This document shows positions 1 through 64,000 of a DNA stretch of 64,000 bases, piece by piece; the stretch's first letter is position 1; each line of letters opens with the position of its first letter. Source of the DNA: an uncultured Clostridia bacterium (GTDB taxonomy: Bacteria > Bacillota > Clostridia > UBA1381); contig CANRJY010000005.1 of the NCBI GenBank assembly GCA_947631085.1, positions 25,976-89,975 of the forward strand, given 5' to 3'. The position numbers and the translations under genes were made by a program. Below the pieces are notes generated by a model. That model had not been told where the DNA came from and made no database searches. It saw only the letters and a list, made by a program, of their open reading frames with translations.

Positions 1-1
1 C

Positions 2-673
2 GCGCGGGGGACACAAAATATCGCGAAGGGCGCGGCTATGACGAGAGAGGACGCAAAAAAAGCCGTTGAGACGGGTATTGAGCTTGTGCGGGAATTAAAG
101 GAAAAGGGATATAAAATCATAGTCACCGGCGAGATGGGAATAGGAAATACCACGACGAGTGCGGCTGTTTCGAGCGTGCTGCTCGGAGTGGAGCCGGAGG
201 CTGTAACGGGGCGCGGAGCGGGACTTTCCGAAAGCGGGTTGAAGCGTAAAATCGAGGTCATAAAGCGCGCGATCGAGGTAAATAAACCCGATAGAAACGA
301 CGTTATTGACGTAATTTCTAAGGTGGGCGGCTTCGATATTGCGGGACTTGCGGGAGTGTTTTTGGGCGGCGCGGTTTACCGTGTGCCTGTTGTGATTGAC
401 GGATTTATCAGCGCGGCGGCGGCTCTTTGCGCGGCGCGGCTGTGCGGAAAATGCGTCGATTTTATGATCGCGTCCCACGTTTCGGACGAGCCCGCGGCGG
501 AAATGATACTTGCCGAACTCGGGAAAAAAGCGGTGATACGCGCGGGAATGAGGCTCGGCGAGGGTACGGGCGGAGTTATGCTTCTGCCGCTTTTGGACAT
601 GGCGTTCGCGGTGTACGGCGAAATGGCGACGTTTGAGGAAACGGAAATAGAGGCGTATAAGGAGTTGAAGTGA
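2..673 (+). CDS. cobT: nicotinate-nucleotide--dimethylbenzimidazole phosphoribosyltransferase (CobT), 3' part; 5' end lies left of the window
   Basis: Frame of ORF 38..673 stays open to the window edge. GEMGIGNTT and LGEGTG motifs are typical of CobT. First gene of the cob operon. Confidence 0.85.
   Translation, partial: ARGTQNIAKGAAMTREDAKKAVETGIELVRELKEKGYKIIVTGEMGIGNTTTSAAVSSVLLGVEPEAVTGRGAGLSESGLKRKIEVIKRAIEVNKPDRNDVIDVISKVGGFDIAGLAGVFLGGAVYRVPVVIDGFISAAAALCAARLCGKCVDFMIASHVSDEPAAEMILAELGKKAVIRAGMRLGEGTGGVMLLPLLDMAFAVYGEMATFEETEIEAYKELK
7..18 (+). repeat. possible degenerate copy GGGGACACAAAA of the GGGGACACTAAA word (11/12)
   Basis: Read directly. It encodes RGTQN in a conserved CobT stretch, so it may be coincidental. 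Confidence 0.3.
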
Positions 674-1176
674 TGTTGGTTCTGGTTATCGGCGGGAGCG
701 GGAGCGGAAAGTCGGAGACGGCTGAAAATATCGCGGTCGGGTTCGGCGGAAAACGTACATATATAGCCGCGATGGAGCCGTTTTCTGATGAGGCGAAGGC
801 GAGAATCGAGCGTCACAGAGCGGCGCGGAGAGGAAAGGGCTTTGAAACCGTCGAGAGGTATACCGATGTTAAGGGGTTGAATATAAGCGGCACGGCGATT
901 TTGGAGTGCTTGTCAAATCTTTTGGCGAACGAAATGTTTTCGGCGGGCGGCGTGGGAGAAAAGGCGGTAGACGCGGTTTTGGGCGGAATTGAGCATCTTG
1001 CGCGGACGTGCGATAACCTTGTGATAGTGACAAATGAAATTTTTTCGGGGGACACTAAATATTTGGGGGACACTAAAGAGTATATGAAAAATCTTGGATA
1101 TATAAATTGCCGTATCGCGGAAAGAGCGGACGCGGTTTATGAAGTGACGTGCGGAATTGCGGAAAGGATAAAGTGA
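670..1176 (+). CDS. cobU: adenosylcobinamide kinase / adenosylcobinamide-phosphate guanylyltransferase
   Basis: P-loop GGSGSGKS, RIERHRAAR His region, C-terminal AERAD..V..G motif. GTG 670 overlaps the cobT stop (alternative ATG at 673). AAGGAG RBS at 658. Confidence 0.85.
   Translation: MMLVLVIGGSGSGKSETAENIAVGFGGKRTYIAAMEPFSDEAKARIERHRAARRGKGFETVERYTDVKGLNISGTAILECLSNLLANEMFSAGGVGEKAVDAVLGGIEHLARTCDNLVIVTNEIFSGDTKYLGDTKEYMKNLGYINCRIAERADAVYEVTCGIAERIK
1048..1059 (+). repeat. GGGGACACTAAA exact copy (sense, in cobU, read as GDTK)
   Basis: Read directly. Preceded by a fifth G. Confidence 0.95.
1066..1077 (+). repeat. GGGGACACTAAA exact copy (sense, in cobU, read as GDTK)
   Basis: Read directly. 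Lies 18 nt after the previous copy and is preceded by a fifth G. Confidence 0.95.
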
Positions 1177-1177
1177 A

Positions 1178-1945
1178 ATGAAGATATTGAAATCGTTTAT
1201 CACCGCGTTTTCGATGTATTCGAAAATCCCGATGCCGCGCGTTGAGTGGAGCGGGGACAATATGAAGTATTCGCTGTGCTTTTTTCCGCTTGTGGGAGCG
1301 GTGATCGGGGCGCTGTTTTTGCTTTGGACATGGATCTGCGTGCGGCTTGATATAGGAGGTATCTGCTTTGCGGCTGTTGCGGCGGCGCTGCCGGTTTTTG
1401 TTAGCGGCGGTATTCATTTTGACGGATTTATGGATGTGAGCGACGCGCTCGGCTCGTATGGGGACACTAAAAAGAAGCTCGAAATAATGAAGGATCCCCA
1501 TGTCGGCGCGTTCGCGGTTATCGGCGCGATCGTTTATTTCGCGCTGTATTTCGCGCTTTTTACGGAGGTTGATACGGCTGCCGAAATTGCGGCGGCAGCG
1601 TGTTCTTATCCGCTTTCGCGGACTTTGAGCGCGATAACCGTAAGCTGTTTTAAGTGCGCGAAAAAGGATGGATTATTGTTTGAGTTTTCGTCGCGGGCGC
1701 ATATCGCGGCGGTGAGGACCATGTCGGTGATTTACATCATGCTTATCGGCGCGGCGGTGATTTTTGCGTGGTCATGCGCGGCGTGGCTCGTTATCGGCGC
1801 GGCGGCGGTTGTGATGATAATTATTTATTATTTTATGACGAGGAAAAATTTCGGCGGCATTACGGGCGACACTGCGGGCTGGTTCGTGCAGGTGTGCGAG
1901 CTTGTGTTTTTGACCGTGGTCGCCGTTTTGGGGCGTTTTATATAG
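1178..1945 (+). CDS. cobS: adenosylcobinamide-GDP ribazoletransferase (cobalamin synthase)
   Basis: Polytopic membrane protein with DGFMDVSDALG and LEIMKD motifs. The ATG is 1 nt after the cobU stop. Confidence 0.85.
   Translation: MKILKSFITAFSMYSKIPMPRVEWSGDNMKYSLCFFPLVGAVIGALFLLWTWICVRLDIGGICFAAVAAALPVFVSGGIHFDGFMDVSDALGSYGDTKKKLEIMKDPHVGAFAVIGAIVYFALYFALFTEVDTAAEIAAAACSYPLSRTLSAITVSCFKCAKKDGLLFEFSSRAHIAAVRTMSVIYIMLIGAAVIFAWSCAAWLVIGAAAVVMIIIYYFMTRKNFGGITGDTAGWFVQVCELVFLTVVAVLGRFI
1460..1471 (+). repeat. GGGGACACTAAA exact copy (sense, in cobS, read as GDTK)
   Basis: Read directly. Confidence 0.95.
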
Positions 1946-1957
1946 AAAGGGAAAAAT

Positions 1958-2329
1958 ATGATTTTTATTGTGGGCGGCGCGTTTTCGGGAAAGAGAGATT
2001 ATGCGGAAAAATGCTTTGGCGCGGCGGATTTCGCATCGGGAGACGAGCCGTTTGACAGGCTCTGCAAGGCGGACGCGGTGTATGATTTTCAGCTTTTCGC
2101 GGAGAAGTGCATGGAAAATGGACTTGATGCGTTCTCGGAAACGGAGCGGCTGATAGAAAAAAATCCGAGCGTTATAATAATCGCGGACGAAATCGGCTGC
2201 GGCGTTGTTCCTGTTGAAAAATCGGACAGGGATCTGCGCGAGCTTTGCGGCAGGCTTAACTGTATGCTTGCGGAAAGGGCGGATAAGGTCGTGCGCGTCG
2301 TCTGCGGGATAGGCAGGGTGATGAAATGA
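1958..2329 (+). CDS. short CobU-like paralog (123 aa, degenerate P-loop)
   Basis: Its C-terminal half aligns residue for residue with cobU at 670..1176 (ADEIGCGVVP...AERADKVVRVVCG). Walker A reads GGAFSGKR. The His-containing middle region is missing. Confidence 0.6.
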   Translation: MIFIVGGAFSGKRDYAEKCFGAADFASGDEPFDRLCKADAVYDFQLFAEKCMENGLDAFSETERLIEKNPSVIIIADEIGCGVVPVEKSDRDLRELCGRLNCMLAERADKVVRVVCGIGRVMK

Positions 2330-2853
2330 TCGCGCTGATACGGCACGGCAGGACGGCGGGAAATTTGATGAAAAAATACATAGGAGTGACCGACGAGGAT
2401 CTGTACGACGCGCGCGGGCTTGAACGCGATTATCCCGTAGCCGATATTGTTGTGACAAGTCCGTTGAAGCGCTGCGTTCGGACGGCTGAGATTATTTATC
2501 CCGACGCGGAAAAAATTGTTATCGACGATTTGCGCGAGTACGATTTCGGGCGGTTCGAGGGGAAAACATTCGAGGAAGCCGTGAGCGACGCGGAATACAA
2601 AAAATGGCTTGAGAGCGGCGGAAACGAGCCTTTTCCAGGAGGGGAAGATCACGGGGATTTCAAGCTCCGAAGCGTCAGGGCTTTCATAGAGGCGGCTGAA
2701 AAATATAAGGATCGCGATATCGCGTTTGTCGTTCACGGCGGCACGATCATGGCTGTGATGCAGTCGCTGTTCGGCGGCGGATTTTATGATTATATGGTTG
2801 AAAACGGCGGCGGATATATTATTGAAGGAAATAGCTTCAGAGAAATAAACTGA
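2326..2853 (+). CDS. cobC: alpha-ribazole phosphatase (histidine phosphatase family)
   Basis: RHGRT motif at the N-terminus and a VVHGG motif. ATGA overlap with the upstream gene. Lies in cob operon context. Confidence 0.75.
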   Translation: MIALIRHGRTAGNLMKKYIGVTDEDLYDARGLERDYPVADIVVTSPLKRCVRTAEIIYPDAEKIVIDDLREYDFGRFEGKTFEEAVSDAEYKKWLESGGNEPFPGGEDHGDFKLRSVRAFIEAAEKYKDRDIAFVVHGGTIMAVMQSLFGGGFYDYMVENGGGYIIEGNSFREIN

Positions 2854-2856
2854 ACG

Positions 2857-2868
2857 GGGGACACTAAA
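2857..2868 (+). repeat. GGGGACACTAAA exact copy at the cobC/cbiB junction
   Basis: Read directly. Starts 4 nt after the cobC TGA. Its last A is the A of the cbiB ATG. Confidence 0.95.
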
Positions 2869-3845
2869 TGCTGAGGTATACGTTTATCGCGGTTGTATTG
2901 GGATTTATGGTCGATTTTGTGGTCGGCGATCCTCATTCGTTTCCCCACCCCGTTCGGCTTATCGGAAGGATGATAACCGTGTTCGAAAAATTGACGCGGC
3001 GCGCTTTTGGGGACACTAAAATTGGACAGCTTATAGGCGGTGCGGTTTTGTGGATCATAGTCTGCGCGCTGTCGTTTTGCGTTCCGTTCGCTGTCGTTTT
3101 TGCGGCGTACAGGCTAAATAAATGGCTGTATATCGCGGTTTCGGCAGTCATGAGCTGGCAATGCACAGCGGCGCGGCAGCTTATGCGGGAGAGTATGGCG
3201 GTGAAAAAGGCGCTTGAAACGGGCGGGATCGGCGCGGCGAGGAAAGCTGTTTCTATGATCGTCGGGCGCGATACGGACGCTCTTGACGAGGACGACATTA
3301 TACGCGCGGCGGTCGAGACGGTGGCGGAAAACGCGTCGGACGGAGTTATCGCGCCGCTTTTTTATCTGATGCTCGGCGGAGCGCCGCTCGGGTTTTTGTA
3401 TAAGGCGGTAAATACGATGGATTCGATGCTCGGCTATAAAAATGAAAGATACATATTTTTCGGTCGGTTCGCGGCGCGGGCGGACGACGTTTTTAACTTT
3501 ATTCCTTCGCGTATTTCGGCGGTATTTTTGCTTTTTGCCGCGTTTATTTTGCGGCTCGATTTCAAAAACACGCTGAAAATTTACAAAAGGGACAGGAAAA
3601 ATCATTCGAGCCCGAACGCGGCTCAGACCGAGTCCGTATGCGCGGGGGCGCTTGGGGTCAGGCTCGCGGGAGACGCGTATTATTTTGGCAAGCTATATAA
3701 AAAACCGACAATCGGGGACAGTAAAAGGGAAATAAATTCGGGGGACATAAAAACCGCGAATATTATGATGTATACCGCGGCTTTCGCGTTTTTAGCGGTG
3801 TGGGCGGCGGTTATTTCGGCTTTGGGAGGATTGGGATATGTATAA
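2868..3845 (+). CDS. cbiB: adenosylcobinamide-phosphate synthase
   Basis: Membrane protein with HPVRLIG, IVGRDT and NASDGVIAPLF motifs typical of CbiB/CobD. Confidence 0.85.
   Translation: MLRYTFIAVVLGFMVDFVVGDPHSFPHPVRLIGRMITVFEKLTRRAFGDTKIGQLIGGAVLWIIVCALSFCVPFAVVFAAYRLNKWLYIAVSAVMSWQCTAARQLMRESMAVKKALETGGIGAARKAVSMIVGRDTDALDEDDIIRAAVETVAENASDGVIAPLFYLMLGGAPLGFLYKAVNTMDSMLGYKNERYIFFGRFAARADDVFNFIPSRISAVFLLFAAFILRLDFKNTLKIYKRDRKNHSSPNAAQTESVCAGALGVRLAGDAYYFGKLYKKPTIGDSKREINSGDIKTANIMMYTAAFAFLAVWAAVISALGGLGYV
3009..3020 (+). repeat. GGGGACACTAAA exact copy (sense, in cbiB, read as GDTK)
   Basis: Read directly. Shares the 18-mer TTGGGGACACTAAAATTG with the copy at 6891. Confidence 0.95.
3714..3725 (+). 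repeat. variant copy GGGGACAGTAAA (sense, in cbiB, read as GDSK)
   Basis: Read directly. Same variant as at 4468. Confidence 0.7.
3741..3752 (+). repeat. variant copy GGGGACATAAAA (sense, in cbiB, read as GDIK)
   Basis: Read directly. Lies 27 nt after the 3714 copy. Confidence 0.5.
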
Positions 3846-4839
3846 TCACGGCGGCGATATTTACAGAAACCGCGTAAAAATCGACTTTTCGGCGAATATA
3901 AATCCGTTCGGGCTTCCCGAAACGGTCAGGATGGCGCTGTCGGAAAATATTGAGAGCTTCGGCGTTTATCCCGACCCGAAATGCGAAAGACTGCGCCGTG
4001 CCATAGCGGAGCGCGAGGGCGTTGAAATCGACAATGTTTTGTGCGGCAACGGCGCGTCGGAGCTTATTTTCAATACGGTACGCGCGGTAATGCCGAAGCG
4101 CGCGCTGTTGATCACTCCGACGTTTTCCGAATACGAGCGCGCTCTGAAAAGCGTCGGCTGCGAGATAAAATATCATACTCTTTCGGAGGAAAATAATTTT
4201 AATCTGACCGAACGGATCTTGCGGGAGCTTGACGGAGCGGACATGATTTTTCTGTGCAACCCGAACAACCCCGTCGGGAATATAATTGATGAGGCGCTGA
4301 TGGATCAAATACTTCGTGAATGTGAAAAACGGGGTATTTTCGCGGTAATCGACGAATGCTTTATGGATCTTGTTTCCGACGGGTATTCAGCGAAGGGAAG
4401 GACAGCGGTTATTAAGGCGTTTACGAAAACATACGCTCTCGCGGGGCTTCGGCTGGGATATATGATTGGGGACAGTAAAACTCTCAAGAGAATAGATTTA
4501 GTGTCCCCGTGCTGGAACGTAAGCGCGGCGGCTGAGATCGCGGGGCTCGCGGCTTTGAGTGATACGGAATATCTTGAAAAAACAAAAAAATATATCGAAA
4601 AGGAGCGCGGATTTTTGATCGACGCTCTGCGGGGGCTCGGTATAAAAACATTCAATTCGCGCGCGAATTTTATTTTGTTTAAAACCGAAAAAAATATATA
4701 CGCGCCGCTTCTTGAAAAGGGGCTGCTCGTGCGCAAATGCGGAAATTTTCGGGGGCTTGGCGGCTTGTTTTACAGAATCGCGGTGCGTTTGCATGAGGAA
4801 AATACCGTGCTTTTAAGCGCGCTGAAGGGGTGTTTGTGA
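3838..4839 (+). CDS. cobD: threonine-phosphate decarboxylase (class I/II aminotransferase fold)
   Basis: HGGD N-terminus, NPNNP motif and the [13 protein letters not shown] lysine region. Overlaps the cbiB stop by 8 nt. Confidence 0.8.
4468..4479 (+). repeat. variant copy GGGGACAGTAAA (sense, in cobD, read as GDSK)
   Basis: Read directly. Left arm of an inverted pair with 4497..4508. Confidence 0.8.
4497..4508 (-). repeat. GGGGACACTAAA exact copy in reverse complement (TTTAGTGTCCCC, in cobD, read as LVSP)
   Basis: Read directly. Right arm of the inverted pair, with a 17-nt spacer. Confidence 0.95.
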
Positions 4840-6317
4840 TGGCGAAGGCGATAATGGTTCAAGGCACTATGTCGAACGCGGGAAAAAGCGTTATCGCGGC
4901 GGCGCTGTGCCGTATTTTAAGACAGGACGGGTACAAAGCCGCGCCGTTCAAATCGCAGAATATGGCGCTCAATTCCTATATAACGGACGACGGGCTCGAA
5001 ATCGGGCGTGCGCAGGCGATGCAGGCTGAGGCGGCGGGAATAAAGCCGTCGGCGCTGATGAACCCGATTTTACTGAAGCCCACAAGCGAGCGCGGTTCGC
5101 AGGTCATAGTAAACGGCGAGGTGCGCGCGGACATGAGCGCAGCGGATTATTTCAAATACAAATCGACGCTGATACCCGAAATAAAGGCGGCGTACGAAAA
5201 GCTCGGCGCGGAATACGACGTGATCGTTATCGAGGGCGCGGGCAGTCCGGCGGAAATTAATTTGAAGGAAAACGACATAGTCAATATGGGCATGGCTGAA
5301 ATGGCGGATTGTCCCGTTCTGCTCGTGGGCGACATAGACCGAGGCGGCGTGTTCGCGCAGCTTTACGGCACGGTCGAGCTGCTTGAGCCTGACGAAAGGG
5401 CGCGCGTCAAGGGGCTTATTATAAATAAATTCCGAGGCGATGTTGAAATTTTAAAGCCGGGGCTGATTATGCTTGAGGATCTGACGAATATTGATGTGAT
5501 CGGCGTTGTGCCGTACGCTGATTTGCGGCTCGACGACGAGGACAGCCTGTCGGAGCGGCTCGGCGTGAAAAACGCGGGGGCGGTCGATATAGCTGTGATA
5601 CGCCTTCCGCGCATATCGAATTTTACCGATTTTAACGCGTTCGAGCCTGTTGAGGGAGTGTCGGTCAGGTATGTGAAATCAGCGTTGGAGCTTGGCGAAC
5701 CCGACATGATAATCATTCCCGGAACGAAAAATACGATCGCGGATCTGCTTTGGATGCGCGGGAACGGGCTTGAAGCGGCGGTTGTGAAGCGCGCGCGCAA
5801 GGAGACGGTAATTTTCGGCGTTTGCGGCGGTTATCAGATGCTCGGGGAAACCATAATTGACGAAAACGGCGCGGAATACGGTGGCAGAGTTCGCGGGATG
5901 GGCTTGCTTCCGAGCGATACCGTGTTTGAAACGGAGAAAAAAAGAACGCGGGTAACGGGGAAATTCGAAAACGTATCGGGGACACTAAAACCTCTTTCGG
6001 GCAAAACGTTTTCGGGATATGAAATACATATGGGTCGGACAAACTTTAGTGTCCCCGCGATGTGCGCCTTTTCGGACGGCGGCACGGACGGAGTATGCTC
6101 GGGAAATGTTTACGGCACTTATGTTCACGGGATTTTCGACGAATGCGCCGCCGATATCGTGCGGTGTCTCGCGGAGAAAAAGGGCTTGAACACGGACGAT
6201 ATACGCGATATTGATATGAGGGAATTTAAGGAAAAGGAATACGACAGGCTCGCGGATATTGTGCGCGCGAGCATTGACATGGAAAAAATATACGAAATTA
6301 TCGGATTGGGGGATTAA
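4839..6317 (+). CDS. cobQ: cobyric acid synthase
   Basis: MVQGT.SNAGKS N-terminus. GATase domain with [17 protein letters not shown] and YVHGIFD. ATG 4839 overlaps the cobD TGA (the ORF track starts at GTG 4830). Confidence 0.9.
5978..5989 (+). repeat. GGGGACACTAAA exact copy (sense, in cobQ, read as GTLK)
   Basis: Read directly. Left arm of a perfect inverted pair. Confidence 0.95.
6045..6056 (-). repeat. GGGGACACTAAA exact copy in reverse complement (TTTAGTGTCCCC, in cobQ, read as FSVP)
   Basis: Read directly. Right arm of the perfect inverted pair, with a 55-nt spacer. Confidence 0.95.
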
Positions 6318-6318
6318 A

Positions 6319-6825
6319 ATGCTTCATATTTACTGCGGCGGCGGCAAGGGAAAAACGACAGCCGCTATGGGGCTTGTCGCGCGTATGGCGGGAAACGGCG
6401 GGCGCGTGCTTATCGTGCAGTTTTTAAAAGGCTCTCCGAGCGGCGAGATCACGTTTTTTGAGGAAGCGAAAAATATAAAAATTCTCCGCTGTGACAAAAA
6501 TTACGGCTTCACGTTTCAAATGAGCGAAAACGACAAAGCCGAGATCACGCGCTGTCATAATCGGAATTTGGAATACGCGCTCGATAACGCGGGCGTGTAC
6601 GATTTAATAATTCTCGACGAAATTTTCGCGGCTTTAAACGGCGGGCTCGTTGACGAGGGGACACTAAAAGAACTGATTGGTAATGCGAAGGATACGGAAA
6701 TTGTCATGACGGGCAGAGATCCCCATAAATACTATACGGATATAGCCGATTACATATCGGAAATCAGGAAAATAAAGCACCCGTTTGACGGCGGAGTGAG
6801 CGCGAGAAGGGGGATAGAGTTTTGA
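6319..6825 (+). CDS. cobO: cob(I)yrinic acid a,c-diamide adenosyltransferase (CobA/CobO/BtuR type)
   Basis: GGGKGKTTAA P-loop, LDE and TGR motifs. I chose the internal ATG 6319, 2 nt after the cobQ stop, over the track start at 6259. Confidence 0.85.
   Translation: MLHIYCGGGKGKTTAAMGLVARMAGNGGRVLIVQFLKGSPSGEITFFEEAKNIKILRCDKNYGFTFQMSENDKAEITRCHNRNLEYALDNAGVYDLIILDEIFAALNGGLVDEGTLKELIGNAKDTEIVMTGRDPHKYYTDIADYISEIRKIKHPFDGGVSARRGIEF
6657..6668 (+). repeat. GGGGACACTAAA exact copy (sense, in cobO, read as GTLK)
   Basis: Read directly. Confidence 0.95.
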
Positions 6826-7445
6826 AAATCGAACGGCTTTTACCCAACGAAATCGAAGCGCGCAGTATGGAAATTATCGAAGCGGAGCTTGGGGACACTA
6901 AAATTGATCCCGAGCAAAAACCGATAATCAAGCGCGTGATACATACCACGGCGGATTTTGATTATCTTGAAAATCTCGTTTTTTCGGAAAATGTCATACA
7001 AATCATAAAGGACGCGCTCCGAAACGGGGCGGATATAATCACAGACACGCAGATGGCAAAATCGGGCATAAACAAGCGTATTTTAGCCGATTTGGGCGGC
7101 GAGGTACACTGCTTTATGTCCGACGCGGACGTGGCTGAGACGGCGGGGAAAAACGGCACGACACGCGCGGAGGCGAGCATGGACAAGGCGGCAAGGCTCG
7201 GAGACGGAAATGTTTTCGCGATAGGCAACGCTCCGACCGCGCTCATACGGCTGTATGAACTGATTACGGCGGACGTGTTTAAACCGGCGGCGGTAATAGG
7301 CGTGCCGGTGGGATTTGTGAACGTGGTGCAGGCGAAGGAGCTTATAATGACGGCGGGCGTTCCGTATATAGCCGCGCGCGGGCGAAAGGGCGGAAGCAAC
7401 GTCGCGGCGGCGATATGCAACGCGGTTCTATATGATATCAGATAA
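6822..7445 (+). CDS. cbiC: cobalt-precorrin-8 methylmutase
   Basis: RVIHTTADFDY, GNAPTAL and VGFV motifs. TTG start overlaps the cobO TGA (alternative ATG at 6867). Confidence 0.85.
   Translation: MKIERLLPNEIEARSMEIIEAELGDTKIDPEQKPIIKRVIHTTADFDYLENLVFSENVIQIIKDALRNGADIITDTQMAKSGINKRILADLGGEVHCFMSDADVAETAGKNGTTRAEASMDKAARLGDGNVFAIGNAPTALIRLYELITADVFKPAAVIGVPVGFVNVVQAKELIMTAGVPYIAARGRKGGSNVAAAICNAVLYDIR
6891..6902 (+). repeat. GGGGACACTAAA exact copy (sense, in cbiC, read as GDTK)
   Basis: Read directly. Confidence 0.95.
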
Positions 7446-7533
7446 GACTTTTGTGCAAAAATATGCGGTTTGGTATTGACTGTACATATGTAAAAATGGT
7501 AAAATAAACTGAAATAAAAGCAGGAGAAAACAT

Positions 7534-8397
7534 ATGTGGATTGCGGATAACTGGAAGGATTACAGGCTGATCGACAGCGCGTCGGGCGAGAAGCTCGAAT
7601 ACTGGGGCAAATACCTTTTGCGCCGTCCCGACCCGCAGGCGGTCTGGAGCGTGAAATCGGAAAAAACGCTCTGGAATAAGACCGACGCGCGGTACCACCG
7701 TTCAAGCTCCGGCGGCGGCAAGTGGGAATTTTTCAAAAAACTCCCCGAACGCTGGACGATCGGCTACGGGGATTTGACGTTTAACATAAAACCGATGGGC
7801 TTCAAGCACACCGGTCTTTTTCCCGAGCAGGCGGTCAACTGGGACTGGTTCTCGGGACTGATAAAGGACGCAAAAAAGCCGGTGCGGGTCCTGAATTTGT
7901 TCGCGTATACCGGCGGCGCGACTGTCGCGGCTCTCTCGGCGGGCGCGGAGGTGGTTCATGTTGACGCGGCGAAGGGCATGGTGACGTGGGCGAAGGAAAA
8001 CGTGGTTTCGTCGGGATTGGGCGAGAGACCTGTGCGGTATATCGTTGACGACGTTGTAAAATTCGTAAAGCGCGAGCAGAGGCGCGGGCGGCGGTATGAC
8101 GCGGTAATCATGGATCCTCCCTCGTACGGGCGCGGACCATCGGGCGAGCTTTGGAAGATAGAAAACGAGCTGTATCCGCTGATGGAGGACTGCATGAAAA
8201 TCATGTCGGACGAGCCGCTGTTTTTCCTGATAAACTCGTACACTACGGGGCTGAGCGCGCAGGTGCTTGTAAACGTGCTGTCGATGACGATGAAGGCGAG
8301 ATACGGCGGAAAGGTTACGGCGGACGAAATAGGTTTGCCGATGTCCTCAAACGGATTGGTTCTTCCATGCGGAATAAGCGGCAGGTGGGAAAGATGA
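7534..8397 (+). CDS. class I SAM-dependent methyltransferase (RlmI/YwbD-like)
   Basis: [17 protein letters not shown]-binding motif and a DPPSYG motif. AGGAG RBS upstream. Confidence 0.7.
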
Positions 8398-9209
8398 TAA
8401 AAACCGAAAATGTTTCTTTTTCGTATTCGGACGGGGAGCAAGTTCTTAAAAATATAAATTTGGCGATTGAAAAAGGCTCGTTTGCGGCGATAATCGGGTG
8501 CAATGGGAGCGGGAAATCGACGGCTGCGAAGCATTTTAATGCGCTGCTTCTTCCGAAAAGCGGCGCGGTTTATGTGAAGGGAATCGATACGCGCGACGAA
8601 AAGCGGCTGTTTGAGATACGCTCGGCGGCGGGAATGGTGTTTCAAAATCCCGATAATCAGATGGTTGCGGCGATCGTTGAGGACGAGGTCGCGTTTGCGC
8701 CTGAAAATCTCGGCTTGGAGCGAAATGAAATACGCAGACGCGTTGATGAAAGTCTGCGCGCGGTCGGTATGGAGGAATACGCGCTTAAATCGAGCGCGCA
8801 TCTGTCGGGAGGGCAGAAGCAGCGCGTAGCCGTAGCGGCGGCGCTCGCGATGGAGCCGGAATGCCTTATACTCGACGAATCTACTGCGATGCTCGATCCC
8901 CGCGGGCGTGCGGAGCTGATGAAAACAATAAAAAAGCTGAACCGCGGAAATAATCTGACGGTCATTCTGATCACTCACTATATGGACGAAGCCGCGCAAG
9001 CCGACCGCGTGATAGTCATGGACGGCGGCGAGATCGTTATGGACGGAACGCCGCGCGCGGTGTTTTCGGACGTTGAAAAAATCCGCTCGCTCGGGCTTGA
9101 CGTGCCGCAGGCGGCGGAAATCGCGTATGAGCTGGGCTTGAACGGGGCGCTTACCGTTGACGAGTGCGTAAACGCGATCGACGGGCTTCTCGGAGGTGCG
9201 CGGCGATGA
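8394..9209 (+). CDS. ecfA1: energy-coupling factor transporter ATPase
   Basis: Walker [20 protein letters not shown] and LDEST motifs. Internal ATG 8394 (ATGA overlap with the upstream stop) chosen over track start 8151. Confidence 0.85.
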
Positions 9210-10054
9210 TAAAAATTGAAAATCTTAACTATGCGTATAAAACCGGCGCGAAAAATCAAAATCAAGCGCTGGTTGACATAAATCTTGAAATAGCGGATAA
9301 CAGCCTGACCGCGCTGATAGGTCACACGGGAAGCGGGAAATCGACGCTTATTCGTCACTTGAACGGGCTTATAAAGCCTGATTCGGGAAAAATTTTTATA
9401 GACGGTACGGAAATTACCGATCCGAAAACGGATCTGCGCAGGGTGCGCTTTGACGTGGGGCTGGTGTTCCAGTATCCCGAGCAGCAGCTTTTCGCGGAAA
9501 CGGTGTATAAGGACATAGCGTTCGGACCGGAAAATATGAAGCTCGGCGCGGACGAGGTGAGGCGGCGCGTGTACGAGGCGGCGGAGATGGTCGGGCTTTC
9601 GGAAAAGTCGCTTGAAAAATCGCCGTTCGAGCTGTCGGGCGGACAGAAGCGGCGCGCGGCGATCGCGGGAGTGCTGGCTATGAAGCCGAAAAATCTTATC
9701 ATGGACGAACCCGCGGCGGGGCTTGATCCGCGCGGCAGGGACGGGATATTCGCGCTTATAAAGCGGCTGCACAAGTCGGGCATGACGATACTTTTCACAT
9801 CCCATTCTATGGAGGACGCGGCGAAAACGGCGGAGCGCGTGATAGTCATGGACAAAGGCAAAATTTTTGCCGAGGGCTCCGTCGGGGAGATATTCGCGCG
9901 CGGGGGAGAGCTCAGAAAAATCGGACTTGACACGCCGCAGGTTACGCGGATCGCCGATAAGCTGAGAGATATGGGCTACGATATACCGCCCGTATACACG
10001 ACGGCTCAAATGACGGACGCGGTAAAAAAAATAATCGGAGGAACAAATGGTTGA
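9206..10054 (+). CDS. ecfA2: energy-coupling factor transporter ATPase
   Basis: Walker [20 protein letters not shown] and MDEPAAGLD motifs. ATG 9206 overlaps the ecfA1 TGA. Confidence 0.85.
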
Positions 10055-10841
10055 TATATTGATCGGGCAGTATCTCGCGGGCAGCTCCGCGCTGCACAGA
10101 ACGGACGCGCGCGTTAAGATAATACTGCTGATATTATATGCCGCGCTGCTGTTTATGATAAAAAAACCGCTTTCCTACGCGATTTTTGCGGCGTTTACCG
10201 CGGCGCTTACAATGACGGGCGGGATAGGATTTAAAACCGTTATGAAATCAATAAAGCCGCTTAGGTGGATCATAATTTTCACGGCGGCGGTAAATCTGTT
10301 TTTCACAAAGGGCGAGGCGTTTTTTTCGGTTTGGAAAATAGCGATAGCGGCGGAGGGGATAGATTTGGCGGTCAAAATGACCGTGCGGTTATTGTGCTTG
10401 ATAACAGCGTCGTCGCTTCTGACGCTGACAACGCCGCCAATGCGGCTTACTGACGCGGTGGAATCGCTTTTAAGCCCTCTTGCGAGACTGAAGGTGCCGG
10501 TGAGGGAGCTGGCTATGATGATGAGCATAACGCTCAGGTTTATTCCCGTTCTCGCGGAGGAGGCGGACAGGATAATAAAAGCGCAGACGGCGCGCGGAGC
10601 GGATTTCGGCTCGGGCGGCATAATACGCCGAGCGAAATCGCTTGTGCCGGTGATGCTGCCGCTTTTCATAAGCGCGTTTAAGCGAGCGGAGGATTTGGCG
10701 GCGGCTATGGACGCGCGGTGTTTCATAAGCGGCGCGGCGCGGACGAAGCTCTGCGAAAACAGGCTGACACCGTTGGACGCGCGAGCGGGGGCGGTTTTTG
10801 TTGTTTTCGCGGCGGCGGTCATGGCGGCGGAATTGTGGTAA
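10047..10841 (+). CDS. ecfT: energy-coupling factor transporter transmembrane component
   Basis: Polytopic protein with the ARGA..G coupling-helix motif. Follows ecfA1/ecfA2. Confidence 0.85.
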   Translation: MVDILIGQYLAGSSALHRTDARVKIILLILYAALLFMIKKPLSYAIFAAFTAALTMTGGIGFKTVMKSIKPLRWIIIFTAAVNLFFTKGEAFFSVWKIAIAAEGIDLAVKMTVRLLCLITASSLLTLTTPPMRLTDAVESLLSPLARLKVPVRELAMMMSITLRFIPVLAEEADRIIKAQTARGADFGSGGIIRRAKSLVPVMLPLFISAFKRAEDLAAAMDARCFISGAARTKLCENRLTPLDARAGAVFVVFAAAVMAAELW

Positions 10842-10898
10842 ACCATAATTTACACACTCCAAAAATTATAATTGAATTGTAAAGGAATATATGCTATA

Positions 10899-11630
10899 AT
10901 GAATATTAGGCTATCGCTTCAATATGACGGCACGGCTTATCATGGGTGGCAGGTGCAGGAAAATGCCGTTACCGTGCAGGAAATAGTGAAAAACGCGCTC
11001 TCGGAGCTGACGGGGGAGAAAATTAATCTTATCGGCTGCGGACGTACCGACGCGGGCGTTCACGCGCTCGATTATACCTGCAATTTTCACACCGAAACGA
11101 CTATTCCGGTTGAAAAGCTGCCGTACGCGTTAAATTCGCGGCTGCCGGAGGATATAGTCTGCTTCGCGGCGGATGTGGTTCCCGATGATTTTCACGCGAA
11201 AAACAGCGCGGTGAGGAAGCGGTATGTTTATAAAATATTAAACGCTCCGTTCCCCGACGCGTTTATGAAAAATTACGCGTGGCATTTTAAATATCCTCTC
11301 GATACTGCAAAAATGCAAAGGGCGGCGGAGGCGTTTTTGGGCGAGCATGATTTTATCGGCTTCGCGTCGAGCGGATTTACGGTAAAAACTACGGTGAGAA
11401 CAATATATTCGCTCGACGTTTCAAAGGAAAACAATATTATAACGATAGATATAACCGGAAACGGATTTCTGTATAATATGGTGCGTATAATCGCGGGTAC
11501 TCTCGCGTTCGCGGGCTGCGGAAAGCTCGATCCGGACGATACGGCGCGCATAATCGCGTCGAAGGACCGCGCGGAAGCGGGCATTACCGCGCCGCCGCAG
11601 GGACTTTTCCTAAAGGAGGTGTACTATTGA
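10899..11630 (+). CDS. truA: tRNA pseudouridine(38-40) synthase
   Basis: YDGT.YHGWQ, GCGRTDAGVHA and FLYNMVR motifs. ATG 10899 chosen over TTG 10872. Confidence 0.9.
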   Translation: MNIRLSLQYDGTAYHGWQVQENAVTVQEIVKNALSELTGEKINLIGCGRTDAGVHALDYTCNFHTETTIPVEKLPYALNSRLPEDIVCFAADVVPDDFHAKNSAVRKRYVYKILNAPFPDAFMKNYAWHFKYPLDTAKMQRAAEAFLGEHDFIGFASSGFTVKTTVRTIYSLDVSKENNIITIDITGNGFLYNMVRIIAGTLAFAGCGKLDPDDTARIIASKDRAEAGITAPPQGLFLKEVYY

Positions 11631-13201
11631 TGGACGATGAAAAAATCGAAAAATCCATTGATGATATAATTCAATACGGCGATGAATCCGAGGATGATTT
11701 TGATATAGAACCGGAAGAACCTAAAGAGCAAACCGACAATGCGGAAGCCTCCGAAGAAGAAGCCGAAGAGCCTGCGGCGGAACCCGATGAACAAACAGAG
11801 GAAGGCGAAGGAGCCGAAGAGCCCGCAGAGGAATCGGAACCCGAGGAAAAGACTTCGGAAGAAGGCGGCGAATACGAGTTCTATGACGACGGAGACGAAT
11901 ACATCGATTACGAATACGATGAATTGGACGAGGACTTTGAGGATGACGAGGAAGAATACAGAATAAGCACAAAAGCGCTGACGATCATAGCTGTCATAAT
12001 GGCGGTTATCGTGCTTTTCGGCGCGCTTTCGTTCGTCAACATAGGCTTTGTGGGAGAATACAAGAAAAATTTTGCGAGAAACATATCGGTATTGGCGGAT
12101 AAAATGGGAATAAGCTTAGGAGGCGGAGAATTGCAGGCGGAGCCGGAAGCCGCGCAGCCGAAGGAGGCGGGCGCGGTAACGGTTACGGAAAACGGCGAGG
12201 CTGCTACGGCGGAGGGGTATGACACCGAGATCGCGAGCAGCCAGATAATACCTGTGGAAAACGCGGTTTCAGCGCAGTTTGCGAAATATAAAAACGGCGT
12301 TGTGTGCGCGTCTCCGAATAAAATGATGTTTATAGACGGCACCGGAACCGCCGCATGGGAATGCGATACCGTTGTTGTAAATCCCGTGCTGAAAACCGGC
12401 GGCGATTACATACTTCTCACGGAAAAGAACGGCACGCGGATGTGTCTTTATAACGGAAATGAAAATATCTATGACATAAACGCCGACGATAAGCTGATAA
12501 ACTGCTGCGTATCATCAAACGGCGACGTCGCGGCTGTTACGGACAAAGCGGGATATAAAGGCGCGGTTACGGTGTTTAACAAGAGCGGCGCGCAGATTTT
12601 CTCGTGGGCTTCCGGCAGCGACAACGTAATATGCGCCGATATTTCCGCAAAATCACGCCGCGTCGCGGCGGCGCTTTTAAACACCGACGGTCAGGCAAAA
12701 TCAAGCATTAAAATTTTCGATATAAAAGAAACAGAGGCTCTTATGACGACGACATTCGAGGATTCCATTATTTTCGATGTGCGTTTTGCGGGAGATACGC
12801 TGAATGCGTTCGGCGACAACAGCATGATAGGTATGACATCAAGCGGGCGCTTGCTTTACGATATGCGTTTTACCGGCAGCGATTTTGTACACTATTCGAC
12901 GGACGGCGACGGTAATTATGTTCTTCTGCTCGAAAACGCAAATATACCCGTAATCAATCTTTACAACAAAAAGGGAAAGCTGAAGGAGCAGTTTTCCACC
13001 GACGCCCTGCCGGACGTAATCGATATTTACGGAAACAACATCGTATACAACAGCGGCAGAACCATTGTTTCCGGCCGCGCGGACGGTAAAAATATGACGC
13101 GGTTTAACGCGGATATGGATGTGAGAAAGCTGTTTTTGACAGATGAAAAGACGTTTATTATAGTCTATTCCGGAAGCGTGGAAACTGTAACTATGAAATA
13201 A
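11627..13201 (+). CDS. hypothetical single-pass membrane protein with an acidic N-terminal tail and a repeat-rich extracytoplasmic domain
   Basis: About 110 aa of D/E-rich sequence, one TM helix (ALTIIAVIMAVIVLFGALSFV), then about 390 aa predicted beta-rich. ATGA overlap with truA. Confidence 0.7.
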   Translation: MMDDEKIEKSIDDIIQYGDESEDDFDIEPEEPKEQTDNAEASEEEAEEPAAEPDEQTEEGEGAEEPAEESEPEEKTSEEGGEYEFYDDGDEYIDYEYDELDEDFEDDEEEYRISTKALTIIAVIMAVIVLFGALSFVNIGFVGEYKKNFARNISVLADKMGISLGGGELQAEPEAAQPKEAGAVTVTENGEAATAEGYDTEIASSQIIPVENAVSAQFAKYKNGVVCASPNKMMFIDGTGTAAWECDTVVVNPVLKTGGDYILLTEKNGTRMCLYNGNENIYDINADDKLINCCVSSNGDVAAVTDKAGYKGAVTVFNKSGAQIFSWASGSDNVICADISAKSRRVAAALLNTDGQAKSSIKIFDIKETEALMTTTFEDSIIFDVRFAGDTLNAFGDNSMIGMTSSGRLLYDMRFTGSDFVHYSTDGDGNYVLLLENANIPVINLYNKKGKLKEQFSTDALPDVIDIYGNNIVYNSGRTIVSGRADGKNMTRFNADMDVRKLFLTDEKTFIIVYSGSVETVTMK

Positions 13202-13213
13202 GCGGGAGGAATT

Positions 13214-13849
13214 ATGATAAATCTGCTTGATGTGATCGTGCTCGGATTTATAGCGCTGTTTTTTGTGATAAGCTATAAAAAAGGGTTCGTAAAATCAATT
13301 TGGCGCATGGTGGCGGTCGTAATTACAATCGCGGCGGTTATTCTTCTTAAAAATCCTATGGTATCGTTTCTCGCGGGTACGGATATGGCAAGGACGATAC
13401 AAGCCGCGGTAACGGAGCGGCTTGCGCTTTCGGCGGGCTCCGTGACGAGCGAGGCGGCGCAAAGCATGAATATTCCGGCTGTAATAGTAAACAGGCTTAT
13501 AACCGGAGCAGTAAGCAACGCCGGAGAGGAGCTCGCGCGCTCGATTACGATGCTTGCGATTAACATAATCGCGTTTACGGCGCTGTTTGTGATAATAAGG
13601 GTGGTGCTTCATATAGCGTTCACGTTTTTTAACGGAGCCTCGAAGCTGCCAGTTATACATTTTGCAAATAAGCTGCTCGGCGGCGCGGTCGGCGCGGCGA
13701 TGGCGCTTATAACGGTATTTATAGCGTTTGCGTTTATCTCGCTTTTCGCGCGCGCGGACAGTCCTCTGTTCGACATGATAAACGAGTCTTTAATAGTTAA
13801 ATATTTATATAATTACAATATAATATTGCAGCTCATAATGAAGCTGTAA
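13214..13849 (+). CDS. CvpA-family membrane protein
   Basis: N-terminus MINLLDVIVLGFIALFFVISYKKGF and four hydrophobic segments, typical of colicin V production protein-like proteins. Confidence 0.6.
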   Translation: MINLLDVIVLGFIALFFVISYKKGFVKSIWRMVAVVITIAAVILLKNPMVSFLAGTDMARTIQAAVTERLALSAGSVTSEAAQSMNIPAVIVNRLITGAVSNAGEELARSITMLAINIIAFTALFVIIRVVLHIAFTFFNGASKLPVIHFANKLLGGAVGAAMALITVFIAFAFISLFARADSPLFDMINESLIVKYLYNYNIILQLIMKL

Positions 13850-13864
13850 AGGGAGGTTTTTTAA

Positions 13865-15529
13865 ATGTACAGTGATATCGTAAAAAAGGGCGTTGAAAAA
13901 ACGCCGCACCGTTCGCTTTTTAAGGCGGCGGGCTTCACGGACGAGGAAATAAAGCGTCCTCTTATCGGCGTGGTAAGCGCCAAAAACGAGGTTATCCCGG
14001 GACATATCCATCTCGACAAAATAGCCGAGGCGGTAAAGGCGGGCGTACGCATGGCGGGCGGAACGCCTATCGAGTTTCCGTCGATAGGAGTATGCGACGG
14101 AATAGCTATGGGACACGTCGGAATGAAATATTCTCTCGCTTCGCGCGAGCTTATCGCGGACTCTATCGAGTCAATGACGATAGCGCACGGCTTCGACGCG
14201 CTCGTGCTTATCCCCAACTGCGACAAGATAGTACCTGGTATGCTGATGGCGGCGGCGCGTCTTAACAAGCCCGCGATCATCATATCGGGCGGACCTATGC
14301 TTTCGATAAACTACGGCGGCAAATTCCGTGACTTGAATACGACATTCGAGGCGATAGGCGAGTTTAAAGCGGGAACGATCGACGAGGAGGGACTGCTCGG
14401 TCTTGAAAACGCGGCTTGTCCGTCGTGCGGTTCGTGCTCGGGAATGTTCACTGCAAACTCAATGAATTGTCTCTGCGAGGTTCTCGGCATGGCTCTCCCG
14501 GGCAACGGCACGATTCCCGCCGTTTATTCCGAGAGAATAAGACTTGCAAAGGAAGCGGGCATGAAAATCATGGAGCTTCTCGAAAAGGACATAAAGCCGC
14601 GCGATATTATCACGCCCGATTCGCTTTACAACGCGCTGAGAGTTGACATGGCGCTCGGCTGCTCGACAAACTCAATGCTCCACCTGCCCGCGATAGCGCA
14701 CGAGGCTCACGCTCCGATCACGCTCGATTACGCGAACGAGATAAGCAAGGTTACGCCGAATCTCTGCCATTTGGCTCCGGCGGGACATCATCATGTTCAG
14801 GATCTGTATGCGGCGGGCGGCGTTCAGGCGCTTATGAACGAGCTTTCAAAGCATGATTTATTAAAGCTCGACACAATCACCGTAACGGGCAAAACGCTCG
14901 GCGAAAATATAGCGAAATGCCCCGTCAAGGACTACGACGTAATTCGTCCTATAGATAATCCGTATTCGGCAACGGGCGGTATAGCGGTATTAAAGGGAAA
15001 TCTCGCGCCGGACGGCTCAGTCGTAAAGAGAAGCGCGGTCGCGCCTGAAATGCTCAAGCACGAAGGACCGGCAAAGGTATTCGACAGCGAGGACGACGCA
15101 ATAGCGGCGATCTACGCGGGCAAGATAAAGAAGGGCGACGTTGTCGTAATTCGCTACGAAGGACCGAAGGGCGGACCGGGTATGCGCGAAATGCTCTCTC
15201 CGACGTCGGCGATATGCGGTATGGGACTTGACAAGGACGTAGCGCTTATCACAGACGGACGCTTCTCGGGAGCGACGCGCGGCGCGGCGATAGGTCACGT
15301 TTCGCCCGAGGCTGTCGAGGGCGGACCGATTGCGTTCGTAAAGGACGGCGACATAATTCAGATTGACATAGAAAAATGCGAGCTGAACGTAAAGCTTTCC
15401 GACGAGGAGTTTGCGAAGCGCAAGGAGGGCTGGACTCCGAACGAGCCGAAAATCAAGACAGGTTATCTGAGACGCTATTCAAAGCATGTCGCGTCGGGTA
15501 TGCAGGGCGCGGTCATGCTTGACGACTAA
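13865..15529 (+). CDS. ilvD: dihydroxy-acid dehydratase
   Basis: [33 protein letters not shown] and TDGRFSG motifs. Confidence 0.95.
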
Positions 15530-15570
15530 AAAGCGGATCATGAAGATGTGCGGATATTTATTTTAAGAAA

Positions 15571-15604
15571 ATGGCGCGGCTTATGCCGCGTCATTTTCGG
15601 TTTT
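15571..15604 (+). terminator. rho-independent terminator after ilvD
   Basis: Hairpin ATGGCGCGGC-TTAT-GCCGCGTCAT followed by TTTCGGTTTT. Confidence 0.65.
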
Positions 15605-15632
15605 GCCCGAACCGGCTTGTTTTCCGCGCAAT

Positions 15633-15666
15633 AAAAAACAGCATTTTCGAAAAAATGCTGTTTTTT
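15633..15666. terminator. bidirectional terminator between ilvD and dapB
   Basis: AAAAAACAGCATTTT / AAAATGCTGTTTTTT palindrome with A/T runs on both sides. Confidence 0.7.
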
Positions 15667-15676
15667 GTAATTTTCA

Positions 15677-16435
15677 TTATATCTCGCCGACAAGATCGGT
15701 CATACTGTACATTCCCGCGGGTTTTCCCGCCATAAACTTCGCGGCTCTTACCGCGCCCACCGCGAATACCTCTTTCGAAGCCGCGTGGTGGCTGAGCGTT
15801 ATGACCTCGTCGTTGCCCGCGAAAATAACGTCGTGCTCGCCCACGATCGTGCCGCCGCGTATAGCGTGCAGTCCGATCTCGGTATTCTTGCGCTTGCGCC
15901 TTACCGAATGGCGGTCATAAACGTACTCGGCGGGATATGACAGCGTTTCGTCAATAGCGTCCGCGATAGCCAAAGCCGTGCCTGATGGCGCGTCTATTTT
16001 CTGATTATGGTGCTTTTCAACGATTTCTATATCGAAATTGCCCTCCAAAAGCTTCGCCGCCGTTTTCGCGAGCGCGATCAAAAGATTTATTCCCAGGCTC
16101 ATATTCGCCGAGAAGAAAATCGGAACGCTCTCCGCCGCTTCCTTCATCTGCGCCTTCTGCTCGTCTGTGTAGCCGGTCGTCGCGAGTATAACGGGTAAGC
16201 GGCGCGTTTTGCAATATTCGAGTATCGCGTCGAGCGCGGACGGATGCGAAAAATCGATCATAACGTCCGCCGCTCCGGTGTATTCCGACGGCGTTTTATA
16301 GACAGGATACGGATTTTCAACAGCGTCGTTTATATCAACGCCCGCGACGATCTCGCAGTCCGCGTCCTCGCTCACGAGGCGGTCTATAACTCTGCCCATC
16401 TTGCCGTTACAGCCGTTTAAAATTATCTTTGTCAT
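15677..16435 (-). CDS. dapB: 4-hydroxy-tetrahydrodipicolinate reductase
   Basis: GCNGKMG NAD motif and EKHHNQKIDAPSGTA motif. ATG 16435 has a GGGAG RBS (track start 16459). Confidence 0.9.
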   Translation of the reverse strand: MTKIILNGCNGKMGRVIDRLVSEDADCEIVAGVDINDAVENPYPVYKTPSEYTGAADVMIDFSHPSALDAILEYCKTRRLPVILATTGYTDEQKAQMKEAAESVPIFFSANMSLGINLLIALAKTAAKLLEGNFDIEIVEKHHNQKIDAPSGTALAIADAIDETLSYPAEYVYDRHSVRRKRKNTEIGLHAIRGGTIVGEHDVIFAGNDEVITLSHHAASKEVFAVGAVRAAKFMAGKPAGMYSMTDLVGEI

Positions 16436-16455
16436 TGGTTTTTCTCCCTTTCCAA

Positions 16456-17346
16456 TCAATACAGCTTCTTAACTCCCATTTTTTCAAGCGATTTTTTAAG
16501 CGTTTCGAGGTTCTTTTCCTCCATGTCAACGAGCGGCATTCTGAGCTTGCCCGCGCTGTAGCCGAGAACGTTCATCGCCGTCTTTATCGGCACGGGATTT
16601 ACCTCGATAAAGAGATTATTTATAAGCTCCAGCATATCAAGCTGTAATTTGCAAGCCTTTACCGCGTCACCGTTTAAGAAATATTCGCATATATTATGCG
16701 TTTCCTCGGGCATAATATTCGCCACGACCGAAATAACGCCCTTGCCGCCGAGCGACATAACAGGCACGATCATATCGTCGTTTCCAGAGTATATGTACAG
16801 ATCCGGCACTTCCGCGGCAACCTTCGCCGTATAGCTGATATTGCCGCTCGCCTCCTTGACCGCGACGATATTTTGTACCTTTGAAAGCTGTTTTAACGTG
16901 TCGATTGCAAACGTCATGCCCGTACGCGACGGAACATTATAGAGTATGACCGGAATTTTAACCGCGTTCGCGATAGCCGTAAAGTGCGCGACAAGTCCCT
17001 TCTGCGTAGTCTTGTTGTAGTACGGCGTAACGGAAAGAATACCGTCCGCGCCCATTTCCTCGGCTTTTTTCGTAAGCTCGATCGCGTGAGCCGTATCGTT
17101 CGAGCCTGTACCAGCGATCACGGGAATACGTCCGTTTGCCTTTTTTATCGTATATTCGATAGTCGCCAAATGCTCCGCGTCCGGCATAGTCGAAGCCTCG
17201 CCGGTAGTACCGCAGATAATGATCGCGTCTGTCTTATTCGCGATATGCATTTCAATCAATCTGCCCAGCTCGTCAAAATTAACGCCGTCCTCCGTAAACG
17301 GAGTAACGATCGCAACGCCCGAGCCTGTGAAAGGTAATGTTTTCAT
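16456..17346 (-). CDS. dapA: 4-hydroxy-tetrahydrodipicolinate synthase
   Basis: GTTGE, YNVPSRT and KEASG (active-site Lys) motifs. ATG 17346 has a GGAGG RBS. Confidence 0.9.
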
Positions 17347-17360
17347 TGTATAACCTCCTA

Positions 17361-18464
17361 TCAATCCATATATCCTTTTGCCGTCAACAATTCCGCCAAC
17401 AATACCGCGCCGCCTGCCGCGCCTCTCAGCGTGTTATGGCTCATCGAAACCATTTTGTAATCGTACTGTGTCGACTCTCTGAGCCTGCCGCAGCTTATCG
17501 CCATGCCGCCGTCGATCTCGCGCGCCGTCTTAATCTGCGGCTGATCGGGATTTTCGGCTTCGGTGTAAACGTGGATAAACTGCTTCGGCGCGTGCGGCAA
17601 ATTTAATTCCTGCGGTACGCCCTTAAATTCGCGCCACATATTCTCGATCTCCTCAACCGACGGCTTATTCACGCCGTCCTTGAACGAGAAGAATATCGCC
17701 GCCGTATGACCGTCCGAAACGGGTACGCGGTACGTTTGGCACTCGATCTGCAGCTCCGTTGACGGAACTATCTCGCCGCCCTCGATTTTGCCCAAAATCT
17801 TATTCGGCTCAACCTCCGACTTCATCTCCTCGCCGCCTATATACGGAATGAGGTTGTCGACCATTTCCTGCCACGTTTCAAACGTCTTGCCCGCGCCGGA
17901 AATCGCCTGATACGTCGTAACAAGCGCGTGGTCTATTGGGTATTTTTGATTTATGACCGCCATAGCGGGCAGGTACGACTGAAGCGAGCAATTCGACTTG
18001 ACCGCCACAAAACCGCGCTTCGTGCCGAGCCGCTTTCTCTGCGCCGGAATGATCTCGATATGCTGCGGATTTATCTCCGGTATGATCATCGGCACGTCGG
18101 GAGTATGTCTGTGCGCCGAGTTGTTTGAAACAACGGGACACTCCGCCTTAGCGTAACGCTCCTCCAAAGCCTTTATCTCGTCCTTTTTCATATCGACCGC
18201 GCAGAACACAAAGTCAACCATCGACGCGATTTTCTCAACGTCGCCCGCCGCGTCCATAACCACCATATCGGCAACGCTCGCGGGAATTTCCTCCTTCATC
18301 GCCCACTTCGCGCCGACCGCGTCCTTATACGCCTTGCCCGCGCTTCTCGGCGACGCGGCAAGCACCGTTATCGTGTACCACGGGTGATCGTGCAGAAGCG
18401 TTATGAAACGCTGTCCCACCATTCCCGTAGCGCCTATTATTCCTACCTTGTAATTTTCTTTCAT
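17361..18464 (-). CDS. asd: aspartate-semialdehyde dehydrogenase
   Basis: [12 protein letters not shown] and QAISGAG motifs. ATG 18464 has an AAAGGAG RBS. Confidence 0.9.
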
Positions 18465-18489
18465 ATATAAAACTCCTTTCATGCGTGTT

Positions 18490-18700
18490 AAAAAGACAGC
18501 GGTTTTCGAGCCGCTGCCTATAATCCAAGCATTATACGCGATAGCTCTCCACCAACGTGACAGTCATACCGCTCTTAACGATATGCCCAGCCATACGCCC
18601 CGCGACAAACGCACCGCTTCGGCGTTTTCCCCTTTCCCCGCGCCTCAAAGGCTGCCGCGAGCCTCCGCGCGGGTACTGATAAAAAACGCGCCTCTATCTA
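18490..18700 (-). promoter_or_regulatory. lysine riboswitch (L-box) with terminator, leader of asd-dapA-dapB
   Basis: The minus strand reads AGAGGCGC...GGGGAAAGGGGAAAACGCCGAAG...ACTGTCAC..TGGAGAGCTA, matching L-box conserved blocks. This is followed by hairpin GGCAGCGG-CTCGAAAA-CCGCTGTC plus TTTTT (18490..18518), just upstream of the asd RBS. Confidence 0.75.
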
Positions 18701-18708
18701 TTTATAAT

Positions 18709-18737
18709 ATATTATCACGATTAAATATATGTGTCAA
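18709..18737 (-). promoter_or_regulatory. promoter of the L-box/asd operon
   Basis: Minus strand TTGACA, 17 nt, TAATAT. Confidence 0.5.
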
Positions 18738-18777
18738 TAGGAAAATTGTTATTTTTCTTAATTTATTACGCAATCGC

Positions 18778-18806
18778 TTGACATTATTTTTTATCGGTGT
18801 TATAAT
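18778..18806 (+). promoter_or_regulatory. consensus SigA-type promoter with no downstream ORF
   Basis: TTGACA (18778), 17 nt, TATAAT (18801), preceded by a TG-extended -10 (TGTTATAAT). Confidence 0.55.
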
Positions 18807-18812
18807 ATAAAT

Positions 18813-18958
18813 AACAAAACAACCGCCGAAGGTGTGAGTTCGGCGGCTGTTCGTGAATACGGCATCGCTTGCGCGAGAAGCGATTGCTTAGTCACTTTAA
18901 AGGTTGACGAAAAAATAATCGCCTACATTTAAGAGTGGTGGGGCGATTATTTTGTTAT
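18813..18958 (+). ncRNA. candidate small RNA (about 145 nt), convergent with the small ORF at 18947..19012
   Basis: Runs from the consensus promoter, through hairpins CCGCCGAA/TTCGGCGG (18823..18846) and ATCGCTT/AAGCGAT (18864..18884), to the bidirectional terminator. I saw no ORF. Confidence 0.3.
18915..18950. terminator. bidirectional terminator hairpin
   Basis: ATAATCGCC...GGCGATTAT, with ATTTTGTT on the plus strand and ATTTTTTCGTC on the minus strand. Confidence 0.5.
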
Positions 18959-19012
18959 CTTATAAATTATTATCAAAATGATAACGATTATAATAAGATT
19001 CAATGTTTCCAT
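18947..19012 (-). CDS. 21-aa hydrophobic peptide METLNLIIIVIILIIIYKITK (candidate type I toxin-like or small membrane peptide)
   Basis: Hand-translated and below the ORF-track cutoff. GGGAGG RBS 8 nt upstream of the ATG. Own promoter at 19134..19162 and a terminator directly downstream. Confidence 0.35.
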   Translation of the reverse strand: METLNLIIIVIILIIIYKITK

Positions 19013-19133
19013 TGAGTAAGCCTCCCTTCGTGATGCGAAATCACAGGGTCTACTCTTTTATCTATACATAAAAGGTTGAACCTTTCGGGAGTGACAAAAC
19101 AATCGTCCGATAAGCGGGCTGTATCCACAGGTA

Positions 19134-19162
19134 ATTTTACAGTATTGCATAATCTTTGTCAA
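19134..19162 (-). promoter_or_regulatory. promoter of the small-ORF transcript
   Basis: Minus strand TTGACA, 17 nt, TAAAAT. It would give a 5' UTR of about 115 nt with hairpins, including GTGAT-TTCGC-ATCAC abutting the RBS. Confidence 0.5.
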
Positions 19163-19196
19163 ATTAAATTTATGTGACATACGCGGAGGGATGACC

Positions 19197-19973
19197 ATGA
19201 TACTTACTATAGATATCGGCAACACCAATATTGTGATAGGCTGCTGCCGCGGAGAAGAGATACTTTTCGGCGAACGCCTTACTACCAATAAAAACGGTAC
19301 CGCGCTCGAATATGCGGTGATTTTTAAGAATGTACTTGAAATGTATTCGGTAAATCCGCGCGAGATAACCGGCGCCGTTATATCGTCGGTGGTCCCGTCC
19401 GTTACGGACGTTGTGCGCGAGGCGGTCCTGAAAATAACCGGCGTGGAATCCTTGACAGTGGGACCCGGGATAAAGACGGGGCTCAGCATTCTCACCGACG
19501 ATCCCGCACAGCTCGGAAGCGACCTTGTTGTTGACGCGGTTGCCGGAATAAGCGAATACCCGCTGCCGCTTGTGATTTTCGATTTGGGTACCGCCACAAC
19601 GGTATCGGTCATTGACGAGAAAAAAAATTATCTCGGCGGAATGATTTTGCCCGGAATGCGTACCGCGCTCGATTCGCTTGTCGGAAAAACGTCGCAGCTC
19701 CCGAATATACGTCTTAATTCCCCCAAAAAGGTTATAGGGACGAATACCGTGGATTGTATGCAAAGCGGTATGCTTTACGGCACCGCGGCGAGTATCGACG
19801 GCATAATCGAGAAAATCGAGAATGAACTCGGCAGAGGCGTGACCGCCGTAGCGACCGGCGGGCTTGCAGGTACGGTAATTCCGCTGTGCGCGAGGGAAAT
19901 TATTGTCGATGACGATTTGCTGCTTAAAGGTCTTATGATACTCTATAATAAAAATAAGAAGGACGCGGAATGA
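19197..19973 (+). CDS. coaX: type III pantothenate kinase
   Basis: ILTIDIGNTN and DLGTATT motifs. The second ATG (19197) is better spaced from the GGAGGG RBS than 19191. Confidence 0.9.
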   Translation: MILTIDIGNTNIVIGCCRGEEILFGERLTTNKNGTALEYAVIFKNVLEMYSVNPREITGAVISSVVPSVTDVVREAVLKITGVESLTVGPGIKTGLSILTDDPAQLGSDLVVDAVAGISEYPLPLVIFDLGTATTVSVIDEKKNYLGGMILPGMRTALDSLVGKTSQLPNIRLNSPKKVIGTNTVDCMQSGMLYGTAASIDGIIEKIENELGRGVTAVATGGLAGTVIPLCAREIIVDDDLLLKGLMILYNKNKKDAE

Positions 19974-19988
19974 TCCGCGTCTTTTAAT
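19962..19988 (+). terminator. terminator overlapping the coaX stop
   Basis: GACGCGGA-ATGA-TCCGCGTC followed by TTTT. Confidence 0.6.
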
Positions 19989-20138
19989 TTATTCGCGCCT
20001 GCGTTTGCGGGTAAACGATAAATGTCAATATGGCTTTTATAAAAAATCACAAAAAATTATCTTGATTTTAACGGAAATTTGGTATACAATATATAAAACA
20101 GGTATCGGTTTTTCGGAAACAACAAAGGATATCGGCGA

Positions 20139-21686
20139 ATGAACAAAAATAAACAAACCATAATAAATATGGCGGCGAGTCTTATCGCTTTCGCCATTTC
20201 AATAGGAATAAATTTTTTTCTTTCAAAATACATAGTGGAAAGCGTCGGTGCGGAGGCTAACGGATTTATAAAGGTATCGGATACGTTTCTCGCATGCTTT
20301 TCGATAATTACTGTCGCGATGAACTCGATGGCGGGCAGGTTTATTTCCATTTCATATTTTCGGGATAAACCGCAGGAAGCCAACGAATATTACAGCTCGA
20401 CGTTTTTTTCCAATGTCATCCTGAGCGCGATATTTTTCCCGATATTTGTTTTTATAGTGTTTAATGTTTCGAGTTTGCTCAATATCAGCACGCCGGAGCT
20501 GACGCTCGACGTGCAGTTTCTGCTCGGATTTACGGCGATAAATTTCATCGTCGGCATACTTTCGATAAATTTCGGAGTTTCGTTTTACATAAAAAATAAG
20601 CTCTATATTCAGTCGCTTATAAATATAGCGGGCTATGTGCTGCGCGCGGTGCTTTTATATCTTATGTTCAGCTCCCTGAAGCCGTATGTCGCGTATACGG
20701 CGGTGGTTATGCTTATCGTGACGCTATTCACGCAGGGCTGCAATATCTTCTTTAAGCACAGGCTGATTCCGGAGCTGAAGCTCAGCGCGAAAAACTTTAA
20801 GCTCGATAAAGTAAAAACGCTGTTCATGTCGGGAATTTGGAACAGTATCACAAGAATGGGCACGCTTTTGTCGAGCGGTATTGACTTGATTGTTACAAAT
20901 CTCATGCTCGGCGGCTCCGATATGGGACTTTTGGCGCTCGTTAAGATTATCCCGAATATGGTGAACAATATGACGGACACGCTCGCCGTTACGTTTATTC
21001 CGAACCTCACCAAGCTTTACGCCGACAATAAAATTCCGGAAATGGTTCGTGAAACAAAATCGTCCATGCAGCTTATGAGTATGCTCATAAGCATACCCAT
21101 AGGACTTGTTATAAGCTTCGGCACGGACATATTCGCGCTTTGGTACCCGAGCGAGGACGCGTTTTTCCTGCGCCTGCTCAGCGTCATAGCGGTGCTGCCG
21201 CTCGCTATAGTTTGTCCGGCGATGGTTATACAGAATATTTTTGTGATAATAAACAAAATTAAAACGACCTCGCTGCTGATTTGCGCGACGGGCTTTCTCA
21301 ATATCATCGTGCTGCTCGTGCTGCTCAAAACGACGAACGCCGGCATATCGGCTGTCGTATGCGTAGGATCGATACTTGCGATGGTGCGCGATCTGTGCTA
21401 TACCGTCCCGTACGGCGCAAAATATTTGGGCGTCAGCGCGAGAACGTTTTATCCGGATGTTATAAAATCGCTTATAGCGTCGTTTGCCATAGGCGCGATA
21501 GGCATGATATTCAGGCGCATGATGCCGTCGGTATCGTGGCTTAACCTGTTCGTGTTCGGCGGAATGGCTGCCGCGGCGGGGCTTTGCTTCAACTTTTTGT
21601 TCATTCTCGGAAAAGAATCGCGGAGCCAGCTCGTATCTATAAAAAAAAATTTTGCCGGCGCGAGGAAGAAAAATATAACTAAATAA
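20139..21686 (+). CDS. polysaccharide/oligosaccharide flippase family protein (MOP superfamily)
   Basis: 515 aa with about 14 predicted TM helices and Wzx/SpoVB-like architecture. Confidence 0.6.
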   Translation: MNKNKQTIINMAASLIAFAISIGINFFLSKYIVESVGAEANGFIKVSDTFLACFSIITVAMNSMAGRFISISYFRDKPQEANEYYSSTFFSNVILSAIFFPIFVFIVFNVSSLLNISTPELTLDVQFLLGFTAINFIVGILSINFGVSFYIKNKLYIQSLINIAGYVLRAVLLYLMFSSLKPYVAYTAVVMLIVTLFTQGCNIFFKHRLIPELKLSAKNFKLDKVKTLFMSGIWNSITRMGTLLSSGIDLIVTNLMLGGSDMGLLALVKIIPNMVNNMTDTLAVTFIPNLTKLYADNKIPEMVRETKSSMQLMSMLISIPIGLVISFGTDIFALWYPSEDAFFLRLLSVIAVLPLAIVCPAMVIQNIFVIINKIKTTSLLICATGFLNIIVLLVLLKTTNAGISAVVCVGSILAMVRDLCYTVPYGAKYLGVSARTFYPDVIKSLIASFAIGAIGMIFRRMMPSVSWLNLFVFGGMAAAAGLCFNFLFILGKESRSQLVSIKKNFAGARKKNITK

Positions 21687-21777
21687 TATAAAACGCCCGT
21701 ATTAAGCCGTTTTTCAGGATGGGAAAGGTATCGGAGAAAAATTTTTCAAAAATTTTTGATAAATTTTCATAAAACTA

Positions 21778-21806
21778 TTGCAAACCGAAAAAGAGTGTGT
21801 TATAAT
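21778..21806 (+). promoter_or_regulatory. SigA-type promoter with no downstream ORF
   Basis: TTGCAA, 17 nt, TATAAT, with a TG-extended -10. Confidence 0.5.
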
Positions 21807-21811
21807 ACCGT

Positions 21812-21895
21812 TGTAGAAAGAAATTACATTCTACCCTTTTATCCTATACATAGCAAAAACAAAAAAAGTACCTCACTCCTTTAGGTACTTTTTTT
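21812..21895 (+). ncRNA. candidate small RNA (about 85 nt)
   Basis: Lies between the promoter at 21778 and the strong terminator at 21861..21895. No ATG-initiated ORF. Hairpin GTAGAA...TTCTAC. The terminator loop reads CACTCCTTT. Confidence 0.3.
21861..21895. terminator. strong rho-independent terminator
   Basis: AAAAAAAGTACCT-CACTCCTTT-AGGTACTTTTTTT. Confidence 0.7.
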
Positions 21896-21934
21896 GCATT
21901 GGGGGCGGGGCGTAAATTTAGAAATTAATAGTAA

Positions 21935-21963
21935 TTGAAATTTCCGAACAAATCTGTTATAAT
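21935..21963 (+). promoter_or_regulatory. promoter of the glycosyltransferase gene
   Basis: TTGAAA, 17 nt, TATAAT, with a TG-extended -10. Confidence 0.5.
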
Positions 21964-21997
21964 ATAAAAAACCAACAAAATGAAGGGACTAAATCGC

Positions 21998-23143
21998 ATG
22001 AATGTTCTTTTAATGTCCGTCAAAGCGGGGTTCGGGCATCACTCGACGGCGCTCGCTATGATGAGCTATTTTGAAAAATTCTCTCACAGGTGCGAAATGC
22101 TCGATATTTTTAACTACATAAACAAGCCTCTCGGCACGGCGATAGACGACGGCTATCTGTTTTCGACGAAATATATGCCGAATATCTACGGAAAGGCGTA
22201 TGAAAAGCTCGACAAAAAGGACGAGCCGTACGATAAGCGCGCGCCTATAAGCCTGGTTTCAAATCTCGTGTCGAAAAAGCTGACAAAATACGTCGAGGAA
22301 TACGCGCCCGATTTAATTATAGGCACGCACAGCGTGGCGGGAATGGTTATGAGTATTTTATCGAAGCGCGGCGTCATATCCTGCCCGACGATAGGAATAA
22401 TAACCGATTTCACGGTTCACCCGTTTTGGGAAAGCACCGACCTTGATTATTACGTTACGCCCGACGAAATTTTAAATTACGAAATGGCGAAAAAGGGCGT
22501 GTCAGGAAGGAAAATCCTTCCCATAGGCATACCCATACGCGAGAAGTTTTCTGTGCGCGGCGACAAAGCGAAAGCGCGCGCGGCGCTGAACATTCACGAT
22601 AAAACGACGGCTCTCGTGATGATGGGGTCGATGGGCTACGGCAATATCAAAAAAATGCTTATGGAAATGGATGAATTTCAGTCAGATTTTCAGATTATAT
22701 GCGTGTGCGGCTCAAATAAAAAGGCATACGCGGAAATAAACGATTATATTTGGAAAAAGGAAGTATACGCTTACGGCTTTACGGATAAGGTTGACATGAT
22801 GATGGACGCGGCTGATTTTATCGTTTCGAAGCCGGGCGGACTTACCACGTCCGAGGCTCTCGCGAAGGGGCTTCCTATGATTATAATAAATCCGCTTCCC
22901 GGGCAGGAGGACAGAAATCTCGATTTTCTCGTAAACAACGGCGCGGCGGTGATGGTAAACGAGCGTTACTCCATATCGGACGCGCTCAATCAGCTTTTGA
23001 ACTGCGAATGGCGCAGGCGGCTTATCGAGGAAAGCGTCGGGAGGCTCGGAAAGCCCTCGGCGACGGCGGATCTTTATAAATTCGTGACGGAAAAGCTGTG
23101 GGCAAATTCAACGGGTACGGAAAACGCTTTGCCCGTTAAGTAA
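21998..23143 (+). CDS. MGDG-synthase/UgtP-like diacylglycerol glycosyltransferase (GT28)
   Basis: N-terminal AGFGHH motif and C-terminal SKPGGLTTSEALAKGLPMI motif. ATG 21998 has GAAGGGA upstream (the track start 21980 has no RBS). Confidence 0.75.
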   Translation: MNVLLMSVKAGFGHHSTALAMMSYFEKFSHRCEMLDIFNYINKPLGTAIDDGYLFSTKYMPNIYGKAYEKLDKKDEPYDKRAPISLVSNLVSKKLTKYVEEYAPDLIIGTHSVAGMVMSILSKRGVISCPTIGIITDFTVHPFWESTDLDYYVTPDEILNYEMAKKGVSGRKILPIGIPIREKFSVRGDKAKARAALNIHDKTTALVMMGSMGYGNIKKMLMEMDEFQSDFQIICVCGSNKKAYAEINDYIWKKEVYAYGFTDKVDMMMDAADFIVSKPGGLTTSEALAKGLPMIIINPLPGQEDRNLDFLVNNGAAVMVNERYSISDALNQLLNCEWRRRLIEESVGRLGKPSATADLYKFVTEKLWANSTGTENALPVK

Positions 23144-24003
23144 TTGAGTATTCCTGCGTCGGACTTGAACGCGAAAATCAGCTTCCGGCTCACGAGCGAG
23201 TACGGTTTGCCCGTTTTTGAGCCGCCGTATTTCACGTCGCCCGACAGCGGATGCCCGACGGCGGCAAGCTGAGCGCGTATCTGATGCGTGCGTCCCGTGA
23301 GAAGCTCGACCTCGAGAAGCGACCGCTTTTCGCTGACCGCAAGCGTTTTGTATCTTATTTTAACGGGTTTTGAATTATCCGAAGGGGCGTCCGAAACAGA
23401 CGCCTTTTTTTCGCGGCGCGTAAGAAATGCCGACAGCTCTCCCTCGCCTGTCATTATCCCGTCGGCAACGCACAAATACAGCTTTTTTATCTCGCGCAGG
23501 CGGATTTTTTCGTTGATGATCCTGAGCGCCGCCGCGTTTTTCGCCGCGATAATTATTCCGGCGGTGTTGCGGTCGAGCCTGTTGCACAGCGCGGGAGCGA
23601 AGCTGTGCTCATCCGACGGGTCGTATTCGTTCTTATTATATAGATAGCTTTGTATACGCGCAATAAGCGTGTCGGAGGTGTTTTTATCGTCCGCGTGAAC
23701 TACCAGCCCGACGGGTTTATTTATGAGAAGGATGTTTTCGTCCTCGTAAACAACGTCAATATCATCGTTTGACGGCGTAAAAGTACGATCTTCCTTGAAA
23801 AATTCGTCCTTAAAATAAAGCGCGAGCTCGTCCCCGCCGCGCAGAATTGCCGCTCCGTCCCTGACGTGCTTTCCGTTTACGCGCACGCAGTTTTTCCGAA
23901 GCCCCTTATAGAGCATCGACTTCGGCAAATCGGGCATATATTTTGAGATGAATTTGTCAAGACGCTGATCAGCGTCGTTTTCGTTTATGATAACTTTTCG
24001 CAT
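23074..24003 (-). CDS. RluA-family 23S rRNA pseudouridine synthase with an S4-like N-terminal domain
   Basis: RLDKFISK S4-like region and NRLDRNTAGIIIAAKN catalytic motif, plus GRTHQIR. Confidence 0.85.
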   Translation of the reverse strand: MRKVIINENDADQRLDKFISKYMPDLPKSMLYKGLRKNCVRVNGKHVRDGAAILRGGDELALYFKDEFFKEDRTFTPSNDDIDVVYEDENILLINKPVGLVVHADDKNTSDTLIARIQSYLYNKNEYDPSDEHSFAPALCNRLDRNTAGIIIAAKNAAALRIINEKIRLREIKKLYLCVADGIMTGEGELSAFLTRREKKASVSDAPSDNSKPVKIRYKTLAVSEKRSLLEVELLTGRTHQIRAQLAAVGHPLSGDVKYGGSKTGKPYSLVSRKLIFAFKSDAGILNYLTGKAFSVPVEFAHSFSVTNL

Positions 24004-24117
24004 AATATTTCTCCGAAATTTTCTTTATATCGCTATTGTATCATATTTATTTTTGTGATACAATATATTGAAAGCAAAAATTTGCGCGTATCATTTTTAC
24101 ATAGAGGAGGAAATAAA

Positions 24118-25029
24118 ATGGGAATATTCGGTTTCGGCGGCGGCTACGATAAGCCGGGCAAGGGCGTGGACAAGGACGCGCCGAAGAAAAAGGGATTTTT
24201 TCTGTACTGGGACATCGTTTTCCGCAAATTCGTAAAATTCATTCAGGCGAATTTATTTTGTTTTATTTCGAGCATTCTGTATTTTGTGCTTTTGTACCTG
24301 CTGTCGGTGCTGCTTATCCAGCCGCAGTCGTTTATGGGCATAGGAGAGCAGTTCCGGCTTGAGGGCTCGTCCGTGAACGAGACGGCGGGCGCGATAGCGT
24401 TCGGATTCAGGGCTATGTTTATAATCGCGGTGACTATGCTTTGGGGAACAGGCCCCGCGTCCGCGTCGTTCGCGTACATCAACCGCTGTTTTACGCGCGG
24501 CGAGCACGCGTGGATCATAAGCGACGGTATGGACAAGATGAAGGAAAACTTCAAACAGGGCATGATAGTTGTTGTGATCGACTTTGTGCTTTTGCTTCTC
24601 GGCATAAACGCGCTGATGTTCTATTACAGCATATACATTTCCACCGGCAGCATTATGTGGATGGCGCTCTGCTACATAGCCGCGCTGCTGCTTCTGATTT
24701 ATACCATGATGCACCCGTATCTGTACCAGATAATGGTGACATTCAAATGCGGTATCGGCGCGCTTTATAAAAACGCGATACTGCTAACGCTTGGAAAGCT
24801 GCCGATGAATTTGCTGCTCACGCTCATATCGGGCGGAATAATATTCGCATTGTTTACGGCGATAAATCCCATAATCGCGCTGCTTTTCTCGATCGTATTG
24901 GGACCGTGCATCATGCGCTATCCGATGGAATTTTACGCGGCGCGCGTGATAGAAAAATCAATTCTTCGCGATATGCAGGCGAAAACGCCCGCGCCGCAGA
25001 TAGAGTATCTTGACGAGGAGGACGAATAA
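24118..25029 (+). CDS. DUF624/YesL-like membrane protein
   Basis: ATG 24118 has a GGAGG RBS. Lys-rich N-terminus followed by about 6 TM helices. Confidence 0.5.
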
Positions 25030-26888
25030 TGCTGCTTGGCGAATACGATATCGCCGTTATAGGCGGCGGACACGCCGGAATAGAGGCGGCTCTCGCGGCG
25101 GCTCGGCTCGGCATGAGGACTGTTATGTTCTCGATAAGCCTTGACGCTGTCGCAAATCTCCCCTGCAATCCGAGCATAGGCGGCACGGCGAAGGGACATC
25201 TCGTGCGCGAGATAGACGCTCTCGGCGGCGAAATGGGCAAGGCGGCGGACGCAACGTTTATACAGTCGAAAATGCTCAACCGCGGCAAAGGCCCCGCCGT
25301 TCACTCTCTGCGCGCTCAGGTTGACAGGAAAAAGTATCACGCCGAAATGAAGCGGCGCGTCGAGGAACAGGAAAATTTACAGCTGAAACAGGCTGAAATA
25401 GTTGATATATCGGTCGAAAACGGTCGCGTAACGGGCGTTAGAACGAGCACAGGCGCGGAATACGCGGTAAAAGCCGTGATCGTCGCGACGGGAACGTATC
25501 TGAAGGGGAAAATCCTGATAGGCGATTACTCGAAGGAAAGCGGGCCGGACGGAATGTTTCCGGCTAACGAGCTGTCGAAAAATCTACGCCGTATCGGAGT
25601 GGAGCTCGCGCGGTTTAAAACGGGTACTCCGGCGAGAATACACGCGGATTCGCTCGATTTTGACAAAATGGAGGTCGAGCGCGGCGACGACAAAATTGTT
25701 CCGTTCTCGTTCGAAACGGAAAATGTCGGCGAAAACAAGGTAAATTGCCACCTCGTCTATACAAACGCGGAAACACACAGGATAATACATGAAAATCTTC
25801 ACCGCTCCGCGATGTACTCGGGGCTGGTCGAGGGCGTGGGGCCGCGCTATTGCCCGTCGATAGAGGATAAGGTCGTGCGGTTCGCGAACAAGGAACGCCA
25901 TCAGCTTTTTATCGAGCCGATGGGGCTTGACACAAAGGAAATGTACGCGCAGGGCTTTTCGACGAGTATGCCCGAGGACGTGCAGATAATGATGTATCGC
26001 TCGATCAAGGGCATGGAAAACGTGGAGATCATGCGTCCCGCGTACGCGATAGAGTACGATTGCTGCGACCCGACCCAGCTTCTTGCGACGCTTGAATTTA
26101 AAAAGATAAGCGGACTGTACGGCGCGGGACAGTTCAACGGCACGTCGGGCTACGAGGAAGCCGCCGCGCAGGGAATTATCGCGGGAATAAACGCCGCGCT
26201 CAAATTAAAGGGCGAAGAACCGCTTATCTTGAGCCGCTCAGACGGCTATATCGGCACTTTAATAGACGATTTGATCACGAAAGGCACGAACGAGCCGTAC
26301 AGAATGATGACCTCTCGCTCGGAATACCGCCTGCTCTTAAGGCAGGACAACGCCGACGAGCGCTTAACTCCGTTCGGCTATCGCGTCGGACTTATAAGCG
26401 AGGAGCGGTACAGGAAATTACAGGAAAAGCTGCGTCTTATCGACGAGGAAATAAAGCGGCTCGAGTCAACAACCGTGCCGCCGAAAACGGCGAACCCTAT
26501 CTTGGAAAAGTACGGCACGTCGCCGGTCAAAACGGGTGTAAAACTCAGCGATATGCTCAAACGCCCCGAGCTTGACTACGAAAAACTCGCGCCCGCCGAT
26601 CCCGAGAGACCAGATCTTCCCGACGCTGTATGCGAGCAGGTTGAGATACGTCTGAAATACGACGGTTACATCAAGCGTCAAATAATGCAGGCGGAGCAGT
26701 TCCACAAAATGGAATCGCGTTTGCTGCCGGAAAACCAGGATTATTCGAGCATTCACGGCTTGCGTCTCGAAGCGCGGCAGAAGCTCAATAAAATCCAACC
26801 AAAATCGCTCGGACAGGCGTCGAGAATATCCGGCGTTTCACCGGCGGATATTTCGGTTTTGGCGGTATGGCTCGAAACAAGGAAATAA
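25029..26888 (+). CDS. mnmG: tRNA uridine 5-carboxymethylaminomethyl modification enzyme
   Basis: [19 protein letters not shown] motif, CNPSIGG and [16 protein letters not shown] motifs. Confidence 0.95.
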
Positions 26889-26889
26889 C

Positions 26890-27636
26890 TCAAATCACAC
26901 TGCGGATGCGCTCGGTATAAATCCGGCGTATACCGGCATTTTCGCCGAGCCCGCGCAAATCACATTCGACGGAAAGGTCGGCGTTTTCAAACGCACTTTT
27001 CCATTCAACAGAGATATCGTTTTTCGCGTGTTCGCCCGCGACAAGCATAAGAGGAGAAAGAACAACGCTTTTATACGCTGTTCTTTTTGCGTTTTCAAGG
27101 GTTTCCTTTAAATCGGGATGTCCCTCGACCGTGCCGACGAGAACGTTGGAATAACCGAGCGATTTTATTTTATTTTCAAACTCCGAATAGATTAGATCGC
27201 TCTCGTGCCCCGTGCCGTGACCGACCAGAATATGCAGCACGCCGTCGTTTTTAATATTAAGCGCGTCAATTACCTCCGCGAAAGCGGCGGGGGAATGAAG
27301 CAGCGGTTTTGTGATTTTTATTTTCATTTTATCCGCGTATTCCGATATCACATTGCAAACCTTGTCGTATTCAAAGCCGCCGATAATATGCGTCGGGACG
27401 CAGACGACCTCGTCAAATCCCTCGTCAGCGAGACTTGCGAGCGCGTTTTTTATGTCGTCAATTTCAATGCCGTAAACGCTTTTGAGCTTGCGTATGATCA
27501 TACCACTCGTAAACGCTCGCCGCGTTTCGTATTCCGTGTGAGCATTTGCAGCCGCGCGCTCGACCGGAGCTATACATCTTTCAATAACCTCGGGATAACT
27601 CGTTCCGAAGCTCGTTACAAGTATCGCTTTTTTCAT
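26890..27636 (-). CDS. cbiK: sirohydrochlorin cobaltochelatase
   Basis: MKKAILVTSFGTSY N-terminus and VGHGTGH motif. Last gene of the hem/cbi operon. Confidence 0.8.
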   Translation of the reverse strand: MKKAILVTSFGTSYPEVIERCIAPVERAAANAHTEYETRRAFTSGMIIRKLKSVYGIEIDDIKNALASLADEGFDEVVCVPTHIIGGFEYDKVCNVISEYADKMKIKITKPLLHSPAAFAEVIDALNIKNDGVLHILVGHGTGHESDLIYSEFENKIKSLGYSNVLVGTVEGHPDLKETLENAKRTAYKSVVLSPLMLVAGEHAKNDISVEWKSAFENADLSVECDLRGLGENAGIRRIYTERIRSVI

Positions 27637-28226
27637 ATCATTCTCCTTACGGCTCTTTCAAACGCGGCTGTATCCTTTTTCCCGAGAGCGATCATTTCAT
27701 CGGTAACAAGCGCCCGCAAGAGAGCCTTTTTCGCGTTTTTGTCAATGTCCTTTTTTAATATCGCGCGGCGCGCTTTTTTGAGTACGGAGCAGATTTTATC
27801 ATACGCTTCAATATCGATTTCGGAGCGGATTTTTTGCGCGAGCAGGGGATACGCTCCGTTTGTAGAAACAGCCGCCGTTATATTGCCGCTTCGGGTGTAC
27901 GCCATCGGAATAAAATCCGAGCCTTCCGAACATGACGCGTTAAGAGCCAAAATACCGAGCTCCGCCGCGTCGGACGTAATTTGGCGGTTAAGCTCCTCGT
28001 CGTCCGTTGCGGAAATCGCAATAAACGCGCCGTTTAAGTCGCTTTTTTCGTAGCTTTTCGCGGCGTATTCTATGTTTAATCCCGAAAAATCCGCGTTAAG
28101 CTCCGGACTTATGATTTTCACCGCCGCGCCCTCTTTTTCAAGCGCCGCCGCCTTGATCCGCGCCGCCCCGCCCCCGCCGACTATGACGCATAAGCGGTTT
28201 TTTACGTTCAGCATTACGGGATACAT
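27633..28226 (-). CDS. sirC: precorrin-2 dehydrogenase / sirohydrochlorin ferrochelatase (SirC/CysG N-domain-like)
   Basis: VIVGGGGAA Rossmann motif, about 197 aa, in operon context. Confidence 0.7.
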   Translation of the reverse strand: MYPVMLNVKNRLCVIVGGGGAARIKAAALEKEGAAVKIISPELNADFSGLNIEYAAKSYEKSDLNGAFIAISATDDEELNRQITSDAAELGILALNASCSEGSDFIPMAYTRSGNITAAVSTNGAYPLLAQKIRSEIDIEAYDKICSVLKKARRAILKKDIDKNAKKALLRALVTDEMIALGKKDTAAFERAVRRMI

Positions 28227-28227
28227 T

Positions 28228-29187
28228 TTATTCCTCCAGCCACTTCGCTATTTCCTTTGCGTAATACGTTATTATTATTTTCGCGCCCGCGCGTTTCATC
28301 GCGGTCACGCTTTCCATAACGACCGCCTTCTCGTCGAGCCAGCCGTTGAGCGCGGCGGCTTTTATCATTGAATACTCTCCGCTCACCTGATATATCGCGA
28401 GCGGCTCGTTGAATTTTTCGCGCATGGTTTTTGCGATGTCGAGATACGCAAGCCCAGGCTTTACCATGATGATATCCGCGCCCTCCTCAATGTCAAGCTC
28501 CGTTTCGATCACAGCCTCGCGCGCGTTGCGGTAATCCATTTGGTACGTTTTCCTGTCGCCGAACGACGGCGCGCTGTCAGCCGCGTCGCGGAACGGTCCG
28601 TAAAACGCCGACGAATATTTCACACTGTAAGCCATAATAAGTGTGTTCTCAAAGCCGTTTTTGTCAAGCTCCGAGCGAATAGCTCCAACTCTTCCGTCCA
28701 TCATGTCCGACGGCGCTACTATATCCGCTCCCGCCCTCGCGCACGAGAGAGCCGCCTTTGCGAGCAGCGGCAGCGTTTTTTCGTTCACCACGCACCCGTT
28801 CTCGACCACTCCGCAGTGACCGTGAGATGTGTACTCGCAAAGACAAATGTCCGCGATAACTATTAAATTCGGATGCGCTTTTTTAATCATACGGATCGCG
28901 CGCTGAACAACTCCGTTATCGTCATACGCGCCGCTTCCGAGCTCGTCCTTGTGCGCGGGTATGCCGAACAGCAGCACCGCGTTTACGCCCGCCGACACGG
29001 CTTCGTCAACGGCGGCGGGGAAATCATTGAGCGAATACCGCTTCACTTCGGGCATCGACGCTATTTCCTCAGTTTCACTCTCGGTCACGAACATAGGATA
29101 CACCAAATCGGTGCGGTCTATTGACGTTTCGTGGACGAGGTCGCGTATAGCCGCGCTAACTCTGTTTCTTCTCGGTCTTTTGATCAT
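28228..29187 (-). CDS. hemB: porphobilinogen synthase
   Basis: RPRRNR N-terminus, DICLCEYTSHGHCG Zn site, PSDMMDGR and YQVSGEY motifs. ATG 29187 has a GGAGG RBS. Confidence 0.95.
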   Translation of the reverse strand: MIKRPRRNRVSAAIRDLVHETSIDRTDLVYPMFVTESETEEIASMPEVKRYSLNDFPAAVDEAVSAGVNAVLLFGIPAHKDELGSGAYDDNGVVQRAIRMIKKAHPNLIVIADICLCEYTSHGHCGVVENGCVVNEKTLPLLAKAALSCARAGADIVAPSDMMDGRVGAIRSELDKNGFENTLIMAYSVKYSSAFYGPFRDAADSAPSFGDRKTYQMDYRNAREAVIETELDIEEGADIIMVKPGLAYLDIAKTMREKFNEPLAIYQVSGEYSMIKAAALNGWLDEKAVVMESVTAMKRAGAKIIITYYAKEIAKWLEE

Positions 29188-29189
29188 GT

Positions 29190-30632
29190 TCAGTCCTCCA
29201 AAATGCAATCTATTATGCTTTCAGCCGTCGGTTTTGCGGCGGTTTTGTAAACTTTTATGCCGTTTTTTTCGGCGTTTTCCGTAGTTTTAGCGCCGATCGA
29301 AATGAATTTCGCGCCCGTTTCGATTCCCATATCGCAAAACGCCTTCGCCGCCGAGCCGCTCGATAAAATTATATAGTCCGTTTCATTGGCGAAAACGGCG
29401 AGCGCTTCGCGCTTTGAAAAATCCGTTTCCGTTCTGTAAAGCGCGAGATCCGTGTGCGGTACATTTTTTTCTTTGAGCATATCGGTTAAGACAGCCGAAG
29501 CTCCCGCCGCGCGAAGAAGCAGAACTCGGTCTTTTTCCGTTATACGCCTTTCAAGCTCCGCCGCGAGCGATTCGCTGTTCGCAGCGGCGGGAACGCAGTC
29601 CGCGTATATACTGCGTTTTTCGAGCGCCGCCGCCGTCCTTTCGCCGACGACCGCGAATTTCACAGCCGCGAGCGAGCGTATGTCCGCACGCGTTTTTGAG
29701 AGATGATCGAAAAAAATATCAACTCCGTTCGCGCTCGAAAAGACAATGTATGTGTAATCGGAAAGGCTGATTTCCGCAAATTTTTCGTAATTTATCGGCA
29801 CGGTTCTTATAACACTCAGCTCCGTAATGTCCGCGTTCCTTTCCTCCGCCGCTTTTCTCAAATCGTTTAAAACCGTTTCCGTCCCCGTCGCGAGGATTTT
29901 TTTGCCCGACGGTTTAAAGCGGTTGATTTTATCATGCAGACCGACAACGTCTCCAACGACGATAACCGCAGGCATAGCGCAGTTTTTCGCCTTATCCGCT
30001 ATATCGCCGAGAGTGCCGCAAACGATCGTCTGATTGGGCAGAGTTCCGTTTGAAATAACCGCCGCCGGAGTGCTTTCGCGTTTGCCTTTTTTGATGAGCT
30101 TTTCGGCTATTTCCGCTATTTTCGCCGCGCCCATCAGAAACACGAGAGTACCGTCAAGTCTTGCGAGCGTTCCGTAATCGACGCTCGATTTGCCTTTTTT
30201 TTCATGCGCGGTTATAACATGGAACGACGACGCGAAATCGCGGTGTGTGACCGGTATTCCGGCGTACGCAGGAACGCTGTAACACGACGAAACGCCTGGA
30301 ATCACCTCAAAATCGATCCCCTCCGCCGCGAGCGCCTCCGCCTCCTCGCCGCCGCGCCCGAACACAAAAGGATCGCCGCCCTTGAGCCGCGCGACGGTTT
30401 TGTTTTGTTTTGCTTTTTCAATAATAAGTGCGGTAATTTCCTCCTGCTTTAAATGGTGATTGCCGGAAATTTTCCCCGCGTAAATCAGCTCGCAGTCGGG
30501 CTTCGCGTAATTTAAAAGCGTCCCGTTTACGAGATGATCAAAAATTATAACATCGGCGGATTTTACGCGCTCAAGCCCCTTGACGGATATCAACCCCCCG
30601 TCCCCGGGCCCCGCGCCGATTAGATATACCAT
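29190..30632 (-). CDS. cobA: uroporphyrinogen-III C-methyltransferase / uroporphyrinogen-III synthase fusion
   Basis: The N-terminal half carries GAGPGD and GGDPFVFGRGGEE SUMT motifs. The C-terminal half, about 230 aa, is HemD-like. Confidence 0.9.
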   Translation of the reverse strand: MVYLIGAGPGDGGLISVKGLERVKSADVIIFDHLVNGTLLNYAKPDCELIYAGKISGNHHLKQEEITALIIEKAKQNKTVARLKGGDPFVFGRGGEEAEALAAEGIDFEVIPGVSSCYSVPAYAGIPVTHRDFASSFHVITAHEKKGKSSVDYGTLARLDGTLVFLMGAAKIAEIAEKLIKKGKRESTPAAVISNGTLPNQTIVCGTLGDIADKAKNCAMPAVIVVGDVVGLHDKINRFKPSGKKILATGTETVLNDLRKAAEERNADITELSVIRTVPINYEKFAEISLSDYTYIVFSSANGVDIFFDHLSKTRADIRSLAAVKFAVVGERTAAALEKRSIYADCVPAAANSESLAAELERRITEKDRVLLLRAAGASAVLTDMLKEKNVPHTDLALYRTETDFSKREALAVFANETDYIILSSGSAAKAFCDMGIETGAKFISIGAKTTENAEKNGIKVYKTAAKPTAESIIDCILED

Positions 30633-30638
30633 GATAAT

Positions 30639-31439
30639 TTACCCCATTTTCAATATTTTCGTCTCCCGTATAATTTCCCCGCTTCTTACCGACAGCGTTT
30701 TCATCACGATCTCCCCGCCCACAACTGCCGCGTGCGCGCCGATGGGGGAGTGGCAGCCGCCGCCGGATTGCTTTAGAAATTCTCGCTCGGCTTTTAACGC
30801 CGCCATTGTCGGGGCGTGATTTATCGCGTCCGTGTATTTTTTCAAATCGCCCGAACGCGTCTCAACCGCGATTATGCCTTGTCCCGCCGCGCATACGAAA
30901 TCGAGCGGAGTGATTATCAAATCCGCGCCCACATTCAGCCTGTCGAGCGCCGCCTTTGCCATGATCAGCGCGTCGTATTCGCCGCTTTTCAGCTTGTTTA
31001 TCCGCGTCCCGATATTGCCGCGTATCGGTTTTATCAGAGCGTCGGGATACAGCTCCCTTATCTGAACCTCGCGCCGCGCGCTGCCCGTGCCTATTACGCT
31101 CGGAGCTTTGCGTGACAGCGAGATCATCACGTCCTCATGTGCTCCGCGCGGGAGTACCGCGCCTATTTCAAGCCCTTCGGGAAGCTCCGTCGGCATATCC
31201 TTCGCGCTGTGAACAGCCATATCTATTCCGCCTTCGAGCAGCGCGGCTTCAAGCTCCTTGATAAAAACGCCCTTTCCGCCGAAGCTCGCAAGCGTTTTGT
31301 CAAGCCTTTTGTCGCCCTCCGATGTAATTCCGACGATTTCAAATTCGTCCTCGGGAAACGCTGTTTTAAGCGCGTTCGCCGCTATTTCTGTCTGCTTAAT
31401 CGCCAGCGGGCTTTTCCGCGTTCCTATTATGATTTTCAT
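30639..31439 (-). CDS. hemC: hydroxymethylbilane synthase
   Basis: IGTRKS.LA..Q, AVHSAKD and GGCHSPIGAHA (cofactor Cys) motifs. Confidence 0.9.
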   Translation of the reverse strand: MKIIIGTRKSPLAIKQTEIAANALKTAFPEDEFEIVGITSEGDKRLDKTLASFGGKGVFIKELEAALLEGGIDMAVHSAKDMPTELPEGLEIGAVLPRGAHEDVMISLSRKAPSVIGTGSARREVQIRELYPDALIKPIRGNIGTRINKLKSGEYDALIMAKAALDRLNVGADLIITPLDFVCAAGQGIIAVETRSGDLKKYTDAINHAPTMAALKAEREFLKQSGGGCHSPIGAHAAVVGGEIVMKTLSVRSGEIIRETKILKMG

Positions 31440-32569
31440 TTTTCATTCCTCAATCCGTCTATAAACAACCGAAATTCCTTAGCCGAACAATTCGATTTTT
31501 TTTCGTAGATCATTTTCATAAATCCGCCGCGCGCGCTTTCGGCGAGACTGTTTTTTTTCGTTTCTATCCATTCCTTGTTTTCGTAAAAAATCTGCCAAAC
31601 AAGAAACTCGTTTACATATTTTTCCAAAATAACGCGCGCCTTTTCGGCTTCCGCGCGCTTTTTCGCGTTGTTTTCCTCGGATAAGCCGCGCAGATCGTCG
31701 ATATCAGTGTACATATTCAAATCCGAATTGACAATATCCATATCGCACGGCACCGCGAGGTCTATAAACGCGCGTTTTTTGCGCGTTGCGAGAGCTTTTT
31801 CGCATTCGGCTCGCGAGATCGTGAGGTGAGGGCTTGCCGTCGCGCTTATTACCGCGTCCATATCGTCGAGAAAATCATAACGCGAGTAATAATCTATAAC
31901 CTCCGTCCTGTCAAAGCTTTCAAAAAGCGCCGCGTCCTTTGTGCGTGTCGTAACATACAGCTTTGCCGCGCCGATTGACGCCAAATCCTTATAGACGATA
32001 TTGCCGATTTTGCCGCCGGCGCCGATAATCATAATTTTTTTCCCGTCCAGCCCGCCGAGAGCCTCCGCGCATTTTTTTATCGCGAGCGTTGCCGTGGAAA
32101 CGGGAGTTTTTGAAAGCAGCGTATCGGTTTTTACGCGCTTTGCGCCGGTTACCGCAAGGCGGAACAGCGTGTTCATATATATGCCCGCCGTTCCCGCTTC
32201 CGCCGCGAGAGAGTGCGCGTCCCTGACCTGACCGAGAATTTGATCCTCGCCGATTATCATGGAATCGAGCCCCGCCGCGGTTTCGGCAAGCCGCGCTACA
32301 GCGTCCGCGTCATAAAAGACGGTTATATACGGGCTTAAATCAATTCCGGCAAGCGAGTTGAAATATTCAATAAATTTTTCCCGAACATCGCCGTCTGCCG
32401 CGAGATAAAATTCGCATCGGTTACAGGTGGAAAGAACGACGCATTCATCCGCGAGATTCCGTTTTATGTATTTTAAAATTTCCGTTTGCCGCTTTTTTGT
32501 AAACGCCAATAAGGCGCGAACCTTTAAAGGCGCGCGGCTGTGGCTGATTCCGATTGCGAATATACGCAT
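31436..32569 (-). CDS. hemA: glutamyl-tRNA reductase
   Basis: STCNRCEFY catalytic Cys motif and IIGAGGKIG NADPH motif. Confidence 0.9.
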   Translation of the reverse strand: MRIFAIGISHSRAPLKVRALLAFTKKRQTEILKYIKRNLADECVVLSTCNRCEFYLAADGDVREKFIEYFNSLAGIDLSPYITVFYDADAVARLAETAAGLDSMIIGEDQILGQVRDAHSLAAEAGTAGIYMNTLFRLAVTGAKRVKTDTLLSKTPVSTATLAIKKCAEALGGLDGKKIMIIGAGGKIGNIVYKDLASIGAAKLYVTTRTKDAALFESFDRTEVIDYYSRYDFLDDMDAVISATASPHLTISRAECEKALATRKKRAFIDLAVPCDMDIVNSDLNMYTDIDDLRGLSEENNAKKRAEAEKARVILEKYVNEFLVWQIFYENKEWIETKKNSLAESARGGFMKMIYEKKSNCSAKEFRLFIDGLRNEK

Positions 32570-33252
32570 TATGGTGTTCCCTTCTTAATGATTATCGTTG
32601 TAAAATATCCAAGCTCGCCGCGCGGGATTTTGCCCACGAACTCACCGTTCATGCCGATATTGCTCGCCGCGGCCGCTTTGCCCAGAAGACCGCGCTTTTC
32701 GAGCATATCATAAATTTTATCCAGATTTTTTCCGGCTTTCATCACAACTATATTGTCAAACGTGTCAAGTATCTCTTCAAAGCGTTCGTCCAAATTTACC
32801 GCCGGCACTACCGCGAGCGTTTCGTTGCCCTCACACAGACTCACTCCCGCGCGCGCGGCGGCAGCGCAGAAGGACGGAACGCCCGAAACGGTTTCCGTTT
32901 CATATCCGCGCTTGGCGAGCTCCTTTGCAACGTATGAGCAGGTGCTGTAAACAGCCGCGTCTCCGAGCGTTATCATCGCCGTATTTTTGCCCGTATCAAG
33001 CAGCGCGGCGACTGTGTCTACCGCGCTGTTTCTTGCCTTTTCTCTCGTTTCCGTGTTCCGGCTCATAGGAAAGCCGAGAGTTATTATATGTTTATCCGAT
33101 ATATCTACGTTATCCTGTATAAGCGAGAGCGCCGTGGACTTACCGCTTTTTGCCGGAACCGCGATAACGTCGGCGTTTTCAAGCGCGCGCTTCGCCGCGA
33201 GCGTGATATATCCGCCGCCCAAGCCTATACCGACCGAATAGAATTTTCCCAT
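32569..33252 (-). CDS. cbiL: precorrin-2 / cobalt-factor-II C20-methyltransferase
   Basis: GKFYSVGIGLGG N-terminus and GDAAVYS motif. ATG 33252 overlaps the proS TAA by 1 nt (the track start 33405 runs into proS). Confidence 0.8.
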   Translation of the reverse strand: MGKFYSVGIGLGGGYITLAAKRALENADVIAVPAKSGKSTALSLIQDNVDISDKHIITLGFPMSRNTETREKARNSAVDTVAALLDTGKNTAMITLGDAAVYSTCSYVAKELAKRGYETETVSGVPSFCAAAARAGVSLCEGNETLAVVPAVNLDERFEEILDTFDNIVVMKAGKNLDKIYDMLEKRGLLGKAAAASNIGMNGEFVGKIPRGELGYFTTIIIKKGTP

Positions 33253-34688
33253 TAGTATGCCTTGCCCCAATATACGAGCGCTTTCGCCTTTTTGCCGCAG
33301 CAGACGCAGGTGTCGGTTATCTCCTCCTGCTCGAACGGCATACATCTTGACGTGAGCCCCGCTTCTTCCTTTATCTTTTCCTCGCACTCCAAATCGCCGC
33401 ACCACATCGCTTTTATAAAGCCGTTGTTGCTGTCCGCGATTTCCTTAAGTTCGTCCATAGTTTTAGCGACAAACGTGTGCGCCGCTCTGTTTTCCTTTGC
33501 GCGCTCCAGCATATCCGCCTGCATTTTCGCGAGCGTTTCCTTCAAAGCCTCGGCGACGTTGTTTATATCCGCCGTTATCTTCTCGTGGTTGTCGCGTCTT
33601 GCGAGAATTACCTGTCCCGCTTCTATGTCCTTCGGTCCTATCTCTATTCTTACAGGTACGCCCTTCATTTCGTGCTCCGAGAACTTCCAGCCGGGTGATT
33701 TGTCGCTGTCGTCGAGCTTTACGGAGAACTCCTTTTTGAGCGTCTCGTACAGCTCGTTCGCCTTTTCGAGAACGCCCTCCTTATGCTGCGCTATCGGCAC
33801 TATTACGCACTGAATCGGCGCGATGTTCGGCGGGAGAACAAGTCCGTTGTCGTCGCCGTGAACCATGATAACCGCGCCCAAAAGTCTCGTCGAAACACCC
33901 CATGAGGTCTGATGCACATACTTTAACTGTCCGTCCTTGTCGGCGTACTGAATGTCGAACGCCTTCGCGAAGCCGTCGCCGAAGTAGTGCGACGTTCCCG
34001 ATTGAAGCGCTTTTCCGTCGTGCATGAGGCTTTCGATCGTGTATGTTTCCTCAGCGCCCGCGAATTTTTCCTTGTCGGTTTTCTGTCCCTTTATTACGGG
34101 GATAGCCAGATCCTCGTAGCAGAAATCGGCGTATACGTTTAACATTCTCTGCGTCTCCTCGCGCGCCTCCTCGGCTGTCGCGTGAGCGGTGTGTCCTTCC
34201 TGCCATAAGAACTCGGACGAGCGCAGGAACGGTCTTGTGGTCTTTTCCCAGCGTACAACACTGCACCACTGGTTATACAGCTTCGGCAGGTCGCGGTATG
34301 AGTGGATTATGTTCGCGTAGTGGTCGCAGAACAGCGTTTCCGAGGTCGGGCGCACACAAAGGCGCTCCTGCAGCTTTTCGTTGCCGCCCTGAGTTACCCA
34401 CGCTACCTCGGGCGCGAAGCCCTCAACATGATCCTTTTCCTTTTGCAGAAGCGACTCGGGAATGAACATCGGCATATACACGTTTTCGTGTCCCGTTTCC
34501 TTGAAGCGTCTGTCGAGGCTCGCCTTGATCTTTTCCCATATCGCGAAGCCGTACGGGCGTATCACCATACAGCCCTTCACGTTTGAATACTCGATAAGCT
34601 CGGCTTTGCGTACAACGTCCGTGTACCATTTCGCAAAATCCACGTCCATCGAGGTTATGTCCTTTACAAATTTATTGTCCTTTGCCAT
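33252..34688 (-). CDS. proS: proline--tRNA ligase (archaeal/eukaryote-like type, 478 aa)
   Basis: Class II motifs (FRDE-like [15 protein letters not shown]), a C-terminal Zn-type CxxC...CCG region and a terminal Y. Confidence 0.95.
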
Positions 34689-34722
34689 TTGGATTTTTCC
34701 TTTCTTTGCTCAATTCTCAAAA

Positions 34723-34752
34723 ATTATACCATAAATACACGCCGTTAGTCAA
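34723..34752 (-). promoter_or_regulatory. proS operon promoter
   Basis: Minus strand TTGACT, 18 nt, TATAAT. The leader is only about 35 nt. Confidence 0.45.
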
Positions 34753-34844
34753 GATATTACGAGAAAATACTTGAAAAGCGGCTTGATAAGTGTTAAAATA
34801 TACCCGATATGAAAATATCCGTTTCCGGTAAACGCGGGTTCATT

Positions 34845-34985
34845 TTATGGGTGCGCGTTTTTAAAGGGAGAAGCGAGGCGCAAATCCTCCGCAGTCACGC
34901 TGCCGTAACAGTCGGATCGCCCGCCCGAAACGCGCACATTTGTTCCTACGAGCGATGGGTCGTGTGCAGAGGAACGCTTTTTTTG
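34845..34985 (+). promoter_or_regulatory. cobalamin riboswitch with terminator, leader of cbiMNQO
   Basis: P1 is GTGCGCGTTT (34851) paired with AAACGCGCAC (34928). The core reads GGGAGAAGCGAGGCGCAAATCCTCCGCAG..GCCGTAACAGTCGGATCGCCCGCC. Hairpin GTTCCT...AGGAAC is followed by a T7 run (34942..34984). Confidence 0.65.
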
Positions 34986-35089
34986 CGTATCCTTTTTTAT
35001 CACACATCGCAGAGGTAGTATCACTTGTGCTGACACAAAATTTATTATTCGCCGCTTTACTAACGGGCGGCGCGAAAGGAGTAGATTTT

Positions 35090-35836
35090 ATGTTAGTAAA
35101 CAAGAAATGCGACAAGGTGAAGATCCTCGTCGCGGTACTGTCCGTTCTGCTTGTCGTACCTGCTTTGAACGCGAGCGCTATGCACATCATGGAGGGCTAT
35201 CTGCCCGTCGGATACTGCATATTTTGGGGCGTTCTGTGCGTTCCGTTCCTTATTTGGGGCGGAATCGACATGAAAAAGCAGATGAAAAGCGACGGCAGAA
35301 CGAAAATCCTTTTGGCGCTTTCGGGCGCGTTCGTGTTCATCATTTCATCACTTAAAATCCCGTCGGTGACGGGAAGCTGCTCGCACCCCACCGGCACGGG
35401 GCTGGGCGCTGTGCTTTTCGGCGCGCCGATAATGTCGCTTCTCGGCATAATCGTGCTGATTTTCCAGGCGCTGCTGCTCGCGCACGGCGGTCTTACGACT
35501 TTGGGGGCGAACACGTTTTCAATGGCTATCGCCGGTCCGTTCCTTTCCTACGGCATTTACAGGCTGTGCAAAAAAATGAACGTCAACAAGGCTGTCGGCG
35601 TGTTTTTGGCGGCGACGCTCGGCGATTTGTTCACCTATGTGATAACGTCGGTGCAGCTTGCGCTGGCGCACCCCGACGCGGCGAACGGAATGATGTTCTC
35701 GCTTGTGAAATTCATGGGCATATTCGCTCCGACGCAGGTACCTATCGCGGTCGCGGAGGGAATTTTGTCGGTGATAATTTTTAACGTACTTGAGGCCAGC
35801 TGTCAAAAGGAATTACAGCGGCTCAGTGTGATTTAA
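35090..35836 (+). CDS. cbiM: cobalt ECF transporter substrate-capture component CbiM
   Basis: Signal-like N-terminus followed by MHIMEGYLP, the mature N-terminal metal-binding motif. AAAGGAG RBS. ATG 35090 chosen over TTG 34940. Confidence 0.9.
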
Positions 35837-35850
35837 AAGGGGGATTTACA

Positions 35851-36135
35851 ATGAAATTATGGGTTAAAAATACGCTTCTTGTTATATTACTTCTTGTAAT
35901 CGTCACCATACCGCTTTTATTTATGGGCGGCAACGAGTTCGGCGGCTCGGACGACGCGGGCGCGGACGCGGTGAGCGAGGTTGACGCGGACTTTGTGCCG
36001 ATAGCCGAGCCTGTATGGGAGCCGCCCTCGGGCGAGATCGAGTCGCTTCTGTTCTGCGTCCAGGCGGCGATAGGCGCGGGAATATGCGGTTACGCGATAG
36101 GTCGGCTTACGTCTAAGAAGAAGGAAGAAAGATGA
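35851..36135 (+). CDS. cbiN: cobalt transport protein CbiN
   Basis: 94 aa with two TM helices. Lies between cbiM and cbiQ. Confidence 0.8.
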   Translation: MKLWVKNTLLVILLLVIVTIPLLFMGGNEFGGSDDAGADAVSEVDADFVPIAEPVWEPPSGEIESLLFCVQAAIGAGICGYAIGRLTSKKKEER

Positions 36136-36911
36136 TCATAGAAAAAACGGCGTATATGTCGAAATTAAGAAATGCCGATCCGCTTTTGAAAACGCTGTTC
36201 GCGCTCGCGTTTATGATAATATGCGTCGCGGCGGACAGCTTCGCGGTGAGCTTCGCGGCGGCGGCTGTGATGCTGTCGCTTGTGATATTCGCGGGCGGCG
36301 CGCCCGTTAAGACGGTCGCGAGGCTTATGAAAATTCCGATGTTTTTTATCATCGCGGGAACTGTCGCGATAGCGTTTACCGCGTCGGATATTCCGTCGGA
36401 TATGGTTATTGCGGCGCGTATCGGAGCGCGGTTTTACGGAATAGGCAAGGCGGGGCTTATCATGGCGGCGCGGGCGGCGGCGAAGTGCTTCGGGGCGGTG
36501 AGCTGTATGTATTTTCTCTCGCTTACAACGCCTATGAACGATTTGCTGACGCTTCTCAGGAAAAGCCCGCTCCCCGATTTTTTCGCGGAGATAACCGAGC
36601 TTGTGTACCGATACATATTCGTGCTGTTCGAAACGGCGCGCAAAATGCGAACCGCTCAGGACGCGCGGCTGGGGTACTCGTCGCTTAAAACGAGCTACAA
36701 ATCGACAGGAGTTTTGGCGGCGAATTTATTCATTCGCGCGTTCGAGCGCGCCGACAGGGCGTATACGGCGATGCAGTCGCGCGGGTATGACGGCTCGGTC
36801 GCGGTGTTCTCGGACGAGTATGAAAAAAAGCCGCGCCAATATGTTCTCGCGGCTCTTGCGGCTGTGATTTTCGCGTCGTTCGCTTATTTTTGCGGGAGGC
36901 GGGGAATATGA
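36132..36911 (+). CDS. cbiQ: cobalt ECF transporter T component CbiQ
   Basis: Polytopic protein with the ARG coupling motif (QDARLG). Overlaps cbiN and cbiO. Confidence 0.85.
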   Translation: MIIEKTAYMSKLRNADPLLKTLFALAFMIICVAADSFAVSFAAAAVMLSLVIFAGGAPVKTVARLMKIPMFFIIAGTVAIAFTASDIPSDMVIAARIGARFYGIGKAGLIMAARAAAKCFGAVSCMYFLSLTTPMNDLLTLLRKSPLPDFFAEITELVYRYIFVLFETARKMRTAQDARLGYSSLKTSYKSTGVLAANLFIRAFERADRAYTAMQSRGYDGSVAVFSDEYEKKPRQYVLAALAAVIFASFAYFCGRRGI

Positions 36912-37741
36912 AGATTATAGAAACAAGAAATCTCTGCTACAGCTACGACGACGGCAAAAGGGCGCTCGACAACGTCAGCGTTTCGTTCGAGAGCGGCAAA
37001 ATAACGGCTGTGCTCGGCGCGAACGGCGCGGGGAAATCGACGCTGTTTCTGAATTTGAACGGCATTTTAACGCCATCGTCGGGCGAGATTTATTTTAAGG
37101 GACAGCGCGTGAAGCATGATAAAAAATCAATACGCGAAATGCGCAAAAACGTCGGGATAGTATTTCAGGATCCCGACGACCAGCTTTTTTCCGCGTCGGT
37201 CGAAAAGGATATTTCGTTCGGCGCGGTGAATTTGGGTTTGAGCGAGGACGAGGTGAGAAGGCGCGTCAATGAAGCTATGGAAAAAACGGGCGTGACGGAG
37301 CTTAAGGAAAAGCCCGTCCACGCGTTGAGCTTCGGGCAGAAAAAGCGCGTTGCGATCGCGGGGGTGCTCGTTATGGAGCCTGAAATAATAATCCTCGACG
37401 AGCCGACGGCGGGGCTCGACCCGCGCGGCGTGAGCGAGCTGATGCATCTGCTGGAAACGCTTTGCTCCCTCGGCTCGACGATAGTAATGGCGACGCACGA
37501 CATTGACACGGCGGCGGTGTATATGGACTACGCATATGTGCTCGACGGCGGAAAAATAATCGCGGAAGGGACAAGAAGTGAAATTTTTTCAAATCCCGAA
37601 ATGCTGAGGAGCCACAATCTGCGTCTGCCGAGGATAGCGCATTTATTGGAGGTTTTAAACAAATCGGACGGAATTGACGCGGATTTTTCGAAGGCTACGG
37701 TTTCGGAGGCGCGGAGGGAATTGTTACATCTTATCAAATAA
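36908..37741 (+). CDS. cbiO: cobalt ECF transporter ATPase CbiO
   Basis: Walker [20 protein letters not shown] and LDEPTAGLD motifs. ATG 36908 overlaps the cbiQ TGA. Confidence 0.9.
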
Positions 37742-37766
37742 ATATACAGAACGGGGAGTATGGGTC

Positions 37767-39053
37767 ATGAACACACAAAAAAGTAAGTTCGCTTTTGAAG
37801 AGGCGAAAAAATATATCCCGGGCGGAGTAAACTCGCCGGTAAGGGCGTTTTCAAATGTCGGCGATCATCCGCTGTTTATCAGCCGCGCCGACGGCAGCCG
37901 TATTTTTGATATAGACGGGAATGAATATATAGATTATGTCGGCTCGTGGGGACCGATGCTCCTCGGACACGCGTATAAAAAGGTGGTCGAAGCGGTGAAG
38001 GCGGCGGCGGAGGGGTCGCCTTCCTTCGGCGCGCCGTGCTTGGACGAAACGCGCCTGGCAAAATGTATCTGCGATATTGTTGACGGAGTTGAGCTGGTGC
38101 GGATGGTAAACTCAGGTACCGAGGCGACCATGTCCGCGATACGTCTCGCGCGCGGCTTTACCGGACGCGATATAATAGTAAAATTCGAGGGCTGCTATCA
38201 CGGGCACAGCGACTCGCTCCTTATCAAAGCCGGAAGCGGCGCGCTGACTTTCGGGAGCGCGTCCTCGGCGGGAGTGGTCGCGGAGCTTGCCAAGTATACT
38301 TTGGTTCTGCCGTATAACGATATAGGAGCCTTGGAGGCGGCGTTCAGCCAAATGGGCGAAAAAATCGCGGGAGTAATAGTCGAGCCCGTCGCGGGCAATA
38401 TGGGAGTAATTCCTCCCGCCGACGGATTTTTGCGGACTATAGAGCGGCTCTGCCGCGAAAACGGAAGCGTGTTTATCGCCGACGAGGTCATGACCGGCTT
38501 TCGCGTTTCGCCGTCCGGTGCGGCGGGACTTTACGGAATAAAGCCGGATATTATCACATTCGGCAAGATAATAGGCGGCGGTCTGCCTGTGGGCGCTTAC
38601 GGCGGACGGCGCGATATCATGGAGTATATCTCGCCGACCGGCCCCGTATATCAGGCGGGTACGCTTTCGGGAAATCCTCTCGCGATGGCGGCGGGACTGG
38701 CGCAGCTTACGGAGCTGAAAGAAAACCCGCATATTTACGGAAAGCTGGAAGAGAGCGGCGCGTACCTCGAAAAGGGGCTTACGGAAGCGGCTGAAGCGGC
38801 TTGCGTCGATGTGAGGATAAACCGTGTGGGCTCGATGCTGAGCGTATTTTTTACGGATGTGGACGTTACTGATTTTAATACCGCCTGCCGCAGCGACGCC
38901 GAAAAATTCAAACGCTATTTCAACGCTATGCTGCGGCGCGGCATATATCTCGCTCCGTCGCAATTTGAATCGGTGTTTATCTCGGCGGCGCACACAAGAG
39001 AGGATTTGGATAAAACCATTAACGCCGCATACGAGTCCATGAGGGAAATATAA
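37767..39053 (+). CDS. hemL: glutamate-1-semialdehyde 2,1-aminomutase
   Basis: [26 protein letters not shown] and [10 protein letters not shown] motifs. ATG 37767 chosen over track start 37674. Confidence 0.95.
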
Positions 39054-39083
39054 TCTGAAATATTTGGAAGGGCTGAAACGCAT

Positions 39084-39794
39084 ATGAGACTGATATTTAT
39101 AAGACACGGCGACCCCGATTACGAGCATGACTCGCTCACCGAACGCGGTTGGAAAGAGGCGGAGGCGCTTTCAAAGCGCGTGGCGAGATGGGAGGTTGAC
39201 GATTTTTACTGCTCGCCGCTCGGACGCGCTCGCCATACGGCTCAGGTTTCGCTCGATTTGATCGGGCGCACCGCGCAGACAAAGGATTGGCTGCGGGAGT
39301 TCAAAGCCGATATCCTCGACCCCGTAACGGGACAGAAGCGCATCCCGTGGGACTTGCTGCCCGCGTACTGGACGGTGAAGCCGGAGCTTTACGATAAAGA
39401 CGCGTGGTACAAAAGCGACGTTATGCTTACGGGTAATGTCGAGGCGGAATACAAGCGCGTGTGCGGAGGACTTGACGAAATTTTAGCGGAGCACGGATAT
39501 GTACGGGACGGGGGCTTTTACAGGACAAACCCGGGAAACGATAAAACGCTCGTATTTTTCTGTCATCTCGGTGTGGAGTTTGTAATGCTTTCGCATCTGT
39601 TCGGACTTTCCGCTCCGACGGTATGGCAAAATTTCTTTGTCGCGCCGTCGTCGGTGACGGTGGTATGCACAGAGGAGCGCGTTAAAGGCGAGGCGTATTT
39701 CAGATGCAAAAAGCTCGGAGACACGTCGCATTTGTATGCGGCGGGGCTGGAGCCGTCGGATTCGGGCTATTATCCGTGGTATGAGGGCAGATAG
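39084..39794 (+). CDS. histidine phosphatase family protein
   Basis: RLIFIRHGDP catalytic RHG motif and an FCHLG motif. Confidence 0.75.
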   Translation: MRLIFIRHGDPDYEHDSLTERGWKEAEALSKRVARWEVDDFYCSPLGRARHTAQVSLDLIGRTAQTKDWLREFKADILDPVTGQKRIPWDLLPAYWTVKPELYDKDAWYKSDVMLTGNVEAEYKRVCGGLDEILAEHGYVRDGGFYRTNPGNDKTLVFFCHLGVEFVMLSHLFGLSAPTVWQNFFVAPSSVTVVCTEERVKGEAYFRCKKLGDTSHLYAAGLEPSDSGYYPWYEGR

Positions 39795-39857
39795 CGGACT
39801 TATGTTAAGATTATTATTCATTTTTGTAAACAAACTGTTAATTTACCGCTTATCAGG

Positions 39858-39887
39858 TTGACAATAATCGTTTCGCAGTGGTAGAAT
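39858..39887 (+). promoter_or_regulatory. promoter of the ABC efflux operon
   Basis: TTGACA, 18 nt, TAGAAT, with TGn upstream. Confidence 0.45.
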
Positions 39888-39972
39888 AATAAAGGATAAT
39901 AATATTCATTCAGCGTACAATGGGGCGGCGCTCTATGGACTTGTCCGTATTTTTATTTTCAGGAGGAAAAAG

Positions 39973-42135
39973 ATGGACTCTGCAAACGCCGATGAAATAA
40001 TCACAACTGAGCAGGAGGAAAATGCTCCCGCGACGGATTTGGAAACAGCAGCCGAGGAAGAAACAGCGGCTCCGTCATTTTCGGACGATGTCAATGAGGA
40101 CGAGGACTACTACGAAGCGAAAATAAGGAAAAAAAGAAAAAGAAAGAAAATTATAACCGTTGCCATTCTTTCGGCAGCGGTACTTTTGGTGGGAGGACTT
40201 ATTGTAAAGGGCCTTTTGAGCGGCGGCGAAGAGGAAGAGGAAATGTATATAGACGTCGCCGCGGAACGGCGCACGATCATGAATACGATAACCGGCTCAT
40301 CCTATATCGAGCCGAATGACTCCTACAACGTAAACTCCATGCATTCGGGAGACATAACCGCGGACTATGTGAGCGAGGGCGCGACTGTAAAAAAGGGAGA
40401 TAAGCTCTATCAGTTTGACGACGAGGACGCCCGCAGCCAGCTCACAAACGCGCAGAACAGCCTGACAAAGGCGCAGCAGCAATACGAGGACGCGGTAAAA
40501 ACAAAATCACAGACAATTTCATCGAACAACGCGCAGACCCAAAGCGCAAGAAACGCCGTTGAAAAGGCGCTGACGTCTCTCAATGACGCCCGTGACGCGC
40601 TTAACGACAGGAACGTGATATCCGAAGCGGACGGAAAGGTGAGCGAGGTGTTTGTCAAAAACGGCGACACGCTTCAAAACGGAGCGAAAATTATAGATAT
40701 ATACGACGATTCCGTAATGAAGCTGCGCCTTCCGTTTAACGAGATCGACGCGGAAAATCTGTACACCGGAGCTGCGGCGGAGGTTTCTATCGCCGGCACA
40801 AACGATACCGCGTGGGGCACCGTAACGGAAATAGCGGCGGCGTCAACGGCGACAGAGACGCACTCAATAGTGGTGTACGCGACCATCGAGCTTTCAAATC
40901 CGGGCGCGCTCACTCCGGCAGATACCGGAAGCGCGGTAGTAAACGGCGCCGCGTGCGCGGACACGGCAAATTTTGAATATAAGAACACAAGCACTGTAAC
41001 CGCCTCGGCCGCGGGAACTCTGCAGGATTTTAATATAGAGATCGGAGACTGGGTTTACGACGGAGAACAGATTGCGTATGTGGATTCCGACCAGCTCCAA
41101 AGCAGCTACGATAATGCGCAGCTTTCATATGACGACGCGCTCTTATCGCTTGAAAGACAGATTTTAAACAACGATACATATTCGCAGGATTCTGCAATCA
41201 AAAACGCGCAGCTTTCGCTTGACGACGCGAGAGTGCAGCTTAAAAACGCGCAGGATACCGTTGACGATTTTGTTGTCGAAGCTCCGATCGACGGCACCGT
41301 CGTGACGAAAAACGCCAAAGCGGGCGACACGATTGACTCGTCAAACGGTTCATCGGAGCCGTTATGCGTAATTTATGATTTATCCAGCGTCAAGTTCAGT
41401 CTCGATGTTGACGAAACGGAAGTGGCGCTCGTGCATAAGGGTCAGAAGGTAACCGTCACCGCCGACGCGGTTGAAGGCGAGTACGAGGGCGAGGTAATCA
41501 AGGTGCCGGTAGACGGCGTGAACCAAAACGGCGTAACGACCTATACGATAGACGTGGAAATAAAGGAATACGGCGACCTGCTCCCCGGAATGAACGTTGA
41601 CGCCGAAATTGTTGTTCAGGAAGCGGATAACGTCGTCACCATACCCGTAAACAGCGTAAACCGCGGAGACGTCGTATTTGTAAAGGATGACGGTATGCCG
41701 CATGAAAACGACATAACAGCGCTGCTCCCGAAGGAAGAGGACGAATCAAAAAAGAAGAAGAATAAGAAAGAGGACGGGGACGATCAGGCGGAAGGCACGG
41801 CTGCTCCGTCAGGTATGCCTCACGGCGCGGTCCCCGCGGGCGGCGCACCCGAGAGCGGTATACCCGATAATATTCCCAAAAATATAGAGGTTCCCGAGGG
41901 CTATCTCGCAATTTCGGTTGAAACAGGAATTAACGATTCCGATTATATTGAAATCAAATCGGGCATTAAAGAGGGCGACATGATAAGAACGCTCAACACA
42001 ATCGTTTCAAGCGAGGGCGCGCTCGATGACGATATGAGCGAAGCTATGGGCAGCGCCATGGGCGGCGGTCCCGGCGGCATGGGAGGAAATCCCGGCGGCG
42101 GCCGGGGCGGCGGTCCGGGCGGCGGTCCGAGATAA
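39973..42135 (+). CDS. HlyD/MacA-like periplasmic adaptor subunit, unusually long (720 aa)
   Basis: Acidic N-terminus, a KKRKRKK stop-transfer sequence plus TM, a lipoyl-like motif (VKKGDKLYQFDD), coiled-coil repeats, beta-barrel segments, and a K/E-rich then G/P-rich tail. Confidence 0.75.
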   Translation: MDSANADEIITTEQEENAPATDLETAAEEETAAPSFSDDVNEDEDYYEAKIRKKRKRKKIITVAILSAAVLLVGGLIVKGLLSGGEEEEEMYIDVAAERRTIMNTITGSSYIEPNDSYNVNSMHSGDITADYVSEGATVKKGDKLYQFDDEDARSQLTNAQNSLTKAQQQYEDAVKTKSQTISSNNAQTQSARNAVEKALTSLNDARDALNDRNVISEADGKVSEVFVKNGDTLQNGAKIIDIYDDSVMKLRLPFNEIDAENLYTGAAAEVSIAGTNDTAWGTVTEIAAASTATETHSIVVYATIELSNPGALTPADTGSAVVNGAACADTANFEYKNTSTVTASAAGTLQDFNIEIGDWVYDGEQIAYVDSDQLQSSYDNAQLSYDDALLSLERQILNNDTYSQDSAIKNAQLSLDDARVQLKNAQDTVDDFVVEAPIDGTVVTKNAKAGDTIDSSNGSSEPLCVIYDLSSVKFSLDVDETEVALVHKGQKVTVTADAVEGEYEGEVIKVPVDGVNQNGVTTYTIDVEIKEYGDLLPGMNVDAEIVVQEADNVVTIPVNSVNRGDVVFVKDDGMPHENDITALLPKEEDESKKKKNKKEDGDDQAEGTAAPSGMPHGAVPAGGAPESGIPDNIPKNIEVPEGYLAISVETGINDSDYIEIKSGIKEGDMIRTLNTIVSSEGALDDDMSEAMGSAMGGGPGGMGGNPGGGRGGGPGGGPR

Positions 42136-42151
42136 GGCGGAGGTGATTTGA

Positions 42152-42913
42152 ATGCCGCCGTTGGTGGAATTGATTGACGTATATAAAATATACAGAATGG
42201 GAAACAATTCCGTTCATGCGCTGGACGGAATCTCTCTTACTATAGAAAAAGGCGAGTTTGTCGCGATAGTGGGTCAGTCAGGCTCGGGAAAGTCTACCTG
42301 TATGAACATTATAGGCTGTCTTGATGTGGCGACAAAAGGCATATACAAACTGAACGGCAGAAAAATCGGCAACTATTCGCAGGATGAGCTTGCGGATATA
42401 CGCAATAAAATGCTCGGTTTTATATTTCAGCAGTATAATCTTATACCCAAGCTGACAGTTCTCGAAAACGTGCAGCTTCCGCTGCTGTACGCGGGAATGA
42501 GGGAATCGGAGCAGCGGCGGCGGGCGATGGCCTCGCTCGAGCGCGTTGGGCTGCAGTCAAAGGCGGACAATTACCCGTCGCAGCTTTCGGGCGGTCAGCA
42601 GCAGAGGGTGTCTATAGCACGCGCTCTTGCGGGAAATCCGTCGGTAATACTCGCCGACGAGCCTACCGGCGCGCTTGATTCGCGCACGGGCAGAGAGGTA
42701 ATGATGTTTTTGCAGCAGCTCAACCGCGAGGGAAACACGATTATCCTTGTAACCCACGATAACTCAATAGCCGCGAGGGCGAAGCGCATAGTCCGAATAA
42801 CGGACGGACGCATTGTTTACGACGGACCTGTTGAAGGAGACATAACGGTCATGCAGATGCACGGCGCCGGCGAGGAAGCCCCCGAGGACGAGAAAGCGAG
42901 GGGTGCGACATGA
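42152..42913 (+). CDS. ABC transporter ATP-binding protein (MacB/LolD type)
   Basis: GQSGSGKST, LSGGQQQRVSIARAL and ILADEPTGALD motifs. Confidence 0.9.
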   Translation: MPPLVELIDVYKIYRMGNNSVHALDGISLTIEKGEFVAIVGQSGSGKSTCMNIIGCLDVATKGIYKLNGRKIGNYSQDELADIRNKMLGFIFQQYNLIPKLTVLENVQLPLLYAGMRESEQRRRAMASLERVGLQSKADNYPSQLSGGQQQRVSIARALAGNPSVILADEPTGALDSRTGREVMMFLQQLNREGNTIILVTHDNSIAARAKRIVRITDGRIVYDGPVEGDITVMQMHGAGEEAPEDEKARGAT

Positions 42914-44082
42914 TGCTTTGGCGATGCTTCAAAATGGCGGTGCAGAGCGTTATCAACAATAAAATGCGCTCCGTGCTCACGATGCTCGGCATTATAATAG
43001 GCATAACGGCGGTCATATCGCTTGTAAGCCTTATGTCTGGACTAACCTCGGAGGTCACGGATGCGTTTGAGGACGTCGGTATTGAGGCGATCTCGATTAG
43101 TATTACGGATAGGGCGAGCACCGTCGAGCTGGCCGTTGACGATTTGGACGCGCTCTCTCAGGAGTACCCCGATATTATAAGGGGATATTCTCCGCGCGTA
43201 TCAATGCCGGCGTATATCAAAAAAGGAAACGACTCGATAAATTCATCCGCTACCGGAGTCAACGAGCAGTATATAGATTTATGTGAGTATAAGGTCGAAT
43301 ACGGCAGAGGCATAACATATATAGACGTCGAACGTATGCAGAAGGTATGCGTTATAGGCACATATATCGCGAATGAAATATTCGGCGGCGACGCGCTCGG
43401 AAAAACACTGCAGATTACCGGCACTCCGTATCGTGTGGTGGGTATTTTGGAGGAGCGCGCGGAATCGGAAAAGGATTCGGACGACGACTGCATATATGTA
43501 CCATACACGGTCGCGGCGCACGCAACGCATACGAGCAAGGTAAACGCCTATACTCTCTACGCGACCAATCAGGAGACCGTAGAAATGGCGGAAACGCTTG
43601 TTGAAAATCTTTGCGAGGAAAAAATAGGCGATGAGGATTACTACACCGTTATCGCGCTGAAGGCAATAGCCGATTCGCTCATGAGTATTCTTGACAGCAT
43701 GGAAGCTATGCTTGTCGCTATAGCGGCAATTTCGCTTGTGGTCGCGGGAATAGGAATTATGAATATAATGCTTGTTTCGGTGACGGAAAGAACGCGCGAG
43801 ATAGGAATAAGAAAATCACTCGGCGCCAAGCAGCGCAATATCCTTACGCAGTTTGTTATGGAGGCGGGAATGCTCAGCTGCATAGGCGGCGTGATAGGAA
43901 TCATATTCGGTTCGTCGCTCGCGATAGGCGCGGGCAAGCTGCTTGAGATCAATGTTTATCCGACATTAAATTCTATAATAATATCGTTCACCGTATCGGC
44001 TGCGATAGGCGTATTTTTCGGATATATGCCGGCGAGAAAAGCCGCGAGGCTGAACCCGATCGACGCGCTCAGATACGACTAA
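42910..44082 (+). CDS. ABC transporter permease (MacB-like, FtsX domain)
   Basis: N-terminal TM, a large extracytoplasmic domain, and C-terminal FtsX TMs with the ERTREIGIRKSLGA motif. Confidence 0.85.
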   Translation: MMLWRCFKMAVQSVINNKMRSVLTMLGIIIGITAVISLVSLMSGLTSEVTDAFEDVGIEAISISITDRASTVELAVDDLDALSQEYPDIIRGYSPRVSMPAYIKKGNDSINSSATGVNEQYIDLCEYKVEYGRGITYIDVERMQKVCVIGTYIANEIFGGDALGKTLQITGTPYRVVGILEERAESEKDSDDDCIYVPYTVAAHATHTSKVNAYTLYATNQETVEMAETLVENLCEEKIGDEDYYTVIALKAIADSLMSILDSMEAMLVAIAAISLVVAGIGIMNIMLVSVTERTREIGIRKSLGAKQRNILTQFVMEAGMLSCIGGVIGIIFGSSLAIGAGKLLEINVYPTLNSIIISFTVSAAIGVFFGYMPARKAARLNPIDALRYD

Positions 44083-44096
44083 ACGGAGGTCCTATT

Positions 44097-46550
44097 ATGA
44101 AAAAGATAATATCAATTTTATTGGCAGCCGCGCTGTTTGCGCCCGCCGCCGCTTCGGCGGCGTGGGATGTTGAAAGCGGCGTCGTGCCGCTTTTGGCCGA
44201 GCTTAAACTGATGCAGGGCGATACGGACGGCAATCTGCGTCTCGACGATTACATCTCGCGCGCGGAATGTGCGAAAATAGCCGTTGCGTCATCGCAGTAT
44301 AAGAACACTGTGGCGTCGGGAATGAAAATTTCACCGTTCCGCGACGTGCCGTATACTCACTGGGCGGCTCCGTATGTGCAGGCGGCTGTTTCGGCGGGCA
44401 TTGTTTCCGGCTATATGGACGCGACCTTCCGCCCCGACAACACTGTAAATTATGAGGAAGCCATTACAATGATGCTGACGGTCCTCGGCTACTCGAAAGA
44501 TGATTTCGGCGTGTCATGGCCTTACGGGCAGATAGGACTGGCGGAAAATTTGGAGCTTACGAAAAACGTAAACGCAGCTCAGGGCGATCCGCTCACGCGC
44601 CGTCAGGTCGCGGCGCTGGTGTATAACGCGCTTAACACAAACATGAAGGACACTCAAAACAAGCTTATAAGCGTTTTGGACTGTCAAATAATCGAGGATG
44701 TGACGATAATCGCATCCGGCAGCGAGGATCCGTCATTGGGCAGCGGCAAGATCCGCACCACGAGCGGCACGTTTGACATATCCGGCGCGTTTGACGCGGA
44801 CTACGTCGGCAGACGCGGCGATATGGCTGTGAAAAACGGCAAGGATTTTATTTCCTTTGTCCCGTCCGATCAGACCACTTACGATTACAGCGTAACTGAC
44901 GTGATAGGCTCGGATTTGGTCCTCGACGGGAATATACTCGATATCGGAGCGGCGACCCCAGTTTATTACAAGGCTCAGACCATAACCTACGCCGACGCGG
45001 CAAGAACCGCCTCGAAGGGCGACAGGCTGAGGATAATTACGGATATGAACGGCGGTATAGACTGCGCCGTGCTGACTGACGGCGGCGGAACGCCTGCGAT
45101 ATCGGTAAATATGCTTGACAAATACGTTATATATTCGCTGCTGAGCGATAAGATAGTATGCTACAATAACGGCAGCTTTACGGAGCTTGATATAGACGAT
45201 AACACCGTCTGCTACAGGGGCAGCGCGCAGAGCACATACGGCGCCATGAAGCAGCAGATGGCGATGGGAGATATTCTTTACGTCAAGCGCGACGGCGGCG
45301 ATATAGATTATGTGAGCTGCGAAAAGGGCAGCATGACGGGCCCCGTAAAAGTCGTTTCCTCGGGCTGGCTCGGCGGTATGCAGACGAACGAATCGACCGC
45401 GTATATGCGCGACGGAAACCGCGTGAGCGCGGAGGATATAAAAATCAACGATATCGTTTACTACAGCGCCGATTTGAATATGGTTCTCGCCTATACCACA
45501 AAGGTGACCGGAATTTACGAAAACGCGTCTCCCTCAAAGGATTCGCCGTCGAGCGTGACGATTTCAGGAAAAACATATAACGTTGAGGGCGTGGAGGCGT
45601 TTAACGCGCTTTCGTCAAGCGGAAGTCTGCGCTACGGCGATACCGTCACAGTTCTGCTGGGAAGAACCGGAGATGTTGCCGGAGTTATGACCGAAAACGA
45701 TACGACCGTACAGTACGGCTATGTCGTTAGCACCGGCCGCAAGGACTTTACAAATCCCGACGGCACGCAGTATTCAAGCTATTATGTAAGAATGGCGGCG
45801 CCCGACGGCTCGGAGAACGAGTACACGACCAAAAATGACGGCTCGGAATATGTCGGCAGAGTTTGCTCCGTTTCGTTCGACGGCGGCAGCGCTCAGATAT
45901 CGCTGCTGAGAGGGCAGTATAGCGTGTCGGGACGCGTAAACGGCAGCGCTATGACCGTCGGAAACGTCAGCCTTGCGGAGAACGTGCGCATTTTGGACAC
46001 TGTAAGGTCGCCGCTGTTTAATACGGCTCTGTATAAGCGTATTTTTCCGCAGCGTCTTGACGGAATGACATTGAACAGCAGTAATGTTATATACTGCAGC
46101 AAAAACAGCGCAGGTGAAATAACGGATATGATCCTGGAAAATGTTACCGGCGACGCGTACAGCTACGCTCTCGCCCTGTCGAGAACGAAGATAAACAATG
46201 AAACCTACATGTACACGATGGACGTTGACGGCACGCAGTATACCTATACGGGCAATTCCGCTTCCCCGTCCGAAATCCCGTACAGAGTAGTTATAGAAAA
46301 CGGAACGATCCGCGATATGGGTCAGCTGAGACAATACAGCGGAACCTCAACGCGCCTGAGCGCGACGAGCGTTTCAATAGGCGGCAGCACCTACCTTTTG
46401 AGCGATAAGGTCGTAGTCTACAAAAAGAACGGTACGGCATACATGAAAATCCCGCTGACCGAGGCGGTAAATAACGGCTATACCGTAACCGCGTACTACG
46501 ATAAGCTTGAAAGTCTCGGCGGCAGAGTGCGGGTTTTGATGGTAAAATAA
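44097..46550 (+). CDS. S-layer homology (SLH) domain cell-wall protein, 817 aa
   Basis: Signal peptide, then three SLH-like segments (ISRAECAKIAV; FRDVP..HWAAPYV..A...GIVSGY; TRRQVAALVYNAL), then a long beta-rich domain. Confidence 0.8.
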   Translation: MKKIISILLAAALFAPAAASAAWDVESGVVPLLAELKLMQGDTDGNLRLDDYISRAECAKIAVASSQYKNTVASGMKISPFRDVPYTHWAAPYVQAAVSAGIVSGYMDATFRPDNTVNYEEAITMMLTVLGYSKDDFGVSWPYGQIGLAENLELTKNVNAAQGDPLTRRQVAALVYNALNTNMKDTQNKLISVLDCQIIEDVTIIASGSEDPSLGSGKIRTTSGTFDISGAFDADYVGRRGDMAVKNGKDFISFVPSDQTTYDYSVTDVIGSDLVLDGNILDIGAATPVYYKAQTITYADAARTASKGDRLRIITDMNGGIDCAVLTDGGGTPAISVNMLDKYVIYSLLSDKIVCYNNGSFTELDIDDNTVCYRGSAQSTYGAMKQQMAMGDILYVKRDGGDIDYVSCEKGSMTGPVKVVSSGWLGGMQTNESTAYMRDGNRVSAEDIKINDIVYYSADLNMVLAYTTKVTGIYENASPSKDSPSSVTISGKTYNVEGVEAFNALSSSGSLRYGDTVTVLLGRTGDVAGVMTENDTTVQYGYVVSTGRKDFTNPDGTQYSSYYVRMAAPDGSENEYTTKNDGSEYVGRVCSVSFDGGSAQISLLRGQYSVSGRVNGSAMTVGNVSLAENVRILDTVRSPLFNTALYKRIFPQRLDGMTLNSSNVIYCSKNSAGEITDMILENVTGDAYSYALALSRTKINNETYMYTMDVDGTQYTYTGNSASPSEIPYRVVIENGTIRDMGQLRQYSGTSTRLSATSVSIGGSTYLLSDKVVVYKKNGTAYMKIPLTEAVNNGYTVTAYYDKLESLGGRVRVLMVK

Positions 46551-46583
46551 AAAGGCTTTGCAGCCCTTCATAAAAATGATAAT

Positions 46584-46623
46584 ACAGCCGCGGCATCGGT
46601 TTTGCCGCGGCTGTGTTTCTTTT
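46584..46623. terminator. bidirectional terminator between the SLH gene and the histidine kinase
   Basis: ACAGCCGCGGC-ATCGGTTTT-GCCGCGGCTGT with T-rich flanks. Confidence 0.75.
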
Positions 46624-47989
46624 AATGCTGTTTTGATGTTTTCGGCATTGAAAACGTAAAAACGCTGCCTTTTCCGAGCTCGCTTTTTACCGTTATCGTT
46701 CCGCCGTGACATTCCGCTATCCATTTTACCATTGAAAGTCCCAAGCCCATGCTGTTGTTCGCATCGGTCGTCCTGGAGCTGTCCACCTGATAAAAACGAT
46801 CCCATATTTTCGGCAGATTTTCCTCGGCTATGCCTATGCCGTTGTCCTCGACCGAAAACGTGACGGTACCGTTTTCTTCGGCGAGCGTCACGGATATTTT
46901 ATCTCCGCCGCCGATATACTGGTACGCGTTTGAAATAAGATTTATAAACAGGCGCGTTATAAGAAGCCGGTCGGCGTCGGCGGTCACATTTGGCTGAATG
47001 TTTCTTAAAAGCGGCGCGGGCTTGTCGTGTATCTCCTCCTGCTCGTCGCATACGAAGGACAGGAGCTCGCTCAAATCAACGTCTTCGAAATTTGTTTGTA
47101 TCGTGTTTTTGTCCATTCTGGAAATTGTGAGAAGCTCGGATATCAGCTTTGACATCCTGCCCGCCTGCCGCTTGACCGAATCCATTGACTCCTTGTAGTC
47201 CCCTATCGTTTCCGCGCATTCCTCGGCGTATTCACATTCCGACAGTATGACCGATACGGGCGTTCTCAGCTCGTGCGAGGCGTCCGATGTAAACTGCTTT
47301 TCCTGATTAAAGCTTCTTTCAAGCTTACCCAGCATTTCATCAAAGGTGTTCGCGAGCGCGTATATCTCATCCTTGCCGTTTCCTATGCCGATCCTGCGGG
47401 ACAGATCCCCGCTTTCGCTTATTTCCTCCGCTGTTTTGCGTATTGCCTCCACCGGAATAAACGCGCGGCTGATAATGATATATCCGCCTGCCGCCGCGAT
47501 AAGGATAAGTATAACGGACAAAATAATATTATTGCGCGCCGCCGCGCCGACGGCGTCAAGCTCGTCGGAGATCGACACTATGCCCTTGATCCAAAACAGC
47601 TCTCCGTTCGGAACGTGAATTTCTCTGTCGTACTCGTAATAGCGGCTGCCGCCGTACTCGGTTGTGCGCAGGCTGTCGTTCGAAAATTCAAATTCGTCGG
47701 AAATCCCGAACGGAACCATTCCGTTTATAAGGTTTTTGTCCCTGTCGTATATCATCATATACACGCCCTGATTATACAGCTCAAAATCGCGTATGGGACG
47801 AACCCTTTCTCCGAAGCCGGCAAACCGCCTTGATATCTCTTCCACCGCCTGAGTTACCTTGCGTTCCGTATTGTTTTCTATCATGTTACGGCTGAAGGAA
47901 TCCATCGCAAAAAGCACCGCGGCGGAAATTATAATCATAACGACAGTGTACCATATGGTAACACGAAGCTTTATAGACAGTCTTTTCAC
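46622..47989 (-). CDS. sensor histidine kinase (two TM, HAMP, HisKA, HATPase)
   Basis: H-box SHELRTP, N-box NAYQY, and G-boxes DNGIGI / GLGLS. Confidence 0.9.
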   Translation of the reverse strand: MKRLSIKLRVTIWYTVVMIIISAAVLFAMDSFSRNMIENNTERKVTQAVEEISRRFAGFGERVRPIRDFELYNQGVYMMIYDRDKNLINGMVPFGISDEFEFSNDSLRTTEYGGSRYYEYDREIHVPNGELFWIKGIVSISDELDAVGAAARNNIILSVILILIAAAGGYIIISRAFIPVEAIRKTAEEISESGDLSRRIGIGNGKDEIYALANTFDEMLGKLERSFNQEKQFTSDASHELRTPVSVILSECEYAEECAETIGDYKESMDSVKRQAGRMSKLISELLTISRMDKNTIQTNFEDVDLSELLSFVCDEQEEIHDKPAPLLRNIQPNVTADADRLLITRLFINLISNAYQYIGGGDKISVTLAEENGTVTFSVEDNGIGIAEENLPKIWDRFYQVDSSRTTDANNSMGLGLSMVKWIAECHGGTITVKSELGKGSVFTFSMPKTSKQH

Positions 47990-47993
47990 GAAA

Positions 47994-48665
47994 TCAGCTC
48001 TCCTTCAAAACGTAACCGCGTCCGCGAACTGTGTGGATAAGCTTCACGCTGTACGGGTCGTCGATTTTTTTTCTCAGGTAGCGTATGTATACGTCCACCA
48101 CGTTTGTGCCGCCGCAATAGTCGAAGTTCCACGCGTGGTTCTCGATTTTTTCGCGGCTGAGCACCGTCCCTTTGTTCATCATCATGTATTCGAGAATATC
48201 GTATTCCTTCGCCGAGAGCGCTATTTCCTCACCGGCGCGCGTTACGGTACGCTTTTTCGTATCCATTACGAGGTCCGCAAGGGTGAATTGATTTGTGGAG
48301 CCGCCTGCCGTTTTCCGCGTCATAACGCGTATTCTCGCGAGCAGCTCGTCAAACGCGAACGGTTTGACAAGATAGTCGTCCGCGCCCGCGTCGAGACCGG
48401 CAACTCTGTCGTCTATGCTGTCCTTTGCCGTCAGGAGCAGCACGGGGACGGAGTTTTTTCGGCTGCGTATGATTTTTAAAACCTCCGTGCCGGATATTTT
48501 CGGCATCATAATGTCCATGATAACGGCGTCGAACTCTCCGGCGTCGATATAATCCAGCGCCTCCTCGCCGTCAAAGCATCTGTCAACATTGTATCCCGCC
48601 GCCTCGAGACGCTTTGATATTATTCTGTTCAAATCCCTTTCATCCTCAACTACAAGCAGCCGCAC
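47994..48665 (-). CDS. OmpR/PhoB-family response regulator
   Basis: Receiver domain with DAVIMDIMMP (Asp) and a winged-helix C-terminus ending RGRGY. GTG start with a GGAGAGG RBS. Confidence 0.9.
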   Translation of the reverse strand: MRLLVVEDERDLNRIISKRLEAAGYNVDRCFDGEEALDYIDAGEFDAVIMDIMMPKISGTEVLKIIRSRKNSVPVLLLTAKDSIDDRVAGLDAGADDYLVKPFAFDELLARIRVMTRKTAGGSTNQFTLADLVMDTKKRTVTRAGEEIALSAKEYDILEYMMMNKGTVLSREKIENHAWNFDYCGGTNVVDVYIRYLRKKIDDPYSVKLIHTVRGRGYVLKES

Positions 48666-48794
48666 GATCTATCACCTCTCCGTATGTTTTCTTAAATTGT
48701 ACCATATATATAAACAAATGTAAATCAATATTTAAATCCGACGGAACAGACAGCGCCGGTTTCGCTCTGCGGTCCGTTCCGCCGGAATGGGGTG

Positions 48795-50753
48795 TTATGA
48801 ATTTATGGTTACCGTTTCGGTTGCATCGTCCCAGTTTACCGTCATGCCGAGCTGCTCTGATAAAAACCTAACCGGAACCAGGGTGCTGTCGTTTATGATT
48901 TCGGGAGCGGCCAAAAGCTCGTATGTTTTACCGTTCACATCCGCTTTGGTCGAGTTTATTGTAAGCGTTATCGTCACGCCGTTTCCGACCGCGGTAACGG
49001 TCTGAGTTGCCTCGTCCCAGGAAACCTCCGCTCCGAGGGCTTCAAGTATCGCTCTGAAGCCGACAAGAGTCGTGTCGTTTTTGAGCACGGGAGCGGTGTT
49101 GAATGTAACCCTGTTTCCGTTTACAAAGACCTTTATCTCATCATCGCGGCGGACACTTGCGGGATCGCCGCGCCAATTCCCGCCGTTCCTGCCGCCCATG
49201 CCTCTGCCGCCGAACGCTGCGTTTCCGACGGTCGTCGTGCCGGCTGAGGCGGTAAACGACGTATACTGAGAGCCGTTAAGGTATATAGTGTAGTCGGTGC
49301 CGCTTTTCAATTCGGACGAAGCGAATACAACAGCCTGAAAGCTCTTTGTCGGGGTCATGGTCATAAGCTCATTTCCGCTTGCGGTTTCTTTAATTGAAAC
49401 TGTGGTACCGGCGTTCTGAGCGCCGTCAAAGGACGCGCTGAGGATATTTATTCCGTCCGCGGCTGTCGGGAGCTGAAGCATACCGGCGCTTGAAGCGGTC
49501 ATTACCGTGCCGCCGTTCATATTTATTCCCGCCTCCGCGTCGAGCGGACCGTTTCCTGTGTTTGACGGACCGTATACTGTAACCGTGCCGCCGTTTATGC
49601 TCAGACTTCCGTTGGAATCTATGCCGTCGCCCTCAGCGTTTACATGAATCGAGCCGCCGTTGATCGTTATGGCGTGAGCCGCGGCTGTTTCCTCATCCAT
49701 CATCATGCCGCCCATACCGTGTCCGCCGCCCTGCGGCATACTGCCGTCGGGAACCGCGCCGTCGTTCATATGACCGACATGGTTTGTTCTGTCGGGAGGC
49801 ATCATTTGAGCCATATCGTCGGGAGGCGCCATTTGAGTCATTCCGTCGGGAGGCGTCATTTGAGTCATTCCGTCGGGAGGCGTCTGCATATCGCCGCGCG
49901 CGCCGCGTTCCCCGTCAGCCATGAAGGGCTTTTCTCCGCGCTGAGCGAAAGCGTCTGTCTGCTCCGTGCCGCTGTCCGCGTTTCCGGTGTTTATTCCGTC
50001 GTCCGCCGCAGTCACGTTTATATCTCCGCCGTTAATTGTAAGCGTACCCTTGCTTTCTATGCCTTCACTCTGCTTGCTTGTGATATTGAGCGTGCCGCCG
50101 TCGATAACGACATCCAGATCCGCCTTCATACCCTTGCCCGTTTCGGACGTTACGGTTATATTTCCGCCGGAAACGGACAATTTATCGTTTGCTTTGATTC
50201 CGTGCTCATACGAATTTACGGTAATCGTTCCGTTTTCGATGCTCACATCGTCGTCGCCGGCTATGCCGTGCTGATAATTTCCCGTTATGTTCAGTACGCC
50301 GCCGCCCTTGATTTCAAGGTCGTCATTCGAAAACAGCGTGCCGTCCGCGTCCTCAACGGTGTATGATTTTCCGTCGGAGAGACTGTTCTGCGTTCCCTCC
50401 GTTATTGTGATAAACGCCTTTTCCGCGTTATCGAAAAAAATCGCCGGACCCGAACTGTTTGAAATGTTAGCTCCGCTCAAGCGCAGCTTAACCTTTTCTT
50501 CGGAATTGATGTAGATCATACCGTCCGCGAGCGTTCCCGAAACATTGAAATCGCCGCCGTCCGTGATTTTGACCGTATTTGCTTCGACGGAAACGCCGGA
50601 GCCGGTCACCGTCATATTATCAAGATTTATTTCGCCTGTGTTATTTTTCCATTCGTCTCCGTCCTCGGCGAAGCAGCCCGATGTCAGTATCGGATTGACT
50701 GCCGCCGCCGCGATGAGAAATGCGGAAAGAATTTTTTTTGTCAAAGATGTCAT
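48795..50753 (-). CDS. secreted beta-helix (Cthe_2159-like carbohydrate-binding) protein with a Met/His/Pro-rich linker and a C-terminal copper-amine-oxidase-N-like (stalk) domain
   Basis: Signal peptide. Repeated G.I.V....GI/DGI motifs on both sides of the linker. The C-terminal 110 aa resemble Cu_amine_oxidN1 repeats (VPVRFLSEQLG..V.WD). Confidence 0.65.
   Translation of the reverse strand: MTSLTKKILSAFLIAAAAVNPILTSGCFAEDGDEWKNNTGEINLDNMTVTGSGVSVEANTVKITDGGDFNVSGTLADGMIYINSEEKVKLRLSGANISNSSGPAIFFDNAEKAFITITEGTQNSLSDGKSYTVEDADGTLFSNDDLEIKGGGVLNITGNYQHGIAGDDDVSIENGTITVNSYEHGIKANDKLSVSGGNITVTSETGKGMKADLDVVIDGGTLNITSKQSEGIESKGTLTINGGDINVTAADDGINTGNADSGTEQTDAFAQRGEKPFMADGERGARGDMQTPPDGMTQMTPPDGMTQMAPPDDMAQMMPPDRTNHVGHMNDGAVPDGSMPQGGGHGMGGMMMDEETAAAHAITINGGSIHVNAEGDGIDSNGSLSINGGTVTVYGPSNTGNGPLDAEAGINMNGGTVMTASSAGMLQLPTAADGINILSASFDGAQNAGTTVSIKETASGNELMTMTPTKSFQAVVFASSELKSGTDYTIYLNGSQYTSFTASAGTTTVGNAAFGGRGMGGRNGGNWRGDPASVRRDDEIKVFVNGNRVTFNTAPVLKNDTTLVGFRAILEALGAEVSWDEATQTVTAVGNGVTITLTINSTKADVNGKTYELLAAPEIINDSTLVPVRFLSEQLGMTVNWDDATETVTINS
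49791..49892 (-). repeat. 27-nt tandem repeat, about 3.8 copies, encoding (PPDGMTQMx)n
   Basis: Copies at 49791, 49818 and 49845, plus a partial copy at 49872, read directly. Confidence 0.9.
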
Positions 50754-50766
50754 GATTTAAACCTCC

Positions 50767-51453
50767 TTAATTATGCGAGCTGCGCGCAAGCGATAAAATT
50801 ATATTAAGATTTCCGTTGCGGCACCTGAGCTCGTCTATAAATTCATGTTCATTATTGTCCGTCGCCATTGTAACGCGGTAATCAAGCTCAAACAGCGAGC
50901 CCAAATCGGTCGTTTTGATTTTATCGAGCGAGTATTTTTTTGTATAGCGATTCAGTATATCGTCAAACGCACCCTCAAAATTTAAATCCTCGGGAACGGT
51001 TATTTTTAAAATTTTCTGCACGGTTTTTCTTTCAAACAGCTTGAATTTCTCGGCGAGTATTATGACGATGCAAAGTATTATCACAAAAATCGCTCCGTAG
51101 CCGTATAAGCCCACGCCGCAGGAAAGCCCCGCCGCTATGTCGAAAAATATAAAGCCTATGTCCTTCGGATCCCCCGGCGCGCTTCGAAATCTTATAATAG
51201 AGAGCGTACCCGCAAGGCTGAACGCCCGCGCGATATTGCTGCCGACGAAGAGTATTATCACCGATAAAATTATCGGGAGCATGAGAAGCGTTATCGCCAT
51301 GCTGCGCTGAAAGCATTCCTCCTCCTGAGTCTTAAAATATGTAAACGCTATCGTAAGTCCCATGACTATCGCGATGAGCATCGTTGTCACCGCTGACGCG
51401 ACGGTCATTTCCGTCGAAACGTTGGTCAGAATTTCATTGAATATATTATCCAC
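50767..51453 (-). CDS. DUF4956-like membrane protein
   Basis: N-terminal half has 4-5 TM helices and the C-terminal half is a soluble domain. Directly downstream of the VTC-like gene. Confidence 0.5.
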   Translation of the reverse strand: MDNIFNEILTNVSTEMTVASAVTTMLIAIVMGLTIAFTYFKTQEEECFQRSMAITLLMLPIILSVIILFVGSNIARAFSLAGTLSIIRFRSAPGDPKDIGFIFFDIAAGLSCGVGLYGYGAIFVIILCIVIILAEKFKLFERKTVQKILKITVPEDLNFEGAFDDILNRYTKKYSLDKIKTTDLGSLFELDYRVTMATDNNEHEFIDELRCRNGNLNIILSLARSSHN

Positions 51454-51456
51454 TGT

Positions 51457-52206
51457 TTAAGCCCTTCTTTCCTTTGATATTTGATTTTGATATAAGTCGG
51501 AATGAACAAAATGCGTAAATTCCGTTCCGTATTTTGAGAAGCTGCGCCTGTGTATGCCGAGCTCCGTCAATGTGTGCGCGAGCCACAGCGGCATGGCGCG
51601 CGCCGTTTTGATTTCCATCAGGTACATATCGTCGCCGAGCAGCCGTTCGCCGTAGTCGCCGTCCTCCAAATGCACATCGTATCGCCGCGCGCGTATATCG
51701 GTGTCAAAAGAAATTCTCAGATCGGGATTTCCTTTTTCAAAATACGCTATTCTGTTATACGCGAGATATACCTTGGGCTTCAGCTTGTAGTTGTGAAGAA
51801 AATACACGATCTCGTGCAGGACCTGCTCGTTCATGTATTCCTTGACCGGCGGCATTTCGCCCGATTCCGCGAGTTTGTACGCCTCCTCGAGACTGAGCTT
51901 TGTGCGCCTCTTATTCACAAGCCCGTTGCATTTTTTCTTTATTTCGAGAAACACCTGTGATTTTTCGCAGGGTACTCCGTATGCCCTCATGCGAAGCTTT
52001 TCCTTATACTTCGGCTTTTCGAGCGAATGACGTATAAGATAATCGTCGTCCGTGTCGAAATAGATATTTGCTATCGTATAGGACTCGTGATTTTTGTTAT
52101 GCGAATCGAGCTCCATGTGCTCATCCATAATTTTAATTATCTTTTCGTATGTTTCCCTGTCGAGCAGATATTTGTGCTCGTATCTGTTAAATACTTCTAT
52201 TGCCAT
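51457..52206 (-). CDS. VTC/CYTH-like (polyphosphate polymerase domain) protein
   Basis: N-terminal RYEHKY (ExK CYTH-type signature), about 250 aa. ATG 52206 has GAAAGG upstream (track start 52221). Confidence 0.55.
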   Translation of the reverse strand: MAIEVFNRYEHKYLLDRETYEKIIKIMDEHMELDSHNKNHESYTIANIYFDTDDDYLIRHSLEKPKYKEKLRMRAYGVPCEKSQVFLEIKKKCNGLVNKRRTKLSLEEAYKLAESGEMPPVKEYMNEQVLHEIVYFLHNYKLKPKVYLAYNRIAYFEKGNPDLRISFDTDIRARRYDVHLEDGDYGERLLGDDMYLMEIKTARAMPLWLAHTLTELGIHRRSFSKYGTEFTHFVHSDLYQNQISKERRA

Positions 52207-52242
52207 TTTTAACCTTTCCATAGCCTATATTTAATTAAGAAG

Positions 52243-53103
52243 CTATTGATTTATTATAATTTTTTCTCCGTCGCTTGACACACTCACGTCTCCGTCCGCC
52301 GTCAGGTATGTCTCGCAGCCGACGGAGCTGAGAGCGTCGAGAACCTCATCATCGGCGGGGTTTTTGTCGCTGCACGTTATTACGGCGAAGCGCGGATTTA
52401 CGGTCTCTATGAATTTGTTTGTGTTTTTATTGTAGTTTCCGTGATGCGGGACCTTGAGAAAATCAAATTCCGCACGGTTTGTTTGAGAAAGTATCTCCAT
52501 GAGCCTGACCGATTCCGCGTCGCCCGTGAACAGGAAAGTATTTTCCCCGTGCGTCACGGCGGCGGCGAGAGAAAAATCGTTGTCGTCCTCCGCGTAGGCT
52601 TTGCGCTGCGGCGGGTATATCTCAAACAGAACATCGTCGAGCGTGAATGTCATTTTTTCGGTTAGAGCATCGGCGGTGTAATTGTTCCTTTTAAGCGCCG
52701 CGAGATAATTTTCGTATTCATCGCCTGAGGCTTCGTAATCGGGAGTTATAATTTTTCCTATATTTATCCCGCTGTCCAGAACCGTCGGAACGCCGCCGAC
52801 GTGATCCTTATCGAAATGCGTTATAAAAAGATAATCCACATCGCTTATGCCGTTATTTTTGAGGAACTGCGCCACCTCTTCGCCGTCCTCGGTTTCGCCG
52901 CAGTCTATAAGCGCGCTGTGATTTTGAGTTTTCAGTATGATAGCGTCCGCCTTGCCCGTTTTTAATACGGAAAAATTAAATTCACCCGTAACGGCGGGAG
53001 CTTCGGCTGCCTGATCGACGCTTGCGCCGCTCTGACATGAGCAGAGAGTTATAATCATAAGCGCCGCTGCGCAAAGCGCGGATTTTTTTCGCTTAAAAAT
53101 CAT
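52243..53103 (-). CDS. MBL-fold metallo-hydrolase lipoprotein (ComEC C-terminal-domain-like)
   Basis: Lipobox LCSC. THFDKDHVGG and VPHHG metal-binding motifs. Confidence 0.75.
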   Translation of the reverse strand: MIFKRKKSALCAAALMIITLCSCQSGASVDQAAEAPAVTGEFNFSVLKTGKADAIILKTQNHSALIDCGETEDGEEVAQFLKNNGISDVDYLFITHFDKDHVGGVPTVLDSGINIGKIITPDYEASGDEYENYLAALKRNNYTADALTEKMTFTLDDVLFEIYPPQRKAYAEDDNDFSLAAAVTHGENTFLFTGDAESVRLMEILSQTNRAEFDFLKVPHHGNYNKNTNKFIETVNPRFAVITCSDKNPADDEVLDALSSVGCETYLTADGDVSVSSDGEKIIINQ

Positions 53104-53293
53104 TTAAAATCAATCCCTTTTTTATTTTATAAGAGCATTATACAGCGGAAAAATTAAAATAATATTAAAAACGAAAAATTTATTGCGCTTCGGCGAAAAA
53201 TATGGACAAACAGGAAAAATCATGATATCATATCATAAACGGTAAATTTACATATAAGCGGCGCAAAGCGCCGGAAAAAGGGAGGACGGCATA

Positions 53294-55417
53294 ATGAATA
53301 AAGGAATGTCGGAAAAGGATCTCGGAGTAAAACGACAGCTGTCGAAAATATCAGATATTCTTAAGGGAGAGGAATGTCTTAAAAAATATAAGACCGCATT
53401 TTGCGTGATCCTTTTGGCGGCGCTTATTTTGGAGCTTTTCATATTTAACTTCAGGTCTGTGGAATCTCTTTTTAACAGAGAGACGGAAATTACCGGCTAT
53501 GATGTTTTGGGCGCGGCGGAAATATCGGACGGAGTATACGAGGCGGACAGCGATCAGGTTTCCATAGAAGTAAATGATATAGACAAAAAGCTTAAAAATG
53601 TGTATATCGATTTAAACAGCGACGCTGATTACATAACCATTCAACTGGGCGCGAAGGACGAGGGAAACGCGCTCGGAATGTCTGCTCCGGAAAGAGAAAT
53701 TGTGCGCGGTCTGCGCCAAACAAAATATATACGCACGCATTTCGGCGGGGAAGTGAAAAGCCTTCAGATCGATTTGAAGAATATTGAAGAGGGAAGTCAA
53801 TTCGAGCTCGGCGATATCGTTCTTAACGCAAAAGTTCCCGTATGCTTTTCCTTCGCGCGATTTTTGTTTGTGCTTGGTTTCTTACTGTTTTTGTATATTT
53901 TCAGACCAAAATCATTTGTGTACGGCTGCGTGTTAGACTGGAAAAAACGATGGCAGAAATATGCCATAATAGCGATGATAGTCATTCAGACGGCATGCAT
54001 TTGGAGCATTTGCCATATAAATCCGTATTTTTTGAACCCGACAAGCTATCATCCCAATGCAAGAATCTCCCTGCAGGAATACGATGATTTGGCGCAGGCA
54101 TTTTTAAACGGACATGTATATCTCGACGAGGAACCGAGTGCCACGCTGCAGAAAATGGAAAATCCGTATGACAGCGGTCTGCGAAGCTCGCAGGGAGTTC
54201 GTTATGAATGGGACAGGGCATATTATAACGGAAAATATTATGTTTATTTCGGAGTGGTTCCGGTATTGATGTATAATCTGCCGTACAGGGCGCTTACGGG
54301 TCAGGCGTGGCCGGATTACTTGTCGGTATTTTTGAATTGTTCCGCGGCATGTGCCGCAATAGCGGCGCTGCTGTACGCAATTATAAAAAAATGGTTTAAA
54401 AATACGCCGTTCGGCGTATATATGCTGATGACGATTATCATGATGGATAATTGTGGATTTATGTATTTCGCAAAGCATCCCGATATGTATTCCGTTCCGA
54501 TTATTACGGCGGTAATGTTTACGGTTATAGGACTGACGCTTTGGATAAATTCGGAAAAAACGGACATAGACGGGAAAAAATATTTAAGCACAAAACATCT
54601 TGCCGTGGGAGCCGTGTGCATGGCGCTTGTTTCGGGCTGCCGTCCGCAGCTGCTTTTGGCGACGGTTATCGGAATAATATTCTTTTGGAGAGCGGTATTT
54701 AAGGAAAGATTGTTATTTTCCAAAAGCAGTGTTAAAAGTACCGTTGCCATATGTCTGCCATACGTTATAATCGGAGCCGGAATGATGCTTTATAATTATT
54801 CGCGCTTCGGCTCGCCGTTTGATTTCGGCGCGAATTATAACCTTACCACAAACGATATGACAGTCCGCGGAATAGTGATGGACAGAAATATCACGGGACT
54901 GTTTTACTATTTCCTGCAGCCGTTAAATGTTGATAATGTCTTTCCTTATCTTCATTATGTAAGACCCGCAGCCGCCTATCAGGGCGTGACAATAGCGGAA
55001 AAAACAATGGGCGGACTTTTGTGGCTCACTCCGATAACCTTTTTGGGAGTGCGCGGATTCCTAAAGCGGAAATGGTATGAAAAAAGCGATATGCGTCCGT
55101 ATTATACGGCGTGCGCGGCGGCTGTAATAAGCGTTGTGATCGCTCTTGCCGACGCTCAGATGGCGGGGATACTTTCAAGATATTACGCTGATTTCGCGTG
55201 GCTTATGATACTCGCGTCCGCGATCGCGTTTTTCGCCGAATACGGCCGCATGTCCGGCGAGCGGAAAAACATACTTATTAAAATTTTAATCGTATGCTTT
55301 GTTATCGCGGTGTTGACGGCGGGATTTTCCATATTTGACGACGTATCGGATAATATAGTAAAATTCAACGGCGGGTTCTATTATAAAATGAAATATCTTA
55401 CAGGATTTCTGCTGTAA
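53294..55417 (+). CDS. large polytopic membrane protein of unknown function (707 aa; possibly GT-C-like)
   Basis: One TM, an extracytoplasmic domain of about 150 aa, then at least 12 TM helices. I recognised no family motif with confidence. Confidence 0.55.
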   Translation: MNKGMSEKDLGVKRQLSKISDILKGEECLKKYKTAFCVILLAALILELFIFNFRSVESLFNRETEITGYDVLGAAEISDGVYEADSDQVSIEVNDIDKKLKNVYIDLNSDADYITIQLGAKDEGNALGMSAPEREIVRGLRQTKYIRTHFGGEVKSLQIDLKNIEEGSQFELGDIVLNAKVPVCFSFARFLFVLGFLLFLYIFRPKSFVYGCVLDWKKRWQKYAIIAMIVIQTACIWSICHINPYFLNPTSYHPNARISLQEYDDLAQAFLNGHVYLDEEPSATLQKMENPYDSGLRSSQGVRYEWDRAYYNGKYYVYFGVVPVLMYNLPYRALTGQAWPDYLSVFLNCSAACAAIAALLYAIIKKWFKNTPFGVYMLMTIIMMDNCGFMYFAKHPDMYSVPIITAVMFTVIGLTLWINSEKTDIDGKKYLSTKHLAVGAVCMALVSGCRPQLLLATVIGIIFFWRAVFKERLLFSKSSVKSTVAICLPYVIIGAGMMLYNYSRFGSPFDFGANYNLTTNDMTVRGIVMDRNITGLFYYFLQPLNVDNVFPYLHYVRPAAAYQGVTIAEKTMGGLLWLTPITFLGVRGFLKRKWYEKSDMRPYYTACAAAVISVVIALADAQMAGILSRYYADFAWLMILASAIAFFAEYGRMSGERKNILIKILIVCFVIAVLTAGFSIFDDVSDNIVKFNGGFYYKMKYLTGFLL

Positions 55418-55423
55418 ACCAAA

Positions 55424-55459
55424 AAAAGTCCCGAAAGACTTCAGTCTTTCGGGATTTTT
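55424..55459. terminator. bidirectional terminator between the membrane protein gene and secG
   Basis: TCCCGAAAG-ACTTCAGT-CTTTCGGGA with an A7 run upstream and a T5 run downstream. Confidence 0.75.
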
Positions 55460-55464
55460 AAATC

Positions 55465-55704
55465 TTAACCCAATATAAACAGCGTCATGGTTGTGATAAG
55501 GAATAAAATCGCGACCGTTGTTGTAAGCTTTACATACATCGCTTCCTTTGTCGTACCTCCGTTCTTTTTGAAGAACGAGTCTCCCATATCCGATGACGCG
55601 CCCTGAATGCCTCTCATGCCGGGGTCTTTGCCTTCCTGTATAAGTACAACGAAAATAAGCGCGACCGCAACGACGATATGGAGAATCAGAAACACTTTTT
55701 CCAT
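55465..55704 (-). CDS. secG: preprotein translocase subunit SecG
   Basis: 79 aa with two TM helices and an LIQEGKDPG motif. Confidence 0.8.
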   Translation of the reverse strand: MEKVFLILHIVVAVALIFVVLIQEGKDPGMRGIQGASSDMGDSFFKKNGGTTKEAMYVKLTTTVAILFLITTMTLFILG

Positions 55705-55878
55705 GCAGAATTGCCTCCTTTATCCTTTCTATAACATAAATACCACTCTATTATAACATAAAAATAAAATTTTACAATACATTTTTTAAATTTTCTTTAA
55801 ATTTTTTTTAAAAGTGTATACGCGGGATAAAAAGTCTGCTATAATAAAACAATAAAATTGCTTTGGACGGAGAAAGCT

Positions 55879-57150
55879 ATGGAAAATAACGAAGTCAAAA
55901 AGGAACGCGTGATCCTCGCGGGAGTGCATCGCGGTTTGCTTGACCGCTTAAGCGACACCACGGACGAGTCCATGCGCGAGCTCGGCGAGCTTGTAAAGAC
56001 AGCCGGCGGCGAGGTTGTGCTCGAGGTCGTGCAGAACAGACCCGACATAGAAGCCGCAACGTATATGGGCGAGGGCAAGCTTGAGGAGATCAAAGCCGCC
56101 GCCGAAACGCTCGGAGCGGACGCGATTGTGTTCGACGACGAGCTCTCACCCGTACAGACGCGCAATATTTCCGATTTTCTCGATATAAAGGTGCTCGACC
56201 GCTCAACGCTTATCCTCGATATCTTCGCCATGCGCGCCAAAAGCGGCGAGGGTAAGCTTCAGGTGGAGTTGGCGCAGCTTAGATACAGACTTCCCCGCCT
56301 TCGCGGCATGGGTACGGTCCTGAGCCGTACCGGAGCGGGAATAGGTACGCGCGGTCCGGGCGAAACGCGTCTCGAATCGGACAGGCGGCATATAAGGCGC
56401 AGAATTTCCGCTTTGGAGGAGGAGCTTGAAGAGCTCAAAAAGCACCGAGGACTGATACGAACGCGGCGCAAAAAGGACGGCGTTATAACAGCCGCTCTCG
56501 TGGGCTACACAAACGCGGGAAAATCGACGCTTCTCAATAAGCTGACAGACGCGGACGTGTTCGCGGAGGACAAATTGTTCGCCACGCTCGATCCCACCTC
56601 GCGCGCGATAACTCTCGAGGATAACCGCCGTATACTGCTCGTTGACACGGTCGGATTTATACGCAAACTGCCGCATCATCTTGTCGAGGCGTTCAAATCG
56701 ACGCTCGAAGAAGCCGTTGTCGCGGATATACTGCTTCATGTGATAGACACGTCGAGCGAAGAGGTTGAAAATCAGATGCGCGTGGTCGACGAGGTCTTAA
56801 AGGAGATAGGCGCGGTCGGCAAGCCCGTGATAGGCGTGTTCAACAAGTGCGATATAAGCGGCGCGGACTGTATCGGGCTTATGAGATACGATAAAAACGT
56901 AAGGATAAGCGCGAAGCGCGGCGATAATCTTAGCGCTCTGATTGAAGCCATAGCCGACGCGGCGCCCGGAAAAAAGCGCGCGGTCAGGGTTTGCGTCCCT
57001 TACAGCGAGGGCGCGCTTGTAAACGAGCTGCACGAAACGCAGAAGGTTCAAAGCGCCGATTTTTCGGAAAACGGCACTGTTATGGAGCTTCTCGTTGACG
57101 CGGCTATGTATGAGAGGTTACGGAAATATGTCATTAAAGAACAGCTATAA
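55879..57150 (+). CDS. hflX: GTPase HflX
   Basis: HflX N-domain (LAQLRYRLPRL), G1 GYTNAGKST, DTVGF and NKCD motifs. ATG 55879 has a GGAG RBS (track TTG 55858). Confidence 0.9.
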   Translation: MENNEVKKERVILAGVHRGLLDRLSDTTDESMRELGELVKTAGGEVVLEVVQNRPDIEAATYMGEGKLEEIKAAAETLGADAIVFDDELSPVQTRNISDFLDIKVLDRSTLILDIFAMRAKSGEGKLQVELAQLRYRLPRLRGMGTVLSRTGAGIGTRGPGETRLESDRRHIRRRISALEEELEELKKHRGLIRTRRKKDGVITAALVGYTNAGKSTLLNKLTDADVFAEDKLFATLDPTSRAITLEDNRRILLVDTVGFIRKLPHHLVEAFKSTLEEAVVADILLHVIDTSSEEVENQMRVVDEVLKEIGAVGKPVIGVFNKCDISGADCIGLMRYDKNVRISAKRGDNLSALIEAIADAAPGKKRAVRVCVPYSEGALVNELHETQKVQSADFSENGTVMELLVDAAMYERLRKYVIKEQL

Positions 57151-57769
57151 AACGGTGGAGCATGACGGCGGGGCGCTGCTTGTCGAGAAAAAATCGAAAT
57201 TTTTCGCGGAAGTAAAGCCCGTTGACAACGAGCCCGACGCGATAGAGTTTCTCAATTCTATCCGCTCAAAATATCCCGACGCGCGCCATCATGTGTACGC
57301 GTATGTGATAGACGAAAACAATATTTTCCGCTATTCAGACGACGGCGAGCCTTCGGGAACGGCGGGTATGCCCGTGCTCGACACTATACGAAAATCCGGC
57401 ATAGTAGACGCGGTCGTGGTGGTCACGCGCTATTTCGGCGGCACGCTTTTAGGCACGGGCGGACTTGTGAGAGCCTACAGCGGCGCGGCGAAGATGGGGC
57501 TTGAAGCGGCTAATGTCATAATGCGCGAGCTTTGCGATATAGTTGAAATACGGGCTGATTACTCGCATTTGGGGAAAATTCAGTATATGCTTTCGTCGGG
57601 CGGATATATGCTCGAAAACACCGAATACGGCGACGAGGTGGTATTTACCGTCGCAAGCCCTATCGGCACAACAGAGCGTCTTATCGCGGAGGTTACGGAT
57701 CTCACGAACGCAAAGGCAAAATGTGAAATTACGGATAAAAAGTATGTAAATCAGGAAATAAATACATAG
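57128..57769 (+). CDS. yigZ: YigZ/IMPACT-family protein
   Basis: KKSKFFA, ARHHVYAY and DDGEPSGTAGMP motifs. Overlaps the hflX 3' end by 23 nt. Confidence 0.8.
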   Translation: MSLKNSYKTVEHDGGALLVEKKSKFFAEVKPVDNEPDAIEFLNSIRSKYPDARHHVYAYVIDENNIFRYSDDGEPSGTAGMPVLDTIRKSGIVDAVVVVTRYFGGTLLGTGGLVRAYSGAAKMGLEAANVIMRELCDIVEIRADYSHLGKIQYMLSSGGYMLENTEYGDEVVFTVASPIGTTERLIAEVTDLTNAKAKCEITDKKYVNQEINT

Positions 57770-57784
57770 GAGGCGGATGTAATT

Positions 57785-58345
57785 ATGAAGGTTTGGAAAG
57801 GAATATTGGCGGTAGTCCTGGCTGCGGCTATGGCGGTCGGCGGCTACACGCTCGGCTCGAAAATGGAGCAGAAAAACATAACAGCGGCGATCCCGAAGCA
57901 AAGTCTTGAAACGGACGCGCCGCCCGCTCCGCAGACGGTTCAAATCGAAAAAACGGACGCGGGTGTAACGCAGGAAACGTGGTCGAAGCTCGACGAATCG
58001 GCATTTTCGGCTGAGGGCATCAACGGAACTGTCACACTTTCAACCTCGGCGGGAACGTACGAGGGCGAAATAATGTGGGACGACGGACAGCAGTGGGCGC
58101 TTGAGGTAAGCGACGGAAACGGCGGGTATTATACGCTTGTCGACGAATATATAAATAACGGAAGCGTATATTTTGAAATACTCGAAACCGCCGACGGCAG
58201 CCGCGTAATAAACGCATACATCATCTCCGGCGCGGGCGTAACATTAAGGCAGTATTCATATGCAAACGGCGCGTTCGCACAGAACACCCTCTACGACTCC
58301 GGCGCGGTAAACAGACTGTATTCGTCGGTGCCGATGTATCAGTAA
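57785..58345 (+). CDS. hypothetical membrane-anchored protein
   Basis: N-terminal TM/signal anchor. GGAGG RBS. No recognisable motif. Confidence 0.6.
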   Translation: MKVWKGILAVVLAAAMAVGGYTLGSKMEQKNITAAIPKQSLETDAPPAPQTVQIEKTDAGVTQETWSKLDESAFSAEGINGTVTLSTSAGTYEGEIMWDDGQQWALEVSDGNGGYYTLVDEYINNGSVYFEILETADGSRVINAYIISGAGVTLRQYSYANGAFAQNTLYDSGAVNRLYSSVPMYQ

Positions 58346-58363
58346 GAAAGGAGAAAATAAATC

Positions 58364-58681
58364 ATGGAAATCGAATTAACAAAATCAAATTACGAAGGCG
58401 AGGTTATGAAATCGTCCGTCCCCGTGCTCGTGGATTTCTGGGCGGGCTGGTGCGGACCGTGTCAGATGCTCATGCCCACCATAGCGGAAATCGCGGAGGA
58501 ATACGCGGGAAAAATCAAGGTTTGCAAGGTCAATGTTGACCGCGAGGGCGAAATCGCGGCGCAGAACGCTATCGTTTCAATACCTACCGTCATACTTTTC
58601 GTAAACGGCAAGCCCGTCGAGAGAATAGTAGGAGCGCACGCGATCGACGATTATATGGACATTATTGATAAATATATATAA
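58364..58681 (+). CDS. trxA: thioredoxin
   Basis: FWAGWCGPCQM active site, 105 aa. Confidence 0.95.
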   Translation: MEIELTKSNYEGEVMKSSVPVLVDFWAGWCGPCQMLMPTIAEIAEEYAGKIKVCKVNVDREGEIAAQNAIVSIPTVILFVNGKPVERIVGAHAIDDYMDIIDKYI

Positions 58682-58702
58682 TATTTATGCAAAAACACGA
58701 AT

Positions 58703-58737
58703 AAATATACAGCAATCGGCTGTATATTTTTCGTTTT
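58703..58737 (+). terminator. trxA terminator
   Basis: AAATATACAGC-AATCG-GCTGTATATTT followed by TTCGTTTTT. Confidence 0.7.
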
Positions 58738-58760
58738 TAAAACTTTTTTTAAAAAAAGAC

Positions 58761-58789
58761 TTGCATTTTTATTCAATGTGTTGTATAAT
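58761..58789 (+). promoter_or_regulatory. argD-argF promoter with an overlapping ARG-box-like operator
   Basis: TTGCAT, 17 nt, TATAAT. TGCATTTTTATTCA (58762..58775) matches the ArgR/AhrC box TGAATwwwwATTCA at 13/14 positions. Confidence 0.45.
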
Positions 58790-58943
58790 AAGAAACATCT
58801 TTTAATTAGGGGGAACAAAGTTTGAGTAAAATCGCCCATCTCGCCGCCAAAACGAGCGGGGCGGTACCATCGTACAGCACCCACTCGCCTTGACGGCAAT
58901 CTGAACGATTTTCTTTCAAACTTTAGAAGGGAGTAAATTTATA

Positions 58944-60137
58944 ATGCTCAATAACATAATTGAACTTGACAAAAAATACTATATGAACACCTTCGGAAAC
59001 CGCCTTCCCGTGTGCTTCGTGAAGGGCGAGGGCATGACGCTGACGGCTGACGACGGCAAAATTTATTACGATTTTCTCGGCGGTATCGCGGTAAACGCGC
59101 TCGGTCATTCGCACCCGAAGCTGATCGCGGCGCTTAAAAATCAGCTTGACAAGCTTATCCACACGTCGAGCCTTTACTACATAGAAAATCAGGCGAGACT
59201 TGCGGAAAGACTTGCGAACGCAAGCTGCGCGGACAGAATATTTTTCGCGAACAGCGGCGCGGAAGCGAACGAGGGCGCGTTCAAGCTTGCGAAAATGTAT
59301 TTCTATAAGAAGGGTATACCGAAAACCGAGATAATTACGCTCGATAAATCGTTCCACGGCAGAACGCTCGCGACGGTCGCGGCAACGGGACAGGAAAAAT
59401 ACCAAAAGCCGTACAGACCGCTCACACCTGGATTTATTCAGGTCGAGCCGAACAATTACGACGCGGTCGTAAACGCGGTCACGGACAAAACTGCGGCGAT
59501 AATGATAGAGCTTATACAGGGCGAGAGCGGCGTTCACCCGATGGATGTTGAATATGTGGAGAACCTCAGAAAACTCTGCGACGAGAAGGACATTCTGCTC
59601 ATTTTCGACGAGGTTCAGACGGGCATGGGCAGAACGGGAAAGCTGTTCGCGCATCAGCTTTACGGGGTCGAGCCCGATATATTCACGCTCGCGAAGGCGC
59701 TCGGCGGCGGCGTTCCTATCGGCGCGGTATGCGCGAAGGAAAGTGTCGCGGCGGCGTTCGAGCCCGGCGACCACGGCACGACATTCGGCGGCAATCCGCT
59801 CGCGACTGCGGCGGGACTCGCGGTGATGGATATTTTCGACGAGGAAAAGCTCGTTGACAATTCCGCGAAAATGGGAGAATATTTCAAAGCGAAGCTAAAC
59901 TCGCTTATGGCTGAGTATCCCGATAAAATAAAGGAAATACGCGGCTCGGGACTGCTTATCGGAATTGAATTAGATCCCGAAATTGCGAAGGAAGTATTCG
60001 ATAAATTATTCGAAAACGGCTTCCTCACAAGCCTCTGCGGAGGAACGGCGATGAGGCTTGCTCCGCCGCTTATCATAACGGAAAAGGAAATTGACTTGTT
60101 TGTAAATAAATTGGAAAAAATATTAAAGGAGATTTGA
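58944..60137 (+). CDS. argD: acetylornithine aminotransferase
   Basis: Class III aminotransferase motifs: NSGAEANE, DEVQTGMGRTG and TLAKALGGG. Confidence 0.9.
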   Translation: MLNNIIELDKKYYMNTFGNRLPVCFVKGEGMTLTADDGKIYYDFLGGIAVNALGHSHPKLIAALKNQLDKLIHTSSLYYIENQARLAERLANASCADRIFFANSGAEANEGAFKLAKMYFYKKGIPKTEIITLDKSFHGRTLATVAATGQEKYQKPYRPLTPGFIQVEPNNYDAVVNAVTDKTAAIMIELIQGESGVHPMDVEYVENLRKLCDEKDILLIFDEVQTGMGRTGKLFAHQLYGVEPDIFTLAKALGGGVPIGAVCAKESVAAAFEPGDHGTTFGGNPLATAAGLAVMDIFDEEKLVDNSAKMGEYFKAKLNSLMAEYPDKIKEIRGSGLLIGIELDPEIAKEVFDKLFENGFLTSLCGGTAMRLAPPLIITEKEIDLFVNKLEKILKEI

Positions 60138-60139
60138 AA

Positions 60140-61057
60140 ATGAAGGATTTTATCAGCTTACACGACATAACAACCGATGAGCTTCACAAGCTTTTGGAGC
60201 TTGCGTTAAAGCTCAAAAAGGAATTAAAAACAGGCGTGCCGCACCCGATCTTGAAGGGTAAAACGCTCGGCATGATCTTCACAAAATCGTCAACGCGCAC
60301 GCGCGTTTCGTTCGAGGTCGGCATGGTACAGCTCGGCGGCTATCCGCTGTTCCTGTCGTCGAACGACATACAGCTCGGACGCGGCGAAACAATTCACGAC
60401 ACCGCGAAGGTGCTCGAGCGCTATCTCGACGGAATTATGATACGCACATTCGCTCATTCGGACGTGCTGGAGCTTGCCGAGGAAGCGGATATCCCCGTAA
60501 TAAACGCGCTGACGGATCTGCTGCATCCGTGCCAGGTGCTCGCGGATCTGATGACCGCGTACGAGCACAAGGGCAAATTAGAGGGCTTGAAGCTCGCGTA
60601 TGTCGGCGACGGAAACAACATGGCGAACTCGCTGATGTACGGCTGCGCGAAGGCGGGGCTCGACTGCGCGATAGCCACTCCCGCTCAGTATCAATGCGAC
60701 GCGGAGGTAGTCGAAAACGCGAAAGCCGACGCGAAAAAGTCAGGCACGAGCCTTATTATCACGCAAGACCCGATCGAAGCGATGAAGGACGCTGACGTTG
60801 TCTACACCGACACATGGGTCTCAATGGGACAGGAGAGCGAAAAGGACGAAAAGGTAAAGGTATTCGGCGGCTATCAGGTAAACAAGGAGCTGTTCTCATA
60901 CGCGAAGGACGACGCGGTATTCATGCACTGTCTCCCCGCGTACCGCGGCTTTGAAGTCACCGAGGACGTCATCGACGGACCGAACTCAATAATTTTCGAC
61001 GAAGCCGAAAACCGCCTCCACGCCCAAAAAGCGGTAATGGCGACGTTGATGGGATAA
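60140..61057 (+). CDS. argF: ornithine carbamoyltransferase
   Basis: STRTRVSFE, HPCQ, DTWVSMG and HCLPA motifs. ATG 60140 has an AGGAG RBS. Confidence 0.95.
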   Translation: MKDFISLHDITTDELHKLLELALKLKKELKTGVPHPILKGKTLGMIFTKSSTRTRVSFEVGMVQLGGYPLFLSSNDIQLGRGETIHDTAKVLERYLDGIMIRTFAHSDVLELAEEADIPVINALTDLLHPCQVLADLMTAYEHKGKLEGLKLAYVGDGNNMANSLMYGCAKAGLDCAIATPAQYQCDAEVVENAKADAKKSGTSLIITQDPIEAMKDADVVYTDTWVSMGQESEKDEKVKVFGGYQVNKELFSYAKDDAVFMHCLPAYRGFEVTEDVIDGPNSIIFDEAENRLHAQKAVMATLMG

Positions 61058-61070
61058 AGGAGGATAATCA

Positions 61071-61568
61071 ATGCTTTCGGATTACCAATCGTTATTCCAG
61101 GTGCGTCTCGCGAATTATGACGATATTCCCGCCATAATGAGCATAACGCGCGAAGCGTTTATCAAATACCGTCAAATGGCGGGGACGGAAAAGCTCGCCG
61201 CGCTCGATGAAACGTATAACGACGTAAAAAAGGATATAAACACAAAAATAGTGCTTCTCGCGCTCTCCGACGGCGAGCCTGTCGGCAGCGTGCGCGTTGA
61301 GGTTTTCCCCGATAAAACGGCGTATCTCTCGCGCTTCGCGGTGAAGGTAACAAGCCAGAACAACGGTATCGGCAAGTCTATTATGAACCTCGTTGACCGC
61401 ATCATGATGAAAAAAGGCGTGACGCAGATCTCGCTGCATACGGGCGCGAAAATCACCTCGCTTATCCGCTTTTACTACGGCAGAGGCTTTTACATAGACT
61501 CCACCGACAAATCCCGCGGCTATACGCGCGCTTTGCTGATAAAGGAATATCCGCATAAGGAGTGCTGA
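61071..61568 (+). CDS. GNAT-family N-acetyltransferase
   Basis: Acetyl-CoA motif QNNGIGKSIM, 165 aa. Confidence 0.8.
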   Translation: MLSDYQSLFQVRLANYDDIPAIMSITREAFIKYRQMAGTEKLAALDETYNDVKKDINTKIVLLALSDGEPVGSVRVEVFPDKTAYLSRFAVKVTSQNNGIGKSIMNLVDRIMMKKGVTQISLHTGAKITSLIRFYYGRGFYIDSTDKSRGYTRALLIKEYPHKEC

Positions 61569-61578
61569 ATAAGCAATT

Positions 61579-61620
61579 TACGGAGGGAATAATACGGAGG
61601 GAATAATACGGAGGGAATAA
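61579..61620 (+). repeat. perfect 3x tandem repeat of the 14-mer TACGGAGGGAATAA, each unit carrying a Shine-Dalgarno sequence
   Basis: Units at 61579, 61593 and 61607, read directly. The last unit ends 1 nt before the ATG at 61622. Confidence 0.95.
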
Positions 61621-61621
61621 T

Positions 61622-62371
61622 ATGGAAGTAAAAATAAAACGCGACGGGCTTACTCTCGTCGGGGATATCATAAAGCCGAACGCCGAAAAATGCCCGATAT
61701 TTATCTTTTTTCACGGCATAATGAGCAGCCGCAATACGGAAATGAATAAAAAAATATGCGAAGCGCTCCTTGAGCGCGGCATTGCTATGGCGCAGTTCGA
61801 TTTCAACGGTCACGGCGAGAGTGACGGCGATTTCAAGGATATGACCGTCTACGGCGATATGCTCGACGCGGCGAAGATCATTCAGTACGTTCAAACTCTG
61901 CCGTTCGTGACCGATATTTATGTCGGCGGTCACTCGATGGGCGGAGTCGTCGCGAGTATGATTTCGGGCTGTTACCGCGATGTAGTAAAAAAGCTTGTGC
62001 TTCTCGCTCCGGCGGCAACCATGAAAAACGACGCGCAGAACGGCTCGTGCTTCGGCAAGCCGTATGATAATTTCAACGTGCCGGATTCCATACCCGCGCT
62101 TGCGAACGACGGGAAGATATATCGTCTCGGCAGCTTTTTATTTCGCACAAACCGCACTCTGCCGATTTACGAAACAGCCTCTCAGTTCAAGGGCGAAACG
62201 CTGATCATCCACGGCAGCGAGGACGCGGCTGTGAGCGTTTCAGGCTCGGAGGGATATGTAAAATGTATGGAAAACGCGAAGCTCATAGTGCTCGAGGGCG
62301 AGGACCACGGACTCGGCGCGATAGATTTGGGCGTGACGGCAAAGCTTGCCGCCGATTTTCTCGCGGAATAA
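61622..62371 (+). CDS. alpha/beta hydrolase
   Basis: GHSMGG nucleophile elbow. HG motif near the N-terminus and a DH pair near the C-terminus. Confidence 0.8.
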   Translation: MEVKIKRDGLTLVGDIIKPNAEKCPIFIFFHGIMSSRNTEMNKKICEALLERGIAMAQFDFNGHGESDGDFKDMTVYGDMLDAAKIIQYVQTLPFVTDIYVGGHSMGGVVASMISGCYRDVVKKLVLLAPAATMKNDAQNGSCFGKPYDNFNVPDSIPALANDGKIYRLGSFLFRTNRTLPIYETASQFKGETLIIHGSEDAAVSVSGSEGYVKCMENAKLIVLEGEDHGLGAIDLGVTAKLAADFLAE

Positions 62372-62390
62372 TAAATTTGTTAATAATAGG

Positions 62391-62430
62391 AATAATGTCC
62401 GCCAAAGCCTTGGCGGACATTATTTGTTTG
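62391..62430 (+). terminator. terminator after the hydrolase gene
   Basis: AATAATGTCCGCCAA-AGCC-TTGGCGGACATTATT followed by TGTTTG. Confidence 0.7.
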
Positions 62431-62451
62431 CTTTCCGCAGCCGCGGCAAAG

Positions 62452-62491
62452 GAAACAAAAATAACCCGCCGTCCGACGGATCGCGGGTTAT
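62452..62491 (-). terminator. terminator after the acyl-CoA ligase gene
   Basis: ATAACCCGC...GCGGGTTAT hairpin immediately after the stop, with TTTTGTTT on the minus strand. Confidence 0.6.
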
Positions 62492-64000
62492 TTAAAATAC
62501 GGATATAAACGTTCCTTTTTTCATATCGCTCGACGCCATTTGTCTTGCTTTTCGGTGCTGCTTCTTTTCGTTGTGAGTTTTCGGCAGTACCTTTTTGAAT
62601 TTGTAAAATCTCGGGCGTATATTGTCGTCAAGCTCTCTGCTTTCGCGGCAGTATTTGTCTATTTCCTCCGCCTCGAGAGAGCTGTCGGCTCTGACCACAT
62701 ACGCCGCGATTTCTTCCGCGCCGTTTTCGCCGGAAACGGACGTCACTATGCAGTCCTCGATTTTCGGATGACGGCAGAGGAAGCTCTCTATTTCATCGGG
62801 ATATATCTTCTCGCCGCCGCATACTATCATATCGTCTCTGCGCCCAACCACGGTTATAATTCCGTCGCCGTTCCATGTGCCGATGTCGCGCGTGTACAGG
62901 TAACCGCCGTTATATCTGCTTCCGCCGGTCGGATTGTTTTTGTAGTATCCCGCCGATTTTGAGCATGATTTCACTATTATTTCGCCGTGCGTCACGTTGT
63001 CGCGCGGGACAAGCTCGTCGGGCGAAGCGTCGCGCGTTTCGTGGATCTTTACTACGCGGACCTCGTCGTCTGTGCAGACCGTTCCGGCTGTACCCGGGAA
63101 AAACTGCTGCTTTTCGGGAGTGAGAATTGTGTTTATAAATGTTTCGGTGGTTCCGTAGCCGTTATAAACTTTCGGCGATAGAAAACGGCGGATTTGCAGA
63201 CTTTCTTCGGCGCTGAGTATACTTCCGACGGATATCACCCTTTTGAGCGACGCGAGATTTTTTTCCGCCTTCCGCTGCTTCAGAGACAATGCCCGAAAGG
63301 ACGGCGGCGAACCGGAAATCAGCGTTATTTTGTACCTTTCGATATATTCGAGACACTTCGCTGCGGACGGCTCGTCGGCGGCAATCACCGCCGCGCCGGA
63401 GTACAGCGCCGTGGCGGGGCCGCAGCAGTGAAGTCCGCCGCGGTGAGCCCACCTTGAAAGGTTCAGCATGATGTCGTCGGAATTTATCGAAAGCAGCCGC
63501 ATAACCTCCTGGGTGCTCATGACCTCGTTTAATTCCGTAACGGGGACGCACTTTTGGCTGCCCGCCGTTCCCGAGGTATAAAACAGAGTTGATTCCGCGT
63601 ATATATCCGCGGGAACCTGAGGCGGTTCGCACGTTTCGGCGTCGGTAAATTCTTCATAGGTCGCATGATTTTTAAGCGCACGCTTGTTTTCGGGAAAATT
63701 TACGACGACAAGCTTGGGCGAATGAGCGGCGGCGTTTACGGCGAGCTCTATTCCGCCGTCGTCGCGGTAAAAGAAAACAGCGGGCTTTATAAAGTCTATA
63801 ATCGACGCCGTCCGAGACGGCTGAACGCGCATGCTTATCGGACAGCCCGCCGCACCGACCTTTTTGCACGCCGCGTATATGAACACGAACTCCGGACAGT
63901 TTCCCATTTGGTATAAAATCGTATCGCCGCGCTTTACGCCTGCCGCGAGGAGCGCGTTCGCGCACTTGTTTATTTGCGCGTTCGCTTGGGCGTAAGTATA
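62492..64000 (-). CDS. AMP-dependent synthetase/ligase (acyl-CoA synthetase family); 5' end lies right of the window
   Basis: YTSGTAGSQK AMP motif, GYGTTE, and a GEKIYP...K C-terminal domain. The frame remains open from 63907 to the window edge (YTYAQANAQINKCANALLAAGVKRGDTILYQMG). Confidence 0.85.
   Translation of the reverse strand, partial: YTYAQANAQINKCANALLAAGVKRGDTILYQMGNCPEFVFIYAACKKVGAAGCPISMRVQPSRTASIIDFIKPAVFFYRDDGGIELAVNAAAHSPKLVVVNFPENKRALKNHATYEEFTDAETCEPPQVPADIYAESTLFYTSGTAGSQKCVPVTELNEVMSTQEVMRLLSINSDDIMLNLSRWAHRGGLHCCGPATALYSGAAVIAADEPSAAKCLEYIERYKITLISGSPPSFRALSLKQRKAEKNLASLKRVISVGSILSAEESLQIRRFLSPKVYNGYGTTETFINTILTPEKQQFFPGTAGTVCTDDEVRVVKIHETRDASPDELVPRDNVTHGEIIVKSCSKSAGYYKNNPTGGSRYNGGYLYTRDIGTWNGDGIITVVGRRDDMIVCGGEKIYPDEIESFLCRHPKIEDCIVTSVSGENGAEEIAAYVVRADSSLEAEEIDKYCRESRELDDNIRPRFYKFKKVLPKTHNEKKQHRKARQMASSDMKKGTFISVF

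Follow-up and report, generated by a model that had tools for sequence, protein, structure and literature searches.

The DNA-uptake sequences DUS (in Neisseriaceae the 12-mer ATGCCGTCTGAA) and USS (in Pasteurellaceae) are exact words of 9-12 nt that occur far above chance in related genera, form inverted pairs that, in one favoured arrangement flanked by A and T tails, double as terminator hairpins, and enter genes, a DNA-repair gene included, by substitution in tolerant protein segments. The 12-mer GGGGACACTAAA described here is like them in all of this, but it is sparser by a factor of at least ~10 and spread very unevenly, its sense bias is ~35:1 rather than ~2:1, it makes tandem direct arrays and serves as a Shine-Dalgarno cassette, and in one operon of a Gram-positive host it is enriched at least 13-fold. 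The ops element of RfaH and specialised NusG paralogues resembles it in several ways: it is 12 nt long and acts solely from the non-template (sense) strand, nearly all of its bases are required, it is conserved across genera, and it serves long, hard-to-express, often foreign (xenogeneic) operons and promotes the recruitment of ribosomes to genes whose Shine-Dalgarno sequences are weak (PMC7593976); its sequence, however, is unrelated to GGGGACACTAAA, it occurs once or twice in operon leaders rather than 14-25 times and inside genes, it forms neither terminator stems nor 3'-UTR arrays, and no NusG paralogue has been identified for GGGGACACTAAA.

REP/BIME/REPIN elements share with the word a short palindromic unit that makes hairpins and arrays between genes, often at gene 3' ends. 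REPs are almost entirely restricted to intergenic DNA, and RAYT transposases spread them as insertions; of the GGGGACACTAAA copies, by contrast, about one third are length-neutral substitutions deep in genes, and single arms of 12 nt prevail. The cyanobacterial HIP1 (GCGATCGC) is also a short exact word, over-represented inside and outside genes with orthologous sites conserved; its function is unknown, it reaches a very high density, as much as one copy every few hundred nt, genome-wide rather than concentrated in an operon, and it is palindromic and so lacks the strand polarity of GGGGACACTAAA. Like GGGGACACTAAA, the sites of the multi-site RNA-protein regulators TRAP (GAG repeats) and CsrA (GGA) are closely spaced sense-strand repeats in transcripts, some overlapping Shine-Dalgarno sequences; CsrA sites are found both there and in sponge RNAs, and GGGGACACTAAA arrays in untranslated RNA could be sponges. 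Yet these motifs are degenerate and 3-5 nt long, with no strictly conserved 12-mer scattered through coding sequence. DUS/USS, ops/RfaH, REP and Chi/KOPS were each tried as a class for GGGGACACTAAA and rejected, and the searchable literature holds no mention of the word, in agreement with a first-pass annotation of the sequence that knew of no described element containing it.

A repeated 12-mer in a cbi/cob operon

The window, a stretch of 64,000 nt from an uncultured Clostridia bacterium, begins with the 3' part of a cbi/cob operon (1-7445, + strand, defined by its ORFs), which contains all of its copies of GGGGACACTAAA. Exact copies start at 1048, 1066, 1460, 2857, 3009, 5978, 6657 and 6891 on the + strand and at 4497 and 6045 on the - strand, and near copies at 7 (GGGGACACAAAA), 3714 and 4468 (both GGGGACAGTAAA) and 3741 (two mismatches). 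The first-pass annotation had thus correctly placed ten exact and four near copies within 7-6902 and none in the other 57 kb, in eight of ten cistrons and with 12 of the 14 in sense orientation; the sole further match in the window at up to two mismatches, at 34484, is at chance level. The word ranks first among the window's 11- and 12-mers, has edges that are sharp at 12 nt, and found no match in 100 dinucleotide-preserving shuffles. Eight of the ten exact copies are extended, as noticed earlier, by a fifth G on the 5' side or a fourth A on the 3' side, and the consensus is stated more exactly as RGGGACA[C/G][T/A]AAA. Every window copy within the span of an ENA contig (99.8% identical) is present there at the same position, and all copies within the span of a Logan contig from a different sample (96.1% identical) are likewise unmoved; because two independent assemblies agree, an assembly artefact is ruled out.

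The operon genes, all on the + strand, were identified from ORFs and Pfam labels, the latter taken from gene calls on L001/L002. The near copy GGGGACACAAAA at 7-18 (+ strand, reading GTQN) lies in cobT, which extends to 673 and is cut by the window edge; the sister genome L052 has an exact copy at this site and another 15 nt upstream, outside the window's edge. In cobU-like 1 (670-1176) two exact copies lie 6 nt apart (1048-1059 and 1066-1077, +); this doublet reads SGDTKYLGDTKEY where lineage B has SDGITYGAATEKY, it is identical in L001, L002 and L052, and its second copy is common to lineage C (L104). In cobS (1178-1945), the exact copy at 1460-1471 (+) encodes YGDTKKK, where orthologues have YGTKEK or YGDKHK. 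Downstream of a short cobU-like 2 (1958-2329) and cobC (2326-2853), the cobC-cbiB spacer holds an exact copy at 2857-2868 (+), whose final A is the A of the cbiB ATG (GGGGACACTAAATG) and whose GGGG falls at the Shine-Dalgarno position, 7 nt upstream of the start codon; lineage D likewise has the word directly 5' of the cbiB ATG. Within cbiB (2868-3845) the exact copy at 3009-3020 (+) reads FGDTKIG and replaces an FPKT motif that is present in four of five orthologues outside lineage A (FSKN in L051), and two near copies follow at 3714-3725 (GGGGACAGTAAA, GDSK) and 3741-3752 (GGGGACATAAAA, GDIK), both on the + strand.

The two antisense copies are parts of hairpins. That in cobD (3838-4839) spans 4468-4508 and pairs a near copy in sense orientation (4468-4479, GGGGACAGTAAA) across a 17-nt loop with an antisense exact copy (4497-4508, LVSP); its fold of -17.5 kcal/mol (z=-3.0) is kept in L001, L002 and L052. 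That in cobQ (4839-6317) spans 5978-6056, with a sense exact copy (5978-5989, SGTLKP) separated by 55 nt from an antisense exact copy (6045-6056, NFSVP) and a fold of -32.4 kcal/mol (z=-3.75) with a 13-bp stem; the sense site is common to lineages B and C and to L123, and the antisense copy sits in a variable loop where lineage B has two sense copies. The remaining exact copies are found in cobO (6319-6825) at 6657-6668 (+, EGTLKE, the frame with the rare CTA codon) and in cbiC (6822-7445) at 6891-6902 (+, LGDTKID), the latter being the operon's last and occupying the same site as in lineage C (L104). Beyond the operon end at 7445, the next unit is preceded by a promoter-like TTGACT-18-TAAAAT (7476-7505), past which there are no copies, and a second B12-related cluster within the window has none.

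Several properties of the in-gene copies bear out what had been read from the letters. They use the frames GDTK and GTLK, they leave protein length unchanged and are thus substitutions rather than insertions, and they employ not only the uncommon codon ACT (9% of Thr) but also GGG (8% of Gly) and CTA (1% of Leu); they also override residues conserved among orthologues (FPKT to FGDTK), and the signal lies at the nucleotide rather than the peptide level. The operon itself is compositionally atypical, or foreign, in lineage A, with a coding-strand GC skew of 0.234 against 0.103±0.018 for the window's other genes and a codon usage that is an outlier by RSCU (P=0.0013).

Distribution across the clade

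The operon-private system implied by the first-pass annotation is contradicted by ~15 MAGs of related gut Clostridia, in which GGGGACACTAAA recurs at numerous loci unrelated to one another. Its range is restricted to one narrow clade of uncultured gut Clostridia, where it is shared across genera at ~1000x chance or more, and is absent from 2.9 million viral contigs. Exact copies outnumber one-off copies 4:1; among the latter, positions 4, 11 and 12 are invariant and position 1 is loosest, and the window's variants GGGGACAGTAAA (13 of 111 one-off copies) and GGGGACACAAAA are the second and third commonest of the clade. Roughly one third of the copies lie deep in coding sequence.

The genomic background amounts to ~0.03-0.07 copies per kb, or about one site per 15-50 kb (0.024-0.027 per kb at more than 1 kb from selecting pairs), and is patchy, with copy-free gaps of 22-57 kb and zero copies in 21.9 kb of lineage-B genome picked without regard to the word. 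Host genes, which include cob, mutL (in the linker of MutL), glycosidases and sugar-acid catabolism, typically carry 2-6 clustered copies. The cbi/cob operons of four to five lineages reach 0.9-1.9 copies per kb and, with the selecting pairs removed, 0.90 per kb against 0.12 elsewhere (P=3e-19). The hot-spot is at least 13-fold and up to about 35-fold over background. A general genomic word, named earlier as the outcome that would undo an operon-specific system, therefore describes the finding by half: the word does occur outside the operon in relatives, but at a density unlike that of the operon.

When orthologous cob operons are aligned, some sites are common to lineages, but positions mostly differ while density is kept; the stretch from cobT to cobD, for instance, has ten copies in lineage A and none in lineage B. 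The word-rich zone falls within one transcription unit. In lineage B it begins 1.2 kb downstream of a sigma-A-like promoter, in an operon that lacks a cobalamin riboswitch, and in the window it ends in the operon's last gene. The word is thus strongly concentrated in cbi/cob transcription units, with its positions turning over between lineages.

Selective maintenance

Comparison with L002 reveals no changes over 156 nt of words, where 6.4 are expected (permutation P=0.005), and comparison with the sister genome L052 (89.9% identity) none over 96 nt, where 9.7 are expected (permutation P=5e-4); at 3009-3020, the word is unchanged in L052 and 60 nt of flanks carry ten changes. In lineage-B comparisons, restricted to copies not used to select the block, exactness is kept in 74% of coding and 94% of non-coding copies, against 42.5% of control 12-mers. 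The window's two antisense copies are conserved as well. The word is real and maintained by selection.

Strand polarity and other uses of the word

Copies deep in genes are sense in 127 cases and antisense in two. Once orthologues are collapsed, 69 sense sites stand against three antisense ones, one of them misclassified (~35:1), a bias that departs from the codon-usage expectation of 2:1 (P=1.7e-9) and that would lose significance if tolerance alone gave 10:1 (P=0.06). Known uptake sequences have a sense bias of only ~2:1 (PMC2346458). Among gene-proximal copies without a hairpin partner, ~103 run along the flanking genes and five are opposed to them; moreover, orientation flips between neighbouring 8-kb blocks of one contig and hence follows genes rather than the replication arm. 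The sense-strand excess seen in the window is therefore real and much stronger clade-wide, and the word is sense-polar relative to genes. Sense copies in genes lack a complement nearby and so would be read as single strands.

Outside coding sequence, the word is also the 5' arm of a palindromic bidirectional terminator that carries A and U tracts; such inverted pairs number 73 in one preferred configuration and two in the other, and they sit between convergent genes. The word lies directly 5' of an ATG in 51 of 436 copies in relatives (12%), distant clade members included. Besides open reading frames, it occurs in both 5' and 3' UTRs, and at least one upstream ORF takes its stop codon from it. 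It further forms tandem arrays with 2-5-nt gaps, which point to cooperative multi-site binding; some in-gene arrays (locus L017) resemble tandem duplications of a 24-nt unit.

Discussion

The reading that fits best, held tentatively and at somewhat short of an even chance, is that GGGGACACTAAA is a cis-element read on the sense strand, in the transcript or in non-template DNA, by a clade-specific factor. It keeps the earlier idea of a multi-site target on the polycistronic mRNA but widens the target set beyond one operon. No reader, be it a protein, an sRNA or a NusG paralogue, was found, the window included. Several observations weigh against such an element: the copies follow no single positional logic, as a DNA-level need for mere presence would produce; an antitermination-type element is not expected as a terminator arm; ops sites occur once or twice in leaders; and the host genes lack a common regulatory theme and resemble loci known for loss and re-acquisition. 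A terminator palindrome in one preferred configuration is, moreover, a hallmark of uptake sequences (PMC1852404), and selection against the pairing of sense with antisense RNA could have strengthened the strand bias.

The main rival, which we consider unlikely but serious, is a DUS/USS-like signal. Competence machinery would prefer word-bearing DNA, biased uptake and recombination would insert the word where it is tolerated or useful (terminators, ribosome-binding sites, protein loops), and loci that are often lost and re-acquired, cob as a 'selfish operon' and mutL as another, would gather most copies. The cob operon is indeed the textbook 'selfish operon': Lawrence and Roth reportedly described its loss and re-acquisition in 1996, and Denamur is said to have done so in 2000 for mismatch-repair genes. 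The window's operon would have been acquired, or retained, through such transfer, and the earlier suggestion of an uptake word on an acquired operon gains partial support from its foreign composition in lineage A. An exact short word at this frequency across genera, the 4:1 ratio of exact to one-off copies, in-gene copies created by substitution in poorly conserved segments, the lack of the word in viral contigs and a ComEC gene found in relatives all fit this explanation, as do the inverted pairs used as terminators (73 vs 2), as reported for USS/DUS (PMC1852404). The MutL-linker copies parallel a bias of uptake sequences toward genome-maintenance genes, which a passage of PMC2346458 reports from work cited there. 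Against it, known uptake systems have ~0.7-1 copies per kb (at least 1,000 copies) rather than ~0.03-0.07, and neither the very patchy spread, with its 22-57-kb gaps, nor the sense bias of ~35:1 matches theirs; clusters of 2-6 copies per few hundred nt would bring little gain for uptake. Within lineage B, cob and the remaining genome have diverged to exactly the same degree (92.6-92.8% vs 91.4-93.7%), which gives no sign of recent exchange, and between lineages A and D the cob proteins (60-74%) are less alike than neighbouring housekeeping genes (80-83%). To our knowledge, tandem arrays have not been described for DUS/USS and sequence-specific uptake is known in no Firmicute; literature searches found none there either.

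It is improbable that the word is instead an orientation-dependent, DNA-bound roadblock site, whose binder would be a double-stranded-DNA-binding or RNA-guided protein. Its complement strand, TTTA followed by GTGTCCCC, is shaped like a Cas12a-type PAM plus 8-nt seed, a resemblance that is possibly coincidence, and natural guides with 11-15 nt of complementarity repress without cutting. The sharp 12-nt edges, the fixed positions 4, 11 and 12 of one-off copies, the polarity that tracks transcription direction and the inverted pairs between convergent genes would suit such a site, and numerous sites in one operon would yield steep polar repression; but none of the sequences examined showed a cas gene, a CRISPR array or a candidate binder, and a palindrome flanked by A and U tracts is the classic form of an intrinsic terminator, for which no protein is needed. 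Position 1, the loosest, corresponds to the far end of the putative seed, which fits the idea but is no proof of it.

Still more doubtful is a selfish or neutral short repeat, either a REP/REPIN-like hairpin spread by a transposase or a by-product of slippage and gene conversion around a favoured terminator, in which case the in-gene copies would be functionless in themselves. Hairpin-forming palindromes and arrays in intergenic DNA, together with the 24-nt duplications at L017, are what it would produce; in-gene copies, however, are length-neutral substitutions and not insertions, remain exact as their flanks diverge, come at the cost of conserved residues and rare codons, and make up ~1/3 of the total, and an unsystematic look noticed no RAYT/IS200-type gene. 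Nor is there support for an array of recombinase sites, another early proposal. Polar chromosomal words such as Chi or KOPS/SRS, which AddAB or FtsK/SpoIIIE read and whose orientation follows the replication arm, would be G-rich, strand-polar, sparse (~one site per 15-50 kb) and lacking from viral contigs, as GGGGACACTAAA is. That GGGGACACTAAA is one of them is already disfavoured and highly improbable, since its orientation flips between adjacent 8-kb blocks of one contig to match local gene direction, inverted pairs are common, an enrichment of at least 13-fold in a single operon is left unexplained, and known words of this type are 5-8 nt long.

For a sense-strand element, we infer an action on RNA or non-template DNA and an effect on operon output. 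A clade-private, sequence-specific factor would recognise the word either in RNA, whether nascent or mature, or in the non-template DNA strand within the elongation complex, the latter paralleling RfaH at ops. Elsewhere, the word has been taken over for two further roles: placed directly upstream of an ATG, it supplies a Shine-Dalgarno sequence together with its spacer, and joined by its complement it makes up the stem of bidirectional intrinsic terminators. Many occupied sites along the long cbi-cob transcript would then set how much of it is completed, kept or translated.

A repeated 12-nt word in the cbi/cob operon

The 12-mer GGGGACACTAAA (hereafter the word), the commonest repeated 11- and 12-mer of the window, occurs there as ten exact copies, eight on the + strand (1048, 1066, 1460, 2857, 3009, 5978, 6657 and 6891) and two on the − strand (4497 and 6045); 100 dinucleotide-preserving shuffles of the window yielded none. 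Allowing up to two mismatches on both strands adds copies at 7, 3714, 3741 and 4468 and a match at 34484 that is at chance level, and apart from the latter no copy was found from 6903 to 64000. The scan thus reproduces the ten exact and four near copies that the first-pass annotation had read by eye in the operon, with none in the rest of the window, and agrees with it on their presence in eight of the ten cistrons and on the frames in which they are read (GDTK and GTLK, with LVSP and FSVP for the reverse copies at 4497 and 6045). Because the bases on either side vary, the unit is exactly 12 nt.

All copies in the window fall in the 3′ part of the cbi/cob operon (1-7445, +; cobT, cobU-like 1, cobS, cobU-like 2, cobC, cbiB, cobD, cobQ, cobO and cbiC), which holds 14 copies, exact and near; the copy at 2857 (+) lies between genes, and its final A doubles as the first base of the cbiB start codon. 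The last copy lies in the last gene of the operon and is followed by a promoter-like site (7476-7505), so that the word-rich zone corresponds to one transcription unit. As a separate feature of the operon, the full-length CobU-like gene (670-1176) stands beside a second, short one between cobS and cobC (1958-2329, +; 123 aa, PF02283), which keeps a P-loop and has counterparts in the cob operons of lineages B (five related species) and C (L104).

Authenticity and selection of the nucleotide sequence

Two further contigs, one from ENA (99.8% identical; L001) and one from Logan, assembled from another sample (96.1%; L002), carry every copy within their spans at the positions of the window; with the copies present in three independent assemblies, an assembly artefact is ruled out. 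The window and the Logan contig differ at 294 positions over 7.4 kb, none of which falls within 156 nt of words, where 6.4 would be expected (permutation P=0.005). In the sister genome Lapin-020__bin117 (L052), which is 89.9% identical to the window, the eight shared exact copies show no change in 96 nt, where 9.7 would be expected (permutation P=5e-4), and the 60 nt flanking single copies hold up to 14 changes. A comparable pattern emerges from genome comparisons within lineage B, in which non-selected copies are exact in 74% (coding) and 94% (non-coding) of cases, as compared to 42.5% for control 12-mers.

Alignment with orthologues shows that the in-gene copies are length-neutral substitutions, which rules out their insertion by a mobile element; some of them replace residues conserved in orthologues, as in the change of CbiB FPKT to FGDTK. 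The word also imposes rare codons (GGG, 8% of Gly; ACT, 9% of Thr; CTA, 1% of Leu). The length neutrality, the lost conserved residues and the rare codons together indicate that the nucleotide sequence itself is kept, and a peptide-level motif is ruled out by the two reading frames, the untranslated positions and the rare codons.

Occurrence across a narrow clade of Clostridia

A scan for two copies within 30 nt of each other, run on a 596-Gbp collection with one genome per species, returned at least 118 stretches with close pairs, against ~0.1 expected by chance in the whole collection. Among the matches listed, almost all derive from ~15 uncultured Clostridia MAGs, including ten rabbit-gut 'Lapin' bins, a goat MAG, Ca. 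Ornithomonoglobus, Hominilimicola and others labelled Oscillospiraceae or Lachnospiraceae; the named word-bearing genera are Clostridia in or near Oscillospiraceae (NCBI taxonomy). The 889 kb of sequence blocks taken from the matches listed contain 436 exact, 106 one-mismatch and 45 two-mismatch copies, where a codon model expects 0.05 copies per genome. The system private to the operon that the first-pass annotation had implied therefore does not hold, as the word is found at unrelated loci in ~15 MAGs and the cbi/cob operon is a hot-spot rather than its sole site.

Exact copies outnumber one-mismatch copies by 4:1. The latter (n=111 in the same blocks plus L123, a metagenome cob locus) are dominated by AGGGACACTAAA (63), followed by GGGGACAGTAAA (13) and GGGGACACAAAA (10), with positions 4, 11 and 12 invariant; three of the four near copies in the window are GGGGACAGTAAA or GGGGACACAAAA, and these therefore belong to the family.

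The word is carried by one of 80 metagenome loci collected by CobQ homology (1.12 Mb, 59-69% identity), namely L123, the closest to the window by CobQ, whose copies include those at both CobQ sites of the window; sister lineages with a CobQ identity of 64% or less lack it, and orthologous operons at ~61% CbiB identity contain no copy. The word-bearing clade is thus narrow. The lineage of the window is placed within it by a canonical, predicted word-terminator at an unrelated locus of the sister genome (L115), even though the cob operon of this lineage looks foreign to its own genome. Two occurrences in unrelated phyla, in a Tepidisphaeraceae MAG (L106, 430-499) and a Doudnabacteria MAG (L119, 396-449), lie inside local tandem repeats and are separate from the clade system; the Doudnabacteria repeat is a coiled-coil-like protein repeat. 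No match to the word was found in viral contigs, among which phages of the clade may be unsampled, nor was GGGGACACTAAA found in any paper of the searchable literature.

Arrays, putative terminators, start sites and host genes

Outside the operon, the word takes several forms. Tandem direct arrays hold 2-4 copies spaced by 2-5 or ~21-24 nt and often come directly after a stop codon. Inverted pairs are arranged as word-then-complement in 73 cases versus two in the opposite order, and 42 have a 2-nt gap and a T-rich tail; the resulting palindrome, GGGGACACTAAA-NN-TTTAGTGTCCCC, is preceded by As and followed by Ts, has a computed fold of −24.9 kcal/mol (z=−7.5) and mostly lies between convergent genes. 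By these sequence features, it is a predicted bidirectional intrinsic terminator. In a third arrangement, also seen in distant clade members, an ATG follows within 0-2 nt (51 of the 436 copies), which places GGGG at the Shine-Dalgarno position. Pairing extended beyond this part to the 3′ tail of 16S rRNA was rejected, as GGGG alone pairs in a comparison made by hand with the general anti-Shine-Dalgarno sequence.

Copies inside genes usually number 2-6 and cluster in loops or linkers of unrelated proteins, including altronate dehydratase, the MutL linker, M20, U32 and M14 peptidases, rhamnosidase, GH2, DUF5107, UxaC and YggS; two host ORFs resemble HypD and HypE by eye, with no Pfam check.

Two numerical coincidences may be recorded. 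The commonest gap in the arrays (L007, L009, L016 and others), 4 nt, sets GGGACA and the TAAAnn of the next copy at a 17-nt spacing, as in a sigma-A promoter, and the complement strand, TTTA followed by GTGTCCCC, is built like a Cas12a-type PAM with an 8-nt seed. With regard to structured RNAs, the one family that Rfam recognizes in the window is a lysine riboswitch, and in the cob blocks it recognizes no RNA family; cobalamin riboswitch, OLE RNA, THF riboswitch and tRNAs are found in the relatives, and none adjoins a word array. Two rabbit-gut Clostridia MAGs encode full-length OLE RNA (RF01071, >410 bits; L059 4556-5221, −; L056 681-1346, −), and one of them also has a THF riboswitch (L056 7373-7485, +).

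The cbi/cob operon stands out from a sparse background

After removal of the pairs by which the blocks had been selected, cbi/cob homologues hold 0.90 copies per kb versus 0.12 elsewhere (7.3-fold, P=3e-19). In the five species of lineage B, non-cob sequence more than 1 kb from a selecting pair contains 12 copies in 447 kb (0.027 per kb; estimates away from the selecting pairs are 0.024-0.027), and an unbiased 21.9 kb from a lineage-B genome, fetched through mnmG, contains none. By our own count, pair-bearing clusters occur at least once per 88 kb on long contigs, and adding them back raises the overall genome density to ~0.07 per kb; with 0.9-1.9 copies per kb, the operon shows an enrichment of 13-fold at the least and ~35-fold at the most. 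Given this sparse background, the 57 word-free kb of the window are unremarkable (P ~0.2-0.3), and classical uptake sequences exceed the word at least tenfold in genome-wide density. The first-pass annotation had reasoned that a genome density like that of the operon would make the word a general one: general in the clade's genomes it is, but at a density far below the operon's.

The enrichment recurs, with nearly all copies sense, in four to five cob lineages whose proteins are 45-74% identical. Sites shared across lineages are the CobQ SGTLKP, CbiC LGDTK and second CobU sites; many others are lineage-specific, and the stretch from cobT to cobD holds ten copies in the window and none in lineage B. 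What is conserved between lineages is thus density, not position. The lineage-B operon begins at cbiD behind a sigma-A-like TTGATT-17-TATAAT and a ~45-nt 5′ UTR (L038 4822-4913) that contains no riboswitch; its first copy comes 1.2 kb later, and of its ~20 copies none lies in the leader or the first gene. A cobalamin riboswitch does occur in these genomes, ahead of a gene for a FecCD/Btu-type transporter (L016 2824-3022; L097 1650-1849).

A mark of the B12 regulon as such is ruled out, since the second B12/tetrapyrrole cluster of the window (28-39.8 kb) carries no copy, whether at hemA/C/D/B, cbiM and the adjacent ABC ATPase gene, hemL or the CobC-like gene. This cluster (28231-39791) consists of hemB, a cobA-hemD fusion, hemC and hemA on the − strand and, past a prolyl-tRNA synthetase gene (33255-34709, −), of cbiM, the ABC ATPase gene, hemL and a CobC-like phosphatase gene on the + strand; it has no cobalamin riboswitch at the Rfam gathering threshold, which is unusual for cbiM. 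The B12 operon is the main target of the word.

Polarity follows the genes

Of the copies located deep in coding sequence, 127 run sense and two antisense. Collapsing orthologues leaves 69 sense versus three antisense sites, of which one is misclassified and the other two are the window's own, so that the sense excess described in the first-pass annotation extends to the genes of the clade. Codon usage predicts a sense:antisense ratio of only 2:1 (observed excess, P=1.7e-9) and a GDTK:GTLK frame ratio of 16:1, versus the 78:49 observed; in word-free genes, the sense strand has only a 2-3-fold advantage in near-matches. Gene-proximal copies that lack an inverted partner are strongly polar too, ~103 pointing along the flanking genes and five opposite. 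The majority orientation reverses between neighboring blocks of the same contigs and in-gene copies are sense on either gene strand; polarity therefore tracks genes rather than the replication arm, and this reversal rules out a replichore polarity.

The two antisense copies of the window lie 29 or 67 nt 3′ of a sense copy, with which each forms a stable predicted in-gene hairpin (z=−3.0 and −3.75), and both are conserved in L002 and L052. That of cobQ, which is a one-mismatch copy in L123, is located in a variable loop that holds two sense copies in lineage B. Elsewhere, in-gene sense copies generally lack a complementary partner nearby.

History of the operon and neighboring features

The coding-strand GC skew of the window operon is 0.234, versus 0.103±0.018 in random sets of other genes (0 of 3000 reach 0.234), and its synonymous codon usage is an outlier (P=0.0013), with ordinary GC and GC3. 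The sister genome shows the same contrast between the operon and the rest (0.213 vs 0.077), which is absent in lineage B (~0.10 vs 0.087). The four genes 3′ of the operon, one for a SAM methyltransferase (7534-8397) and three that appear ECF-transporter-like (to 10838; labels tentative), still have a skew of 0.18-0.20, versus ~0.10 further on, so the atypical segment (1-10838) may exceed the word-bearing operon. The species of lineage B are 89-94% identical and their cob operons are as diverged as the remaining genome; the operon was therefore inherited vertically there, and this comparison gives no sign of recent cob exchange between them.

Elsewhere in the window, the lysine riboswitch (RF00168; 18534-18704, −; 111.8 bits) lies upstream of the operon asd (17364-18563, −), dapA (16459-17433, −) and dapB (15680-16468, −), and a DUF5711-family protein (11627-13198, +) has an extremely acidic, low-complexity N-terminal region of ~110 residues.

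Discussion

The word is a family-wide, selected and strand-polar 12-mer that belongs with none of the DUS/USS, ops, REP or Chi/KOPS sequences. The function that we infer for it, tentatively, is that of a sense-strand element read on RNA or non-template DNA by a clade-specific factor. Such an element would fit the extreme gene-linked polarity, the clustering and tandem arrays, the apparent use as a ribosome-binding site, the sparse and target-like distribution, the coincidence with a single transcription unit that lacks a riboswitch and the retention of density but not position. Of the proposals made in the first-pass annotation, a multi-site target on the mRNA is accordingly the best-fitting, although the word reaches many loci beyond the operon. 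The closest precedent is ops/RfaH: ops is read on the non-template strand and hardly any of its bases is dispensable; the operons that it serves are long and often foreign, and it has been connected with the recruitment of ribosomes (PMC7593976). Like ops, the word has a length of ~12 nt, is sense-polar and nearly invariant, and may be read on the non-template strand; unlike ops, which is present in 1-2 copies in the leader and forms no terminators, it numbers 14 in the operon of the window and ~20 in the lineage-B operon, and is predicted to form terminators. The annotated genes of the window include no specialized NusG paralogue.

More speculatively, the word may amount to a new control of the B12 operon, in which a clade-private factor would read 14-25 exact sense words in the ~17-kb cbi-cob unit in place of a 5′ cobalamin riboswitch, the same word serving genome-wide as ribosome-binding site and terminator arm. 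Reading could proceed via RNA, the non-template DNA strand or an RNA guide.

That the word is uptake-sequence-like, and would be the first such system in Firmicutes, concentrated on the cob operon, is possible but rather unlikely. As in DUS/USS, it is short, exact, hugely over-represented and common to related species, and its inverted pairs form predicted terminator hairpins in one preferred configuration (73 vs 2), a property also described for DUS/USS (PMC1852404); placement wherever tolerated, the kinds of host gene (cob, mutL and accessory catabolism) and the operon's foreign composition in the window lineage point the same way. The reading conflicts with density, patchiness and polarity: DUS/USS number ~1,000 or more per genome, at ~1 per kb and fairly evenly spread (PMC1852404, PMC2346458), whereas the word is sparse (0.024-0.027 per kb off selecting pairs) and patchy, and its 69:3 sense ratio in genes differs from their weak ~2:1, as exemplified by the 245:123 orientation of uptake sequences inside the genes of N. 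meningitidis (PMC2346458). Exchange within lineage B has likewise left no sign. A gene for a ComEC-type competence channel (PF03772 + Lactamase_B) is found in related genomes 1.7 kb from mnmG (L204 13561-15861; L205 11645-13945; L206 7790-10090), at loci that contain no copy of the word; a prepilin motif search of the clade sequence examined gave 0 matches, and a literature search for uptake sequences in Clostridia found none described.

A DNA-bound or RNA-guided roadblock site is improbable. Still less credence is given to a selfish or neutral repeat: REP/REPIN sequences are intergenic insertions with a RAYT transposase, whereas the in-gene copies of the word are length-neutral substitutions and 127 of the 436 copies lie deep in coding sequence. 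A Chi/KOPS-type word is hardly credible, as the orientation of such sequences is tied to the replication arm over long distances and that of the word follows genes. A small share of the probability falls on none of these five readings.

The finding is genuine and goes beyond a private quirk of one operon. Exact short words kept in genes at the cost of conserved residues and preferred codons are rare, and such selected words have so far led to key machinery, namely uptake receptors, RecBCD, FtsK and RfaH. This one is conserved over several genera of abundant uncultured gut Clostridia, where it labels a particular set of transcripts, and is concentrated on the pathway to B12, which gut communities trade as a public good. 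Should it prove to be an uptake word, it would be the first Gram-positive case and would lie on the operon from which the selfish-operon theory arose, an idea for which it would provide direct sequence evidence. If instead it is read on transcripts, as the sense-strand element that we favor, B12 synthesis would be under a new level of control that is independent of riboswitches, and the word would offer a ready 12-nt handle toward its factor. On either reading, the word is a cheap and specific metagenome marker of the clade.
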